A DNA stretch of 53,131 nt from Clostridia bacterium (GTDB lineage: Bacteria > CBDUZB01 > JAGLHV01): positions 1 to 53,131 of the forward strand of contig DAOVVV010000017.1 in assembly GCA_030637025.1 (NCBI GenBank), in the 5' to 3' direction. The position numbers were made by a program, and so were the translations under genes. This document shows, piece after piece, positions 1 to 53,131 of this stretch. How positions within the stretch are numbered: position 1 is the first letter of the stretch; the number at the start of each line of letters is the position of its first letter. Below the pieces are notes generated by a model, which saw only the letters and a program-made list of their open reading frames with translations, was not told the origin of the DNA and ran no database searches.

Positions 1-630
1 AGCCCCTCCGGGATTATCTCCTTTACCAATTGAAAAGGAAAGTCCGCTAATAATATTAGACATATCTTTTCCGCTTAAATCAATAGTATATTGTTTCCAT
101 TCTTTAGTACCTACTATCGGACCATGACTTCCTTTAGCCGTATCAGAAGAGACAGAACCATCCATTATTCCCCCTACGGTAAATCCCCCTATTCTTTCTC
201 CTCCTTTTTCACCTCTTAACCAAAAAGTAAACTTTGTTGCCCCTGCTAAATTGAAACCACCCTTCACAGTTCCCCAGTTATTCGCCGGTTCCTGCCAATA
301 AATACCGGCCCAACCATTAGGTCCTTTTGCCGAATAAGAAATTTTAAAAGAAGTTCTTCCGGAATGAGGTTTTACCGGATAGGCACCATCTATTTTTAAA
401 TCACTTATATCTCCCATCCAACCGGAAGGACAATAATGGTTACTCATAGAACCTTCCTCGGTATAAATATAAAAGGGTTTAAAATTAGAAGACCTGACTT
501 TAGAAGCAGAAGTTTTTACTGTGGAAACTGCTGCTGTATCTCTCTTTACCGATTTTTCTATCGGCGTGCAAGCAAATAAAATACCTCCAATCATTGTACT
601 GGCAACGACATAAACTAAACTCTTTCTCAT
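1..630 (-). CDS. Lipoprotein with CBM/galactose-binding-like domain (partial, runs off the left edge; not in ORF track)
   Basis: ATG at 630 after GAGGAGG. Manual translation is open to position 1: MRKSLVYVVASTMIGGILFAC (lipobox) ...PSGWMGD...WAGIYWQEPANNWG...WKQYTIDL, an aromatic-rich beta-sandwich pattern. Confidence 0.75.
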   Translation of the reverse strand, partial: MRKSLVYVVASTMIGGILFACTPIEKSVKRDTAAVSTVKTSASKVRSSNFKPFYIYTEEGSMSNHYCPSGWMGDISDLKIDGAYPVKPHSGRTSFKISYSAKGPNGWAGIYWQEPANNWGTVKGGFNLAGATKFTFWLRGEKGGERIGGFTVGGIMDGSVSSDTAKGSHGPIVGTKEWKQYTIDLSGKDMSNIISGLSFSIGKGDNPGGA

Positions 631-669
631 TTCTTCCTCCTCTTTATTATTTTAAACTTCTGTCAAAAA

Positions 670-1212
670 CTAAAACAACTTATTATAGGCTAAAACAAAT
701 TGCTTCGTCCCCTGCAATTGAAAAACCAAACCCTCTTTTTCCTGCCTTTTAGCATTGGTGGTCGAAGAAGAAGCAAATAAATAAGCATCTATCACCCCCC
801 ATGTCCAAACAGCTGCCGTTACATATCCACAAATTCTACTGGTATCTAACTGTTCACTATACTCATCGTATAAATCATCATCTATAAGACCTCTATCTCT
901 TCTATCCTCATACTCACTATAAGTATTATTGGCTTTACTATACATCACTACTGCTGCAGTTATACCTGCCAGTGCCGTCGTAGTAATAATATATCCTTTT
1001 GTTTTTTGCTGATTAAAAATTTGTCCCCAACCAGGTAGTAATAATGACCGTAAAGAAGCATTTATGGGAGTCTTAGCATAAAAATCAAATCCTTCCTGTG
1101 TCTTCCATTTATCCTGAGCAAACGCTTTTGCCGGTAATAGAAGAAAGCTAATTATTACCGTTGAATACAATAAAATTAATTTCTTTTTTATCTCTTTCCT
1201 CAATATCCACAC
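670..1212 (-). CDS. DUF5683-like membrane/outer-membrane associated protein
   Basis: Motif SLLLPGWGQIFN, then hydrophobic helices and WGVIDAY. GTG start at 1212 chosen because it follows AGGAGGTG (track start 1251). Confidence 0.65.
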   Translation of the reverse strand: MWILRKEIKKKLILLYSTVIISFLLLPAKAFAQDKWKTQEGFDFYAKTPINASLRSLLLPGWGQIFNQQKTKGYIITTTALAGITAAVVMYSKANNTYSEYEDRRDRGLIDDDLYDEYSEQLDTSRICGYVTAAVWTWGVIDAYLFASSSTTNAKRQEKEGLVFQLQGTKQFVLAYNKLF

Positions 1213-1320
1213 TCTTTTTTCACCTCCTCTCTTATTTCTTTTAAAATTCAACTATCTTTGTTTTTTGTCTTTGTCTATGGACTGTCGACTATGGACTATG
1301 AACTAAATCTTAATTTATAA

Positions 1321-1965
1321 CTATTTAACATACCTGATATCATCCACATAGACAAATCCTCCGGTCCCCGGGATATCTCCACCGCTATAACTAAAAACTA
1401 TACTAAAATATGCTGTTATGCTGGTTAATTGCTCTATATCAATTTCATACTGTCTCCATGTATTGGTAAGGCTTGCTACTTCTACTTTTCCCCCATGAGG
1501 TCCGGTAAAAGACACTTTGGTATTAACAGACAAAGCACCTTTAGCCCAAAAAGTAATTTTTGTATATCCCCCGGGAGTAAAATCTTTATAAGTAAAGCCG
1601 TCTTCGTCTACAATCAAAGATAAAGCACAGTAATAATGTTGCATCCCATTAATTTCATAATCGTAAACATCTTGTCCTGTCCAGGAATATTTCATACACA
1701 TATATCCTTGAGGAGGACTCTGGTCGGCAACCCGAAAATCCGTTTCCTGTCCTTGCGGACCGGTCAGATAGGTTATACCACCCACCCCTCTCAAATCATC
1801 ATCGTAAACCACCCAATCCCCCCATGTTGTATTTCCCAACGACTCATCTAATGTAGGATTGGTCAGTTTATTTAAAGGATTTAATTCACATCCCACCATA
1901 AAAATAAGCGGCAAAAGATATATATACTTAAAAAATTTTTTGTTTATTTTAAGATAAGATTTCAT
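1321..1965 (-). CDS. Lipoprotein with CBM-like beta-sandwich domain
   Basis: Lipobox FMVGC; C-terminal ITFWAKG...WRQYEIDI...VYVDDIRY typical of CBM11/CIA30-like folds. Confidence 0.65.
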   Translation of the reverse strand: MKSYLKINKKFFKYIYLLPLIFMVGCELNPLNKLTNPTLDESLGNTTWGDWVVYDDDLRGVGGITYLTGPQGQETDFRVADQSPPQGYMCMKYSWTGQDVYDYEINGMQHYYCALSLIVDEDGFTYKDFTPGGYTKITFWAKGALSVNTKVSFTGPHGGKVEVASLTNTWRQYEIDIEQLTSITAYFSIVFSYSGGDIPGTGGFVYVDDIRYVK

Positions 1966-1970
1966 CTTCT

Positions 1971-4637
1971 TTACTCCTGATTTTCTAATTTAAGGATAAT
2001 TATTTCTACCCTTCTATTCTTAGACCGTCCTTCTTTGGTGGCGTTAGAAGCTACCGGTTTTGTCTCTCCCAATCCGACAACGCTCATTCGTGAAGCGGAA
2101 AGATCTCCTTTATAAATAAAATAATCCGCCACACTTTGTGCACGCAATTCAGATAATTTCTGATTATACCTTGCACTACCAATACTATCTGCATGCCCTT
2201 CTATTTTAAGTTTGTTCTCAGGATAAGATTCCAGTATTTCTTTGGCTTTATTTAAAATTTTAAAAGCAGATTTTTTTAATACCGAACGATTAAGGTCAAA
2301 AAGAACACTTGCTTTTATGGTAACTTTCAATCCTTCTTTTTCTTTGGTTATTTTAATCTCTTCAGGCATTTCTTTAGGAGAAATTTCTATTTTTAAGCAA
2401 ACAAGAGGAGCGGTAACTTTATTACCTGCGTTATCTTCTGCTTTAAAAAGTACACTGTATTCGCCTGCTGTAATCTCTTTTCCCGGAGAATCACTTTTCC
2501 CATTCCATTCAATACTCGGGGGAGGTGCTCCTGCTCGGGTAAACAATTTTATTAAATAACCTTCATTATCCAAAATTTCCAACCGCCATTTTTTTATTCC
2601 TGATTCAGATGAAGCCATCAACCGGAAATAAGTAGTATCATTTATACCATCCCCGTCAGGAGAAAATAAAGGTGGCAGTGCTTCTACAAGAAGACGGGGG
2701 GGACTCTTATCCGACGAAGGTGGCGGACTAACGAAAAGACCGAAACGCCAGATGCAAAACAATTTTATTTCATCAAAGCCTCCGATCATAGAGGTAATAT
2801 ATTTCCCGTCTATTTCTCTGGTTCCTAAATATTCCATTCCTATTTCAAAATTTCCGACATTGCGGCTCAAAGAAGCTTTATATACCCGGTCAAAAGTCTG
2901 TCCAAAAGAGCGATGCCAATCCTCCGGACCCCATACACCCTGTTGATAGGTAATTGAGGCCAAATAAGGTTTTTTGTTCAAACTTACCGTCGCACTAAGC
3001 AATCCGGTAATAGGTTTACATTCTTCCTGACTGGTAGTATAAGAATAAATTCCATCTGATAATTCTTCACCGGCTCTTAAACTAATGAGGAACTTATAAT
3101 CCTGCGGTAAGTTAACTTTACTCAAAATAGTTACAAAAGAAAGCGGCCTTTTTGTTGCCCACCTACCATGGGTTGCACTGGGCTCCCACACTGTTTCACC
3201 TGAACTTTCAATATAAGTTTGCAAATCAGTAGTAGTAGGAAAATAAGAAAGAGAATAACCCAGGGCAAAAGCAAATTTTGCATTTTCTTCACGGTTTAAA
3301 TTCCATTCCTGAAGAACATTGGGTTCCCATTGATAAAACCAGCTGCCCGGAGTCGGGTCGTAAGTTAAAAATAAAGAATATATTGATGCTTCGCGATTAT
3401 CATTACTCACCCAAAAAGGTTCATCCTTACCCCGGGGAGTAGACCATATCGGACCGGGATTTTCGTCCGTTCCTTCATGCAAAAAGGGCATCGGCCCGAT
3501 AAGAGGTTGACGATAAGTAAATATTCCTGTAGTATAAAATAAAGAAGAAAGTTTTTTATCCAATTGCAGGGTAACTTCATTTTTATTTCCGGCCACTAAT
3601 CCGGCATGAGTATATGTAATAGCACTTTCATCGATTAAAGGTGCACATTTTCTAGTATTTACCTTTATTTTTAAAGCAAGGGCATCTAAAAAATCGGTTT
3701 TTCCTTTTTTAATCAGATATTCGCTTCCAGCATACCCTGTACCGGCAGGAACTTCTTTTATATAGCTGTATTCTTCCCCTATCATAAAGGGTTTATAAAG
3801 CAACCCCACCTGAAAAGGAAAATTCCGGATAATATTTGTTTTTGTGCTTATTTCTCCTATCTTTAAAAAATCTTCTTTTTCACTCCAATCTATTTTTTCA
3901 TTTTTAAGAATTAAAGCAGAATCAAAAAGGCCTACTTTAAAATTATACTTAGCTAAAGTAGCCTCTCCTCCGCCCCAGATCAAACGGGGACCGCTTACTA
4001 CAGTAAGCTTATTTACTTTTCCTTTTATATTAATTTCCGCGCCCTGGGGAACAGCTATTCCGGTAATCCGGCGATAGTCATTGGGAATATAAGTCTCCGG
4101 ATAAAGATTAAACATATCCCCTTCATAACCCCAATGATAATGGCCGATACCGCTAAAATAACGTGCCGTAAATCTCTTTCCTCCTAAATACTTCAGCTCT
4201 CCCCTGACCAATTTTACATTCTGACGATCAAGATGCATTCTGTGCTCATCATTAACCGGCAGCCAAAAAGTATCAGCATAATTACCTATTGCTTCTATCC
4301 CTAATCCTCCCATTATTCTTTTAAAAGGATGAAATCCTACATTTAAATTTAAAATCTGGCCTGTTGATTGTTCCCAGTCATGCTCTATTCCTGCATTATG
4401 ATAATATGTATAGGATTTGCTTATTTCATCATCGGTTATGACCCATTCGGGATCCGGCCTGTTCCATAATGATTCTAAACTTAAAGAAGATTCTATTTTT
4501 ATACAGCGGTAAGGCAAAGGCTTATATACACAAATTACCGGAATCAACCCCCCTTCTTCTTTAGCAAAGGCAAAAATGAAATTAAGCACTATAAAAAATA
4601 TTAAAAGCACACTTAACTTTTTTGTTTTCTTAAACAT
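1971..4637 (-). CDS. Outer-membrane protein: large beta-rich N-region, FlgD-like Ig domain, C-terminal OmpA peptidoglycan-binding domain
   Basis: Signal peptide; FSPDGDGIND...IEWNGK (FlgD-Ig-like); VLFDLNRS...IEGHADSIG...NQKLSELRAQSV...NRRVEI (OmpA-C). Confidence 0.8.
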   Translation of the reverse strand: MFKKTKKLSVLLIFFIVLNFIFAFAKEEGGLIPVICVYKPLPYRCIKIESSLSLESLWNRPDPEWVITDDEISKSYTYYHNAGIEHDWEQSTGQILNLNVGFHPFKRIMGGLGIEAIGNYADTFWLPVNDEHRMHLDRQNVKLVRGELKYLGGKRFTARYFSGIGHYHWGYEGDMFNLYPETYIPNDYRRITGIAVPQGAEINIKGKVNKLTVVSGPRLIWGGGEATLAKYNFKVGLFDSALILKNEKIDWSEKEDFLKIGEISTKTNIIRNFPFQVGLLYKPFMIGEEYSYIKEVPAGTGYAGSEYLIKKGKTDFLDALALKIKVNTRKCAPLIDESAITYTHAGLVAGNKNEVTLQLDKKLSSLFYTTGIFTYRQPLIGPMPFLHEGTDENPGPIWSTPRGKDEPFWVSNDNREASIYSLFLTYDPTPGSWFYQWEPNVLQEWNLNREENAKFAFALGYSLSYFPTTTDLQTYIESSGETVWEPSATHGRWATKRPLSFVTILSKVNLPQDYKFLISLRAGEELSDGIYSYTTSQEECKPITGLLSATVSLNKKPYLASITYQQGVWGPEDWHRSFGQTFDRVYKASLSRNVGNFEIGMEYLGTREIDGKYITSMIGGFDEIKLFCIWRFGLFVSPPPSSDKSPPRLLVEALPPLFSPDGDGINDTTYFRLMASSESGIKKWRLEILDNEGYLIKLFTRAGAPPPSIEWNGKSDSPGKEITAGEYSVLFKAEDNAGNKVTAPLVCLKIEISPKEMPEEIKITKEKEGLKVTIKASVLFDLNRSVLKKSAFKILNKAKEILESYPENKLKIEGHADSIGSARYNQKLSELRAQSVADYFIYKGDLSASRMSVVGLGETKPVASNATKEGRSKNRRVEIIILKLENQE

Positions 4638-4734
4638 ATCTATTCTCTCTTTTTTATTTTTGAATTAATTTACAAATTGTCTACTTAATTTTATACTATT
4701 TTTATCGCTAATTGTAAAGACTTGTTTTTAAGGA

Positions 4735-5817
4735 TTAAAATAATATGGCTAAAGAAAAACGATGCGTGTCTTTTAATTTAGGACGAAAAACAAAAGCATA
4801 ATCTATTTTAAAATGCCCTTGCTTCAAAGAAGCTCCTGCTGAAAAATCATCCAAAAAAGAAATCCTTAAACCATATATTTCATGTAACCAGCATTCTATT
4901 CCCTGAAAAAACTTTAAAGAATCTGTTTCGTCCGGAATATAATCAAACTCAAAAGCGATATTTAGTTTTATGTCTATCGATTCGTTTTCTTCTTTTCGTA
5001 AAGAATTTTTATTTCGTTCTAAGGCTTGAGGATTTTGAGAAATTCTTGGCTCGTAAATACTATATTCTCCCCCATGCTCTTCTTCTTTAAAAAAACTAAC
5101 CAGGGAAGAAAAAGCTTTCTTTGCTTTTAACACTACTCCGGAACGAATATGGCAGGGAATTACTTCTTTTACCTGCCTATCACTCCAATAAGAAGTTCCT
5201 TTGATTTGGGTCTTTCCTATATTTTGAATATTTACTCCCCATGTCAAAAAACCTTCTCCGCCCAACAACATTCCCAGATCCATTCCCCATCCCTCACTGG
5301 AAAAGGTATCGATATTCTGGGTTATTCTTTTACCGCTAATTCCTAAATACAAAGGTAAAGAGGATACAGGCTGAATACTGCCGGAAACAAAAAAAGCATC
5401 ATTAACCATCCGGGTCTCTCCCAGGGATTCTTCCTGGTTTGTCTTTTCTATATTTAAGCTCCTTAGCTGTAACCATCCTGCACCCAGAGCAATCCTGCTT
5501 TTTTCTTTTTTGCAGGCAAAAACAGGCTGAGCATAGCTCATAAAGCTATATGTCGTGTCGGTAAATAAAGAACCGTAAGTTCCGCTAAATTCCCTGTTTT
5601 TTAGTAAACCCAATCCGGCCGGATTCCAATAAACCGCACTGGAGTCATCAACTAAAGCCGTAAAAGCACCTCCCATTCCCATAGATCTTGCTTCTACTCC
5701 GACAAGCAAAAAGCTTGCCGGTTCCCCCGCAGCAAAACAAACATCCGGGAATTGAGTTGCCGGAATGAAAAACAAACCAATACAAACTAAAAATAATAAT
5801 TTTGTATGTATCTTCAT
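4735..5817 (-). CDS. PorV/PorQ-family (UPF0164-like) outer-membrane barrel
   Basis: GVEARSMGMGGAFTALVDDSSAVYWNPAGL N-motif and IDYAF...THRFSL C-end. Start overlaps the stop of the upstream hydrolase. Confidence 0.8.
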   Translation of the reverse strand: MKIHTKLLFLVCIGLFFIPATQFPDVCFAAGEPASFLLVGVEARSMGMGGAFTALVDDSSAVYWNPAGLGLLKNREFSGTYGSLFTDTTYSFMSYAQPVFACKKEKSRIALGAGWLQLRSLNIEKTNQEESLGETRMVNDAFFVSGSIQPVSSLPLYLGISGKRITQNIDTFSSEGWGMDLGMLLGGEGFLTWGVNIQNIGKTQIKGTSYWSDRQVKEVIPCHIRSGVVLKAKKAFSSLVSFFKEEEHGGEYSIYEPRISQNPQALERNKNSLRKEENESIDIKLNIAFEFDYIPDETDSLKFFQGIECWLHEIYGLRISFLDDFSAGASLKQGHFKIDYAFVFRPKLKDTHRFSLAILF

Positions 5818-7271
5818 TTTAATACCATAATCCGCCGATATTTTACCTCGGTAAGATTTTCATTTTTTGCTTTAGCTTTTATCCGGCAAATATACACCCC
5901 ATTGGCTACTACATGGTTATTCTTATCCCGTCCGTCCCAGTATATCTGATAATTAATTTCACTATATAATCCATTCCAATATATCCGTGATATAACATCT
6001 TCTTCTATCTCCGACCAGGAACAAACTAATTTACCGGCAATATCATATATTTCAACTTTTATATCGGCTATTCGATTTAAAGTGAATTCAATTCTTGTTT
6101 TGTTTTGATAAGGATTAAACGGATTAGCGTAATTTTTTACTGCACTTATAAATAAAGGAACCTCTTCCAGATAATCTTCTCCTGTCCAATGTTTTCTTAA
6201 TGCATAGTAAGCTTTCTTCGGTATTTTCTGGTAACTGTTAGTTAAAAGACTGACTACCCCGCACCATTCATCATTCCAGTTTTCAAGCCCGGGGGCAGAA
6301 TCATAAATATTATCAAGAGAACCTCTTCCCTCTGTGTTATGTACCCAATCCGGAGTTCCGTTTTGATCCCGGGACCAGTCATCGGCCCACATATGTAATG
6401 TTCCCCCGATACACACTCTATTACTATTAAAAGCAGAAAGATTATGTTTTATGTGTGTCCAGAGATTAGATAAAACTTCCGCATGGGCACCCTGGTTTTC
6501 CTGAAGTTTTATTGAATCCCAACTATCACATCCGTACTCGGTAATACAAAGCGGTTTTTCACTTTTTCCTTTATATTCCGTAAACAAGTCATAAAACGAA
6601 TTACCTCTATAAACCTGCACCGACCAGACATCCAGATAAGGCATATTAGCATCGTCAGCTAACTCAGCGGCATCCCCTATATTAAATATTTCCCAGTTAC
6701 CTGTAGTTACCGGATGAAAATTATCTCCCTCCAGCTCATGGCTGGCCTGAGCACATTCATTAACCAAACTGTACCAATCTTTAACATCTTCTTCATGATT
6801 CCAGGGGGCATTTTGCTCGTTTCCCAGACACCACATTAATATTGCCGGATGGTCTTTCCAGTCATTCACCATATTTAAAAAATCCGCTTTTACCTCATCC
6901 CTTACTGACTGCACACTAAAGTCTGCTTTAGCAACCTTCCAGGTCATAATCACATATATTCCATTTTCATAAGCAGCATCCAGGGCAGCTACTTCCGAAG
7001 GCGGATCATAAATTCTTATGGTATTACCGCCCATTGCCTTAATTAAAGGAAAATCAATATTGTATAAATCAGGGTCCTTGCTCCAGTCATAAAGAGGATA
7101 CCAACCTTCTCCCACCGGCGTAGATCCAAAACAAACACCCCTTACAGTAAAAGGCACACTATCTACTAAAAGTTGCCGGCCTTCCACCTTTACTTCCGTA
7201 GATTTACTTGCGGACGGAAAACTAAAACAAATGGCAAACGACACAATAATTGCAACAAGTACCTTTTTCAT
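5814..7271 (-). CDS. Secreted clan GH-A glycoside hydrolase (GH2-TIM/GH158-like) with C-terminal FlgD/T9SS-type sorting domain
   Basis: Signal peptide; NTIRIY, acid/base LGNE, nucleophile ITEYG; C-terminal NPFNP...IYDIAGKLV...YWDGRD...VANGVYI. Confidence 0.8.
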   Translation of the reverse strand: MKKVLVAIIVSFAICFSFPSASKSTEVKVEGRQLLVDSVPFTVRGVCFGSTPVGEGWYPLYDWSKDPDLYNIDFPLIKAMGGNTIRIYDPPSEVAALDAAYENGIYVIMTWKVAKADFSVQSVRDEVKADFLNMVNDWKDHPAILMWCLGNEQNAPWNHEEDVKDWYSLVNECAQASHELEGDNFHPVTTGNWEIFNIGDAAELADDANMPYLDVWSVQVYRGNSFYDLFTEYKGKSEKPLCITEYGCDSWDSIKLQENQGAHAEVLSNLWTHIKHNLSAFNSNRVCIGGTLHMWADDWSRDQNGTPDWVHNTEGRGSLDNIYDSAPGLENWNDEWCGVVSLLTNSYQKIPKKAYYALRKHWTGEDYLEEVPLFISAVKNYANPFNPYQNKTRIEFTLNRIADIKVEIYDIAGKLVCSWSEIEEDVISRIYWNGLYSEINYQIYWDGRDKNNHVVANGVYICRIKAKAKNENLTEVKYRRIMVLK

Positions 7272-9400
7272 TCTTCCCCTTTTTTACTCTTGAGGAGTTT
7301 AAAAACAAGTAATACCTGGACCCCCAACAAAGGGAAAATTATTACTTTTGCTTTCTGAGGTAAAAAGGGGGAATTATTTTTGACCTTTTTCGTTTTTTCA
7401 TTATCAATAAACTTCCCCTGCTCGGTATTCCCGGTAATATTCTCAATAATTTTATTTTCCAATTTTAAATTAATATTTTGCTCTGATTTGTTCAGTTTTT
7501 TTTCATTTTCATTTGCTGAATATTTCTCTATCTTTTTATTCCATATTTCCTTATGTACATAATAAGCTTTTCGTAACTGACGCAGGTAAGGACTCTTCTC
7601 CCCATCTCCCTGACTGGTAATACCAAACCATTCCGAATGCCCCCAACCATCAGGAAAAGGACCGCTCGACCGGGAAGCAGTATCATGCACTTTAGGGTCA
7701 TAACCGTTTCCACTTAACCACCATTCATCAATCCATTCGTAAAGTATTCCCCCCATGGCATTTCCTGCTTCACTACCGGCTAAATTAAGCACAATATCCT
7801 GCCAGCATCCAACTAAATATTCCGCTTGTTTTTTCTCTGCAAATTTTTGTTTTTTCCCTTCATAATAAGCCGGACAACCATATTCAGTAATTAATACCGG
7901 CTTATCACATATTTTCTTGACTTTTTCCCATAAACCGCCAAAACCCCGGCTTCCCCGGTAGGCATTACAACCAAAAATGTCCACTGCCGGACAATGAGCA
8001 GCAAAAAGTTCCAAATCACCTTCATCTCCCATACAAACTGCTACCGGATGTTCCGGATCCAGACGATGAATTAATTCCGCTGCCTGGTTAATAAATTGAT
8101 AATAAGCCGTTGGATTTTCTTTATAATTGTTTCCTACACCATAATTATTTTCGTTTCCTAAAACCCAAAGCAAAAGGTACGGCTCATCTTTAAATTCCAA
8201 AACCTTTTTTTCCAGATTATAAAGAATATCCGTACGTTGTTCCGCATTAGTATAATCGGTAAAACCTCTCCCGGAGCCTGTCCCATACATCCCCATAAAA
8301 TCGCCCATAAGACACATTATACCAAAATCTTTATACAATTTTCGCAATAATTTTTTGCTTCCGGCACTATGATAAATGCGGATAGTATTACATCCCATTT
8401 CTTTTAATAATTGAAAATCACCTATTACCGGTTCATCTGCATCCTGTTTGTTGTTTTTGTTTTTATCTACCCATGAATCATAAGGACCATCAATCTTTCC
8501 GTTTTTATTATAATCCATCAATGTCCAATCTTCCTGTGTCCCCAATTCCGCACTCTGCCCTACAGGAGTACATCCATAAGTTATACCTTTAATAATATAC
8601 GGTTTGCCTTTTACTCTCAATTGATAATGCCCATTAGTAAATCTTGTCACTTCTACTTTTTTTACTTTCTTTTTTTCTTTTTCTTTTACTTCTATTAATC
8701 TTCCATTCTCAAGTTCTTCTTTCTTTCTTTGCTGTTTTGTATATTTTACCAACTTTCCCGGATTAACCGTAACAATATCATTGTCCAAATCCGTATCATC
8801 AAAACTTTTTATCTTAATCTCGGCTTCTATTAATTTTAATTCCAATTCAGGATGATTTTTACAAATATTATTGATGGAATCCAGGGCTACCGGAGCTAAA
8901 TACCAAACAAAGGTTTTCTCCTGCGCCCAGGAAGCAGAACGGGGAAAATGTACTACCAGAGCATAATAAGCTTTTATTGCTTGTTTATAAAGACCTGCTT
9001 TTTCTAAATTCTGGGCAACATAAAAAAGTTTAACCGCGGGACTTTCAGGGGCTGTTGCCCACTTATAAAAATTCGCCTGAGCATCACTTCCTAAAAAACT
9101 CCACCGACTACCGTCCAATTTCCCTTCGGAGAGAAACTTTTGGTACTCAGGGTCCTGTCTAACAGTTTTGTCATTAGGATAAATTCCTTCGCCTACGGCC
9201 CGGGATAATCCTTTTCTATCTTCAATGACATACTTATACTTATCAGTTTTTATTCCCTCAAAAGTTCCGTATTGAGAATAATCAACTATCCCTTCTGTCC
9301 CCGAATCAAACAATTTAAATCCTGTTTTTGCCCCGGAAATAGAAACTATATATAAACAAAAAATAATTACCCCACCTGTTTTTTTTAATAATCCCTTCAT
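7268..9400 (-). CDS. Clan GH-A glycoside hydrolase (GH2-like TIM barrel) with N-terminal TPR-like segment
   Basis: NTIRIYH, WVLGNENNY, ITEYG, EWIDEWW; clear paralog of 9525..11408. Confidence 0.8.
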   Translation of the reverse strand: MKGLLKKTGGVIIFCLYIVSISGAKTGFKLFDSGTEGIVDYSQYGTFEGIKTDKYKYVIEDRKGLSRAVGEGIYPNDKTVRQDPEYQKFLSEGKLDGSRWSFLGSDAQANFYKWATAPESPAVKLFYVAQNLEKAGLYKQAIKAYYALVVHFPRSASWAQEKTFVWYLAPVALDSINNICKNHPELELKLIEAEIKIKSFDDTDLDNDIVTVNPGKLVKYTKQQRKKEELENGRLIEVKEKEKKKVKKVEVTRFTNGHYQLRVKGKPYIIKGITYGCTPVGQSAELGTQEDWTLMDYNKNGKIDGPYDSWVDKNKNNKQDADEPVIGDFQLLKEMGCNTIRIYHSAGSKKLLRKLYKDFGIMCLMGDFMGMYGTGSGRGFTDYTNAEQRTDILYNLEKKVLEFKDEPYLLLWVLGNENNYGVGNNYKENPTAYYQFINQAAELIHRLDPEHPVAVCMGDEGDLELFAAHCPAVDIFGCNAYRGSRGFGGLWEKVKKICDKPVLITEYGCPAYYEGKKQKFAEKKQAEYLVGCWQDIVLNLAGSEAGNAMGGILYEWIDEWWLSGNGYDPKVHDTASRSSGPFPDGWGHSEWFGITSQGDGEKSPYLRQLRKAYYVHKEIWNKKIEKYSANENEKKLNKSEQNINLKLENKIIENITGNTEQGKFIDNEKTKKVKNNSPFLPQKAKVIIFPLLGVQVLLVFKLLKSKKGEE

Positions 9401-9524
9401 TTTTCCTCTTTTTATAATTACTGCAAAAATAAATTTAACGGCTTTCCCCTTTTGGGTAAAAAAATCCCCGCATTTATCAATTATTGACTATCCGTAATAA
9501 CATCGTAAATTGATAAACCGCCCC

Positions 9525-11408
9525 TTATTTTTTGTCATTCCATAAATCTTTATAAGTATAATAAGCCTGACGGAGTTGACGCAAGAAAGGACTTTTGCTT
9601 CCATCCCCCTGGCTACAAATTCCCAACCATTCATCCAGAGAACAAGGTTCATCAAAATTTTTGTCCATTCCTCCCCATATATCCTGTTCATCAGGAGAAA
9701 ACTCACTGGAATGTCCTGCTTTCCACCATTCGTCTAACCACTGGTAAACTATTCCTCCCAAAGAGTTGCCTGCCCCACTACCGCCCCGGTTGTAGGTTAT
9801 GTCTTCCCAGCAACCGTAGTGATAATCTGCCTGTTTCTTTTCGGAAAACTCCTTGCTTTTTTTATGTTTATAAGAATAAATCCCGTATTCAGTTATAAAA
9901 ACAGGCCGGTCACAACTCTCCTTTATTTCGTTCCATAATCCCCCAAAACCTTTATCTCCCCGATAAGCATTACATCCGAATATATCCACATCCGGACAAT
10001 ACTTAACAAAATAACTCAAATATCCCAGGTCTCCATTACAAATTGCTACAGGATGGTCGGGATCAAGCTGGTGAATTATTTTAGCTACTTCATTGACAAA
10101 TTTATAATATACAGCGGGATCTTTCTGACAATTATTAGCTACTCCGTAATTATTTTCGTTTCCCAAAACCCAGAAAAGAACATAGGGTTCATCCTTGAAT
10201 TCCATAACCATCTTTTTTACCCCTTCAATCATCTTTGCCCGCTGTTGGGGATTACTATAATCCGTCCCCTCCTCCCAACTTGCTCCGGACCCCACACTGT
10301 ACATACCTAAAAAATCTCCCATTATGGACATAATCCCATAATTTTCATAAAGTTCCCGCAGCAATTCTTTATTAGCTGCAGAATGATAATTTCTTATAGT
10401 ATTACACCCCATTTCTTTTAACAATTGAAAATCTCCTACCACCGGTTCATCCGCATCCTGTTTGTTATTACCGTTTTTATCTACCCATGAATCATAGGGC
10501 CCATCTATTTTCCCATTTTTATTATAATCACAAAGCATCCAATCAGCTAAATCCAAATTATCCGGACTCTGGCCAATTTTAGTTGCTCCATAAGCCATTC
10601 CCTTTATTATATAGGGTTTCCCTTCCACCAACAACTGCCAATGACCATTTTTATACTTCACCAGCTGTACTTTTTTCCCACCTATACTCTTAACAATTTT
10701 TGACTTTTTAAGCTTAACCTTTTTGGGTGCTACGTTTTTAGGTTTACATTTAACTATTTTTCCCGGATTAGTAATAATTATATCATTCTCGGTATCACGA
10801 TCATCAAAACTATTTACTTTAATCTTAGCTCCTACTAATTTCATCCCTAATTCCGGATGATTACGACAAAGCCAGTTAATTCCGTCTATGGCTGCCGGCC
10901 CTAAATATATCGGTGTCTGCCACATAAGTGTCCATGTTACAGTTTTAGGATAATGAACTATTATAGCATAATAAGCTTTTATCGCGTGTACATAATGACC
11001 TGCTTTCTGTAAAGCAAAAGCAGTATAAAAAAGTTTTACTCCTGCTGCTTCTGAAGCAGTAGCCCATTTAAAAAAATCAAGCTGGGTATCATCTCTATCA
11101 ATAAACTTCCAATGTGAACCTTCTAACCTGCCTTTATGTTTTGCTTCCTGGTATTCCATATTTTTTATTATACTATTACTCGGATGAATTCCTTCTCCTA
11201 TAGCTGCAGCTAATCCTTTTCTATCGGTAATTTTATATTTATAATCCGGCGTCCCAACTTTCTCAAATTCTCCATATTTCTCATAATCAACGATCCTTTC
11301 TTTCCCCGGGTCTAATAAAGTAAATAGTTCTTTGCCTAGAATATTTACCCGTAAAGAAAAAATAAACATTATTAACCCCGCCATTGCTAGTGCTCTACTC
11401 TTTTTCAC
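9525..11408 (-). CDS. Clan GH-A glycoside hydrolase (GH2-like TIM barrel) with N-terminal TPR-like segment
   Basis: NTIRNYH, WVLGNENNY, ITEYG, QWLDEWW; GTG start after GAGGGGG. Confidence 0.8.
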   Translation of the reverse strand: MKKSRALAMAGLIMFIFSLRVNILGKELFTLLDPGKERIVDYEKYGEFEKVGTPDYKYKITDRKGLAAAIGEGIHPSNSIIKNMEYQEAKHKGRLEGSHWKFIDRDDTQLDFFKWATASEAAGVKLFYTAFALQKAGHYVHAIKAYYAIIVHYPKTVTWTLMWQTPIYLGPAAIDGINWLCRNHPELGMKLVGAKIKVNSFDDRDTENDIIITNPGKIVKCKPKNVAPKKVKLKKSKIVKSIGGKKVQLVKYKNGHWQLLVEGKPYIIKGMAYGATKIGQSPDNLDLADWMLCDYNKNGKIDGPYDSWVDKNGNNKQDADEPVVGDFQLLKEMGCNTIRNYHSAANKELLRELYENYGIMSIMGDFLGMYSVGSGASWEEGTDYSNPQQRAKMIEGVKKMVMEFKDEPYVLFWVLGNENNYGVANNCQKDPAVYYKFVNEVAKIIHQLDPDHPVAICNGDLGYLSYFVKYCPDVDIFGCNAYRGDKGFGGLWNEIKESCDRPVFITEYGIYSYKHKKSKEFSEKKQADYHYGCWEDITYNRGGSGAGNSLGGIVYQWLDEWWKAGHSSEFSPDEQDIWGGMDKNFDEPCSLDEWLGICSQGDGSKSPFLRQLRQAYYTYKDLWNDKK

Positions 11409-11580
11409 TTTTACCCCCTCTGTTTTTGTTTGTAAGATTTTTTATATTATAATATTTGTAGTTCTTTTATACCATAAAAACACCTAAAAGTCAACATATC
11501 ATTCTTAGTTATAAGACATTCCTTATAAATTTAGTCCAACAAAAAAACCTCTTTATCAACCAAATTTCAAAGAAAGGAGT

Positions 11581-12852
11581 CTAGTCTACCCACAACCACC
11601 AATTAAATAAGGCAGCTGAAGTAACCGCTGCTAAAGTAAAAGGTAACCCTACTTTAACAAAATCCCAGAAAGAAATAAAATGACCGTTCTTTTTTAACAA
11701 ACCTACTGAAACAATATTAGCTGAGGCTCCGATAGGAGTAATGTTGCCCCCCAAACTTGCGCCGATTAAAAGCCCAAAGAAGAAAAGAGGGGAAGAAAAT
11801 CCACCCCGAAGGGTAATGGTTTGAACTACAGGCAACATTGCCACCAGAAAAGGTATGTTATCAATAAAAGCAGACATAAAAACCGAAAAAGTAATTAAAA
11901 CTATATATGCCAATCCCTGATTTGACCCAACCAATTTAGAAAATTTATCAGCAAAAACAGACATCCATCCCGCTTCTATTAAAACCCCCACTAAAATAAA
12001 AACAGTCATCAGGAAAAACATAGTTTGCCAATCAAGTTCTTTCAAGGAAACAAAGAGTGTCTTTTTCTTGTTTTTTATCAGCCAGAACAAGGCCAGGAAA
12101 CCACCTGCCATACAAATAGTTCCGTTAAGATATTCAAAATTAAAACGAACAAAGGAAGTAACGGCAAGGATAATAATTACTCCCATCAGAATTATTGCAG
12201 GAACCAAACTTTCTACTTTTTCTTTTCTCACCAGAGAAACTTCCTGTTTTTCCTTGCGGAAGAACAAATAAAGAACAACTAAAGAAATACAGGCACCGAT
12301 TTGCACGGCAAAAAATATTCCCACTTTTCCCTGATAAAAAAAGAAATCGCTAAAGGTTAAGTTCATAAAGCTGGCCAAAAGCATACTGGGAGGATCTCCG
12401 GTAAGGGTTGCCGCTCCCTGCAGATTAGAAGATACCGCCAGAGCAATTAAGAAAATAGTTGGGTTCATTTTAATTCTTTTAGATAAAGCCAGAGCAATGG
12501 GAGCAACTACCAGAAAAGTAGATACATTTTCCACAAAGGCAGAAATAAACCCGGTAAGAAAACAAATTGCCAATATCCCCCATACTGCTTTCTTTAATTT
12601 ATAAAGGATCCATTCGGCTAAATAAGCAGGAACATTAGAAAGCATAAAGGCATCGGCTACAAAAAACATGCCAATTAAAATGCCCATTATATTCCAATTA
12701 ATAAAAGTTAACGCTTTGATTAAATGAATCTGTCCGAAAAAAAACATAGCAATTGTTCCCAAGGCACCACAAAGCATTCTTCTGGCAGGAAAAATCATAA
12801 AAAGAAAATATGAAAGAACAAAAATAAATAAGATTATATTTCGTGTATCCAT
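11581..12852 (-). CDS. ArsB/NhaD (SLC13-like, IT superfamily) permease
   Basis: Highly hydrophobic; SAFVENV, SNLQGAATLTGDPP, SAFIDNIPF, LGGNITPIGASAN motifs. Confidence 0.88.
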   Translation of the reverse strand: MDTRNIILFIFVLSYFLFMIFPARRMLCGALGTIAMFFFGQIHLIKALTFINWNIMGILIGMFFVADAFMLSNVPAYLAEWILYKLKKAVWGILAICFLTGFISAFVENVSTFLVVAPIALALSKRIKMNPTIFLIALAVSSNLQGAATLTGDPPSMLLASFMNLTFSDFFFYQGKVGIFFAVQIGACISLVVLYLFFRKEKQEVSLVRKEKVESLVPAIILMGVIIILAVTSFVRFNFEYLNGTICMAGGFLALFWLIKNKKKTLFVSLKELDWQTMFFLMTVFILVGVLIEAGWMSVFADKFSKLVGSNQGLAYIVLITFSVFMSAFIDNIPFLVAMLPVVQTITLRGGFSSPLFFFGLLIGASLGGNITPIGASANIVSVGLLKKNGHFISFWDFVKVGLPFTLAAVTSAALFNWWLWVD

Positions 12853-13049
12853 AATGGTAAAATATTATACATTTTACCATTAAATTTTGCAATAGCAAAA
12901 TATGTTAAAAAAAACAGTCCTTACCCCATAAATTTTGAGTGTTTATCAGATACGTAACAATAAAAAATATCGTATTACTAATTTTTTACTTGAAAATTTT
13001 AGAGATTTACTATATTATAGAGACGTTTATTGCTGACTACTAATAAATA

Positions 13050-13200
13050 GACTTCTGCAAAATAGCTTTTTATCTTTTTTGTCATTCCTGCGAAAGCAGG
13101 AATCTGTTGATATTTAAAAACATTATAAATTCCGCATCATCCTTCGCCTCAGGCGGATTAGGCGAAGAGGAATGACAGAATATTATCTTTTGCAGAACTC
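13050..13200. repeat. Palindromic MITE/REP-like element in the gyrA leader
   Basis: Terminal IR TTCTGCAAAA/TTTTGCAGAA; inner GTCATTCCTGCGAAAGCAGGAATC...GGAATGAC; nested CTTCGCCTCAGGCGGATTAGGCGAAG. Confidence 0.7.
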
Positions 13201-13227
13201 TTACTACATAAAATTAAAGGAGATTCC

Positions 13228-15672
13228 ATGACTGACACAACAAAAGAAAATATCGGGAAAGTTATTCCCTGTACTATTGAAGATGAAATGAAAAAATCTT
13301 ACATTGATTATGCAATGAGCGTAATCATCGGCAGAGCATTACCGGATGTCCGGGATGGATTAAAACCGGTTCATCGGCGTATTTTATTTGCCATGAAAGA
13401 AATGGGTTTATCTCATAATAGGCCTTATAAAAAATCCGCTGCTGTAGTCGGAGATGTATTAGGAAAATATCATCCCCACGGTGATACTGCTGTTTATGAT
13501 ACAATGGTTCGGTTGGTACAAAAATTTTCTATGCGCCACCCTTTAATTGACGGACAGGGTAACTTTGGTTCTATAGACGGAGATTCTGCCGCAGCATACC
13601 GTTATACTGAAGCACGCTTAACAGAATTAGCCGCTGAATTATTATCCGATATTGACAAAGAAACGGTAGATTTCACTCCTAATTTTGATAATACCCGGCA
13701 GGAACCGGTAGTTCTTCCCAGCGCCTTTCCTAATCTTTTAGTAAATGGGTCTTCGGGTATTGCCGTAGGAATGGCCACAAACATACCGCCTCATAATTTA
13801 GGGGAAATAATAGATGGTTTATTCGCTCTCATTGACAATCCGGATATTGAAATTAAAGAACTAAATAAAATAATCAAAGGACCTGATTTTCCTGCCGGGG
13901 GTATAATTCACGGGAAAAACGGCATAAAAGAAGCTTATCTTAACGGAAGAGGGTCAATAAAACTCCGTGCTAAGGTAGATATCGAAGAAAATAGCCAGGG
14001 AAAAGAAACTATTATCGTTAAAGAAATTCCCTATCAAGTCAACAAATCCTCCCTGGTAGAAACCATTGCCAAATTAGTAAGGGATAAAAAAATTGAGGGA
14101 ATTTCTGATTTAAGGGATGAATCGGATAGAAAAGGAACCCGGGTAGTAATTGAATTAAAGAGAGAAGCACATTCTCAAATCGTTCTTAACCAATTATTTA
14201 AGCATACTCAATTAGAAACTTCTTTTGGAATAATTATGTTATCGCTGGTAAACAACCGCCCTAAAGTGCTTAATCTAAAAGAAATGCTGTATTATTATCT
14301 CCAACATCGTCAGGAAATGGTTGTCCGGCGCACTCAGTTTGAACTGAAAAAAGCAGAAGCCCGGGCACATATTTTAGAAGGATTACAAATTGCTTTAGAC
14401 AACTTAGATGAAATAGTTAAAATTATTCGAGCCTCTAACAATGTAGAAGCAGCAAAAACGGCCTTAATGGAAAAGTTCCCTTTAAGTAAACTCCAGACGG
14501 AAGCTATATTAAATATGAGATTACATCAACTAACCGGCTTAGAAAGAGAAAAAATTCAACGGGAATATTTGGAATTGATTAAAATAATAGAAAAATTTAA
14601 ATTCATTTTATCCAGCCCGCAAAAGGTATTATCTATTGTTAAAGAAGAATTATCCGCTATAAAAGAAAAATATCAAAACAAAAGAAGAACATCTATCGTA
14701 GCCAAATCAATAGAAATGGATATTGAAGATTTAATTCAGGAAGAAGAAACAGTCATTACCATATCTCACGCCGGATATGTAAAAAGGCTGTCCCTTTCTG
14801 TCTATCGCGCTCAACACCGGGGAGGAAAAGGGTTAATCGGAACAACCCTTCGGGATGAAGATTTTGTAGAGAATATTTTTATTACTTCTACTCACAGTTA
14901 TCTGCTTTTCTTTACCACTTTTGGACGGGTTTATTGGCTGAAAGTTTATGAAATCCCGGAAGGAAGCAGACAATCTAAAGGAAAAGCCATTATTAACCTT
15001 ATTTCCCTTTCCTCCAATGAAGAAAAAATCGCTGCGGCTATCCCGGTGAAGGAATTTAATCTTGATACTTTTTTAATAATGGTCACACAAAACGGGACTT
15101 TGAAAAAAACAGCTTTAACCGAATATAGTAATCCCAGAAAAAAGGGTATCATTGCTATAAACTTTAAAACAGGGGATTCTTTGATTGATGCAAAACTTAG
15201 TACCGGGACAAATTACATAATTATCGGAACTAAAAAAGGAATGGCCATAAAATTCAAAGATCAGGAAGTAAAAGCTATTGGAAGAACCGGAAAAGGTGTT
15301 CGCGGAATAAAATTAAATAAAGGAGACGTGGTTATTGGAATGGAAACAATGTCCGAAGACGACACCCTTTTAAGTGTCACTTCCAACGGCTATGGAAAGC
15401 GCACCAGGATAAAAGAATATCGTCTTGTCTCCCGTGCTTGTAAAGGCGTAATTAATATCAAAACCACAGCAAAAAACGGAGAAGTGATTGGTATAAAGCG
15501 GGTAAATAAAGAAGACGAAATAATGCTGATCACCGCAAAAGGTATAGTAATTCGGGAAAAAATTAAAAACATCCGCACCATCGGACGAAGCACACAAGGA
15601 GTAAAATTAATCAGATTAGAAAAAGACGATCGCCTGGTAGGTCTGGCTAAAATAATTCCTCAGGAAAGTTAG
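13228..15672 (+). CDS. gyrA: DNA gyrase subunit A
   Basis: [22 protein letters not shown], catalytic RYTEAR, GyrA-box QHRGGKG, C-terminal pinwheel repeats. Confidence 0.98.
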
Positions 15673-15712
15673 ATTTATAAAAATTACTAAGATAATATTC
15701 CAACAGCTAAAA

Positions 15713-16141
15713 ATGAAAAAATTAGAATGTATTAACCACCCTGCAGATTTAGGATTTAAAGTTTACGGAAAGAATGTAAAAGACTTATTTAATAATGCAG
15801 CCTGGGGAATGCTTAATATTTTAACCGACTTAGATAAAATAACTCCCCGGGTGACAATAAAAATAGAACTAAAAGCCGCTAATCTGGAAGAACTGCTCAT
15901 AATCTGGTTAAACGAATTACTTTATTACTATAATACCCAACAAATCATTTTCAACAAATTTAAATTTCTAAAAATTAATGAAAGTTATCTTTGTGCCACT
16001 GTTCAAGGAGAAAAAATTAATCCTTCTAAGCATCAAATAAATATAGAAATAAAAGCAGCCACCTACCACCAATTAAAAATTAATTATTTTCCTAAATATA
16101 AAACTTACCCCTGGCAAGTACAAATAATCTTTGATGTATAA
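15713..16141 (+). CDS. Archease (SHS2 domain)
   Basis: HPADLGFKVYG...WLNELLY...EIKAATYH...IIFDV. Confidence 0.93.
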   Translation: MKKLECINHPADLGFKVYGKNVKDLFNNAAWGMLNILTDLDKITPRVTIKIELKAANLEELLIIWLNELLYYYNTQQIIFNKFKFLKINESYLCATVQGEKINPSKHQINIEIKAATYHQLKINYFPKYKTYPWQVQIIFDV

Positions 16142-16162
16142 AAATACAGGCAAATCCTAAAT

Positions 16163-16224
16163 CCCCGCCTTATCTCCTCCAGAGGCGAAGTGGACCCGCC
16201 TTACGGACTGGCGGACAGGCAGGC
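16163..16224. repeat. Small GC-rich palindromic insertion cluster (CCGCC-n-GGCGG / GGCAGGC type)
   Basis: CCGCCTTACGGACTGGCGGACAGGCAGGC in AT-rich intergenic DNA; same type as the nested piece at 13142-13167 and the inserts in repeat B1. Confidence 0.5.
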
Positions 16225-16283
16225 AAATTCCAAATTCGAAACTCAACCTTTTAAACAAAAATAAACGACAGGGTAAAATACAA

Positions 16284-16338
16284 GGGGTCAGGCATTGAAC
16301 GTTGAATAGCTTATATTCAAATTTCAAGGTCTGACCCC
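16284..16338. repeat. REP/REPIN-like inverted repeat between convergent genes
   Basis: GGGGTCAGG...TTGAATA/TATTCAA...TCTGACCCC fold-back. Confidence 0.55.
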
Positions 16339-16370
16339 AATTTTTTTATCAAAGGATAAAGCAGAGGTTT

Positions 16371-16826
16371 TTATTTTTTCCTTTTTTTCAAATGTCCTTT
16401 TATGGTTTGAGAACAAAGCGCATAATAAGAACACTTTTTAAAACAAATATTTTTCTCACCGTTAAGATGTCTCATTTTACAATGGTGAAAATCTTTAGCC
16501 ATTTGATTAATTTTATCTTTCACCGCTTCACTCAATTTAGTAAAACCGATACCAACAGTATATGTCCCTGTTTTTTCTTCTACTCTAACTATTTTTCCTA
16601 CTACTTTTTTGATTTTTAATCCGGGAATATTTATGCTTAATTCCAGTAAAGATTTTTCCGGTAAAGGAATAAAAGTAATTACTACCACCCCTCCGGCACT
16701 CAAATCCATCATAATCCCCGGAACACCTTCCTTAATCTCACAGGAAGAAACTTTTAACATAATAGGCTCAACCAAATCAGAAATAATCGGGAACCTGGAA
16801 TGTTTTCTTCTTTCTTTTTTAATCAT
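16371..16826 (-). CDS. PilZ-domain protein with C-terminal Cys-rich tail
   Basis: RRKHSR (RxxxR) and DLSAGG (DxSxxG) c-di-GMP motifs; four Cys in the last 40 aa. Confidence 0.85.
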   Translation of the reverse strand: MIKKERRKHSRFPIISDLVEPIMLKVSSCEIKEGVPGIMMDLSAGGVVVITFIPLPEKSLLELSINIPGLKIKKVVGKIVRVEEKTGTYTVGIGFTKLSEAVKDKINQMAKDFHHCKMRHLNGEKNICFKKCSYYALCSQTIKGHLKKRKK

Positions 16827-16979
16827 ATTACCCTTTCAATAAAAAGCTTTATTTTAGATTTATTTATCTTTAATATACAAAATTACTTTTTATTTGACAA
16901 GGAAAAAGTTTGAATTTTTTTTTAAATTGGCTGGAAAAAAAATATTCCCTTAAAATTATTCCGGCAAACCTATAATAAT

Positions 16980-18065
16980 TTAAATTTTCTCCTCTCTCCA
17001 TGATAATATTTTAGTTTTAAGTACACCACCCGGTAATCCGTTTAAAGCATCATTATAATCCATATCTGCCGTTCCTAAAGAAGTAAAACTATGCACGTTC
17101 ATCGACCCATCAGCAAGACTGGTTCCTGATAAAATAGCATCATAAGCAGGAGCATATACAGCAGCATAAAGATCCGCAGTACCGTCAAACCTTACAGTAC
17201 TACCAACCGGCCCTGTTCCATAAATAAGAAAGTTAGTTGCATCCAGCGAGGAATTTACAATACCTGTGCCCCCGGCATCAATATCACCGGAACAATATAT
17301 AATCACCGGACCAAGTGTCGAATCTATGGTTATCCTGGCAGTTCCTCCAATATTTATAGAACTACAAATATAAGTCCCTGCAGTTAAAACTAAATCAGCC
17401 AGCCCCACTAAATTTATCTCCCCCAGATCAGAAGTATAGACCCCGGGCATTTCCGGAGGTTCAAAATCATCTACTGCAGATTCTCCTTCGCTAACCGTTC
17501 CGGTAACCCGTTCAGGATTTGTAACAGTACCACTGGTAATAACATCCCCCTGGATCTGGCAATCTCCCCCGGAAAGGTCAACCCCCCCGGCACCGGCAGT
17601 AATAGCAAAATCAAAAGGGGCAATATCTATTCGTTCAGCTGTAACAACAATTTTTCTTTTTTCCTGTATATTAGTCACATTAGGCACATAACCAATAGCA
17701 CTTATCTGATATCGGCCATCCGGCAATACAGCACTTTCTCCGGGAGGAATAGAACCCGGGGTAGAAACACCTATAGAATACTGTCCTGAAGATAAAGTGT
17801 CCACAGATCCTACCGATTCCGAAGCAAAAGAGGAAAAACCGGTATAACCGGGATTATTAGTTACTTCGACCATTGCCCTTTTTATTCCGGCGTCAGCCAC
17901 CTGAACGGCCCGAATTGTTGCTTTTGCTCTTACCGTCGCTTCCGTTTCTATTTTAGTTAAATTGGATAAACCCAACCCAACAGGAATTAAAACTAATACC
18001 ATTAAAACAACCAGAGGCAGAACCATGCCTTTTTCCGTTAATAAAAATATGTTTTTTTTATCCAT
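16980..18065 (-). CDS. PilX/GspK-like minor pilin with beta-rich C-terminal domain (paralog X1)
   Basis: Class III signal KG|MVLPL lacking E5, hydrophobic helix, AVQVADAGIKRA motif; ends SWREEKI like its paralog. Confidence 0.8.
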   Translation of the reverse strand: MDKKNIFLLTEKGMVLPLVVLMVLVLIPVGLGLSNLTKIETEATVRAKATIRAVQVADAGIKRAMVEVTNNPGYTGFSSFASESVGSVDTLSSGQYSIGVSTPGSIPPGESAVLPDGRYQISAIGYVPNVTNIQEKRKIVVTAERIDIAPFDFAITAGAGGVDLSGGDCQIQGDVITSGTVTNPERVTGTVSEGESAVDDFEPPEMPGVYTSDLGEINLVGLADLVLTAGTYICSSINIGGTARITIDSTLGPVIIYCSGDIDAGGTGIVNSSLDATNFLIYGTGPVGSTVRFDGTADLYAAVYAPAYDAILSGTSLADGSMNVHSFTSLGTADMDYNDALNGLPGGVLKTKILSWREEKI

Positions 18066-18118
18066 TTTTTTCCCCCTTTATTTAAATTTTTCTAATTTAT
18101 AAATTATATATTATCAAT

Positions 18119-18160
18119 AAAAAAACCGGGTTAATCCTTGTTTTCTACGGATAACCCGGT
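18119..18160 (-). terminator. Intrinsic terminator, expression platform of riboswitch 1
   Basis: ACCGGGTTATCC-loop-GGATTAACCCGGT followed by a T-run on the minus strand. Confidence 0.8.
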
Positions 18161-18193
18161 CTTTAATATACCTTTTTTTACTTTCCATTTCCC

Positions 18194-18274
18194 TTGGGTA
18201 GCCCAGCCTCCCTGTTATGTATCCGGGACCGTAGCTTTGTGCCTCCGCCTTACGGCGAATTTACCTTTTTCCAA
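18194..18274 (-). ncRNA. c-di-GMP-I (GEMM) riboswitch 1, G20 type
   Basis: Minus strand TTGGAAAAAGGTAAATTCGCCGTAAGGCGGAGGCACAAAGCTACGG...GCTGGGCTACCCAA; GNRA loop, P1 TTGG/CCAA; upstream TTGACA-17-TATTTT. Confidence 0.85.
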
Positions 18275-18365
18275 TATTTTTAAAAGAACTATTTCTTTAA
18301 CTATCTCTCATTATAAAAATAGCACACTTTTTAAGAACTGTCAAGCCAAATTCCACCACAGCTAT

Positions 18366-18929
18366 TTATACGATAAAAGCACCATTAATATTCTTTATCT
18401 GCCTGACAATATCTTTTAGAGCGTCACACATTTTAACAAAATCTTTAACATCCGAAGGATTTTTAGAAAGGTCTTCAACGACTTTTTCTATTTGTTTACT
18501 AATCAGTTCTATATTAGCTCTTTCTTTTACAATTTCTTGCTGTATAAAGTTAATAGCCTCATTTACTTTTTGGGATAGTTCCTGTAATTCGTCATTTTTA
18601 CGTAAAACCACTTTCTGATTAAAATACCCGCCTCTCAACTTATCAAAAATCTTTTCGAAACGGTAAATAGGCCCGGCAACCCGGTGGGATACTAAAATAC
18701 TAAGCCCTACTCCAATAACAATAAGGAGTAAAATCCAGGATGTCATTAATACCTTAAAAACATTAATTTCCACTAATTGGTTAACAATAGCTCTATCCAG
18801 ACAATAAGTTCCCCAAGACACAACCATTCCGGTCAAAAGCATTAATAATAATATAATTATGGTAAACCTCATCTGAAACTTCATCTTTATAAGTTTAATT
18901 CTTCTCTTATTTCCACTTTTTTCTGACAT
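18366..18929 (-). CDS. Two-TM HAMP-domain protein with coiled-coil tail
   Basis: Two TM helices, SHRVAGPIYRFE...LRKNDELQEL HAMP pattern. Confidence 0.75.
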   Translation of the reverse strand: MSEKSGNKRRIKLIKMKFQMRFTIIILLLMLLTGMVVSWGTYCLDRAIVNQLVEINVFKVLMTSWILLLIVIGVGLSILVSHRVAGPIYRFEKIFDKLRGGYFNQKVVLRKNDELQELSQKVNEAINFIQQEIVKERANIELISKQIEKVVEDLSKNPSDVKDFVKMCDALKDIVRQIKNINGAFIV

Positions 18930-18952
18930 ATTTTCTCCTTTCTAATTATCCC

Positions 18953-19630
18953 TTAATTTAAATTAGGAGGACTTACTCCTCCTCTTAAAATAAACTCTTC
19001 TCTTCCTGCCGCAGTTCCTTCCTGCCCAACTCCCTTTTTCACTGTCAAAGTAATTTCAATGTAACGGATATCATAACGGTCATTACCTACAACCGGATTC
19101 GTCGGTAAAGGATTTCCGTTAATATCTTTATACATAAAATTTAAACCTGTTACTTCCACTGCCGAAAAAGTAAAATTTTTATTCTCAGTTATTCCACCTG
19201 CCTTTACCGAATGTCTTTGAACTTTTGTAGTCCCCACAGGAATAGAAAAAGTAATTGTTTCCGTATCTACATTAACCGCCCAATTAAGGTCATTATCTTT
19301 AACTCCATCGCGATTTAGATCCCGCACTACAGCGTTAAAAACAATTCTATCATCTTCAGCAATATCTATAGCCGGCCCATTCCCCCCACTACCAACATCC
19401 GTATTCCCAAATACATACCCTGCTTGCCGTATTTCTCTAATCATTTGCTGTAAAGCAATTCGGGCATTCTGTTGAACGTCTCTCTGTTGATCTGTCTTTA
19501 TCCATAGCCTTGTACTCCCTTGATATACAGAAGCAAAAGCCAACATAATCATCCCCAAAATAGCCAAACTAACCATTGTCTCAATTAAGGTAAATCCCCT
19601 ATTTTTCTTTTTTACCAATTTACCACTCAC
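18953..19630 (-). CDS. Type IV minor pilin, PilW-like (W1)
   Basis: Prepilin motif RG|FTLIE; QQNARIALQQMIREIRQAG. Confidence 0.85.
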   Translation of the reverse strand: MSGKLVKKKNRGFTLIETMVSLAILGMIMLAFASVYQGSTRLWIKTDQQRDVQQNARIALQQMIREIRQAGYVFGNTDVGSGGNGPAIDIAEDDRIVFNAVVRDLNRDGVKDNDLNWAVNVDTETITFSIPVGTTKVQRHSVKAGGITENKNFTFSAVEVTGLNFMYKDINGNPLPTNPVVGNDRYDIRYIEITLTVKKGVGQEGTAAGREEFILRGGVSPPNLN

Positions 19631-19642
19631 TTGCCGTCTCCC

Positions 19643-20146
19643 TTATGGTTTAGCAATAATTGTTTCCAGTGTTACTGTCCTCAATAATGAAGAATCTATA
19701 GATTCAACGAAAACAGTTACAGTTTTATAACTGCTAACACCTACAACCGTAGTCACTACCTTATATTTCCGATTACCCCTAACCCCTGCTGCACCGGTAG
19801 AAAGAATAATCGGGTTAAACGGATCAGGATAAGTATTATCAGGACCTAATTGAATTTCTCGATAATTAGCCGTTTCAATAGTCCCGGAATCATTAGTATC
19901 ACCTATTTCATACCCGGTACTGGTAGAAGCAACTCTTTTTACTATTTCAATAAATTCTTCTGCTCGCTGAGTAGCTAATGTATCCCATCTATCCCGCACA
20001 TTACCTTTCATTACCATACTCAACACAGGAATCAGTCCTAATAAAACAAGAGATAAAAGGACCATTCCTACTATTAATTCTATAAGAGTCATTCCTCTTT
20101 GTTCTCTTATTTTACTAACTTTTTTTCTTTCCATCATTATTTCCAC
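19643..20146 (-). CDS. Type IV minor pilin, PilV-like (V1)
   Basis: Prepilin motif RG|MTLIE; short globular domain. Confidence 0.8.
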   Translation of the reverse strand: MEIMMERKKVSKIREQRGMTLIELIVGMVLLSLVLLGLIPVLSMVMKGNVRDRWDTLATQRAEEFIEIVKRVASTSTGYEIGDTNDSGTIETANYREIQLGPDNTYPDPFNPIILSTGAAGVRGNRKYKVVTTVVGVSSYKTVTVFVESIDSSLLRTVTLETIIAKP

Positions 20147-20334
20147 CTATAAAAATCATTTCTAAAATTAAATCAAAACACACACTATTTTTCTATTAAA
20201 CAATATATCTCTATTTTTTAAATCTGTCAAGAAAATTCGGGCAGGAATTTGTTTGGTGATTCTAATAACTTTTAAATTTATCACCAAAAAAATACTTTTC
20301 TTTTAAAAAATTTACGACTTTAAAAAAGGCCCTA

Positions 20335-21408
20335 TCATATTTTTTCTTCTCTCCAGGAAAGTATTTTTACCTGATCTATTCCCCCAACCCCTCCTATGCC
20401 GTTTAAATTTGCATCATAGATCATATCCGGATTTCCATTACTATCATACTTATAAACATTCATAGCACCTGTAACCAGATTATTTCCTCTTGAAAAACAG
20501 TTATACTTAGGAGCATAAACAGCCGCATAAATATCAGCAGTGCCATGTAAATCTATATTACCACTTTCTCCCGTACCATAGAGAAAAAACTTGGTGGCAT
20601 CTGCTCCGGTATTTACAAAACCAGTCCCTGCAGCATCAATATCACCGGAACAATATAAAAAAACTGCATCCCCTCCGGGGATTGTATTCAGGGTTATTCT
20701 AGCATTTCCCCCGATATTTATAGAAGTACAAGTATAAGTTCCCGGATTTATAGTAAAATTACTATTTCCATTTAGATTTATTACTCCTAAATCTATTGCT
20801 GTTTCCGGAGCAACCAGGGGAGAAAAATCAGCAACTGAAATATCTCCGTCGGTAACTGTCCCGGTAATAGTTACACTACCTTGACTATTTGCGGTACCAC
20901 TGGTAATTACATCCCCCTCTACTAAGCAACTCCCTCTAATATCAATTCCCCCATCCCCCGCGGTAACAGCAAAATCAAATAAACCATGATTGTTGAATGG
21001 TATCCTGTTAACAAAAGCAACAACTTTTATTGTTTCGCTTGCCTGAATCATATCCGGAACATAACCAATGGATTCTATGCCGTAACGATTAGCCGGTAAA
21101 ATACTTCCTTCAAAAGCACTTCCCGGGGTAGAAATATTAATTGTATACTGCCCTGTTGATAAACTTTGTACTGCTCCGGTACCGGTATATGCTGAATTAT
21201 TAACAATTTCAGCCATAGCTCTTTGTATCCCGGCATCAGCTAATTGAAAAGCCCTGATTGTTTTCTTTGCCGATACAACCATCTTTGTTTCTATTTTGAT
21301 TAAATGGGACAAACCCATTCCCACAGGCACTAAAACTAAAATCATTAACAAGACTAATGGTAAAACAATTCCTTTTTCTGAGTGTAAATACATACTTTTT
21401 TTACCCAT
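20335..21408 (-). CDS. PilX/GspK-like minor pilin (paralog X2)
   Basis: KG|IVLPL, AFQLADAGIQRA; collinear with X1 (FDFAVTAG, YCSGDIDA, YAAVYAP, SWREEKI). Confidence 0.8.
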   Translation of the reverse strand: MGKKSMYLHSEKGIVLPLVLLMILVLVPVGMGLSHLIKIETKMVVSAKKTIRAFQLADAGIQRAMAEIVNNSAYTGTGAVQSLSTGQYTINISTPGSAFEGSILPANRYGIESIGYVPDMIQASETIKVVAFVNRIPFNNHGLFDFAVTAGDGGIDIRGSCLVEGDVITSGTANSQGSVTITGTVTDGDISVADFSPLVAPETAIDLGVINLNGNSNFTINPGTYTCTSINIGGNARITLNTIPGGDAVFLYCSGDIDAAGTGFVNTGADATKFFLYGTGESGNIDLHGTADIYAAVYAPKYNCFSRGNNLVTGAMNVYKYDSNGNPDMIYDANLNGIGGVGGIDQVKILSWREEKI

Positions 21409-21457
21409 TTTTTTTCCTCCATTTATCTTTGAGTTTAGCCAACTGTTACCGGTAAAT

Positions 21458-21498
21458 AAAAAACCGGATTACCCATTTTGCTACGGATAATCCGGTTT
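21458..21498 (-). terminator. Intrinsic terminator, expression platform of riboswitch 2
   Basis: AACCGGATTATCC-loop-GGGTAATCCGGTT followed by a T-run. Confidence 0.82.
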
Positions 21499-21526
21499 AA
21501 TAAACTTCTTCCTTGATTTTTCTTTT

Positions 21527-21617
21527 ATTTTCGGTAACCCGACTACCCGCCATTATTTAGTGACGAGCCCGTAGCTTTGCGTCCCACCTTTACAGATGGT
21601 TTGCCTTTATCGATATT
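21527..21617 (-). ncRNA. c-di-GMP-I (GEMM) riboswitch 2, G20 type
   Basis: Minus strand TCGATAAAGGCAAACCATCTGTAAAGGTGGGACGCAAAGCTACGGG...GGTAGTCGGGTTACCGA, near-consensus; upstream TTGACG-17-TATACT. Confidence 0.93.
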
Positions 21618-21792
21618 AATTTATACTTCACTCATTTTTAGTATAGCATCATTTTTGCAATTCGTCAAGAGCAAAATTAAGTTTTTATACAATTTTTTTC
21701 ATAGTTACTTCAAATTATTAGTAAAATAATAGGAATTAGACCCGAACTTCAGATAAAGACTATTAAAATTTCAGGTTTAACTCCTATTCATT

Positions 21793-22098
21793 TTATCTTT
21801 TCTTTTTTTTATTTTTCTTTTTAGGAGATTTCAACAATATCCATCCAATAACCACACCTGCGATTATAATAAAAACTAATCCTTTATTGCCCTTCTCAAT
21901 TTCTTCTTTTTTCTCTTCGGGCTTTACCTCTGCTTTTTCCCCGGAAACAACAGTCTCTACCGGTGCTTCCACTTTTTTACTTTCCAGACGCCTTTCTACC
22001 GGAGATGAACCAACTATTTTAACCCCGGCAGCTCCTCTTGCAAACAACATTCCTAATACCAAAAAACTAAAAATTACTAGCGAAAATTTCTTTATCAT
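21793..22098 (-). CDS. Small exported protein with C-terminal membrane anchor
   Basis: Signal peptide, charged linker, C-terminal TM plus basic tail; directly downstream of X3. Confidence 0.65.
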   Translation of the reverse strand: MIKKFSLVIFSFLVLGMLFARGAAGVKIVGSSPVERRLESKKVEAPVETVVSGEKAEVKPEEKKEEIEKGNKGLVFIIIAGVVIGWILLKSPKKKNKKKKR

Positions 22099-22147
22099 TT
22101 TTTTCTCTCCTATATTTTTTTAAAACTCATTTGTTTACTACTTTCTG

Positions 22148-23887
22148 TTATTCTCTCCTCCAACTTGGTGCTGTATTAAAATCCAGAACATCCACCTGAT
22201 AAGCACCCAAAGTAGGAAATTTCGGTGGGATTATGCCTTGTTTAAACCTAACATCATAAACATATTGATCTGAATAACCATGTTCAAATGCTCCCGTAAG
22301 ACTATTAAAGACTCCATGATAACCCATTTGGTCACCAATTACTCCTCCTAATAAATTCAAATCTCCCCGTAAACCACAACCAAGATAATTTTCTACCTCA
22401 AATATACCCTGCGGAGTCATAATAGAGGCTTGTATTGTAATATCATTAGGAGCAGTAGTTCCAATCAAAATATCATCATTCCATGAAAGGATACCTAAAA
22501 CATTAGTTGCAGCTGGATTTCCAAGGGGATCATCTGCATATTGAATATGATTATCAATAGTAATCCCCCCGGTACTAGCAATAGTAACCTGGGAATCTTG
22601 CTGAACCGTACCGGAAAGAGCAGCTACTTCACCGCCGTTACTAAAAATTACCCCATTAGTAGTTCCGGTGTAATTATAAGTATTTGTACCGTCAACAAAC
22701 TGAGTATTTCCGGTATTCATATCAACAGAAACAGTATATGTCGTCCCATTATTATGGTCAATACTATATACTGCCGTATTTCCCAGATTTGCCGTACTCA
22801 TAGTGAAACTATTTACATCCCCCTGAATATAAATACCCCCGGTTACATTAGCTCCATCATTAGGAACATAAACTCCATTAGCATAAGCAGGTATCACAGA
22901 TCCTTCGATTAAACCCAATGCCGTAGTTTGCTGTAGTTGCATTTGAACAAGTGCAGGCATATCAATTATATCTACACCTCTCTGAAACCCTGCGTTAAAT
23001 ATCGGCCGATCATCACCTGCACTAGCCACTAGATCACCATTATCATAAAAATCCGCATCTAACTGACCCCCGTGAAAAAAATTAGCTGTAGCTGCCGAAC
23101 AGGTAACTTCATCATTGAAAGTACCGGAAATACCATTGTTCGCGGGATCACCAAAAAAATTGAGTTCATCGTTAAAATGAACCGGACCGGTAAAATCATA
23201 ACGGGAGGTAAACCAATTATTATTCTGTAAACTGTTACAGAAAAGATTATACCGGGTAAAACTCGGTTTTTGTATTGTTATCTCAAATTCACCACCGGGG
23301 CGAACAGCATTGGGACCAAGCGAATCTATTACCAGAGTAGAAGTTTTATCTGCTTGTGTCTCGTATTTTACTGTACTATTTGTTATTATTCGATATTTAA
23401 AATAAAAATGGGCTATAGGATTATCCGGACCTCCTCCATGCGGATCCCACCCGGAAGCCTGAGTAGTACTAATAACAACCATAGTGCTGTAACTTCCTGT
23501 TTCTAGATTTTCTGAAAAAGTAAGGGTTGCAGAAGTCATTCCAATATTAAATGTATCAGTCGAAGCAGAATTAACCATACAATCTCTAACAAAATTCATC
23601 GGATTACTTGTATAAGCCTGTATTGCCGCAGAAACATAATTATTTGTATTCAAGTTTTCTTTCAGATCTTCATTTATGCGCTTTTTTAATTCTATCAATC
23701 CTCTATTAGCTGCCCCTTCAGCAAGTTGATCCGCCTGAGCAGAAACTTTACTTTGTCTTACCACCTTAGTCTCTTGTTTTAAAAAAAACACTAATCCTAT
23801 AGCCACCGGAACAAAAACAACAGCTATTAAAAAAACCATAGGTAAAGCTATCCCTTTCTCATTTAAACCCTTTTTTATCCCTAACAT
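22148..23887 (-). CDS. Large PilX-like minor pilin/adhesin (DUF4900-like; paralog X3)
   Basis: KG|IALPM lacking E5, ADQLAEGA; FTGPVHFN, NVLGILS, YVYDVRF..PPKFP; ends SWRRE. Confidence 0.78.
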   Translation of the reverse strand: MLGIKKGLNEKGIALPMVFLIAVVFVPVAIGLVFFLKQETKVVRQSKVSAQADQLAEGAANRGLIELKKRINEDLKENLNTNNYVSAAIQAYTSNPMNFVRDCMVNSASTDTFNIGMTSATLTFSENLETGSYSTMVVISTTQASGWDPHGGGPDNPIAHFYFKYRIITNSTVKYETQADKTSTLVIDSLGPNAVRPGGEFEITIQKPSFTRYNLFCNSLQNNNWFTSRYDFTGPVHFNDELNFFGDPANNGISGTFNDEVTCSAATANFFHGGQLDADFYDNGDLVASAGDDRPIFNAGFQRGVDIIDMPALVQMQLQQTTALGLIEGSVIPAYANGVYVPNDGANVTGGIYIQGDVNSFTMSTANLGNTAVYSIDHNNGTTYTVSVDMNTGNTQFVDGTNTYNYTGTTNGVIFSNGGEVAALSGTVQQDSQVTIASTGGITIDNHIQYADDPLGNPAATNVLGILSWNDDILIGTTAPNDITIQASIMTPQGIFEVENYLGCGLRGDLNLLGGVIGDQMGYHGVFNSLTGAFEHGYSDQYVYDVRFKQGIIPPKFPTLGAYQVDVLDFNTAPSWRRE

Positions 23888-23925
23888 TTTTTTCTACCCC
23901 CTCTTTAAAAAAATAACGCATCGAC

Positions 23926-23969
23926 AAAAAAACCGGATTACCAATTTTTTTTAACTTTCGGTAACCCGG
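23926..23969 (-). terminator. Intrinsic terminator overlapping the 3' end of aptamer 3
   Basis: CCGGGTTACCGA...TTGGTAATCCGG followed by T7; the 5' arm is the aptamer P3/P1 3' strand. Confidence 0.8.
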
Positions 23970-24040
23970 CTTTCGCTATTACTTAATAGTGGCCCGTGGC
24001 TTTGCGTCTTCGTTTTACAACGAATTTGCTTTTGTCTCTT
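23955..24040 (-). ncRNA. c-di-GMP-I-family riboswitch 3, G20A variant (candidate c-AMP-GMP sensor)
   Basis: Minus strand GACAAAAGCAAATTCGTTGTAAAACGAAGACGCAAAGCCACGGGCC...AGCCGGGTTACCGA; AGCAAA instead of GGCAAA (position 24030). Confidence 0.85.
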
Positions 24041-24190
24041 AAAATTTTAAGGCACTATATCTACTTTCCCTTTACTATAAGGATATCACTTTTTTCTTCT
24101 TTGTCAACAGAAAACAGTATTTATTATTATTTACCAAAAAGAAATGTTTCCGTTTTTAAAATCTTTGCGAAAAAAAATAAAAAGTTATTT

Positions 24191-24877
24191 TCACTGCTTT
24201 AAATTAGGCGGACTGACTCCCGAGGTTAATGTTATTTCTTCATATCCTGCAGCTGCCTTTTTGTCTCCTGCTCCTTTTTTTACCGTTAAATTAATTTCGA
24301 TATAGCGAATATTATATCTATCATTACCAGAAATCGGAAATGTAAAGACATTTCCTGACTCGTCTCTATATTTAAATTCAAGATTTTCCACCCCCACTTG
24401 CGGCAAAGTAAAATCCATATCAAGAACTCCATACGCAGATACAGAACGTTTTTGAATTTTTTTTCTGGAAGTACCGGAAATAGGCATCATAGAAAAAGTT
24501 ACCGTCTCCGTATCTCTATTAACCGACCAGGTAGTAGTATCTTCTTTAAGTCCATCCCCATTTACATCCCTGATTACTGCATTAAAACTAATTCTATTCT
24601 GCTGGGCTATATTAATTGCCTGTCCAATACCGGGGGGTATGTCTGTTGAAGCTCTATTTCCATAAATATATCCCGCCTGTTTTATATCCTTAACCATCTG
24701 ATCCAGTGCTATTCGGGCATTCTGTTGAACATCCCGCCGCTGATTTGATTTGAACCAGACTTGTTGATTTCTTTTTTGCACCAAACTCCCCATCAATACC
24801 ACCACAGATAAAATAGCAACACTAATTATTACTTCTAACAAAGTAAAACCTTTTTGTTTTCTGTCTTTCTTTCGCAT
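24191..24877 (-). CDS. Type IV minor pilin, PilW-like (W2)
   Basis: KG|FTLLE; close paralog of W1 (QRRDVQQNARIAL, GVSPPNL). Confidence 0.85.
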   Translation of the reverse strand: MRKKDRKQKGFTLLEVIISVAILSVVVLMGSLVQKRNQQVWFKSNQRRDVQQNARIALDQMVKDIKQAGYIYGNRASTDIPPGIGQAINIAQQNRISFNAVIRDVNGDGLKEDTTTWSVNRDTETVTFSMMPISGTSRKKIQKRSVSAYGVLDMDFTLPQVGVENLEFKYRDESGNVFTFPISGNDRYNIRYIEINLTVKKGAGDKKAAAGYEEITLTSGVSPPNLKQ

Positions 24878-24890
24878 TTTTTTCTCCTCT

Positions 24891-25370
24891 TTACGGTGAA
24901 GAAAGTATCGTTTGCAGTGTTACCGCTTTCAATAATGTTTCTGTGGAAGAACCTAACGGCTCTACCCAAACGGTTATGGTCTTATAGCTCGATGTTCCAA
25001 TAGGTGTAGTAATTACCCTGTAATGTCTATTAACCTTCATCGTTTTCGCACCTGAAATAAAAGTAATCGGATTATTCGGGTCGGGGTGATTTCCATCGAC
25101 AAGAGTAAGCTCTTGATATCCTGTAGTATTATTGAGAAGAGCATCGTCATTGGTATCACCATTTATATACCCGGTCGGCGTAGAAGCTATTCTTTTTATG
25201 GTTTCAATTAATTCGCGGGTTTGTGCTACCGCAAAGGTTTCCCATCTATCCCGGGTATTAACTCGCATCATCGCTATAAACATAGGCATAAGACCCATTA
25301 ATAGGGTAACTAAAACAACCATAGCAATAATCACTTCCATTAAAACCATCCCTCTACTGTTTTCTTTCAT
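24891..25370 (-). CDS. Type IV minor pilin, PilV-like (V2)
   Basis: RG|MVLME; paralog of V1 (RDRW, GDTND, SSYKT). Confidence 0.8.
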   Translation of the reverse strand: MKENSRGMVLMEVIIAMVVLVTLLMGLMPMFIAMMRVNTRDRWETFAVAQTRELIETIKRIASTPTGYINGDTNDDALLNNTTGYQELTLVDGNHPDPNNPITFISGAKTMKVNRHYRVITTPIGTSSYKTITVWVEPLGSSTETLLKAVTLQTILSSP

Positions 25371-25461
25371 TTTTTTATTACCTCTTGTTTTTCTATATAT
25401 ATATAAAATAATACTCTTTTTTTTCTATTTGTCAATGAGAAAAAAACTGTTCTCATTAATT

Positions 25462-28400
25462 TTATACCTTTATTTCCACGCTTTTTTCACCAAGAATTTT
25501 TTTTATTTCCAAAATTAATTCTTCTGAAGGAAAAACACGGCTCATTGAATCAATTATCACATCTTTTTTTTGCGGCACACTAAGATTAAAAATTACCGGA
25601 CAGTTCCCTTCATTTTGCTCTATTACTTTTTTTAACGAATGCAAAATTTCTTCTTTATTAAGAGTATCCGGTCCTATTTTCAGATAAAGACTCTTTATAT
25701 TTCTCTGCCGGGCTAATGATAAAGATATAATTTCATCAGCTAAAATTTTACCCCGTTCTTCACGCCTATCTATCTTTCCCTTTACCAGAACAATCGCATC
25801 TATTTTCAAAGATTGACTGATCCCATTGTTATAATTTCTGGGAAAAATTATTACTTCTATTTTATCTTTTAAATCTTCCAGAATACATACAGCCATTAAT
25901 TCGTTTTTCCTGGTGGTAATTCTTTTAATATGAGAAATTAGTCCTCCTACATTTACAATATCTCCATTATCATTTTCCTGATGATGTAATTGGCTAATAT
26001 TATGGGTAGAGTATTTTTCTATTTCTTCTACATAATCTTTAAGCGGATGCCCGCTAAAATAAAAACCCAAAACTTCTTTTTCATAAGCAAGAAGTTTGTT
26101 TCTGGACCATTCTTTTTTTTTCTCGGATAATGTTTTATTTTGGTTTTGCTCAGATATTTTTTTTTCTTCATCCATTATTTCAAATAGTGATGTTTGTCCT
26201 ATTATTTTATCCTTTTGTCTGCTGCTCGCTTCATTTAAAATTTCATCCAGTTCTTGCATTAATTCTGACCGATAAACACCCAAAGAATCAAATGCACCGG
26301 CTTTAATCATACTCTTGATTACCTGCTTATTTACCTGATATAAATCCACCCGGAAACAAAAATCATAAAGAGACTTAAAATGACCTTCTTTTTTTCTTGC
26401 CGCCACCAAGGAAGTGATTGATCCTTGCCCTACATTTTTTATACCTAAAAGCCCAAAACGAATTCCTTCTTTTTCAATTACAAAATACTGAAAACTACTC
26501 TTAATATCCGGAGGCCAAACAGGAATTTTCATCTTTTGGCATTCATTGATATATTGTACCATTTTATCTGTATTATTAATTTCACTATTTAAAAGAGCGG
26601 TCATATATTCCAGGGGATAATTTGCTTTAAGATAAGCAGTTTGATAGGAAATCAGGGCATACGCCGCAGAATGGCTTTTATTAAACCCATATGCTCCAAA
26701 TTTAGACATCGTATTAAAAATTTTATTTGCCGTTTTAGTTTTTATTCCTTTTTCTTTAGCCCCTTTCATGAATTCGTTTCGTTGTTTTTCCATCTCGTCT
26801 AAATCTTTTTTTCCCATAGCCCGGCGTAAAATATCCGCCTGAGCTAAACTAAATCCGGCTAAATCCTGAGCTATACGCATCACCTGTTCCTGATATACAA
26901 CAATACCATAGGTTTCTTTTAAAACAGGTTCTAATAACGGATGGTCGTAAACAACCTTTACTTTTTTATGTTTTCTTTTAATAAATTCATCCAACATCCC
27001 GCTTCCAATAGGTCCCGGACGATATAAAGCAAGCAAAGCAATTAAATCAAAAAACTCTGCCGGTGCCATTTTACGCAACAGGTCTTTCATCCCGGAACTT
27101 TCTAATTGAAAAATTCCTGTTGATTCGGCTTTGCAAAGAAGTTGATATGTTTTCTCATCGGTTAAAGGAAAATCTTCTTCTGTATTTATTTTTTCGTTTT
27201 TTTTGTTTTCTTTAATTAAATTTATTGTTTTTTGAATTACAGTAAGCGTACGCAGTCCGAGAAAATCCATTTTTAAAAGACCTAATTTTACTAAACTCTT
27301 TCCCTCATACTGAGTAGTAATAATATCTTTAGACCCTTTAGCAAAAGGGACATAATTAGTCATATCATCTTTAGAAATAACTATTCCTGCTGCATGCACA
27401 CCTGTATGCCTTTTCAATCCTTCTAGTTTAGAGGAAATTTTTATTAAACGAGCAATTTCTTCATTTTCTTTTGCCTGTTTGGCTAATTCTTCCACTTTTT
27501 TTAATGCTGAATAAATACTTTCTCCAAAAGGAATTTGTTTAGCAATTTTATCTACCTGGGATAAAGGAATATTTAATACCCGGCCTACATCCCGAATAAC
27601 TAAACGCGCCTGCATACTTCCAAAGGTAATAATCTGAGCAACATTCTTTTCTCCGTATTTATTCTTTACATAATTTATTATCTCTTCTCTCCCTTCATCC
27701 GAAAAATCTATATCCAGATCCGGCATAGAAACCCTGTTGGGATTTAAAAATCTTTCAAATAAAAGGCCGTATTTTAAAGGGTCAATATTAGTGATTTCTA
27801 AAGTATAAGATACGACACTCCCTGCACCTGAACCCCTTCCCGGACCAACAGGAATGTTACGCTGTTTTGCATGCTGAATAAAATCCCAGACAATTAAAAA
27901 ATAAGCGGAATATCCCATCTGTTTAATAATATCAAGCTCATATTGCAAACGCTTCTCTATCAGGGAAGAACCCAAACCATAGCGTTTCTTTACTCCTTCC
28001 CTGCACAATTTCTCTAAATAAGAATCAGGAGAAAATCCGGAAGGAACATTATAATGAGGCAAATAAATTTCCCCAAATTCTAATTCTAAATTGCATTTTT
28101 CCGTAATTTCAATAGTATTACTTATGGCCTGGGGAACATAAGCAAATAATTGTTTCATTTCTTCCGGAGATTTAAAATAAAACTCTTCTGTGCTCAAACG
28201 CATCCGGGTAGGATCATCAATAGTCTTACCAGTGCCAATACCTAATAAAACTTCATGACTTACAGCATCTTCTTTAAAAAGATAATGGGTATCATTGGTA
28301 GCGACCAAAGGAGCATTGCATTCTTTGGATAAGGGAAGGAGATTTTTTATTATTTCTTTTTGCTCACTAATCCCATGGTCCTGGAGCTCTAAATAGAAAT

Positions 28401-28938
28401 TTTCTTTTCCCAAAATATCCTGATAAACAGTAATCATTTCTCGTGCTGCATCGATATTACCCTTTAAAATCAACTGGGGAATCTCCCCCTTCATGCAACC
28501 GGAAAGGCCGATCAATCCTTCACTATACTGTGCTAAAACCTCTTTATCTATACGCGGGCGATAATAAAATCCTTCTAAATATCCTATACTTGCTAAATGT
28601 ATGAGATTTTTATATCCAATTTCATTCTTAGCTAAAAGGGTTAAATGAAAAGCAGCTTGGGATATTCCGGAGCTTTTCTTATTTAACCTTGATTGCGGAG
28701 CGATATAAACTTCGCTACCAATAATCGGCTTAATTCCTATTTTTACACAGGCCTGGTAAAATTCAATAACACCAAACATATTTCCATGGTCGGTTATAGC
28801 CAGAGCAGGCATCTTGTATCTTTCTGCTTGCTGCAGAAAATCTCCTGCTTTACCGGAATCATTTAAAATACGGCAGGCACCATCTAAAAGACTGTATTCG
28901 GTATGATTATGCAAGTGAACAAAATCAGAATGTTTCAT
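25462..28938 (-). CDS. dnaE: DNA polymerase III alpha subunit
   Basis: FVHLHNHTEYSLLDG PHP domain, GRGSGAGS, MPDLDIDF, LLKMDFLGL, YGFNKSHS. ATG at 28938 preferred over the track's TTG. Confidence 0.98.
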   Translation of the reverse strand: MKHSDFVHLHNHTEYSLLDGACRILNDSGKAGDFLQQAERYKMPALAITDHGNMFGVIEFYQACVKIGIKPIIGSEVYIAPQSRLNKKSSGISQAAFHLTLLAKNEIGYKNLIHLASIGYLEGFYYRPRIDKEVLAQYSEGLIGLSGCMKGEIPQLILKGNIDAAREMITVYQDILGKENFYLELQDHGISEQKEIIKNLLPLSKECNAPLVATNDTHYLFKEDAVSHEVLLGIGTGKTIDDPTRMRLSTEEFYFKSPEEMKQLFAYVPQAISNTIEITEKCNLELEFGEIYLPHYNVPSGFSPDSYLEKLCREGVKKRYGLGSSLIEKRLQYELDIIKQMGYSAYFLIVWDFIQHAKQRNIPVGPGRGSGAGSVVSYTLEITNIDPLKYGLLFERFLNPNRVSMPDLDIDFSDEGREEIINYVKNKYGEKNVAQIITFGSMQARLVIRDVGRVLNIPLSQVDKIAKQIPFGESIYSALKKVEELAKQAKENEEIARLIKISSKLEGLKRHTGVHAAGIVISKDDMTNYVPFAKGSKDIITTQYEGKSLVKLGLLKMDFLGLRTLTVIQKTINLIKENKKNEKINTEEDFPLTDEKTYQLLCKAESTGIFQLESSGMKDLLRKMAPAEFFDLIALLALYRPGPIGSGMLDEFIKRKHKKVKVVYDHPLLEPVLKETYGIVVYQEQVMRIAQDLAGFSLAQADILRRAMGKKDLDEMEKQRNEFMKGAKEKGIKTKTANKIFNTMSKFGAYGFNKSHSAAYALISYQTAYLKANYPLEYMTALLNSEINNTDKMVQYINECQKMKIPVWPPDIKSSFQYFVIEKEGIRFGLLGIKNVGQGSITSLVAARKKEGHFKSLYDFCFRVDLYQVNKQVIKSMIKAGAFDSLGVYRSELMQELDEILNEASSRQKDKIIGQTSLFEIMDEEKKISEQNQNKTLSEKKKEWSRNKLLAYEKEVLGFYFSGHPLKDYVEEIEKYSTHNISQLHHQENDNGDIVNVGGLISHIKRITTRKNELMAVCILEDLKDKIEVIIFPRNYNNGISQSLKIDAIVLVKGKIDRREERGKILADEIISLSLARQRNIKSLYLKIGPDTLNKEEILHSLKKVIEQNEGNCPVIFNLSVPQKKDVIIDSMSRVFPSEELILEIKKILGEKSVEIKV

Positions 28939-29038
28939 ATTTTCTCTCGGGTAAATCAATCTAAACAATTATACCTTTTATTCTTTCCTTTTCAATTTCA
29001 GGTTTTTAATTAAACTACTTTTATAGTCAAAAGTCAAG

Positions 29039-29074
29039 AAAAAAGGGTCCCTTTCTGTTAAAAAGGAACCCTTC
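29039..29074 (-). terminator. Terminator after groEL
   Basis: AAGGGTTCCTTT/AAAGGGACCCTT hairpin followed by Ts on the minus strand. Confidence 0.7.
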
Positions 29075-29122
29075 TGAAAACTATTTTATTTTACATCTTT
29101 TACATCAATTCCTACTCCTTAC

Positions 29123-30763
29123 TTAATACATTCCTCCCATTCCTCCCATTCCTCCGCCTGGAGGCATTGGAGGCATAGCCATTTTTTCCTTCTCAGGAAT
29201 ATCTGTAATTAAAACCTCGGTAGTAAGTAACAAAGAAACAATACTGGCCGCATTTTCCAAAGCGGTTCGAATGACTTTAGCCGGATCAACAATTCCACTT
29301 TTTATCATATCTACATATTCTCCGGTCTCCGCATTTAAACCAATTCCTGCTCCTCCGTTTTTTACTTTATCCACCACTACTGAATCCTCTAATCCTGCAT
29401 TAGTAGCTATTTGCCGAATAGGATCTTCCAAAGATCTTTTTATGATATTAATCCCAATTTGCTCATCGGCATCACTGACTTTCATTTCATCTAAAAGAGG
29501 AATTGCATTTAAATAAACTACTCCGCCGCCGGGAACAATCCCTTCTTCAACACCTGCCCGGGTAGCATGCATCGCATCTTCCACTTTGAACTTCTTTACC
29601 TTCATTTCAGTTTCTGTAGCAGCTCCCACATTAATAACCGCTACTCCACCTACTAATTTGGCCAATCTTTCCTGTAATTTTTCCTTATCATAATCAGAGG
29701 TGCTTTCCTCAATTTGTTTTTTAATCTGGCCAACTCTTTTTTTAACTTCACTGCTGTCACCGCCACCACCGACAATAGTAGTATTTTCTTTATCGATAAT
29801 CACCCTTTTGGCCTGGCCTAACATCTCTAGCGAAGCTTTTTCTAATTTTAATCCCAAATCCTCAGAAACAACAGACCCACCGGTAAGAATAGCAATATCC
29901 TCCAACATTTCTTTGCGCCGGTCACCAAAACCAGGAGCCTTCACTGCTACTCCCTTAATCGTCCCCCGTAACTTATTTACCACTAAGGTAGCTAATGCTT
30001 CTCCATCTACGTCATCAGCAATTAGTAAAAATGGTCTTCCTGTTTTGACTATCTTTTCCAGGGGAGGAAGTAATTCCTGCATAGAACTTACTTTTTTATC
30101 GGTAATAAGAACTTGCACATCTTCCAATACACATTCCATCCTTTCCGGATCAGTCACAAAATAAGGAGAAAGATATCCACGATCAAATTGCATACCCTCG
30201 ACCACTTCCAAAGTAGTCTCTGCTGTTTTACCTTCTTCTACGGTAATTACCCCGTCTTTTCCTACTTTTTCCATGGCATCAGCAATCAAATCCCCTATTT
30301 CTTTGCTATTGGCGGAAATAGAAGCTATCTGAGATGTCTCTTCCTTACTTTTTACCTGTTTACTTGCTTTTTTTATTTCTCCAACTACTGTTTCTACCGC
30401 TTTGTCAATTCCTTTTTTAATATGAATTGGATTTGCTCCGGCAGTAATGTTTTTCAATCCTTCTTTTAAAATAGCCTGCGCTAATAAAGTTGCGGTAGTC
30501 GTCCCATCCCCGGCTACATCATTAGTTTTGGAAGCAACCTCTCTTACTAATTGAGCTCCCATATTCTCAAAGGGATCTTCTAATTCAATATCCTTAGCAA
30601 TAGTTACCCCATCATTAGTAATAGTGGGAGAACCAAATTTTTTATCCAACACAACATAATGCCCTTTTGGTCCCAAAGTTACCTTTACTGCATTAGCTAA
30701 TTGGTCAACACCTCTCTTCATTGCTTGCATAGCATCATCTTTATACTTTAATTGTTTTGCCAT
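29123..30763 (-). CDS. groL: Chaperonin GroEL
   Basis: [22 protein letters not shown] tail. Confidence 0.99.
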
Positions 30764-30797
30764 TTTCTTTCATCTCCTTTCTTTTTATCTTTTTTTA

Positions 30798-31085
30798 TTA
30801 TTCTATTATTGCTAAAATGTCGTCCCTGTCTAAAATTTTATGTTCCACATCGCCGATTTTTATTTCGTCGCCGCCATATTTTTTAAACAAAATCTTTTCT
30901 CCTATTTTTACATCCATAGGAATTTTTTTTCCTTCATCGGTTATTTTACCTGTACCTAAGGCAATTACCTCTCCTTCCTGAGGTTTTTCTTTTACCGTAT
31001 CAGGGATAATAATTCCTCCTTTCTTTACTTCTTTTGCTTCTGTGGGTTTTACTAAAACCCGATCACCCAATGGCTTTACTTTCAT
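30798..31085 (-). CDS. groS: Co-chaperonin GroES
   Basis: KPLGDRVLV, GGIIIPDTVKEKPQEG. Confidence 0.99.
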   Translation of the reverse strand: MKVKPLGDRVLVKPTEAKEVKKGGIIIPDTVKEKPQEGEVIALGTGKITDEGKKIPMDVKIGEKILFKKYGGDEIKIGDVEHKILDRDDILAIIE

Positions 31086-31169
31086 TTTCTCTTTACTCCT
31101 TTCCTAAATAAATTTTTTATTTTCTCTACTTAAAGTGCCTATTCCTTTTCTTTTCCTTAAAAAAAATAA

Positions 31170-31224
31170 TTAGCACTCAAGTAACAAGAGTGCTAATTAT
31201 AGAAAAATATTAAATCTTTGTCAA
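31170..31224 (-). promoter_or_regulatory. CIRCE operator (HrcA) and sigma70 promoter of groESL
   Basis: Perfect TTAGCACTC-N9-GAGTGCTAA at 31170-31196, abutting TTGACA-17-TATAAT (31224-31196). Confidence 0.97.
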
Positions 31225-31451
31225 GATTTTTTTTTAGAGATAATATTTTCAAAAAAACCTGTCATTAAACTATATGCCATTATTACATAATGTCGACGAT
31301 AAACAGATTGCGATTGAAAAACAGAAGGTTGATCAAATTATAAATTTAAAATTTATTGGAAATTCAGTTTAAAAAAGTATAATTAAAAAGAACAAGATGA
31401 ATTGTTTAATAACCAGCTTTGTTTTAGATTTCACAGCCAATCCCTTTCCCT

Positions 31452-32252
31452 TTATTTGACTAGGGCTATTTTACCTTTCTTCTTTTCTCCTGCTTTATTA
31501 GTTATTAAATAGATATATATTCCACTGGCTATCTTTTTCCCTTTTTTATTTCTTACATCCCATTCCGCCATTCCGCCAATTTGTTCTTTTATCACTTTTA
31601 TCAATTTCCCGGAAATGGTATATATTTTTATTGTACTATTCTCGGTTAAATTCATAAATATTATCCGGCTATGACCGGAAGAAGATTTATATGGATTAGG
31701 ATAGGCTTTAGTATACGACAAATTGTCATAAACCTCCGGAGATTGTATTGCTATTGCACCATTTGTACCATTACTGTCGATAATCGCAGCATCTTTATCA
31801 CACATAACTATTTGATTTAATGTTACCGGAGCTACGCCGGGCACAGCTGTAGAAGCAAGCTTAAAAATCAATTGGGCAATTCTTCCCTGACCAATACTAT
31901 TTTGACTTTCTGTTCCTGCTGCATAAACAAGAACCCGTACTTTGCCGGGACTAATAGCACTAAATTCTAATCCTTTTCCTGCTGCTTGCGCCGCTGCTCC
32001 AACCTCTACCCTTTCCAAAATTAAATTACCTGCACTAAAGTTCACATCAAATTGCAATGCAGCAACCTCCTCTCCGCCTCCCGGAGATAAATCAGCGCCA
32101 ATATTAATCTCCGGCGTTTTTCCTAAAATCCCCGTGCCTTCTCCCATAGTAATATTAGCTGCGTTCACCTTGTTAATCCAGACCATCATAAACAAAAAGA
32201 CCATAAAGATTTCTACACTTCGTTTTATTCCCTTTAAAATTGTTTGATTCAT
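31452..32252 (-). CDS. Secreted cohesin-like domain protein with T9SS/FlgD-type C-terminal domain
   Basis: Signal peptide; VAALQFDVNF...IAQLIFKL cohesin-like; KAYPNPY...IKIYTISGKLI...WDVRN...IASGIYIY CTD. Confidence 0.72.
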   Translation of the reverse strand: MNQTILKGIKRSVEIFMVFLFMMVWINKVNAANITMGEGTGILGKTPEINIGADLSPGGGEEVAALQFDVNFSAGNLILERVEVGAAAQAAGKGLEFSAISPGKVRVLVYAAGTESQNSIGQGRIAQLIFKLASTAVPGVAPVTLNQIVMCDKDAAIIDSNGTNGAIAIQSPEVYDNLSYTKAYPNPYKSSSGHSRIIFMNLTENSTIKIYTISGKLIKVIKEQIGGMAEWDVRNKKGKKIASGIYIYLITNKAGEKKKGKIALVK

Positions 32253-32295
32253 TTTATTGATCCTTTTATACTCCTTTATATTTAATTCCTAATTA

Positions 32296-33588
32296 TTACT
32301 TTTTTAATTTATTTTCTGCTTTCTTCTTTAATTTTTTAGCACTTTTATGCGTAGGTCTTAATTTTAAAATTGCTTCCATTTGAAATATTGCCTGCATATA
32401 TTTACCGCTTTTATAATATTCAACCCCTTCTCGATAAAATATCCTTATTATCGCTGCTTTTTCTAATTTTTTTGCTTTTTGGTGAGCGGGATTTAACTTT
32501 AAAACCTTCTTCAGCTGTTTAAGCGTTTGTTTATATTTTTTTTGCTTATATAATTCCAGACCCTGGACGTAATATTTTTCTGCTTTTTTAATTATTACTT
32601 TTTTCTCTTTTTTACTTATTTTTTTTACTTTTTCAATTTTTTCTGTTTCCCCCCCAAACTTCGTTCCCAGAGAAATACGATGGGTATCTCCCAAATCCCC
32701 ATAAGGCACCCAGGCATAATTAACCTCCAGGCCATGCAAGATAAATCCCATTCCACCGGAAAATCCGGAAAAAGCATCTAGATCTTCAGTGGTATTAGTT
32801 TTATATCCTACCCGGCAAGCAATGGGAAAATTTTCAATTCCTTTGAAAGAATATTCACTTCCCACACGAAAACTGATATCTTCATCGACAGGAGCTACAG
32901 TATCTAAAGAAAGAATTATCTTTTCATTCAATTTATAACCCACTCCTAATCTTATTGTCATCGGTAAAGGAGCACTCTCTTCGATAAATGTTATCTCCGG
33001 CCCAAGGTTTTGCACTGCTAATCCCAACTGCATCTTGTCCTCTAAAAATTTATGCATCAGGCCTAAATCAACTGCATATCCTGTAGCCGATTCATCCCCT
33101 ATTTCCTGTTTAATAAACTTTAGATTTATTCCGCTTTTTACCTGCCCAAACTCTCGAGCATACGCAACATTTATTGCTGCATCATAAGGACTGAATGTCC
33201 CTTCTTTCTCTCCATATTCATTCATTTTATCAATTCCGGACATTGAGAGATAATTAAGGCTTGTTCCTATAACCCCTCCTAAAAACGGTTGGGCAAAAGC
33301 AACATAATCATAATTCATCTCTTCCAGCCATACTGTATGCATCGCGTAAACATGGATATTGTCCACATAATTCAAACCTGCCGGATTCCAATAAATAGCA
33401 TTCACATCATCCGCTACCCCGCTATAAGCTTCTCCCATTCCAATGGCTCTTACTCCACATCCTATCTTTAAAAACTGTGCCCCGGCTGTCCCTTCTTCCC
33501 CTCCTGCTGCATAAGCAGTTGCAGATAAAAAACAAATACTTACCAATAATAATAAACCTACCTTAATTTTATTTATTTTCTTACTCAT
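32296..33588 (-). CDS. PorV/PorQ-family barrel with C-terminal TPRs
   Basis: FLKIGCGVRAIGMGEAY..DDVNAIYWNPAGL; YAWVPYGDLGDTHRISL; two TPR-like repeats. Confidence 0.85.
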   Translation of the reverse strand: MSKKINKIKVGLLLLVSICFLSATAYAAGGEEGTAGAQFLKIGCGVRAIGMGEAYSGVADDVNAIYWNPAGLNYVDNIHVYAMHTVWLEEMNYDYVAFAQPFLGGVIGTSLNYLSMSGIDKMNEYGEKEGTFSPYDAAINVAYAREFGQVKSGINLKFIKQEIGDESATGYAVDLGLMHKFLEDKMQLGLAVQNLGPEITFIEESAPLPMTIRLGVGYKLNEKIILSLDTVAPVDEDISFRVGSEYSFKGIENFPIACRVGYKTNTTEDLDAFSGFSGGMGFILHGLEVNYAWVPYGDLGDTHRISLGTKFGGETEKIEKVKKISKKEKKVIIKKAEKYYVQGLELYKQKKYKQTLKQLKKVLKLNPAHQKAKKLEKAAIIRIFYREGVEYYKSGKYMQAIFQMEAILKLRPTHKSAKKLKKKAENKLKK

Positions 33589-33625
33589 ACTTCCCTCCTG
33601 TTTTTATTTATGTTAAACTCCATGG

Positions 33626-36600
33626 TTATTTAATTATAGCTATCTTTCCGGATTTTTTATTGCCCTTTTCATCAACAATAACATAAATATATATCCCGCT
33701 GGCTATTTCTTTACCATCTTCGTTTTTTACATCCCAAAACACCCTTCCCTCGGCACCAACATCTATTTCTTTTACCAATTGGCCACTCAATGTATATATC
33801 TTTATCTTTGAACCTTCGGTTAAAAAATTAAAGATTATTCCCGAAAAAGAATTTCCTTTGTATGGATTAGGATATGCCTTTACCTGAGAAAGATCTTCGG
33901 TAAAAGTAATTTCGGATTGTTCAATAATAAAAGAATAAGCATGTTGAGGCATTACATTAACCGGATCAGCTAAATCACAGGCATCTATAGTTACATTAAT
34001 TTTCTGTCCATAAGAAAAATCCACAAGTGGATTGTAACTTAAAACATATTCTGCCGGGGTACCGGTAATGGAGGGAACGATCGTTATTCCTTCCACTGTC
34101 ATCACTATAGAATCAATGTTTACTCCCGCCTCATTATCCCCAACAGAAACGATAATGTTAGTATCTATAGGAACTTCTGTAGCATTCCTTGCCGGATTAT
34201 GCCCGGTCACTATCGGGGGAAAAACATCTTCTGTCATCACTCCTATTCCTCCATATGCACCCATATCATTCCTGGTTCCGTCCGAATCATTATATTGAGT
34301 ATCGGGATCACCGGCATCAATACAGGGAGAACCTGCTCCAAGGCGATAATCCTCACCAGGTGGATTAAAAAATAGCGGATCAGCAGAAATATCCTCTGTT
34401 CCGGCAGAACATCCTTTATAATTAACCGTATTATTATACAAATTATTATAAGAAATAGAAGAACTTCCATAAATAGCTATCCCTTCATCTAGACAATCAA
34501 CAATGATATTATTTTTAATTATAGAGGAACTGCCATTTCCAACAGCAATTCCATACTTAAACCCGATAATAGTATTATTAATAATCTCCGGGGATGAACT
34601 TAAACTTACTAAAACACCATAATATCCTTCACTGGCAATAAGCAAATTATTTCTTATTACAGTAGATGCATAATTACAATATATATATGTCTGTCCTCTT
34701 TCTCCTTTTATCGTAAATCCTTCTATCACACAATTATCTGCTCCTGTAATAACATATGAGCCAAAGTTCCCAATAATTTTAGTTGTAGTAGTTCTTTCCC
34801 CTTTTACGTTTACTCCTTTTTTTAAGACGATATTTTCCTCATAAATTCCTGCGGATACATAAATAAAATCCCCTGTGTATGACACATCTATTGCTCCCTG
34901 GATAGTGGCATAATCAGCAGGAACATTTATAACTCTTCCTGAGTTTCTTATTGTAAAATAATAGCTATCCTGCGTCATTACATTGCCAACTATGTCCTGG
35001 CAATCAATAGTTACATTGACCACCTGTCCATAACTAAAATCCACCGAAGAATCATAAGTAAACATATAATCGGTGTCATTCCCGGAATAAGGCGGTTCTA
35101 CAACAGTAACATCAGTATATGCTCCCGGATTACTACCATCATATACTGTTGTCCCTTCCACCGTTATTATCACAGATGATAAATCAACCCCTGCAAAATT
35201 ATCCTTAACCGTTACCAAAATATTAGTGTCCTGAATGTTTTCAATACTATTTTTAGCCGGCGAATGATTTAAAGTATTTGGAGGAGTAGTATCTAAAATT
35301 ACATTTATATTTACCGCTGAAGAATCTCTGTTGAAATATTCATCTTCCGTAGCTACTACTACAGAATTATTCCCCTCAACCAAACTTAAACCACCGGCAC
35401 TCCAGGTACTATAGCCATCCGTAGTTGTTGCTTCTATTCCGTTTACTTCTACTGAAACAATCGTACTTTCATTAGCATCGGATGCTGTTCCGCTTACTGT
35501 AATAGGAGAAGAACTTACTATCTGGTCATTCGTGTGTGAAGTAATAGTTGCTGTGGGAGCAATAGTATCTTCTGCCCCAATAATGGTAAAGGAATAAACT
35601 TCCTGAGTCATGACATTAAACGGTTCAGCTAAATCAGCAGCGTCTATGGTTACATTCACTTCCTGTTCCATATTAAAATCTACCGGGGGATCATAAGTTA
35701 AAACATATTCCACTGACATACCGGTAACTGAGGGAACAACTATCGCTCCTTCAACAGTCATTACTAACGAATCAATATCCACCCCTAATCCGGGATCTTT
35801 AATATGAACAACAATATTGGTATCCACAGCTACTGCCGTAGCACTTTTTGCCGGAGTATGCCCGATTGTTTCCGGCGGAAAAATATCTTCTGAATTAGGG
35901 CCTCCGTACGCTCCCATATCATTTCTGGTTCCATCCGGGTCATTATATTGAGCAAGCGGATTTCCGGCATCAATACAAAGAGAACCTGTTTGCAAGTGAT
36001 AATCATTCCCTGCTGAATTAACAAATAAAGGGTTAACAGAAATCTCCCCTACTCCCAGGGTAACTTCATCATAATTAGTCTCATTACCATATACATCATT
36101 GTAGTTACAAACAACCTCACCAGAAGTACTTGATCCACTAATTCCTATATGAGTATTGTTGACTATAATGTTGTTTTCTATTATGGGAGTACTAAAATTA
36201 TGATAAGAAATGCCAATTTGGTTTTTAACGATAGTGTTATTTCTTATGATCGGATTGGATATTGAATTCCAGGTGCTAATTCCTCGCCAGCTATTATTGT
36301 AAATAACATTATTCTCAATCAAGGGCGAATCAAAACCGATAGATAGACCATATCTACGGTGCCCATAAATTACATTATTAATGGCAGAAGAAGTATTGGA
36401 CTGACCGCTAAAATCAATCCCATAATAACTTCCTGTGTGAATAATATTATCCCTTATACTCACTCCGGAACTAACACAATAAATTCCTGCCACCTCCGAC
36501 GTATTTCCGGTATATTCTCCGGTAAACCCATTAATAATCGAAAATCCTTTGATTTTCGAATTGGACGACATATATATTACCGGACCTTTACCCCCTCCAT

Positions 36601-36835
36601 CAATAGTAGTTACCTCTGCCCCGGCACCTTCAACTGTTACACCCCATTTCATGGTTATATTTTCCACATAAGTTCCCGAGGACACCTGAACAGTATCTCC
36701 GGAACCGGCCGCATCTATCCCGGACTGAATAGTGGCATAGTCAGCAGGAACATTGATTGTTGCCGCTAAAACAGGAAAAGAGCAAAACCCTATTATTATC
36801 CCGGAAATTATCCCTAAAAAAATCATCTTTTTCAT
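33626..36835 (-). CDS. Large secreted protein: two right-handed beta-helix (NosD/DUF1565-like) modules, Ig-like domains, T9SS/FlgD-type CTD
   Basis: Duplicated INVPADYATIQ...CIDAG...DGTRNDMGAYGG modules; CTD KAYPNPY...IKIYTLSGQLV...IASGIYIY. Confidence 0.82.
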   Translation of the reverse strand: MKKMIFLGIISGIIIGFCSFPVLAATINVPADYATIQSGIDAAGSGDTVQVSSGTYVENITMKWGVTVEGAGAEVTTIDGGGKGPVIYMSSNSKIKGFSIINGFTGEYTGNTSEVAGIYCVSSGVSIRDNIIHTGSYYGIDFSGQSNTSSAINNVIYGHRRYGLSIGFDSPLIENNVIYNNSWRGISTWNSISNPIIRNNTIVKNQIGISYHNFSTPIIENNIIVNNTHIGISGSSTSGEVVCNYNDVYGNETNYDEVTLGVGEISVNPLFVNSAGNDYHLQTGSLCIDAGNPLAQYNDPDGTRNDMGAYGGPNSEDIFPPETIGHTPAKSATAVAVDTNIVVHIKDPGLGVDIDSLVMTVEGAIVVPSVTGMSVEYVLTYDPPVDFNMEQEVNVTIDAADLAEPFNVMTQEVYSFTIIGAEDTIAPTATITSHTNDQIVSSSPITVSGTASDANESTIVSVEVNGIEATTTDGYSTWSAGGLSLVEGNNSVVVATEDEYFNRDSSAVNINVILDTTPPNTLNHSPAKNSIENIQDTNILVTVKDNFAGVDLSSVIITVEGTTVYDGSNPGAYTDVTVVEPPYSGNDTDYMFTYDSSVDFSYGQVVNVTIDCQDIVGNVMTQDSYYFTIRNSGRVINVPADYATIQGAIDVSYTGDFIYVSAGIYEENIVLKKGVNVKGERTTTTKIIGNFGSYVITGADNCVIEGFTIKGERGQTYIYCNYASTVIRNNLLIASEGYYGVLVSLSSSPEIINNTIIGFKYGIAVGNGSSSIIKNNIIVDCLDEGIAIYGSSSISYNNLYNNTVNYKGCSAGTEDISADPLFFNPPGEDYRLGAGSPCIDAGDPDTQYNDSDGTRNDMGAYGGIGVMTEDVFPPIVTGHNPARNATEVPIDTNIIVSVGDNEAGVNIDSIVMTVEGITIVPSITGTPAEYVLSYNPLVDFSYGQKINVTIDACDLADPVNVMPQHAYSFIIEQSEITFTEDLSQVKAYPNPYKGNSFSGIIFNFLTEGSKIKIYTLSGQLVKEIDVGAEGRVFWDVKNEDGKEIASGIYIYVIVDEKGNKKSGKIAIIK

Positions 36836-36877
36836 TTTCTAATCCTCCCCCTTTTTGAATAATTGTCACTTAAATAT

Positions 36878-36920
36878 AAAAAACCGGGCCATCCCAAACA
36901 TTTTGATGTTGGTAACCCGG
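36878..36920 (-). terminator. Intrinsic terminator overlapping the 3' end of aptamer 4
   Basis: CCGGGTTACCAACA...TGTTTGGGATGGCCCGG followed by T6. Confidence 0.72.
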
Positions 36921-37068
36921 CCATCCGCCATTAGCGGACCACGTAGTTTTGCCTGTCTAATTTTTTACCTTTTGACAGACCCGACCACCACAAAAAGAAT
37001 TTTTTCATTAAATCTTTTTGATCCGGCAGACGAGCGTCCCCCAATCACTCGAGGTTTGCCTTTTCAAT
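36908..37068 (-). ncRNA. c-di-GMP-I-like riboswitch 4, split by 83 nt (or a degenerate tandem)
   Basis: P2 GGCAAACCTCGA-GTGA-TTGGGGGACGC, then 83 nt (37033-36951), then P3 AAAACTACGTGGTCCGC...GCGGATGGCCGGGTTACC. Confidence 0.7.
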
Positions 37069-37302
37069 ATCTATTATCTTTTTTACTATATTTTATACTA
37101 CAATTATATCACAAATTTACTAATTTATCTATGTGTTTTCTATCACATTATAAAAAACCCACTCTATCCCGGAACAATCCCCTCCTCTCCGTTATGCTCT
37201 TATATTGTCCCTAAATATAAAAAGATTTCGTGTTTTCCTTATAAACTTATTTATGCTTTTATGTATCTTCCCTAAAACTAAAATACTAAAATTCCTTCCG
37301 GC

Positions 37303-37953
37303 TTATTTTTCGAGTGGTTTGTGACAAAACCACCAGTCATATCCTTCAAATTCCTTTAGCCTTTTTTGGGCAGTTTGTTCATCTTTTGCCGGTGGAACAA
37401 TAATACGGTCACCTATCAACTCATTATTCGGCCATCCTGCCGGCACAGCACCTTGTTTATCTGATATTTGAAGTGCTTTAACTGCTCGAACAACTTCATC
37501 CATATTTCGGCCGACTTCCTGCGGATAGTACATTATCAAACGAACTTTACTCTCAGGATCAACGATAAATACTGCCCGGACAGTGTTTGTCCCTTTCCCC
37601 GGGTGCAACATGCCAAGTTTTAAGGCAACGGAATCATTTGCTGCAACAATCGGAAATTTAATCTCAACATCTAGTTTTTCTTTTATCCATTGAACCCATT
37701 TGATATGAGAAAAGACCTGATCGATGGACATCCCAATTAATTGACATTTAAGCTTATTAAATTCCTCGTATCTCTTTTGAAATGCAACAAATTCTGTTGT
37801 GCAAACCGGAGTAAAATCCGCAGGATGACTAAACAGCACAAACCATTTCCCTTTCAGATCACCCGGGATATTCATTGGCCCGTGTGTCGTTTGAACCTTC
37901 AGTTCCGGAAAGTCATCCCCCAATAACGGCATGTTGATTTTTGTTTCTTCCAT
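37303..37953 (-). CDS. Peroxiredoxin (Prx6/archaeal-type)
   Basis: [24 protein letters not shown]-terminal DWWFC. Confidence 0.95.
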
Positions 37954-37988
37954 TTCGTTCTTCCTCCCTTTTGTTAATTATTTATTAT

Positions 37989-38062
37989 GCCTAACGACCA
38001 AAATCAGCAGTTTTTCCAACGGCAAAGACCCGGAAAAAGTCCGTTGTGTTGAGTGGTTAAGC
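37989..38062 (-). mobile_element. Solo integron attC site
   Basis: Minus (top) strand GCTTAAC-5nt-AACACAACGGAC-TTTTTCC..GGAAAAA-CTGCTGATT-6nt-GTTAGGC; an upstream ORF remnant stops at the TAA inside R''. Confidence 0.75.
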
Positions 38063-38158
38063 CGTTTTATGTCCACCAGAATAATTCCCATTCTTTCTTG
38101 CTTTTCCCTTAGATGTTTTTTATGTATTGTTTTATATCCAAAAATGCGTAGTTAAAAA

Positions 38159-38460
38159 TCAACTGATAAATTCAATATAATTATTCGGTGATATTAGATG
38201 ATACTCGGATTTTTTGTACGTTTTACACCATTCTTTTGGTGATTTTAGTTTTTTATCCTGCCACTTTATTCAATAACCAAACAAATTCCCGTCAACTTCC
38301 TCAATAAAATATTGTTCTTTTACGTCTTTGTCTTTTAAAAATTGCTTTAGAAAAGTAGTCTTACCACATCTTCTTGGCCCATAAACAAGTACTACCTCTT
38401 CCAGACCAAGAAACTTATGAATATTTTTTAATTGATATTGTGGGATATAAATAAATTCAC
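38159..38460 (-). pseudogene. Internally deleted AAA+ ATPase/DUF4143 (COG1373-like) relic
   Basis: Manual translation: VVLVYGPRRCGKTT (Walker A) joined almost directly to the C-terminal IEEVDGNLFGY*IKW, with an in-frame stop. Confidence 0.75.
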
Positions 38461-38596
38461 CGTATTTATTATAATTGAGTCACTTAACTGACCAAATTAT
38501 ATAATATTTATCCGATTTTGTCAGTCTATTTGTTACTATAATCGGCAGGGGTCACAATTAATGTCGTATGTCCTCTAAAACATAAACTAAAACTAA

Positions 38597-38863
38597 TTAT
38601 TCATAATGTGTCCACATACGAATAATTTTTATCTTTTTATATTGCTTTATAACTTGATATATCAGTCGATGTTGAATATTTATTCTGCGAGAATAAGCTC
38701 CTTCGAGATCACCTACTAATTTTTCTAACGGAGGGGGAATTTGAAAAGGGTTTTTTTCTAATATTTCAAGAAGAATTTCTGCTTTTTGACGTAATCCTGC
38801 ATGAGAAAGTTTTTTTGCGTCTTTTTGTGCTTGTTTTGTATAAACCAGTTTCCACTTTACCAT
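38597..38863 (-). CDS. yoeB: Txe/YoeB family toxin
   Basis: EKLVGDLEGAYSRRINIQHRLIY...MWTHYE; overlaps the antitoxin stop. Confidence 0.93.
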   Translation of the reverse strand: MVKWKLVYTKQAQKDAKKLSHAGLRQKAEILLEILEKNPFQIPPPLEKLVGDLEGAYSRRINIQHRLIYQVIKQYKKIKIIRMWTHYE

Positions 38864-39099
38864 TTTAACTTTTTATCGCATTTCTTAAGAGGAGTTTTTA
38901 ATCCTTTGATAATAGATTTTCTCATTCCCGGAATGGAAAGCAGATATAGGGTTTCATTGATTGCAAGCCAATCCTCTTCCGCAATTAAAACAGCATTATG
39001 TCTTTTTCCGGTAATTTGTATTGGCTTATGCGCTTCAGCTACTTTATCTAACAACTTATATAAATTTGCTCTTGCTTCACTAGCTGTAAGTACTGTCAT
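38857..39099 (-). CDS. yefM: Phd/YefM family antitoxin
   Basis: SEARANLYKLLDKV...AVLIAEEDW...ETLYLLS. Confidence 0.93.
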   Translation of the reverse strand: MTVLTASEARANLYKLLDKVAEAHKPIQITGKRHNAVLIAEEDWLAINETLYLLSIPGMRKSIIKGLKTPLKKCDKKLKW

Positions 39100-39119
39100 T
39101 TTAATTACCTCCTATTTAA

Positions 39120-39148
39120 AGCGTACCATATTATGTACGTAATGTCAA
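39120..39148 (-). promoter_or_regulatory. yefM-yoeB promoter with GTAC-core operator palindrome
   Basis: TTGACA-17-TACGCT overlapped by CGTAC-N8-GTACG. Confidence 0.65.
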
Positions 39149-39267
39149 GCAACAATTTTAATTTGTCTTCGCATTTTTTCCGCAATTTTGCCATCATCCA
39201 CATAAAAGTCTCCTTTTAAACTTCTCCTTCTTCCGTTTTCCATCATTTTATAAGTCTTTTCTTTTTT

Positions 39268-39738
39268 TCATTTCAGAGAATATAACCCCGCTTTTTCAAA
39301 TAAATTTTCTTGATATTCTTTAGTCCAATCCGTAGATTTATCTTCCGAAAAAACATCAAAAATATTATCGTAATTTGTAATTACTTCATCTATTGAGTTT
39401 TCAAATGCAGAAAATCTTTGGCTGCAATCCCCTATTCCTTCCGCATAAATTACTAATGGATAAATTCCATTCGATTGATCTACTACGACAAACCCTAAAT
39501 CTTCTTTTAACGGAAAAATTTCGAGAAACCATTCCTTTTTAAAATGTGCTTTATTCTCAATACTGCTCTTCAACTCTCTCAAAGTTTTTATTCCTGAATT
39601 TTTATCAAAGCCAGTTGAATCAAGATAACGCCTTAGAGAATAACAAATCACATATCTATAACATACGGGATAATCCTGTTTTTCATCTTTTCCCAAAAAC
39701 CACTCATTTTCTTTCAAAATTTTCAAATTTCTTGGCAT
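39268..39738 (-). CDS. Hypothetical protein
   Basis: 156-aa ORF with GGGGGGAG RBS; no motif recognised. Confidence 0.6.
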   Translation of the reverse strand: MPRNLKILKENEWFLGKDEKQDYPVCYRYVICYSLRRYLDSTGFDKNSGIKTLRELKSSIENKAHFKKEWFLEIFPLKEDLGFVVVDQSNGIYPLVIYAEGIGDCSQRFSAFENSIDEVITNYDNIFDVFSEDKSTDWTKEYQENLFEKAGLYSLK

Positions 39739-39831
39739 CTCCCCCCCCTTTTTTATTTATACTTTTTTTCTGCGTCCTTATAATTTTATTTTTAACATTA
39801 CCGTTTTTTTTAACCAGGACATGAATAAGAA

Positions 39832-40698
39832 TTAAATGGTTTTAATTTTATCGCAAATAACCCGAAAATATTTTTCCGACCAAAGCTTAAGAGATGAAGT
39901 ATCTTTTAGAAAATTTTCAACATCTTCTTTAGCCTTATCAAAATCCGTAGTCTTGATTTTTTCTAAAAGCATTCTTTTTAGTGTTTCTTCATTTAAACAT
40001 GCACTCTTTTTTAAAAATCCTGTCTGTTTCATCCTATTTTCAAGATGTTTCAAACGAACCGCTATATCTCTTCCCACAAACCATACCATATCATACCAAT
40101 CTCTTCCTTTTACCCTATTCCCCCATGACCTGCATAAGACCGCATGTAATTTCCCTGCAAAAAGATCAGGCTGAACATAAGTATTAACTGAAAAAGGTAC
40201 CGGATGAAAAAGGTATTTGGCTTCCACCTGAAATCCTTGCGGAGGATTTACATCAACTTCTATTTTTATTTTTAGTATTTTTCCCGGATGTATTCTTTTA
40301 GTTGCAGATTTGGGGATATCAATCATAATCATATTTTGTAATGTCCCCGTCTTAATAAAGGCAGAATCGATATTCGTTTGTATTTTTTTTTTCTTCTCGT
40401 CAATAGTTACAGAAAATCCAAAGCTCTTCAATTCGTTTTTAACGGCCTTACAATAACTCATTAATGAAAATTTTTTATTTCTCTTCAGAAGTGAAAAATC
40501 CATGTCCTCAGAAAATCGATCAAGTCCGTATAGTATTCTTAACGCCGATTCTCCGTAAAAACAAGCTTTCTCGAAAAATTTCGAACGCCAAAAACCAAGT
40601 AATGCTATCTCCTGAATTATTTCTTTCAAAGCATTTTCATAATCATCCGTGCCTCGACAGTTATACCGGGACAACATTATTCTTATAGCATCATTCAT
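39832..40698 (-). CDS. abiEii: AbiEii-family nucleotidyltransferase toxin (type IV TA)
   Basis: FYGESALRILYGLDRFSEDMDFS, KLHAVLCR...KGRDWYD. Confidence 0.9.
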   Translation of the reverse strand: MNDAIRIMLSRYNCRGTDDYENALKEIIQEIALLGFWRSKFFEKACFYGESALRILYGLDRFSEDMDFSLLKRNKKFSLMSYCKAVKNELKSFGFSVTIDEKKKKIQTNIDSAFIKTGTLQNMIMIDIPKSATKRIHPGKILKIKIEVDVNPPQGFQVEAKYLFHPVPFSVNTYVQPDLFAGKLHAVLCRSWGNRVKGRDWYDMVWFVGRDIAVRLKHLENRMKQTGFLKKSACLNEETLKRMLLEKIKTTDFDKAKEDVENFLKDTSSLKLWSEKYFRVICDKIKTI

Positions 40699-41321
40699 TT
40701 TATCCCCTTAAGCAATTTATAAAAAAACTTAACATTTTGTCCGTACAATTGGGCTAATTTTTTAATTTTATTTAAACTAAAATTTTTAAGATCCTTTTTC
40801 TCAATTCTTAAATCTTCAAAAAGGTATTCTCTCATCTGATTTTCATCAATGATTTTATTCGAGAAATATATCAAATCGCTAAGAGCCTTTTCTTTAGTAG
40901 CAATTAAAATCGTATGAAAATTATCTATTTTGTAAAGAGTTGTACCATATGAAAAAACCGCCGGATTTATGTGCCGGTATGAAAAAACCCCGAGTGGCGT
41001 AGTAAAAAGTTTCTTCCTCTTATTTGTAACACTGGTAACGGTCTTTACCCTTTCAGGAATTAACCCATAAAAAGAAAGTGCATATTCAAGAGAAATATAT
41101 GAAGGACCATAAATCAGGTTTGCCAATGTTTCTTTTGAGTATGGTTGCCTGGATAAGTCAGGGCCAAACACATAAAGCCCCTTTTTCACCCGTATTATTT
41201 TACCTTTCTTAAGCAAATCATTTATTTTCACTCGCGGATTTTTATATTTCGATAGCGCACAAATAAGAAGATTATAATCAAATTCTTCCGTTAAAGCTAA
41301 TTTTCTTAGATTCATAAACAT
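40695..41321 (-). CDS. abiEi: AbiEi-family antitoxin
   Basis: IIRVKKGLYV, PSYISLEYALSFYGLIPE, ATKEKALSD; coupled to abiEii. Confidence 0.88.
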   Translation of the reverse strand: MFMNLRKLALTEEFDYNLLICALSKYKNPRVKINDLLKKGKIIRVKKGLYVFGPDLSRQPYSKETLANLIYGPSYISLEYALSFYGLIPERVKTVTSVTNKRKKLFTTPLGVFSYRHINPAVFSYGTTLYKIDNFHTILIATKEKALSDLIYFSNKIIDENQMREYLFEDLRIEKKDLKNFSLNKIKKLAQLYGQNVKFFYKLLKGIK

Positions 41322-41339
41322 TTTTATTCTCTCCAGTAT

Positions 41340-41375
41340 GTTAGTATATTACTAACTTACCGGTTGTTTGTCAAG
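41340..41375 (-). promoter_or_regulatory. abiE promoter with inverted-repeat operator
   Basis: GTTAGTA-TAT-TACTAAC (41340-41356) overlapping the -10 of TTGACA-17-TAATAT. Confidence 0.55.
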
Positions 41376-41427
41376 ACAAAAGTCTGAATGGGAAGTTTGA
41401 ATGGAAAAGTCAACAGGGAATGGTTGT

Positions 41428-41678
41428 TTGTGGGATGAGAAAAAGACGGAGTGGAGTTGTTTCCAGCCAGAGGCTGATCTTCGGAAATGTGTGCAGTTTG
41501 TTTGCGGAGTGAGAACGGAGCAAAGTAATTGGTGCCTGTCCACATCAGGAGGAAACGGATTTCTTTGCTTTAAGAATTTAAGCAAAGAAAAAAATGTTTT
41601 TGAGTGTTAACGAAAAATCATTTGGTGAACGAACAGACATTAAACAAATGGAGCGGAGTGTTTTTGGGGGTGGGGATA
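41428..41678 (+). repeat. Repeat B copy 1 (structured fold-back element, with two small insertions)
   Basis: Aligns with 44968-45161 and 47084-47181; inserts at 41463-41485 and 41535-41553. Confidence 0.88.
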
Positions 41679-41698
41679 GGCGGAGGGTAAGTAAATTT

Positions 41699-42190
41699 TT
41701 ATGCGGGGTTGGGACTTTTACTTAGTAACAATTCAAGTTTTTCCATGAAATATTCAGTTAATATGCATTGATTTGTAAAACCAGGCCAATATGAATGGTC
41801 TACTTTTTTTAAGAAAAATAAAAATCCTCCTGTAACATCAAACATTTTTCTACCGGTTTTTGAACTGAATGTATCTGTATAATCTGTGAGCCGTTCATTT
41901 AATACTTTGAACCAAATATTTATATCTCCATCTTTAATGATTTTTTTAAAGATAAGATTAAAAAATATATTTCTTAATTCAAAGGAAATACGACGATCTA
42001 AGCTCGAATAAAGTTCGAAAAAGAAAAGATATAAAAAAGCTAACTCGCTTTTTAAAATATTTTTCCGATTATCGAAAAAGTCAACCTTAAACCCGCTAAG
42101 AGAAGATATTTTATTAAGATTTTCGGGCTTTAACTCTTCATGAATCCATTCAAACAGGACATCAATCAAATTTTTTTCAATTTCATTCAT
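41699..42190 (-). CDS. Hypothetical protein (cargo X1)
   Basis: 163-aa ORF lying between repeat A1 and repeat B1. Confidence 0.6.
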   Translation of the reverse strand: MNEIEKNLIDVLFEWIHEELKPENLNKISSLSGFKVDFFDNRKNILKSELAFLYLFFFELYSSLDRRISFELRNIFFNLIFKKIIKDGDINIWFKVLNERLTDYTDTFSSKTGRKMFDVTGGFLFFLKKVDHSYWPGFTNQCILTEYFMEKLELLLSKSPNPA

Positions 42191-42204
42191 TCACTTTTCA
42201 CCTG

Positions 42205-42411
42205 TTATTCCTTTGGTCTTTCCGGGGTAGTTAGTTGTTTTATGGTGACTTCCAGGGTGTTCTTTTTCTTTTTTAGCTTTTTATAGGTTGTTTCTATGGA
42301 TTCTAATTATTTTGATGTCTTTGCCGAGTCGTCTTTTAGTTGTTTGACCAGGGCTTCGGTGGTTTCAAATTTATATTCTTTGCCGGAAATTTTTGTGGTT
42401 AGTTTTACCAT
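42205..42411 (-). pseudogene. Repeat A ORF copy 1 (nonsense mutation)
   Basis: Near-identical to 47370..47585 but GAA>TAA at 42307-42309; promoter block continues to ~42487. Confidence 0.88.
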
Positions 42412-42541
42412 GGGGATTCCTTTTGGCTGTTAAGTTGTAATATGGAATATGGTAACAAAAAGGAAGGGAAAAGTCAATGTGAGACGGAAAGAGATCAATA
42501 AAATCAGGTTAACTATTTGTTATTAATTGTTTTCTCATTCG

Positions 42542-43039
42542 CTATTTGAAATAAAAGTTCATTCCTAAATTGACTACAAATTCTATTCCACTTACACTCA
42601 AATCAAACTCATCTTCAGTAAGACCGACATAAGCAGGACCTATGTCTGCACTCAGAGCAAATCTTCGATTAATAAAATATTCTCCTCCAACAAAAAGAGA
42701 ACAAACATAACCTGTACCTTCAACATCTTCTTGGTTATCCTCAGATAAAACATAATCTACATAGTCTATACCTAATCCGGTAAAGAGCAAACCTTTTTTA
42801 TAATGATTAAAATTACAATATCCCCTCATTCCATAGACTCCTATTTCATCCTCATATGCACCCCTTGCTTCTATTGCCCAGTTTTGTTGGAAGTTATATT
42901 TAAAAGAAAGATATGGCCAGCCAAGACCAATGCCAAACGTATGGTTTGTATCACTAGCTCCGGCTGCTATTCCGGCAAAACTAAATAGTATAATTCCCAA
43001 GATTAAAACCACCCACTTCTTTAATTGTTTTGTCCTCAT
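42542..43039 (-). CDS. Small outer-membrane beta-barrel protein
   Basis: Signal peptide, alternating beta-strands, terminal LGMNFYFK. Confidence 0.75.
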   Translation of the reverse strand: MRTKQLKKWVVLILGIILFSFAGIAAGASDTNHTFGIGLGWPYLSFKYNFQQNWAIEARGAYEDEIGVYGMRGYCNFNHYKKGLLFTGLGIDYVDYVLSEDNQEDVEGTGYVCSLFVGGEYFINRRFALSADIGPAYVGLTEDEFDLSVSGIEFVVNLGMNFYFK

Positions 43040-43130
43040 CTTTATAACCTCCCCATCATAATTCTTTATTGGATATTATTTGTTTTATCAACCAATGACC
43101 CTAAAACATAATTATTGGGCCGCTTTTTCA

Positions 43131-44834
43131 TTATTCATTCTCATACCTGTTTGAATAAATGTTACCCCCCTGCGTCCAAACAGCAAGTGCATTTCCGCTT
43201 GAATCTATCGCAACCTGAGGAGGATAATAGGGATATCCTGTATTATCAGCAATTAAGTGAGCTGTCCCCCATCCTGTTCCCAACTCATACCTGTTTGACC
43301 AAATGTTAGACCTTGTACCATCATGCTGCTGCCAGACAGCAATGGCATTTCCACTTGAATCTATTGCAATCTGAGAACCCCCGGCACTTCCTGCATCATC
43401 GGTTTCAATTAACTGGGCTACACCCCATCCTGTTCCTAACTCATACCTGTTGGACCAGATGTTAAACCTTATACCATCATACTGCACCCAGACAGCAATG
43501 GCATTCCCACTTGAATCTATTGCAATCTGAGAACCCCAGGCACTTCCTGCATCATCAGTTTCAATTAACTGAGCTGTCCCCCATCCTGTTCCCAACTCAT
43601 ACCTGTTGGAACAAATGTTAGCCCTTGTACCATCATGCTGCTCCCAGACAGCAATGGCATTCCCACTTGAATCTATTGCAATCTGAGAACCCCCGGCACT
43701 TCCTGCATCATCAGTTTCAATTAACTGTGCTGTTCCCCAACCTGTGCCCGATACATACCTGTTGGACCATATGTTAGACCTTGTGCCATCAGACTGGGAC
43801 CAAACAGCAATTGCATTTCCACTTGAATCTATTGCAATCTGAGAACCCCCGGCACTTCCTGCATCATCAGTTTCAATTAACTGAGCTGTCCCCCATCCTG
43901 TTCCCAACTCATACCTGTTTGACCAAATGTTGTCCCTTAGGCCATCATTCTGTCTCCAGACAGCAATGGCATTTCCACTTGAATTTATTGCAATCTGAGG
44001 ATAATAAACATCTCCAGCATTATCGTTTTCAATCAACTGAGCTGTCCCCCATCCTGTTCCCAACTCATACCTGTTTGACCAGATGTTAAACCTTATACCA
44101 TCATACTGCACCCAGACAGCAATGGCATTCCCACTTGAATCTATTGCAACCTGAGAATACCCGGCACTTCCTGCATCATCAGTTTCAATTAACTGAGCTG
44201 TCCCCCATCCTGTTCCCAACTCATACCTGTTTGACCAAATGTTGTCCCTTAGACCATCATACTGCATCCAGACAGCAATGGCATTCCCACTTGAATCTAT
44301 TGCAACCTGAGAATACCTGGCATTTCCTTCATTATCGGATTCAATCAATTGTGGGGCTCCCCACCTTGAGGTTTTAAGTGTCCAGACCGGCCCAGACGAA
44401 CATGCGCCATTATTATCTTTTGCAACTACCTTCCAATAATAAGTATTAGCGCAAGATAATGTTACCGGATTATAAGTAGTAGTTGTTTGGTCATCTGAAA
44501 TAAGAGGAGGGTTGGTTGAATTGCCAAAGTATAGTTCATAGGTCACTATATCTCCTGTATCCGGATCACCACCTGTCCAGGAAAGATCTACAGTTACTAA
44601 TTGATCAGTTGCTCCATCTGCAGGTGTTGGATTTGATGGGATACTTGGTGGATTATTTTGTGGATTATTAAGAATGAATATCTCTTCTCTCTTTTTTTCT
44701 ACCTTCTCCTTCAAATCTTCTCCCCTATTCTTGATAGCCCCGGTTATTCCAAAGTTGAATCTTGCATAACTAAAATCTGTAAGATAGAAAAAACCCAATA
44801 AGATAGTTATTGACACCATTATCTTCTTATTCAT
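43131..44834 (-). CDS. Secreted protein with FN3/Ig-like domain and eight 52-aa repeats (probable beta-propeller; cargo Y2)
   Basis: Signal peptide; PSNPTPADG...TYYWKVVAKD; eight QxAIDSSGNAIAVW...WSNRY..GTGWG units (156-bp DNA repeats). Confidence 0.82.
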   Translation of the reverse strand: MNKKIMVSITILLGFFYLTDFSYARFNFGITGAIKNRGEDLKEKVEKKREEIFILNNPQNNPPSIPSNPTPADGATDQLVTVDLSWTGGDPDTGDIVTYELYFGNSTNPPLISDDQTTTTYNPVTLSCANTYYWKVVAKDNNGACSSGPVWTLKTSRWGAPQLIESDNEGNARYSQVAIDSSGNAIAVWMQYDGLRDNIWSNRYELGTGWGTAQLIETDDAGSAGYSQVAIDSSGNAIAVWVQYDGIRFNIWSNRYELGTGWGTAQLIENDNAGDVYYPQIAINSSGNAIAVWRQNDGLRDNIWSNRYELGTGWGTAQLIETDDAGSAGGSQIAIDSSGNAIAVWSQSDGTRSNIWSNRYVSGTGWGTAQLIETDDAGSAGGSQIAIDSSGNAIAVWEQHDGTRANICSNRYELGTGWGTAQLIETDDAGSAWGSQIAIDSSGNAIAVWVQYDGIRFNIWSNRYELGTGWGVAQLIETDDAGSAGGSQIAIDSSGNAIAVWQQHDGTRSNIWSNRYELGTGWGTAHLIADNTGYPYYPPQVAIDSSGNALAVWTQGGNIYSNRYENE

Positions 44835-44905
44835 AATTTACCTCCATTTTAGATAATAAAAAAATTAGATTTAAAAGCTTTTAATAGAATAACCTCTTAT
44901 TTATC

Positions 44906-45161
44906 ATTACAAATACAGTTAACAATGTCAACAAATTTTTTAAGTATTATTTAAGAAAAAATTTGCCTTGTGGGCTAGGAAAACCGGAGTGGAGTTGTTT
45001 AATGTTTGTAGTTTGTTTGCAGAGTGATAGCGGAGCAAAGTAACTAGTGAACGGATTTCTTGTGTGAGCAAGAAAAAAATGTTTTTGAGTGCTAACGAAA
45101 AATCATTTGGTGAGCGAACATACATTAAACAGAATGGAACGGAGTGTTTGGAGTGGGGATA
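44906..45161 (+). repeat. Block D (promoter-like) plus repeat B copy 2
   Basis: 44906-44984 aligns with 47022-47102 (minus-strand TTGACA at 44931-44926); B core 44985-45144. Confidence 0.88.
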
Positions 45162-45174
45162 AATATAAGATTAT

Positions 45175-45885
45175 TTAAGCTTTTTTCTTTTTTTTGAATC
45201 CCATCAAACCTAAAAGACCTGTGCTTAAAAGTAGCATTGTTGCGGGTTCGGGAACAGGTTGGGAAGCTGGGGTATAATTTACTGTTAAAAGTGGGTGATA
45301 AGAAAGAAAGAGATGATCATCACTAGTAAATAGCGAGTGGTATACATATGGTGGTAATGCTTTCATAATCCAGCCATAATTATCAATACCATTTGACCAA
45401 TGCTGAAGAGAAGGGGTAACAGAAATATTAGTGAAAGGAATGCTCTCTAAAAATGTATCGTCGGGAATTGAAGACCAAGTAGCCGCACTAAAATTATTCC
45501 AAGTTACAGTCTCTTCATCCCATGGTGTATACAATTGGTTTATTTGTTTTGTATATTGCCAATGGCTATAAGTCTTCAAAGTAAGCGTTGCTGAATTGAT
45601 AGTTGACCCATAACTTATTTGTCCATCGGAATCACCAAAAATATTGAAAAAACCAATAAGAGTTTTTGCTTCTCCCCAAAAATCCCCTGCATAAAAGAAT
45701 GAACCCGAACCATAACAAACATCAGGATATCCCTCTAAAATCATCGTTCCGTCTGTTTCAGAGTGAGGATAAACCCCTTGCTGAAAATTTACTACAATTG
45801 CATGGGCATTAATTCCGGTTAAAAAAAGTATGCTGATAATGGCAAAAAAACACAAACTTAGTTTTATTCCTGTTTTTTTTCTCAT
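45175..45885 (-). CDS. PEP-CTERM protein with DNRLRE/CBM96-like domain (cargo X2)
   Basis: Signal peptide; SATLTL...WDEETVTWN...NYGW...PLLTVNY; VPEPATMLLL-TM-KKKKKA. Confidence 0.88.
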   Translation of the reverse strand: MRKKTGIKLSLCFFAIISILFLTGINAHAIVVNFQQGVYPHSETDGTMILEGYPDVCYGSGSFFYAGDFWGEAKTLIGFFNIFGDSDGQISYGSTINSATLTLKTYSHWQYTKQINQLYTPWDEETVTWNNFSAATWSSIPDDTFLESIPFTNISVTPSLQHWSNGIDNYGWIMKALPPYVYHSLFTSDDHLFLSYHPLLTVNYTPASQPVPEPATMLLLSTGLLGLMGFKKKKKA

Positions 45886-45969
45886 TGATTTCTCCCTGTT
45901 TTGGATCGAAATTCGAGGTTTACTTAATTATTTTAAGCTATTGTATATTTTTTGTGGAGTGGCTGTCAA
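45886..45969 (-). promoter_or_regulatory. Block C copy (promoter plus leader/RBS)
   Basis: TTGACA-18-TACAAT...ATCCAAAACAGGGAG; aligns with 49340-49422 and partly with 47330-47380. Confidence 0.7.
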
Positions 45970-46131
45970 TGATTTTTTAATCTTTTTCTTTTTTAGTTTT
46001 TTGTAGTTTCCTTCGATTGATTCTAATTCTTTTGATGTCTTGGCTGAGTCGTCTTTTAGTTGTTTGACCAGGGCTTCGGTGGTTTCAAATTTGTATTCTT
46101 TGCCGGAAATTTTTGTGGTTAGTTTTACCAT
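45928..46131 (-). CDS. Repeat A ORF copy 2 (C-terminus deleted, reads into block C)
   Basis: First 40 aa identical to copy 3; diverges after KKLKKKK. Upstream TTGACT-17-TACCAT and AAGGAG (to ~46207). Confidence 0.7.
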   Translation of the reverse strand: MVKLTTKISGKEYKFETTEALVKQLKDDSAKTSKELESIEGNYKKLKKKKIKKSLTATPQKIYNSLK

Positions 46132-46344
46132 GGGGGACTCCTTTGGCTGTTAGATTGTAATATGGGATATGGTAACAAAAAGAAAGGGAAAAGTCAATGT
46201 GGGACGGGGGATTTATTCTGACATTACCTTTGCTCTAACGGAAAAATATTCTGTTAGAATGTGAAATTAGGGTATCTGGAAAAGAGGGATTGAAATGTCC
46301 TATTATAGGGGTGTTCAGAGGACATTTTACCTACATCTATTAAA

Positions 46345-46974
46345 TTATTTTGCATCTTTATTTTCAATGTTCCCATTTGATTCAAATGTGCAGGAAATTA
46401 TATTCTGCATTGTCGCTTGATCTATAACTTTAATGCCATATTTAAATAAGTTAAATTTTCCGGTATGAGTTGGCATTCCATATATTCCATTTTTCCCTGA
46501 TAAAATTATATCTTTATCAGTTATATATCCAAAGATCTTTTCTTTTATTTTAATAATATAGGTCTTTCCTGCACCAATATAAAATTCTACTACTGAACAT
46601 GGTTTATCGTCAGCAGGCCCAGAATTATAAAAAAACATACCATTACTATTAATTCCTCCTCTAATATGATACACATTCCGAGTAATGTGGATTTTGTATT
46701 TTCCAGGTAAGACTTTCAACGGTTTACTATATAAATTGGGTTTGCTAAAAAAATGATGCAATAGTATTTCGTTTGATCCATCCTTCTCCTTCGAAATCGT
46801 AACTACGCAGCCAACATGCTCTTCAGAGTAATCTATTATAATTCTGCCAACACTACTCTCTGGGAGGGTAGATCCTTTATAAAGTTTCGTAGGATTGAGG
46901 CTAGCACATCCCATTAACATTAAAAAGAGAAACGAATATACAATGAGCATTTTAATCAAATTGTGAATTTTCAT
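46345..46974 (-). CDS. Hypothetical lipoprotein (cargo Y3)
   Basis: Lipobox LMGC; GAGGAG RBS. Confidence 0.72.
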   Translation of the reverse strand: MKIHNLIKMLIVYSFLFLMLMGCASLNPTKLYKGSTLPESSVGRIIIDYSEEHVGCVVTISKEKDGSNEILLHHFFSKPNLYSKPLKVLPGKYKIHITRNVYHIRGGINSNGMFFYNSGPADDKPCSVVEFYIGAGKTYIIKIKEKIFGYITDKDIILSGKNGIYGMPTHTGKFNLFKYGIKVIDQATMQNIISCTFESNGNIENKDAK

Positions 46975-47021
46975 ATATCAAATCTCCTCTTTTATATATA
47001 ATACATTACCTATTTAATAGT

Positions 47022-47181
47022 ATTACAAATATAATTACTTGTGTCAACAATTTTTTTAAGTATTATTTAAGAAGCAAGTTGTCTTGTGGGGCGGGGAAAA
47101 ACCGGAGTGGAGTTGTTTAATGTTTGCAGTTTGTTTGCGGAGTGAAAACGGAGCAAAGTAACTGGTGAACGGATTTCTTTG
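47022..47181 (+). repeat. Block D plus truncated repeat B copy 3
   Basis: Aligns with 44906 to ~45062; homology stops at GGATTTCTT. Confidence 0.85.
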
Positions 47182-47329
47182 TAGAAGTTTGATTTTCAGA
47201 AAGAGCCGACAACTTTTCAGTTGCTTTATTTACCTGTTCTTGAGCAAATGAAATATTAACAAAAAGACTCATGACGATCAAAACCAGCAAAATCACTCTA
47301 AAATCAATGTAATTGCCCTTTTTCCTCAT
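47182..47329 (-). pseudogene. 5' stub of a secreted-protein gene (cargo X3) deleted into repeat B3
   Basis: RBS AGGAGG, signal peptide ending SFA|QEQ; the frame then runs into B sequence (track ORF 47117..47329). Confidence 0.65.
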
Positions 47330-47369
47330 CTTCTTTTCCTCCTATTTTTTAGTTAATTATTTAACGTTA

Positions 47370-47585
47370 TTATATATTTACTTCCTTTGGTTTTTCACTT
47401 GTAGTCAGTTGTCTTATGGTGGCTTCCAGGGTGTTCTTTTTCTTTTTTAGTTTTTTGTAGGTTATTTCTATGGATTCTAATTCTTTTGATGTCTTGGCCG
47501 AGTCGTCTTTTAGTTGTTTGACCAGGGCTTCGGTGGTTTCAAATTTGTATTCTTTGCCGGAAATCTTTGTGGTTAGTTTTACCAT
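47370..47585 (-). CDS. Repeat A ORF copy 3, ~70-aa coiled-coil protein (most intact copy)
   Basis: MVKLTTKISGKEYKFETT + heptad-rich helix; AAGGAG RBS; TTGACT-17-TACCAT promoter ending at 47651. Confidence 0.75.
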   Translation of the reverse strand: MVKLTTKISGKEYKFETTEALVKQLKDDSAKTSKELESIEITYKKLKKKKNTLEATIRQLTTSEKPKEVNI

Positions 47586-47651
47586 GGGGGACTCCTTTGG
47601 CTGTTAGATTATAATATGGGATATGGTAGCAAATAGGAAGGAAAAAGTCAA

Positions 47652-49112
47652 TTATATGGATTTTGCTAAATTTTTATATTTTTCTGTATTTTCATAATTT
47701 CCGATTTTTTCGTAGGTAAAAGATAAATTATTGTAGGTCACCTTTAAATAATGATATTGTTTTATTTCTTTAAAAATCCCCTCTGCTTTCAAATAATATT
47801 CTATTGCCCTCTTATATTTTCCTAAGCTCTTATAAGCATTACCTAAATTTACATAGCATTTTGACTCTCCTTGCTTATCCCCAATTGCTCTAGCTATTTT
47901 TAAAGACTTCTTATAATATTTTATTGCCCTCTTATATTTTTCTAAGCTATCATAAGCAAGACCTAAATTTGTATAACATGCTGATTTTCCTTCCTTATCC
48001 CCAATTGCTTTAGCTATCTTTAAAGACTTATCATAATACTCTATTGCTCTCTTGTAATCTCTTAAGCTATCATAAGCAACACTTAAATTTACATAGCATT
48101 TTGACTCTCCTACCTTATCTCCAATTGCTTTAGCTATCCCTAAAGCCCTCTCCTGATACTCTATTGCTCGATTGTAATCTCCCAAGCTATTATAAACAAC
48201 CCCTAAATTGCCATAACATTTAGACTCCACTGCCTTATCCCCAATTGCTTTGGCTATATCTAAAGCCCTCTCTTGATATTCTATTGCCCGCTGAAAATCT
48301 CCTAAACTATGATAAGCAAGCCCTAAATTTGTATAACATGTTGATTCTCCTGGCTTATCCCCAATTGCTTTAACCTTCTCTAAAGCCTTCTCATGATATT
48401 CCTTTGCTCGCTTATATTCTCCTAAGTTATAATAAGTAATCCCCAAATTTCCATAACATCTATACTTTCCTTCCTTATCCCCAATTGCTTTAGCCTTCTC
48501 CCATTCGGTGGTGTAGTCTTGTTCAAACTGTTCTCCGCCTTGAAACCTTTTTGCTCGAATCCCCATTGCTATTTCTACACATATCCACCAGATGATGGTA
48601 ATCACGAGGATACTTTTAGTACTAATATCCCATGAAATTTTGGATTCATTAACCGTAATAACAAAAAGTCCTATACATAACCACCCTAAAACATCTATTA
48701 TGGTAGGAAAACCTTTTAAGAGGTCATGAGTTACTTTGCTTATTTTGATTTTTCCTTTCTCTTTTCTCAATTCTAAAAGGTTGGTTTCCCAAAAAACACC
48801 CGTTGCCTCATTTTCATAAAAAAATCGGATGTAAGATGCAATTCTGCGAAGTGTCTTCACTTGCTCTAGCATTAGGTAGTACCCGCTGGGTAGAACAAGG
48901 AGAGCAAATAAAACAATAAGACTGGGCCACAGCCACAGATCTTTGTTTTCATTTTTAAGAATTATTGCAAGGTTCATCAAACCAAAAGTAATGGCAAGTG
49001 TAGAAAAATAGATATTAAAACCCCTATTTAAAACCACTGAAATTTCTTCTTTTAATGCTCGATATTCCAGCAATTGATACTGTGATTTTGTTTCGTTTTT
49101 TCCCTCTCCCAT
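47652..49112 (-). CDS. 4-TM membrane domain fused to ~40-aa TPR repeats (cargo Y4)
   Basis: N-terminal LEYRALKEEI plus four hydrophobic segments; repeated AKAIGDKxGESxCYxNLG units (120-bp DNA repeats). Confidence 0.82.
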   Translation of the reverse strand: MGEGKNETKSQYQLLEYRALKEEISVVLNRGFNIYFSTLAITFGLMNLAIILKNENKDLWLWPSLIVLFALLVLPSGYYLMLEQVKTLRRIASYIRFFYENEATGVFWETNLLELRKEKGKIKISKVTHDLLKGFPTIIDVLGWLCIGLFVITVNESKISWDISTKSILVITIIWWICVEIAMGIRAKRFQGGEQFEQDYTTEWEKAKAIGDKEGKYRCYGNLGITYYNLGEYKRAKEYHEKALEKVKAIGDKPGESTCYTNLGLAYHSLGDFQRAIEYQERALDIAKAIGDKAVESKCYGNLGVVYNSLGDYNRAIEYQERALGIAKAIGDKVGESKCYVNLSVAYDSLRDYKRAIEYYDKSLKIAKAIGDKEGKSACYTNLGLAYDSLEKYKRAIKYYKKSLKIARAIGDKQGESKCYVNLGNAYKSLGKYKRAIEYYLKAEGIFKEIKQYHYLKVTYNNLSFTYEKIGNYENTEKYKNLAKSI

Positions 49113-49140
49113 AAAACATCCTCCCTTTAGATAAAAATCC

Positions 49141-49339
49141 TATGTGACTTTATAGATTATTAAATCTTTTATCGCTTTGTCTAACTTCTTTAGTTCAAAT
49201 ATTTTAAGTAAGTCTTCGTTTGGCTCGTATTTATCAGCAACTACCGGATTTGCATTAGTTTGTGAAGTAATGTCTATTAATCAAAATACCATAAATAAAT
49301 CCCTGTTGAAAGAAATTTTCTTTTTTTAGTGTTTTTCAT
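49141..49339 (-). pseudogene. Frameshifted/deleted gene remnant (cargo X4)
   Basis: ATG at 49339 behind the block C RBS gives only 20 aa; another frame continues IDITSQTNANPVVADKYEP to a stop at ~49141. Confidence 0.5.
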
Positions 49340-49422
49340 TTTTCCTCCTGTTTTGGATTGGAATTTAAGTCTTGGTTAATTATTTTTAACTTATTGTATA
49401 TTTATTTTTTTGGTGGTGTCAA
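49340..49422 (-). promoter_or_regulatory. Block C copy (promoter plus leader/RBS)
   Basis: TTGACA-18-TACAAT...ATCCAAAACAGGAGG. Confidence 0.7.
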
Positions 49423-49431
49423 GGAAATTTT

Positions 49432-49648
49432 TTATTTCTTTTCTTCTTTGGGTTTTTCAGTGGTGATTAGTTGTTTTATGGTGGCTTCCAGGGTGTTCTT
49501 TTTCTTTTTTAGTTTTTTATAGGTTGTTTCTATGGATTCTAATTCTTTTGATGTCTTGGCTGAGTCGTCTTTTAGTTGTTTGACCAGGGCTTCGGTGGTT
49601 TCAAATTTGTATTCTTTGCCGGAAATTTTTGTGGTTAGTTTTTACCAT
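49432..49648 (-). pseudogene. Repeat A ORF copy 4 (+1 frameshift in codon 3-4, promoter missing)
   Basis: GTGGTTAGTTTTTACCAT has one extra T versus the other copies; the rest encodes ...EKPKEEKK*. Confidence 0.85.
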
Positions 49649-49666
49649 AGGGACTCCTTTTTTAAA

Positions 49667-50578
49667 TTATTTATAAATTAAGTTAAAAAGTTTGTTGGCT
49701 AATTCCTTGTCTAATTCCTTCAATATTTTGTATTCCTTAAGCGATTCACCTCTTCTGCCTAAAACATAATAATCTCTTCCAAGATTATAATGCGCCAATG
49801 AAAAATTAGGATTTATCTTTATCGCCTCTTTATGCTCCTTAATCGCCTTATCATACAAACCTTTTCTGTAATAACTCATGCCAAGATTATTATGTGCAAG
49901 CGCATGCTCCGGATTAATCTTTATCGCTTTTTTATATTCCTCCATTGCTTTATCATATAGGCCTTTATTCCCATAAGCCACCCCAAGATTATAATATGCT
50001 TTTGCATAATTAGGATTTATCTTTATCGCCTCTTTAAATTCCCTTATCGCTTTATCCCACAATCCTTTATTCCCATAGGCCAATCCAAGAAAAAAATGCC
50101 CACCTGCATAATCAGGATTAATCCTTATCGCCTTTTTAAATTCCTCTATCGCAAATTCATATCTGTTTTGTTTTATATAAGCTCTTCCTTGTAAAATATA
50201 AGGATACGCATTTTTTTTATATTTATCTTTCCATTTTTTACATTCTTCTTCAATTTCAATAAATTTATTTTCGTTTAAAAGGGTTTTAAGTAGTTCATAT
50301 TTCTCTTTTTGAAATTTGTTTTCGGCTTCTGCCTGCCCAGAAAAAATAATTTCTTCTGTTTCATTTTCACCTTGTAGCGAAGAAACCTCTGTATATCCTT
50401 GATCAATAACTAATTCTATTTTTTTCTCCTCTTTTGATAATTTGACCCTTTTAGATTTTTTTATAAATTCACTTATAGGTTCTCTAAAAATAATTAAAAT
50501 AAATACACCAAGTACAAACACGCATATTGTCCATTGACACTTTTTTATTAAATCAATTAATAATTTTAAAATTTCCAT
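49667..50578 (-). CDS. Membrane-anchored TPR protein
   Basis: N-terminal TM, then 34-aa TPRs (AIKINPxxAxAxYNLG). Confidence 0.88.
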   Translation of the reverse strand: MEILKLLIDLIKKCQWTICVFVLGVFILIIFREPISEFIKKSKRVKLSKEEKKIELVIDQGYTEVSSLQGENETEEIIFSGQAEAENKFQKEKYELLKTLLNENKFIEIEEECKKWKDKYKKNAYPYILQGRAYIKQNRYEFAIEEFKKAIRINPDYAGGHFFLGLAYGNKGLWDKAIREFKEAIKINPNYAKAYYNLGVAYGNKGLYDKAMEEYKKAIKINPEHALAHNNLGMSYYRKGLYDKAIKEHKEAIKINPNFSLAHYNLGRDYYVLGRRGESLKEYKILKELDKELANKLFNLIYK

Positions 50579-50617
50579 TTTATAATTTTCTATCCTTTCA
50601 AGTTCTGAAACTTCTTT

Positions 50618-50857
50618 TTAATCATCGTCCTCATGGGTAATGTTAAACATTGCCCAGATGGGACGATGGTCGGATACGGCTAATTTTGCTTTTGTGTCGT
50701 CATTATTAAACATTGTTTCATCGAACATGTCAATACCGGAATTTTGGTTATATTCGGTTACATATTCATTTTGAAACCAGAAATTATCTAAAAGAAATTT
50801 TGTAATTTCTGAGGACTTTCTAATTCTTTTTTCTCCTTTCTCGACTATCTCCTTTTT
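50618..50857 (-). pseudogene. 3' fragment of an endonuclease/exonuclease/phosphatase (DNase I-like) gene
   Basis: Manual translation ...LDNFWF...SGIDMFDE...AVSDHRPIWAMF...DDD*; SDH-P catalytic motif, no start or N-terminal half. Confidence 0.72.
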
Positions 50858-50880
50858 TCAATATCGGATTTAGGGTAATT

Positions 50881-53130
50881 TTATTCAACCACCTCAATTA
50901 CAAACCCGGCACTGTGGGCAGTCATTTCCGGAGAATACATCGATTGCAGAGTCGCCGCACCCATACGGTAAATACCTGCTTTGGTCGGCCTTAATCTATA
51001 GCGTAAGATATATTCCCCGTGAGGAATCCAACTCATAAAAAAGTTAGTTAATGAATCCCGCGGCTCTTCATAAAACCATAGCGGGTCATATTTCCAGCCA
51101 CTCAATAAAGTCTCTGCCTCGAAACCGGCTGCCTTGGGATCTTTAAGATGCATATATTCAAACTGGCTGCGGGTATTAATTTTAAGTTGAACCTCTATCT
51201 GGTCACCTACCTGTACCTTTGCCCCTGATTTTATCGGTTTTAGATGATATTTCTTGCCTACTTTTACCCTGCGATAAAATTTACGCTTTAACTCCAGCAT
51301 ACCCGGAGTAGAAGCTTCCGGTATCCGGTCGGTGGAATAAATCCAGGTAAGACTGGCAAAAGCAAGCCCCGGGCCTTCTTTTTTTATGGTAGCTTTTTGT
51401 TTATCCGGAGTAATTTTAAATCCTTTTTCCTTCCAGCGTAAAGGTTTCTCCAGCCAATCGTCAGCTTTTACTACTACAGAATCAGTCATTTTCCCCCATT
51501 TTATCTGAAACAACTCATCAGCCGCTAAGGCTCCGCGCTGATTTAAGTAATCCAATAAAGCATAAACCGCAGCTACAGAAGCCTTGGTTGATTTCCAGAC
51601 AGTTCCTTTCCGATTAAATAAAAGCCATTGCACCATACCCGGAATGAGTTTATCTTTGGGGCGTATTTCCTGCAGTGTACGCAGAAAAAATGCATGCTTT
51701 TCTACCGTGTCGGAATACCAAACCCAGGAATATTTTTCCGGTGTCCAGTAAGCACCGGCTATGGGGTCTTCCCTTACCCCGTCCATAGCCATATCCAGAA
51801 TTTCCTCCGCTCTTTTTTTATTACCTAATCGCAGATAAGTATAGGAAAGATACGCTTTACCCAACGGCGTTAAAGCATGGATATGCCGTTCCAAAAAGAC
51901 CACCCATGATTTTGCTGCCTGATGGCCTGCTTTAGCAGCAGAAAATTTCTCCACAGGATAAGAAGTTACTACATAAGCAGCATAAGCCACTAAAGATAAA
52001 TACCTTTCCTCTGCTTTTAATTTCAAAGGAATTTCCTTGTTTACATAGCGTAAAGCTTTTTGAATCATATCCTTAGGTATTTTTACCCCATATCTCCTGG
52101 CCTGGGCAAGTCCGTCAAGAACATAAAGGGTCATATAAGCATCCTCTTTTCCTCCCGGCCACCAAGGAAAAGCACCGTTGGAAAGCTGTGCTGCTTTTAA
52201 TTTATTTAAATTCCTTTCTTTTTGCCTTTGCACAATTTTTGGATTAAGCAGGTCAATCGTAGGCCAACAAGGCGGCCGTCCCTCTGACTGCCATACCCAG
52301 GGTGTTTCCATTAAACTAAGCAATCTTTTAGGATCGTCTTTTTCCCATGCAGGAGTAATTGTTTTACGCCTGGGAATTTTACTCACCGCTTTTCTTAAGG
52401 CAGGATATTTTTTGTATATTTCATTAACGATGCTTAAAGGCACAAACTTATTTAATATCTGCTCTACACAATTATAAGGATACTGAAGAAGGAAAGGCAT
52501 TGTATTTAAGATGCTTAAAGCCAATTGCGGATCGACCTGCAGAACCATCGATTCATTAATTCTGATAGAATCGGGTTTAAGGGCGATTTCCAATTTTTTG
52601 GTTTCATTTCCTGACAAAGTAGTAATTGCCGATTCAATCAGCCTCTGCCGGGAAGGAAGTATGGGAAGTTCTCTCTCCTCGGCATCAGAGAATTTATCGG
52701 TCATTGCTACCACCCTTACTTTATAGGTAGTTATCCCCTCCGGTATTTCTACTGTCCAGTTAAAAGTAGCTAAACTATGGGGCTCTATTTCAAACGGTTT
52801 TCTATTATTTTTTAGTTTTACCTTTTGATGAATTAATTTATTGTTTTCACTAATTTCGATCACTAATTCACCCTGCATCATTTTTTCCGATTCATTATGC
52901 ACTATTGCCGAAACCGTTCCTTTATCCTTCTCCCGGAAGAAACGCGGTAAGTCAGCCCGCACCATCAAATCCTTTTTGGTAACCGCTTCCTGGGTTAAAA
53001 TTCCTTCTTTTACATCTTTAGTAAAAGCAAAGAGCTTTACCTTCCAACTGGTTAACTGCTCCGGCACGGTAAAAGTAAACTTTTTAGTTCCCTTGCTTGA
53101 GCTAATAATATGCGGTTTAAAGAAAGCAGT
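50881..53130 (-). CDS. Bacterial alpha-2-macroglobulin (partial, 5' end beyond the window)
   Basis: Frame is open to the window edge (TAFFKP...FTVPEQLTSW); thioester motif YPYNCVEQ; GAFPWWPGG; C-terminal QSMYSPE. Confidence 0.93.
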   Translation of the reverse strand, partial: TAFFKPHIISSSKGTKKFTFTVPEQLTSWKVKLFAFTKDVKEGILTQEAVTKKDLMVRADLPRFFREKDKGTVSAIVHNESEKMMQGELVIEISENNKLIHQKVKLKNNRKPFEIEPHSLATFNWTVEIPEGITTYKVRVVAMTDKFSDAEERELPILPSRQRLIESAITTLSGNETKKLEIALKPDSIRINESMVLQVDPQLALSILNTMPFLLQYPYNCVEQILNKFVPLSIVNEIYKKYPALRKAVSKIPRRKTITPAWEKDDPKRLLSLMETPWVWQSEGRPPCWPTIDLLNPKIVQRQKERNLNKLKAAQLSNGAFPWWPGGKEDAYMTLYVLDGLAQARRYGVKIPKDMIQKALRYVNKEIPLKLKAEERYLSLVAYAAYVVTSYPVEKFSAAKAGHQAAKSWVVFLERHIHALTPLGKAYLSYTYLRLGNKKRAEEILDMAMDGVREDPIAGAYWTPEKYSWVWYSDTVEKHAFFLRTLQEIRPKDKLIPGMVQWLLFNRKGTVWKSTKASVAAVYALLDYLNQRGALAADELFQIKWGKMTDSVVVKADDWLEKPLRWKEKGFKITPDKQKATIKKEGPGLAFASLTWIYSTDRIPEASTPGMLELKRKFYRRVKVGKKYHLKPIKSGAKVQVGDQIEVQLKINTRSQFEYMHLKDPKAAGFEAETLLSGWKYDPLWFYEEPRDSLTNFFMSWIPHGEYILRYRLRPTKAGIYRMGAATLQSMYSPEMTAHSAGFVIEVVE

Positions 53131-53131
53131 A

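Follow-up and report, generated by a model that had tools for sequence, protein, structure and literature searches.

How do unrelated genes come to stand in single file between near-identical stretches of DNA? The question arises at positions 41,428 to 50,578 of a 53,131-nt stretch of contig DAOVVV010000017.1 (assembly GCA_030637025.1, Clostridia bacterium), which is called the window here. An earlier sequence-only reading described four blocks, A to D, recurring in fixed order, and suggested a non-integron array in which the repeats supply promoters to varying cargo, a view that the comparisons below support. ORF and family scans of the window agree with its further observation that no integrase, transposase, or rep gene is present. 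We denote the window's genome as G000 and its relatives as G001, G002, and G003, with C numbers for contigs and L numbers for fetched loci. We propose that the window probably holds a partly decayed chromosomal version of the region in which a genus-specific MOBF mobilizable plasmid, or an integrated element derived from such a plasmid, keeps its variable cargo.

Repeats and cargo of the window island

The array is part of a variable island on the minus strand (39165 to 50875), bounded by the stop codon of an alpha-2-macroglobulin gene and the promoter of yefM. The A/EB array takes up positions 41426 to 50788, and the rest consists of AbiE and a 156-aa gene. Two of the three relatives display the empty site, with window position 50876 joined directly to 39164 (G002 C4 and G001 C25).

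All features below lie on the minus strand, except for the full EB elements, to which no strand is assigned. The island starts with two features that the sequence-only reading missed. The first is a 55-bp end remnant of an IS1380-family element at the island boundary (50822 to 50876); the same 55 bp occur at many sites in G001 to G003 and, in L054, upstream of an IS1380 transposase. The second is the 3' remnant of a gene (50610 to 50788), which we take from a motif to be nuclease-like and which repeatedly heads A arrays (88 to 92% matches on G001 C11, C150, and C158 and on G003 C373 and C61). Next comes a 303-aa TPR protein (49667 to 50578; Pfam TPR, family F0 with 12 members), whose C terminus runs straight into A and whose gene has a 79% DNA match on backbone contig L032. 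This TPR family is a third homology block.

The repeats are real, with four A copies, 91 to 95% identical, and three B-type copies. Unrelated genes lie between them, and simple tandem duplication is rejected as an explanation, as had been argued from the start. The description of A as a promoter plus an ORF of ~70 aa stood for the repeat itself but not for the ORF, which is intact only in A2 (47370 to 47652; promoter and a 71-aa ORF at 47370 to 47585). A1 (49432 to 49660) has an RBS and a frameshifted ORF, its promoter being absent; A3 (45981 to 46207) has a promoter and an ORF cut at nucleotide 151 and fused to C3; and A4 (42202 to 42487) has a promoter and an ORF with a premature stop. Of three reported C blocks, C1 (49340 to 49425) and C3 (45886 to 45972) were recovered (76% alike, E 2e-12), while the one near 47330 to 47380 is only partial. 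C1, a sigma-70-type promoter with an RBS, is followed by a 20-codon stub (49277 to 49339); the partial C2 contains an RBS and is accompanied by a signal-peptide stub of 70 codons whose end merges into a half EB (47117 to 47380); and C3, a promoter with an RBS, has a counterpart on contig C66, where a similar block stands before a PEP-CTERM paralogue and A is absent. The D blocks, both sigma-70-type promoters, were found as described, at 46989 to 47078 (D2) and 44878 to 44960 (D3; 77%). The fold-back element B exists in three copies, but it is merely the 3' half of EB, a folded element of ~200 nt that is double the length noted earlier. EB is full at 44966 to 45165 (EB3) and at 41426 to 41679 (EB4, with two additional hairpin insertions of 19 and 23 nt), and only its 3' half is found at 47079 to 47181 (B2).

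Between these blocks lie a membrane-domain and TPR protein of 486 aa (47652 to 49112), a lipoprotein-like protein of 209 aa (46345 to 46974) that has no homologue within its own genome or the fetched loci, a PEP-CTERM/DNRLRE protein of 236 aa (45175 to 45885), a secreted, propeller-like repeat protein of 567 aa (43131 to 44834; paralogues of this host family lie on C53, C66, and C34), a small outer-membrane beta-barrel of 165 aa (42542 to 43039) whose homologue in L030 occupies the corresponding place behind EB, and a hypothetical protein of 163 aa (41699 to 42190). The 486-aa gene has only its TPR end and the adjoining A in common with a SIR2-TPR gene of G003 (83.7% over 820 bp with L037; 69% over residues 304 to 486). 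The impression that cargo is mostly envelope related does not extend to the relatives, which add TIR, SIR2, HEPN, and toxin-antitoxin genes. Nor is AbiE scaffold cargo that follows B, as had been thought: in G001 it comes after a peroxiredoxin gene where B is absent, and AbiEi/AbiEii and the 156-aa gene (39268 to 41321) are hotspot modules moving independently of A/EB.

It is extremely unlikely that the array is an assembly artifact in which cargo was stitched across near-identical repeats. Such an error would fit with the finding that no single public contig piece, in three runs from one study of what is possibly the source sample, covers the whole array. However, independent contig pieces from these runs match the listed cargo/repeat junctions with 0 to 4 letters differing, the repeat copies differ by 5 to 9% and each carry private lesions, and other genomes show the same architecture.

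Order, alternation, and exchange across the genus

Among 41 genomes searched, A and EB occur only in the four genomes of the genus; a model search was positive in 3 of 21 genomes, and its coverage for EB outside the genus amounts to 17 genomes. Scans of metagenome and viral contigs found no A, EB, or Rep, an Rfam search returned nothing on A or EB, and EB, the only part queried against the 72,556 plasmids of PLSDB, gave only three short, chance-level matches.

Only A and EB recur genus-wide, and the fixed two-slot order of A, C, gene, B, D, gene is local to the window. C follows A in three window copies (two by BLAST and one by eye) and in none of the 19 other copies whose downstream side is visible, and EB is followed by D in 3 of 13 copies and, in 7 of 13, by a promoter of another type. 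C and D are interchangeable promoters. A and EB alternate at 21 of 25 steps, against 12.6 under a pooled null (P 0.0004) and 16.7 under a within-array null (P 0.014).

Neighbor combinations suggest where exchange has taken place. One repeat lies downstream of A behind three different upstream genes, a promoter with a TPR gene lies downstream of EB behind three different upstream genes, and one 86-aa gene family lies upstream of EB with three different downstream neighbors. Because each block keeps one constant neighbor while the neighbor opposite changes, these arrangements point to crossovers within the blocks, with homologous recombination as the most likely mechanism, as for CUP, EGeRS, and PeSL repeats. 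Among the 15 joints listed of 37 (four runs), none corresponds to a clean deletion between two A copies or between two EB copies, so that the evidence is for past rather than ongoing shuffling; likewise, no mini-circles or deletions between repeats were seen in the contigs of the four runs. One candidate deletion, a joint of 45879 to 47347, was rejected as the PEP-CTERM paralogue of C66.

A neutral history, in which repeated plasmid insertions and random deletions made the pattern and the repeats no longer contribute to gene capture, would account for the stubs, the half elements, the three broken A copies out of four in the window, and the lack of active deletion joints. We nevertheless regard it as very unlikely, since cargo genes are intact, promoters are kept, and both the alternation and the combinatorial neighbors hold on relaxase-linked contigs too.

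A MOBF backbone and chromosomal islands

Contigs of sister genomes that carry A and EB also carry a MOBF relaxase (157 bits against a MobF cut-off of 100), a coupling protein, Rep, ParA, and a small tyrosine recombinase, with the cargo upstream of the relaxase and in the same direction. In G001, the relaxase is on C1; C48 has A, two EB copies, and the relaxase; and C159 has the coupling protein, the tyrosine recombinase, ParA, iterons with Rep, A, and EB. Exact 141-bp overlaps link these three contigs, and IS ends together with a target duplication suggest a link from C11 to C1. At the end of the contig path lies a second relaxase copy, 93.5% alike, which fits either a circle with variants or tandem elements. 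G003 C337 combines three A matches, EB, and the relaxase. By genome, the full set is present in G001, the relaxase in G003, and Rep/ParA in G002, while the relaxase, coupling protein, Rep, and ParA were not found in G000. The PLSDB matches of Rep are only three Endomicrobium plasmids. ORFs of at least 120 aa point the same way as the relaxase in 10 of 10 cases in the window island and 28 of 30 on four contigs. Of the earlier suggestion of stacked elements mobilized in trans, the link in trans gains support from backbone genes on A/EB contigs of G001 and G003. Stacked autonomous units with defined ends gain none: terminal inverted repeats are absent, and truncations fall at many different points.

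Backbone scraps also lie inside chromosomal islands at asd (three genomes), bioY, and rex, and several loci of G000 carry cargo islands, part of which include such scraps. Of the ORF A copies, 3 of 5 are intact where the contig is linked to a relaxase and 3 of 12 where it is anchored in the chromosome, counts that are small and not independent. Three of eight full EB copies in the relatives are on unplaced contigs.

An origin in the host, with A/EB as a chromosomal system of flexible islands that houses envelope and defense genes, spreads by natural transformation, and was partly captured by a plasmid, seems to us quite unlikely. It is consistent with the islands that all four genomes have at several places in the chromosome, with cargo of host families, and with ComEC in 4 of 4 genomes and VirB4 in none of them (86 to 98% complete). 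Yet the chromosomal islands hold plasmid backbone scraps that have no host role, most chromosomal A copies are broken, and G002 has a single A match and no full EB. Several observations do count against the plasmid-derived cargo region that we favor: AbiE, yefM-yoeB, and peroxiredoxin modules are permuted between genomes without any A/EB; the propeller, barrel, and PEP-CTERM cargo belongs to host families found elsewhere without A/EB; the cargo differs from the typical anti-defense set of leading regions; and no VirB4 that might help with transfer was found in the four genomes. Among the cargo proteins scanned, many of which have no family, none belongs to an establishment family such as anti-restriction.

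The EB fold and site-specific alternatives

The consensus fold of EB is -33.0 versus -17.6 kcal/mol between strands with RNA energies, the template strand (plus in the window) being the better one, and the gap is smaller with DNA energies. Three guanine-zipper motifs, (GGA)2, lie in register. Such zippers are otherwise known from satellite-DNA structures. By comparison, neither the repeat downstream of A nor the stretch preceding the recombinase gave a folding signal (z about 0). We infer that EB may function as a single-strand signal. A -35/-10-like pair seen at first raised the possibility of an Frpo-type promoter, which was rejected: neither strand has a canonical pair, the best candidates match at 7 to 9 of 12 positions, no better than shuffles, and on the template strand 92 to 100% of shuffles equal the best pairs (7 to 8 of 12).

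B had also been read as a possible recombination or replication site. Terminal attC boxes, sought with R'' and R' box patterns, are absent from either strand of all 10 EB copies, and the window between 39 and 51 kb has no dif-like 28-bp match within five substitutions, a pattern taken from other taxa from which the host's may differ; pdif modules were rejected, and a site-specific role for B is unsupported. As a single-strand signal, B is plausible. An integron array was rejected on the missing attC boxes and on the element's tyrosine recombinase, which has 174 aa and scores 65 bits against a cut-off of 265 for the integron integrase model TIGR02249. The two PF00589 genes of G000, outside that model scan, are size-matched one-to-one in all four genomes. 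An IS or MITE reading failed as well, as there are no terminal inverted repeats (longest exact inverted match of 30-nt ends, 3 to 5 nt in 7 of 7 intervals).

A different site-specific system can be imagined, in which a defined single-stranded structure, EB or an oriT-like motif, would serve the relaxase or the 174-aa recombinase as the place to insert or exchange DNA, much as at attC but without an integron integrase. A 31-nt oriT-like motif upstream of the relaxase (0 matches in two shuffled genomes) also edges a variable island before rex in three genomes, the EB fold is strand-biased like that of attC, and TrwC of R388 is reported to integrate DNA into a chromosomal oriT (PMC3264647). We consider this system unlikely, given that attC boxes and dif-like sites are missing, that the motif is absent from the window, that A truncations end at many scattered positions, and that two different long repeats and the TPR repeats all act as exchange points.

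Relation to known repeat systems

The array is neither an integron, a MITE, nor a canonical Frpo; by analogy, it appears to resemble CUP, EGeRS, and PeSL repeats. As in CUP- and EGeRS-type systems, a transferable plasmid has several conserved direct repeats at the head of variable operons that all run the same way, although EB has no sequence homology to either in PLSDB or Rfam. For the CUP repeats of IncN plasmids (pKM101/R46 and IncN2), homologous recombination between repeats has been proposed (PMC5371602, PMC6294495), and insertions, deletions, and rearrangements take place inside a region of co-directional operons on a relaxase-bearing plasmid, as here. Unlike CUP, our array alternates two unrelated repeat types, one with a protein gene, no regulator was found, the cargo comprises TPR lipoproteins, defense, and toxin-antitoxin genes, and copies occur at several places in the chromosome. 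EGeRS1 of pLS20-family plasmids, for which gene replacement between related plasmids is reported (PMC8708921), likewise consists of structured repeats without a promoter of their own before variable operons, with a predicted ssDNA/RNA fold, but it spans 420 to 750 nt, whereas EB has ~200 nt, (GGA)2 motifs, a normal promoter after it, and no PLSDB match.

Frpo1/2 have been noted as potential recombination substrates (Frpo/ssi of F and ColIb-P9; PMC9849209, PMC11541004). They share with EB the multiple copies, ~90% alike, the position upstream of genes, and the strand-specific fold on the presumed transferred strand, but not the lack of a canonical -35/-10 pair. In the PeSL cassettes of T4-type phages, blocks of promoter and stem-loop shuffle unrelated genes by recombination (PMC2839356), and there, too, repeated blocks flank unrelated genes and bring their own promoters; our setting is plasmid and chromosome rather than phage, with two block types of 200 to 280 bp and no mini-circles seen. 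A search aimed at analogous systems rather than at this lineage, covering main texts, did not find the A/EB element described.

Integron arrays hold co-directional variable cargo, including toxin-antitoxin and defense genes, with strand-biased hairpin repeats between. The A/EB array shares these traits, but EB lacks attC boxes, the element lacks an integron integrase, and the scaffold itself carries promoters.

Proposed mechanism and implications

The proposal of a decayed plasmid cargo region builds on observed blocks in common, backbone linkage, alternation, and neighbor combinations that require crossovers inside blocks. Two long direct repeats would alternate among cargo genes: A, which joins a promoter or RBS to a small conserved gene, and EB, a folded spacer of ~200 nt with a promoter behind it. 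RecA-type homologous recombination among A copies, EB copies, and TPR repeats would swap, add, or delete cargo together with its promoter, and new genes would first enter through illegitimate joints, often near a -35 box. Chromosomal copies could then act as landing pads for DNA that arrives later, whether by conjugation or through natural uptake; the backbone would then be lost, and A would decay. As the nick site is a predicted one, we speak of a presumed plasmid leading region, in which EB might act as a single-strand signal for priming or insulation by folding on the strand that is transferred. EB would be retained for this single-strand job, and its recombination role would be a by-product.

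If correct, this mechanism would extend the repeat-mediated shuffling of CUP, EGeRS, and PeSL to a deep-branching uncultured lineage, and plasmid repeats would seed reusable chromosomal landing pads, an integrase-free route to hypervariable defense and envelope islands. EB would also be a short candidate, open to direct tests, for an ssDNA element that uses (GGA)2 guanine zippers naturally in bacteria. A bolder version, which we hold to be unlikely, makes EB a new guanine-zipper class of ssDNA signal that, with A and the chromosomal oriT-like sites, supports two-way exchange between plasmid and chromosome: the relaxase would deliver the leading region into landing pads and could mobilize chromosomal islands back out. 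The result would be an integrase-free equivalent of a superintegron, spread across several loci.

The small protein of block A

ORF A encodes 67 to 71 aa and has a pN/pS of 0.14 over eight copies picked for intactness, a value that points to purifying selection on the gene. Paralogous A copies are 87 to 95% alike, similar to orthologous housekeeping DNA (91%), and the tree of eight copies is unresolved. The protein has no Pfam or NCBIfam family of note and no Foldseek match at E <= 0.001 in the PDB or viral models; its top VIA match (Z 5.0) involves generic helices, and its best Atlas score, a high one, provides a lead only. A ZapA-like identity was unsupported (ZapA at E 7). The homologues comprise 24 near-identical proteins and one distant 80-aa match (E 4e-4), and the A2 protein consists of a beta-hairpin and a 44-residue helix.

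Repeat Blocks and Their Arrangement

As the sequence-only reading had described, four copies of block A (a promoter and ribosome-binding site followed by a 67- to 71-aa gene, ORF A) are present on the minus strand of the window between 41.4 and 50.8 kb; they are 91 to 95% alike. The promoter blocks C and D of that reading, and the unrelated genes (cargo) between blocks, were likewise borne out. The three B-type copies were also found, but B is only the 3' half of a folded element of ~200 nt, EB, with complete copies at 44966 to 45165 and 41426 to 41679. Among the window copies of A, translation indicates that ORF A is intact in A2 only; A1 has a frameshift and no promoter, A3 is cut at nucleotide 151, and A4 contains a stop. 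The window junction pieces listed are reproduced, with 0 to 4 letters different, by contigs of three runs from one study, possibly that of the source sample; none of these contigs spans the whole array.

A fixed four-block order was not supported outside the window. Among 24 mapped A matches, C follows only the window copies, and D, thought to follow B, comes after just 3 of 13 EB copies, another promoter type being found after 7. Across 12 arrays, with fragments included, 21 of 25 steps switch between A and EB (P = 0.0004 pooled and 0.014 within arrays; related copies are not independent). Behind A, one and the same repeat is found with three different genes upstream; members of an 86-aa gene family stand before EB, beyond which lie three different neighbors; and a promoter with a TPR gene follows EB in combination with three different genes upstream. 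Moreover, what the membrane-TPR gene of the window shares with a SIR2-TPR gene in the sister genome G003 is limited to the TPR end and the A that comes next. Such combinatorial neighbors require crossovers inside A, EB, and the TPR repeats, and the many positions at which truncated A copies end argue against a single fixed site. Besides lipoproteins, relatives carry TIR, SIR2, HEPN, and toxin-antitoxin genes as cargo. The window propeller, barrel, and PEP-CTERM genes are members of host families, so traffic in cargo probably runs both ways. A third repeat of ~185 bp, with no folding signal, follows A in three arrays (L032:11842-12026, L034:5218-5390, and L037:605-820) and is found by itself at several sites in the chromosome of G000, the window's genome (contigs C11, C14, C65, and C66).

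Strong block matches are confined to four genomes of the genus among 41 searched; four others gave single weak block matches (E about 4e-4 to 9e-4). Matches to A, fragments counted, number 9 in G000, 10 in G001, 1 in G002, and 11 in G003. A covariance model detected EB in G000 (two full copies and a half), G001 (six and a fragment), and G003 (two full), with no full copy in G002 or 17 other genomes.

Linkage to a MOBF Element

Linkage of the scaffold to a rep or recombinase gene, raised by the earlier reading, was found in G001, where Rep, relaxase, and tyrosine recombinase accompany A and EB, and not in G000, where Rep, relaxase, and coupling protein each had no match. One A and one EB lie on G001 contig C159 (L032), together with genes for TIR proteins, ParA, a coupling protein, a tyrosine recombinase of 174 aa, and Rep, the last preceded by iterons. 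This contig shares exact 141-bp overlaps with C1, which carries the MOBF relaxase, and with C48, which carries A, two EB copies, and a second relaxase 93.5% alike; one turn of this path, a hypothetical circle calculated from contigs, would be ~23 kb. Cargo contig C11 terminates in an insertion sequence end, presumably ISL3 from a peptide motif, and the partner end with an 8-bp duplication opens C1. In G003, a single contig (C337) holds A, EB, and relaxase. The only PLSDB matches to Rep are three Endomicrobium plasmids; its 182 protein matches are mostly unnamed, the few named ones coming from Elusimicrobia.

Several smaller features accompany the element. Among its cargo are a TIR module of PDC-M50/Thoeris-like type and a candidate defense gene of type PDC-S16 (L032:7596-9028 and 11285-11521), and a c-di-GMP-I-GGC riboswitch (66.7 bits) immediately follows an EB copy (L034:3026-3110). 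Scraps of the plasmid region preceding the recombinase (L061:54-482, L062:1-152, L001:4161-4318, and L036:3393-3431) end islands at asd and bioY, beside a 15-nt motif recurring at other junctions. A ~170-aa open reading frame (ORF) with several copies per genome (L063, L066, L067, and L077) recurs alongside a piece that matches sequence immediately downstream of rep on the plasmid.

EB and the ORF A Protein

EB begins right after a stop codon and ends right before a promoter. Computed with RNA energies, the fold of its template strand reaches -33.0 kcal/mol and that of the sense strand -17.6 kcal/mol; DNA energies give a narrower difference and a branched structure. Base changes in the stems are mostly one-sided, with only two or three two-sided pairs. 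By eye, GGA lies opposite GGA at three places within stems, where the flanking G.A/A.G oppositions are kept in 10/10 and 10/10, 10/10 and 10/10, and 8/10 and 10/10 copies; compatible variation is seen at the middle purine and adjacent pairs. Eight of 10 copies have a two-zipper run of 12 to 13 nt, which the sense strand always lacks and which turned up in 0 to 1 of 60 shuffles per copy; the sequences compared are related, and the test was post hoc. Such facing GGA triplets constitute the guanine zipper reported from satellite DNA (PMC11014236), and EB is a candidate guanine-zipper single-stranded DNA element. Rfam and PLSDB gave no match to EB; it was rejected as a canonical Frpo, and as attC since it has no attC boxes.

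The ORF A protein is predicted to form a beta-hairpin and a long helix (pLDDT 87), and family and fold comparisons gave neither family nor fold. It is 91% conserved (19 aligned clusters), with a pN/pS of 0.14 across eight copies selected as intact. Three of 5 copies on relaxase-linked contigs are intact versus 3 of 12 chromosome-anchored ones. As the weakest step here, we infer that the protein is small, oligomeric, and plasmid-encoded, and perhaps a regulator.

How Cargo May Move

We lean toward a model in which A and EB, as expression repeats borne on a plasmid and of the same kind as CUP, EGeRS, and PeSL, would serve as homology arms, their chromosomal remnants turning into landing pads. 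Among precedents, rearrangement through recombination between CUP repeats has been proposed (PMC5371602), EGeRS1 is structured and promoterless (PMC8708921), PeSL offers a shuffling precedent (PMC2839356), and Frpo copies are noted as potential recombination substrates (PMC9849209); PMC6294495 and PMC4853378 give further context only. Against homology arms, no clean repeat-to-repeat deletion is seen among the joints listed. All four genomes encode ComEC, and a search of the four detected no VirB4, so that free-DNA uptake or an unbinned helper must bring in the cargo.

The main rival, relaxase-driven integration, draws on a motif of 31 nt that four contigs carry upstream of the relaxase. On the template strand, it consists of an A/T inverted repeat and then a G/T run, which we take to resemble MOBF nick sites. 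This oriT-like motif is absent from the window and recurs at the border between a variable island and the rex promoter in three genomes (G000 C66:2718-2767, L076; G001 C183, L068:4756-4838; and G003 C64, L039:314-373), with 0 matches in two shuffled genomes. There it borders a large co-directional island of probable defense genes and is possibly a chromosomal oriT or a relaxase integration site. The rex locus suggests relaxase-driven integration, a process known for R388 TrwC (PMC3264647).

On four element contigs, 28 of 30 longer ORFs point the same way, toward the relaxase, and in the window island all 10 share one direction; relaxases usually lie in the lagging region, beside oriT (PMC11541004). 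If the oriT-like motif marks the nick site, the cargo array would be the leading region and the template strand the transferred one. Cargo atypical for a leading region counts against homology arms.

Still favoring homology arms, we regard the window array as real and as a lineage-specific variant of an already known principle, to which the scaffold's spread into several chromosomal hotspots and the candidate guanine-zipper element are surprising additions.

Insertion Site and Neighboring Modules

In G002 (C4) and G001 (C25), the yefM promoter directly abuts the alpha-2-macroglobulin stop, and window 39165-50875 is therefore an insertion relative to those two; G003 has different genes there. 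At the island head lie a 55-bp piece of an IS1380-family end and a gene remnant, the latter also found at the head of arrays in G001 and G003. AbiE, a 156-aa gene, yefM-yoeB, and a peroxiredoxin gene differ in order among the four genomes, with no A or EB between them, making the site a hotspot independently; this nearby shuffling also counts against homology arms.

An AAA-ATPase remnant is also among the reordered modules (window 37257-41388 versus L044, L045, and L047). A TTGACA box lies at, or immediately after, several of their junctions, and two truncated A copies share this placement. At window 39741, one base of a G run upstream of the 156-aa gene is absent from all four runs examined and is probably a one-base assembly error. 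A weak c-di-GMP-I-GGC riboswitch match (25 bits; 37021-37069) lies upstream of a gene for a 1069-aa surface protein. Finally, window 16980-25370 holds two paralogous clusters with pilin-like genes, presumably of the minor type IV pilin/pseudopilin type by their N-terminal motif.
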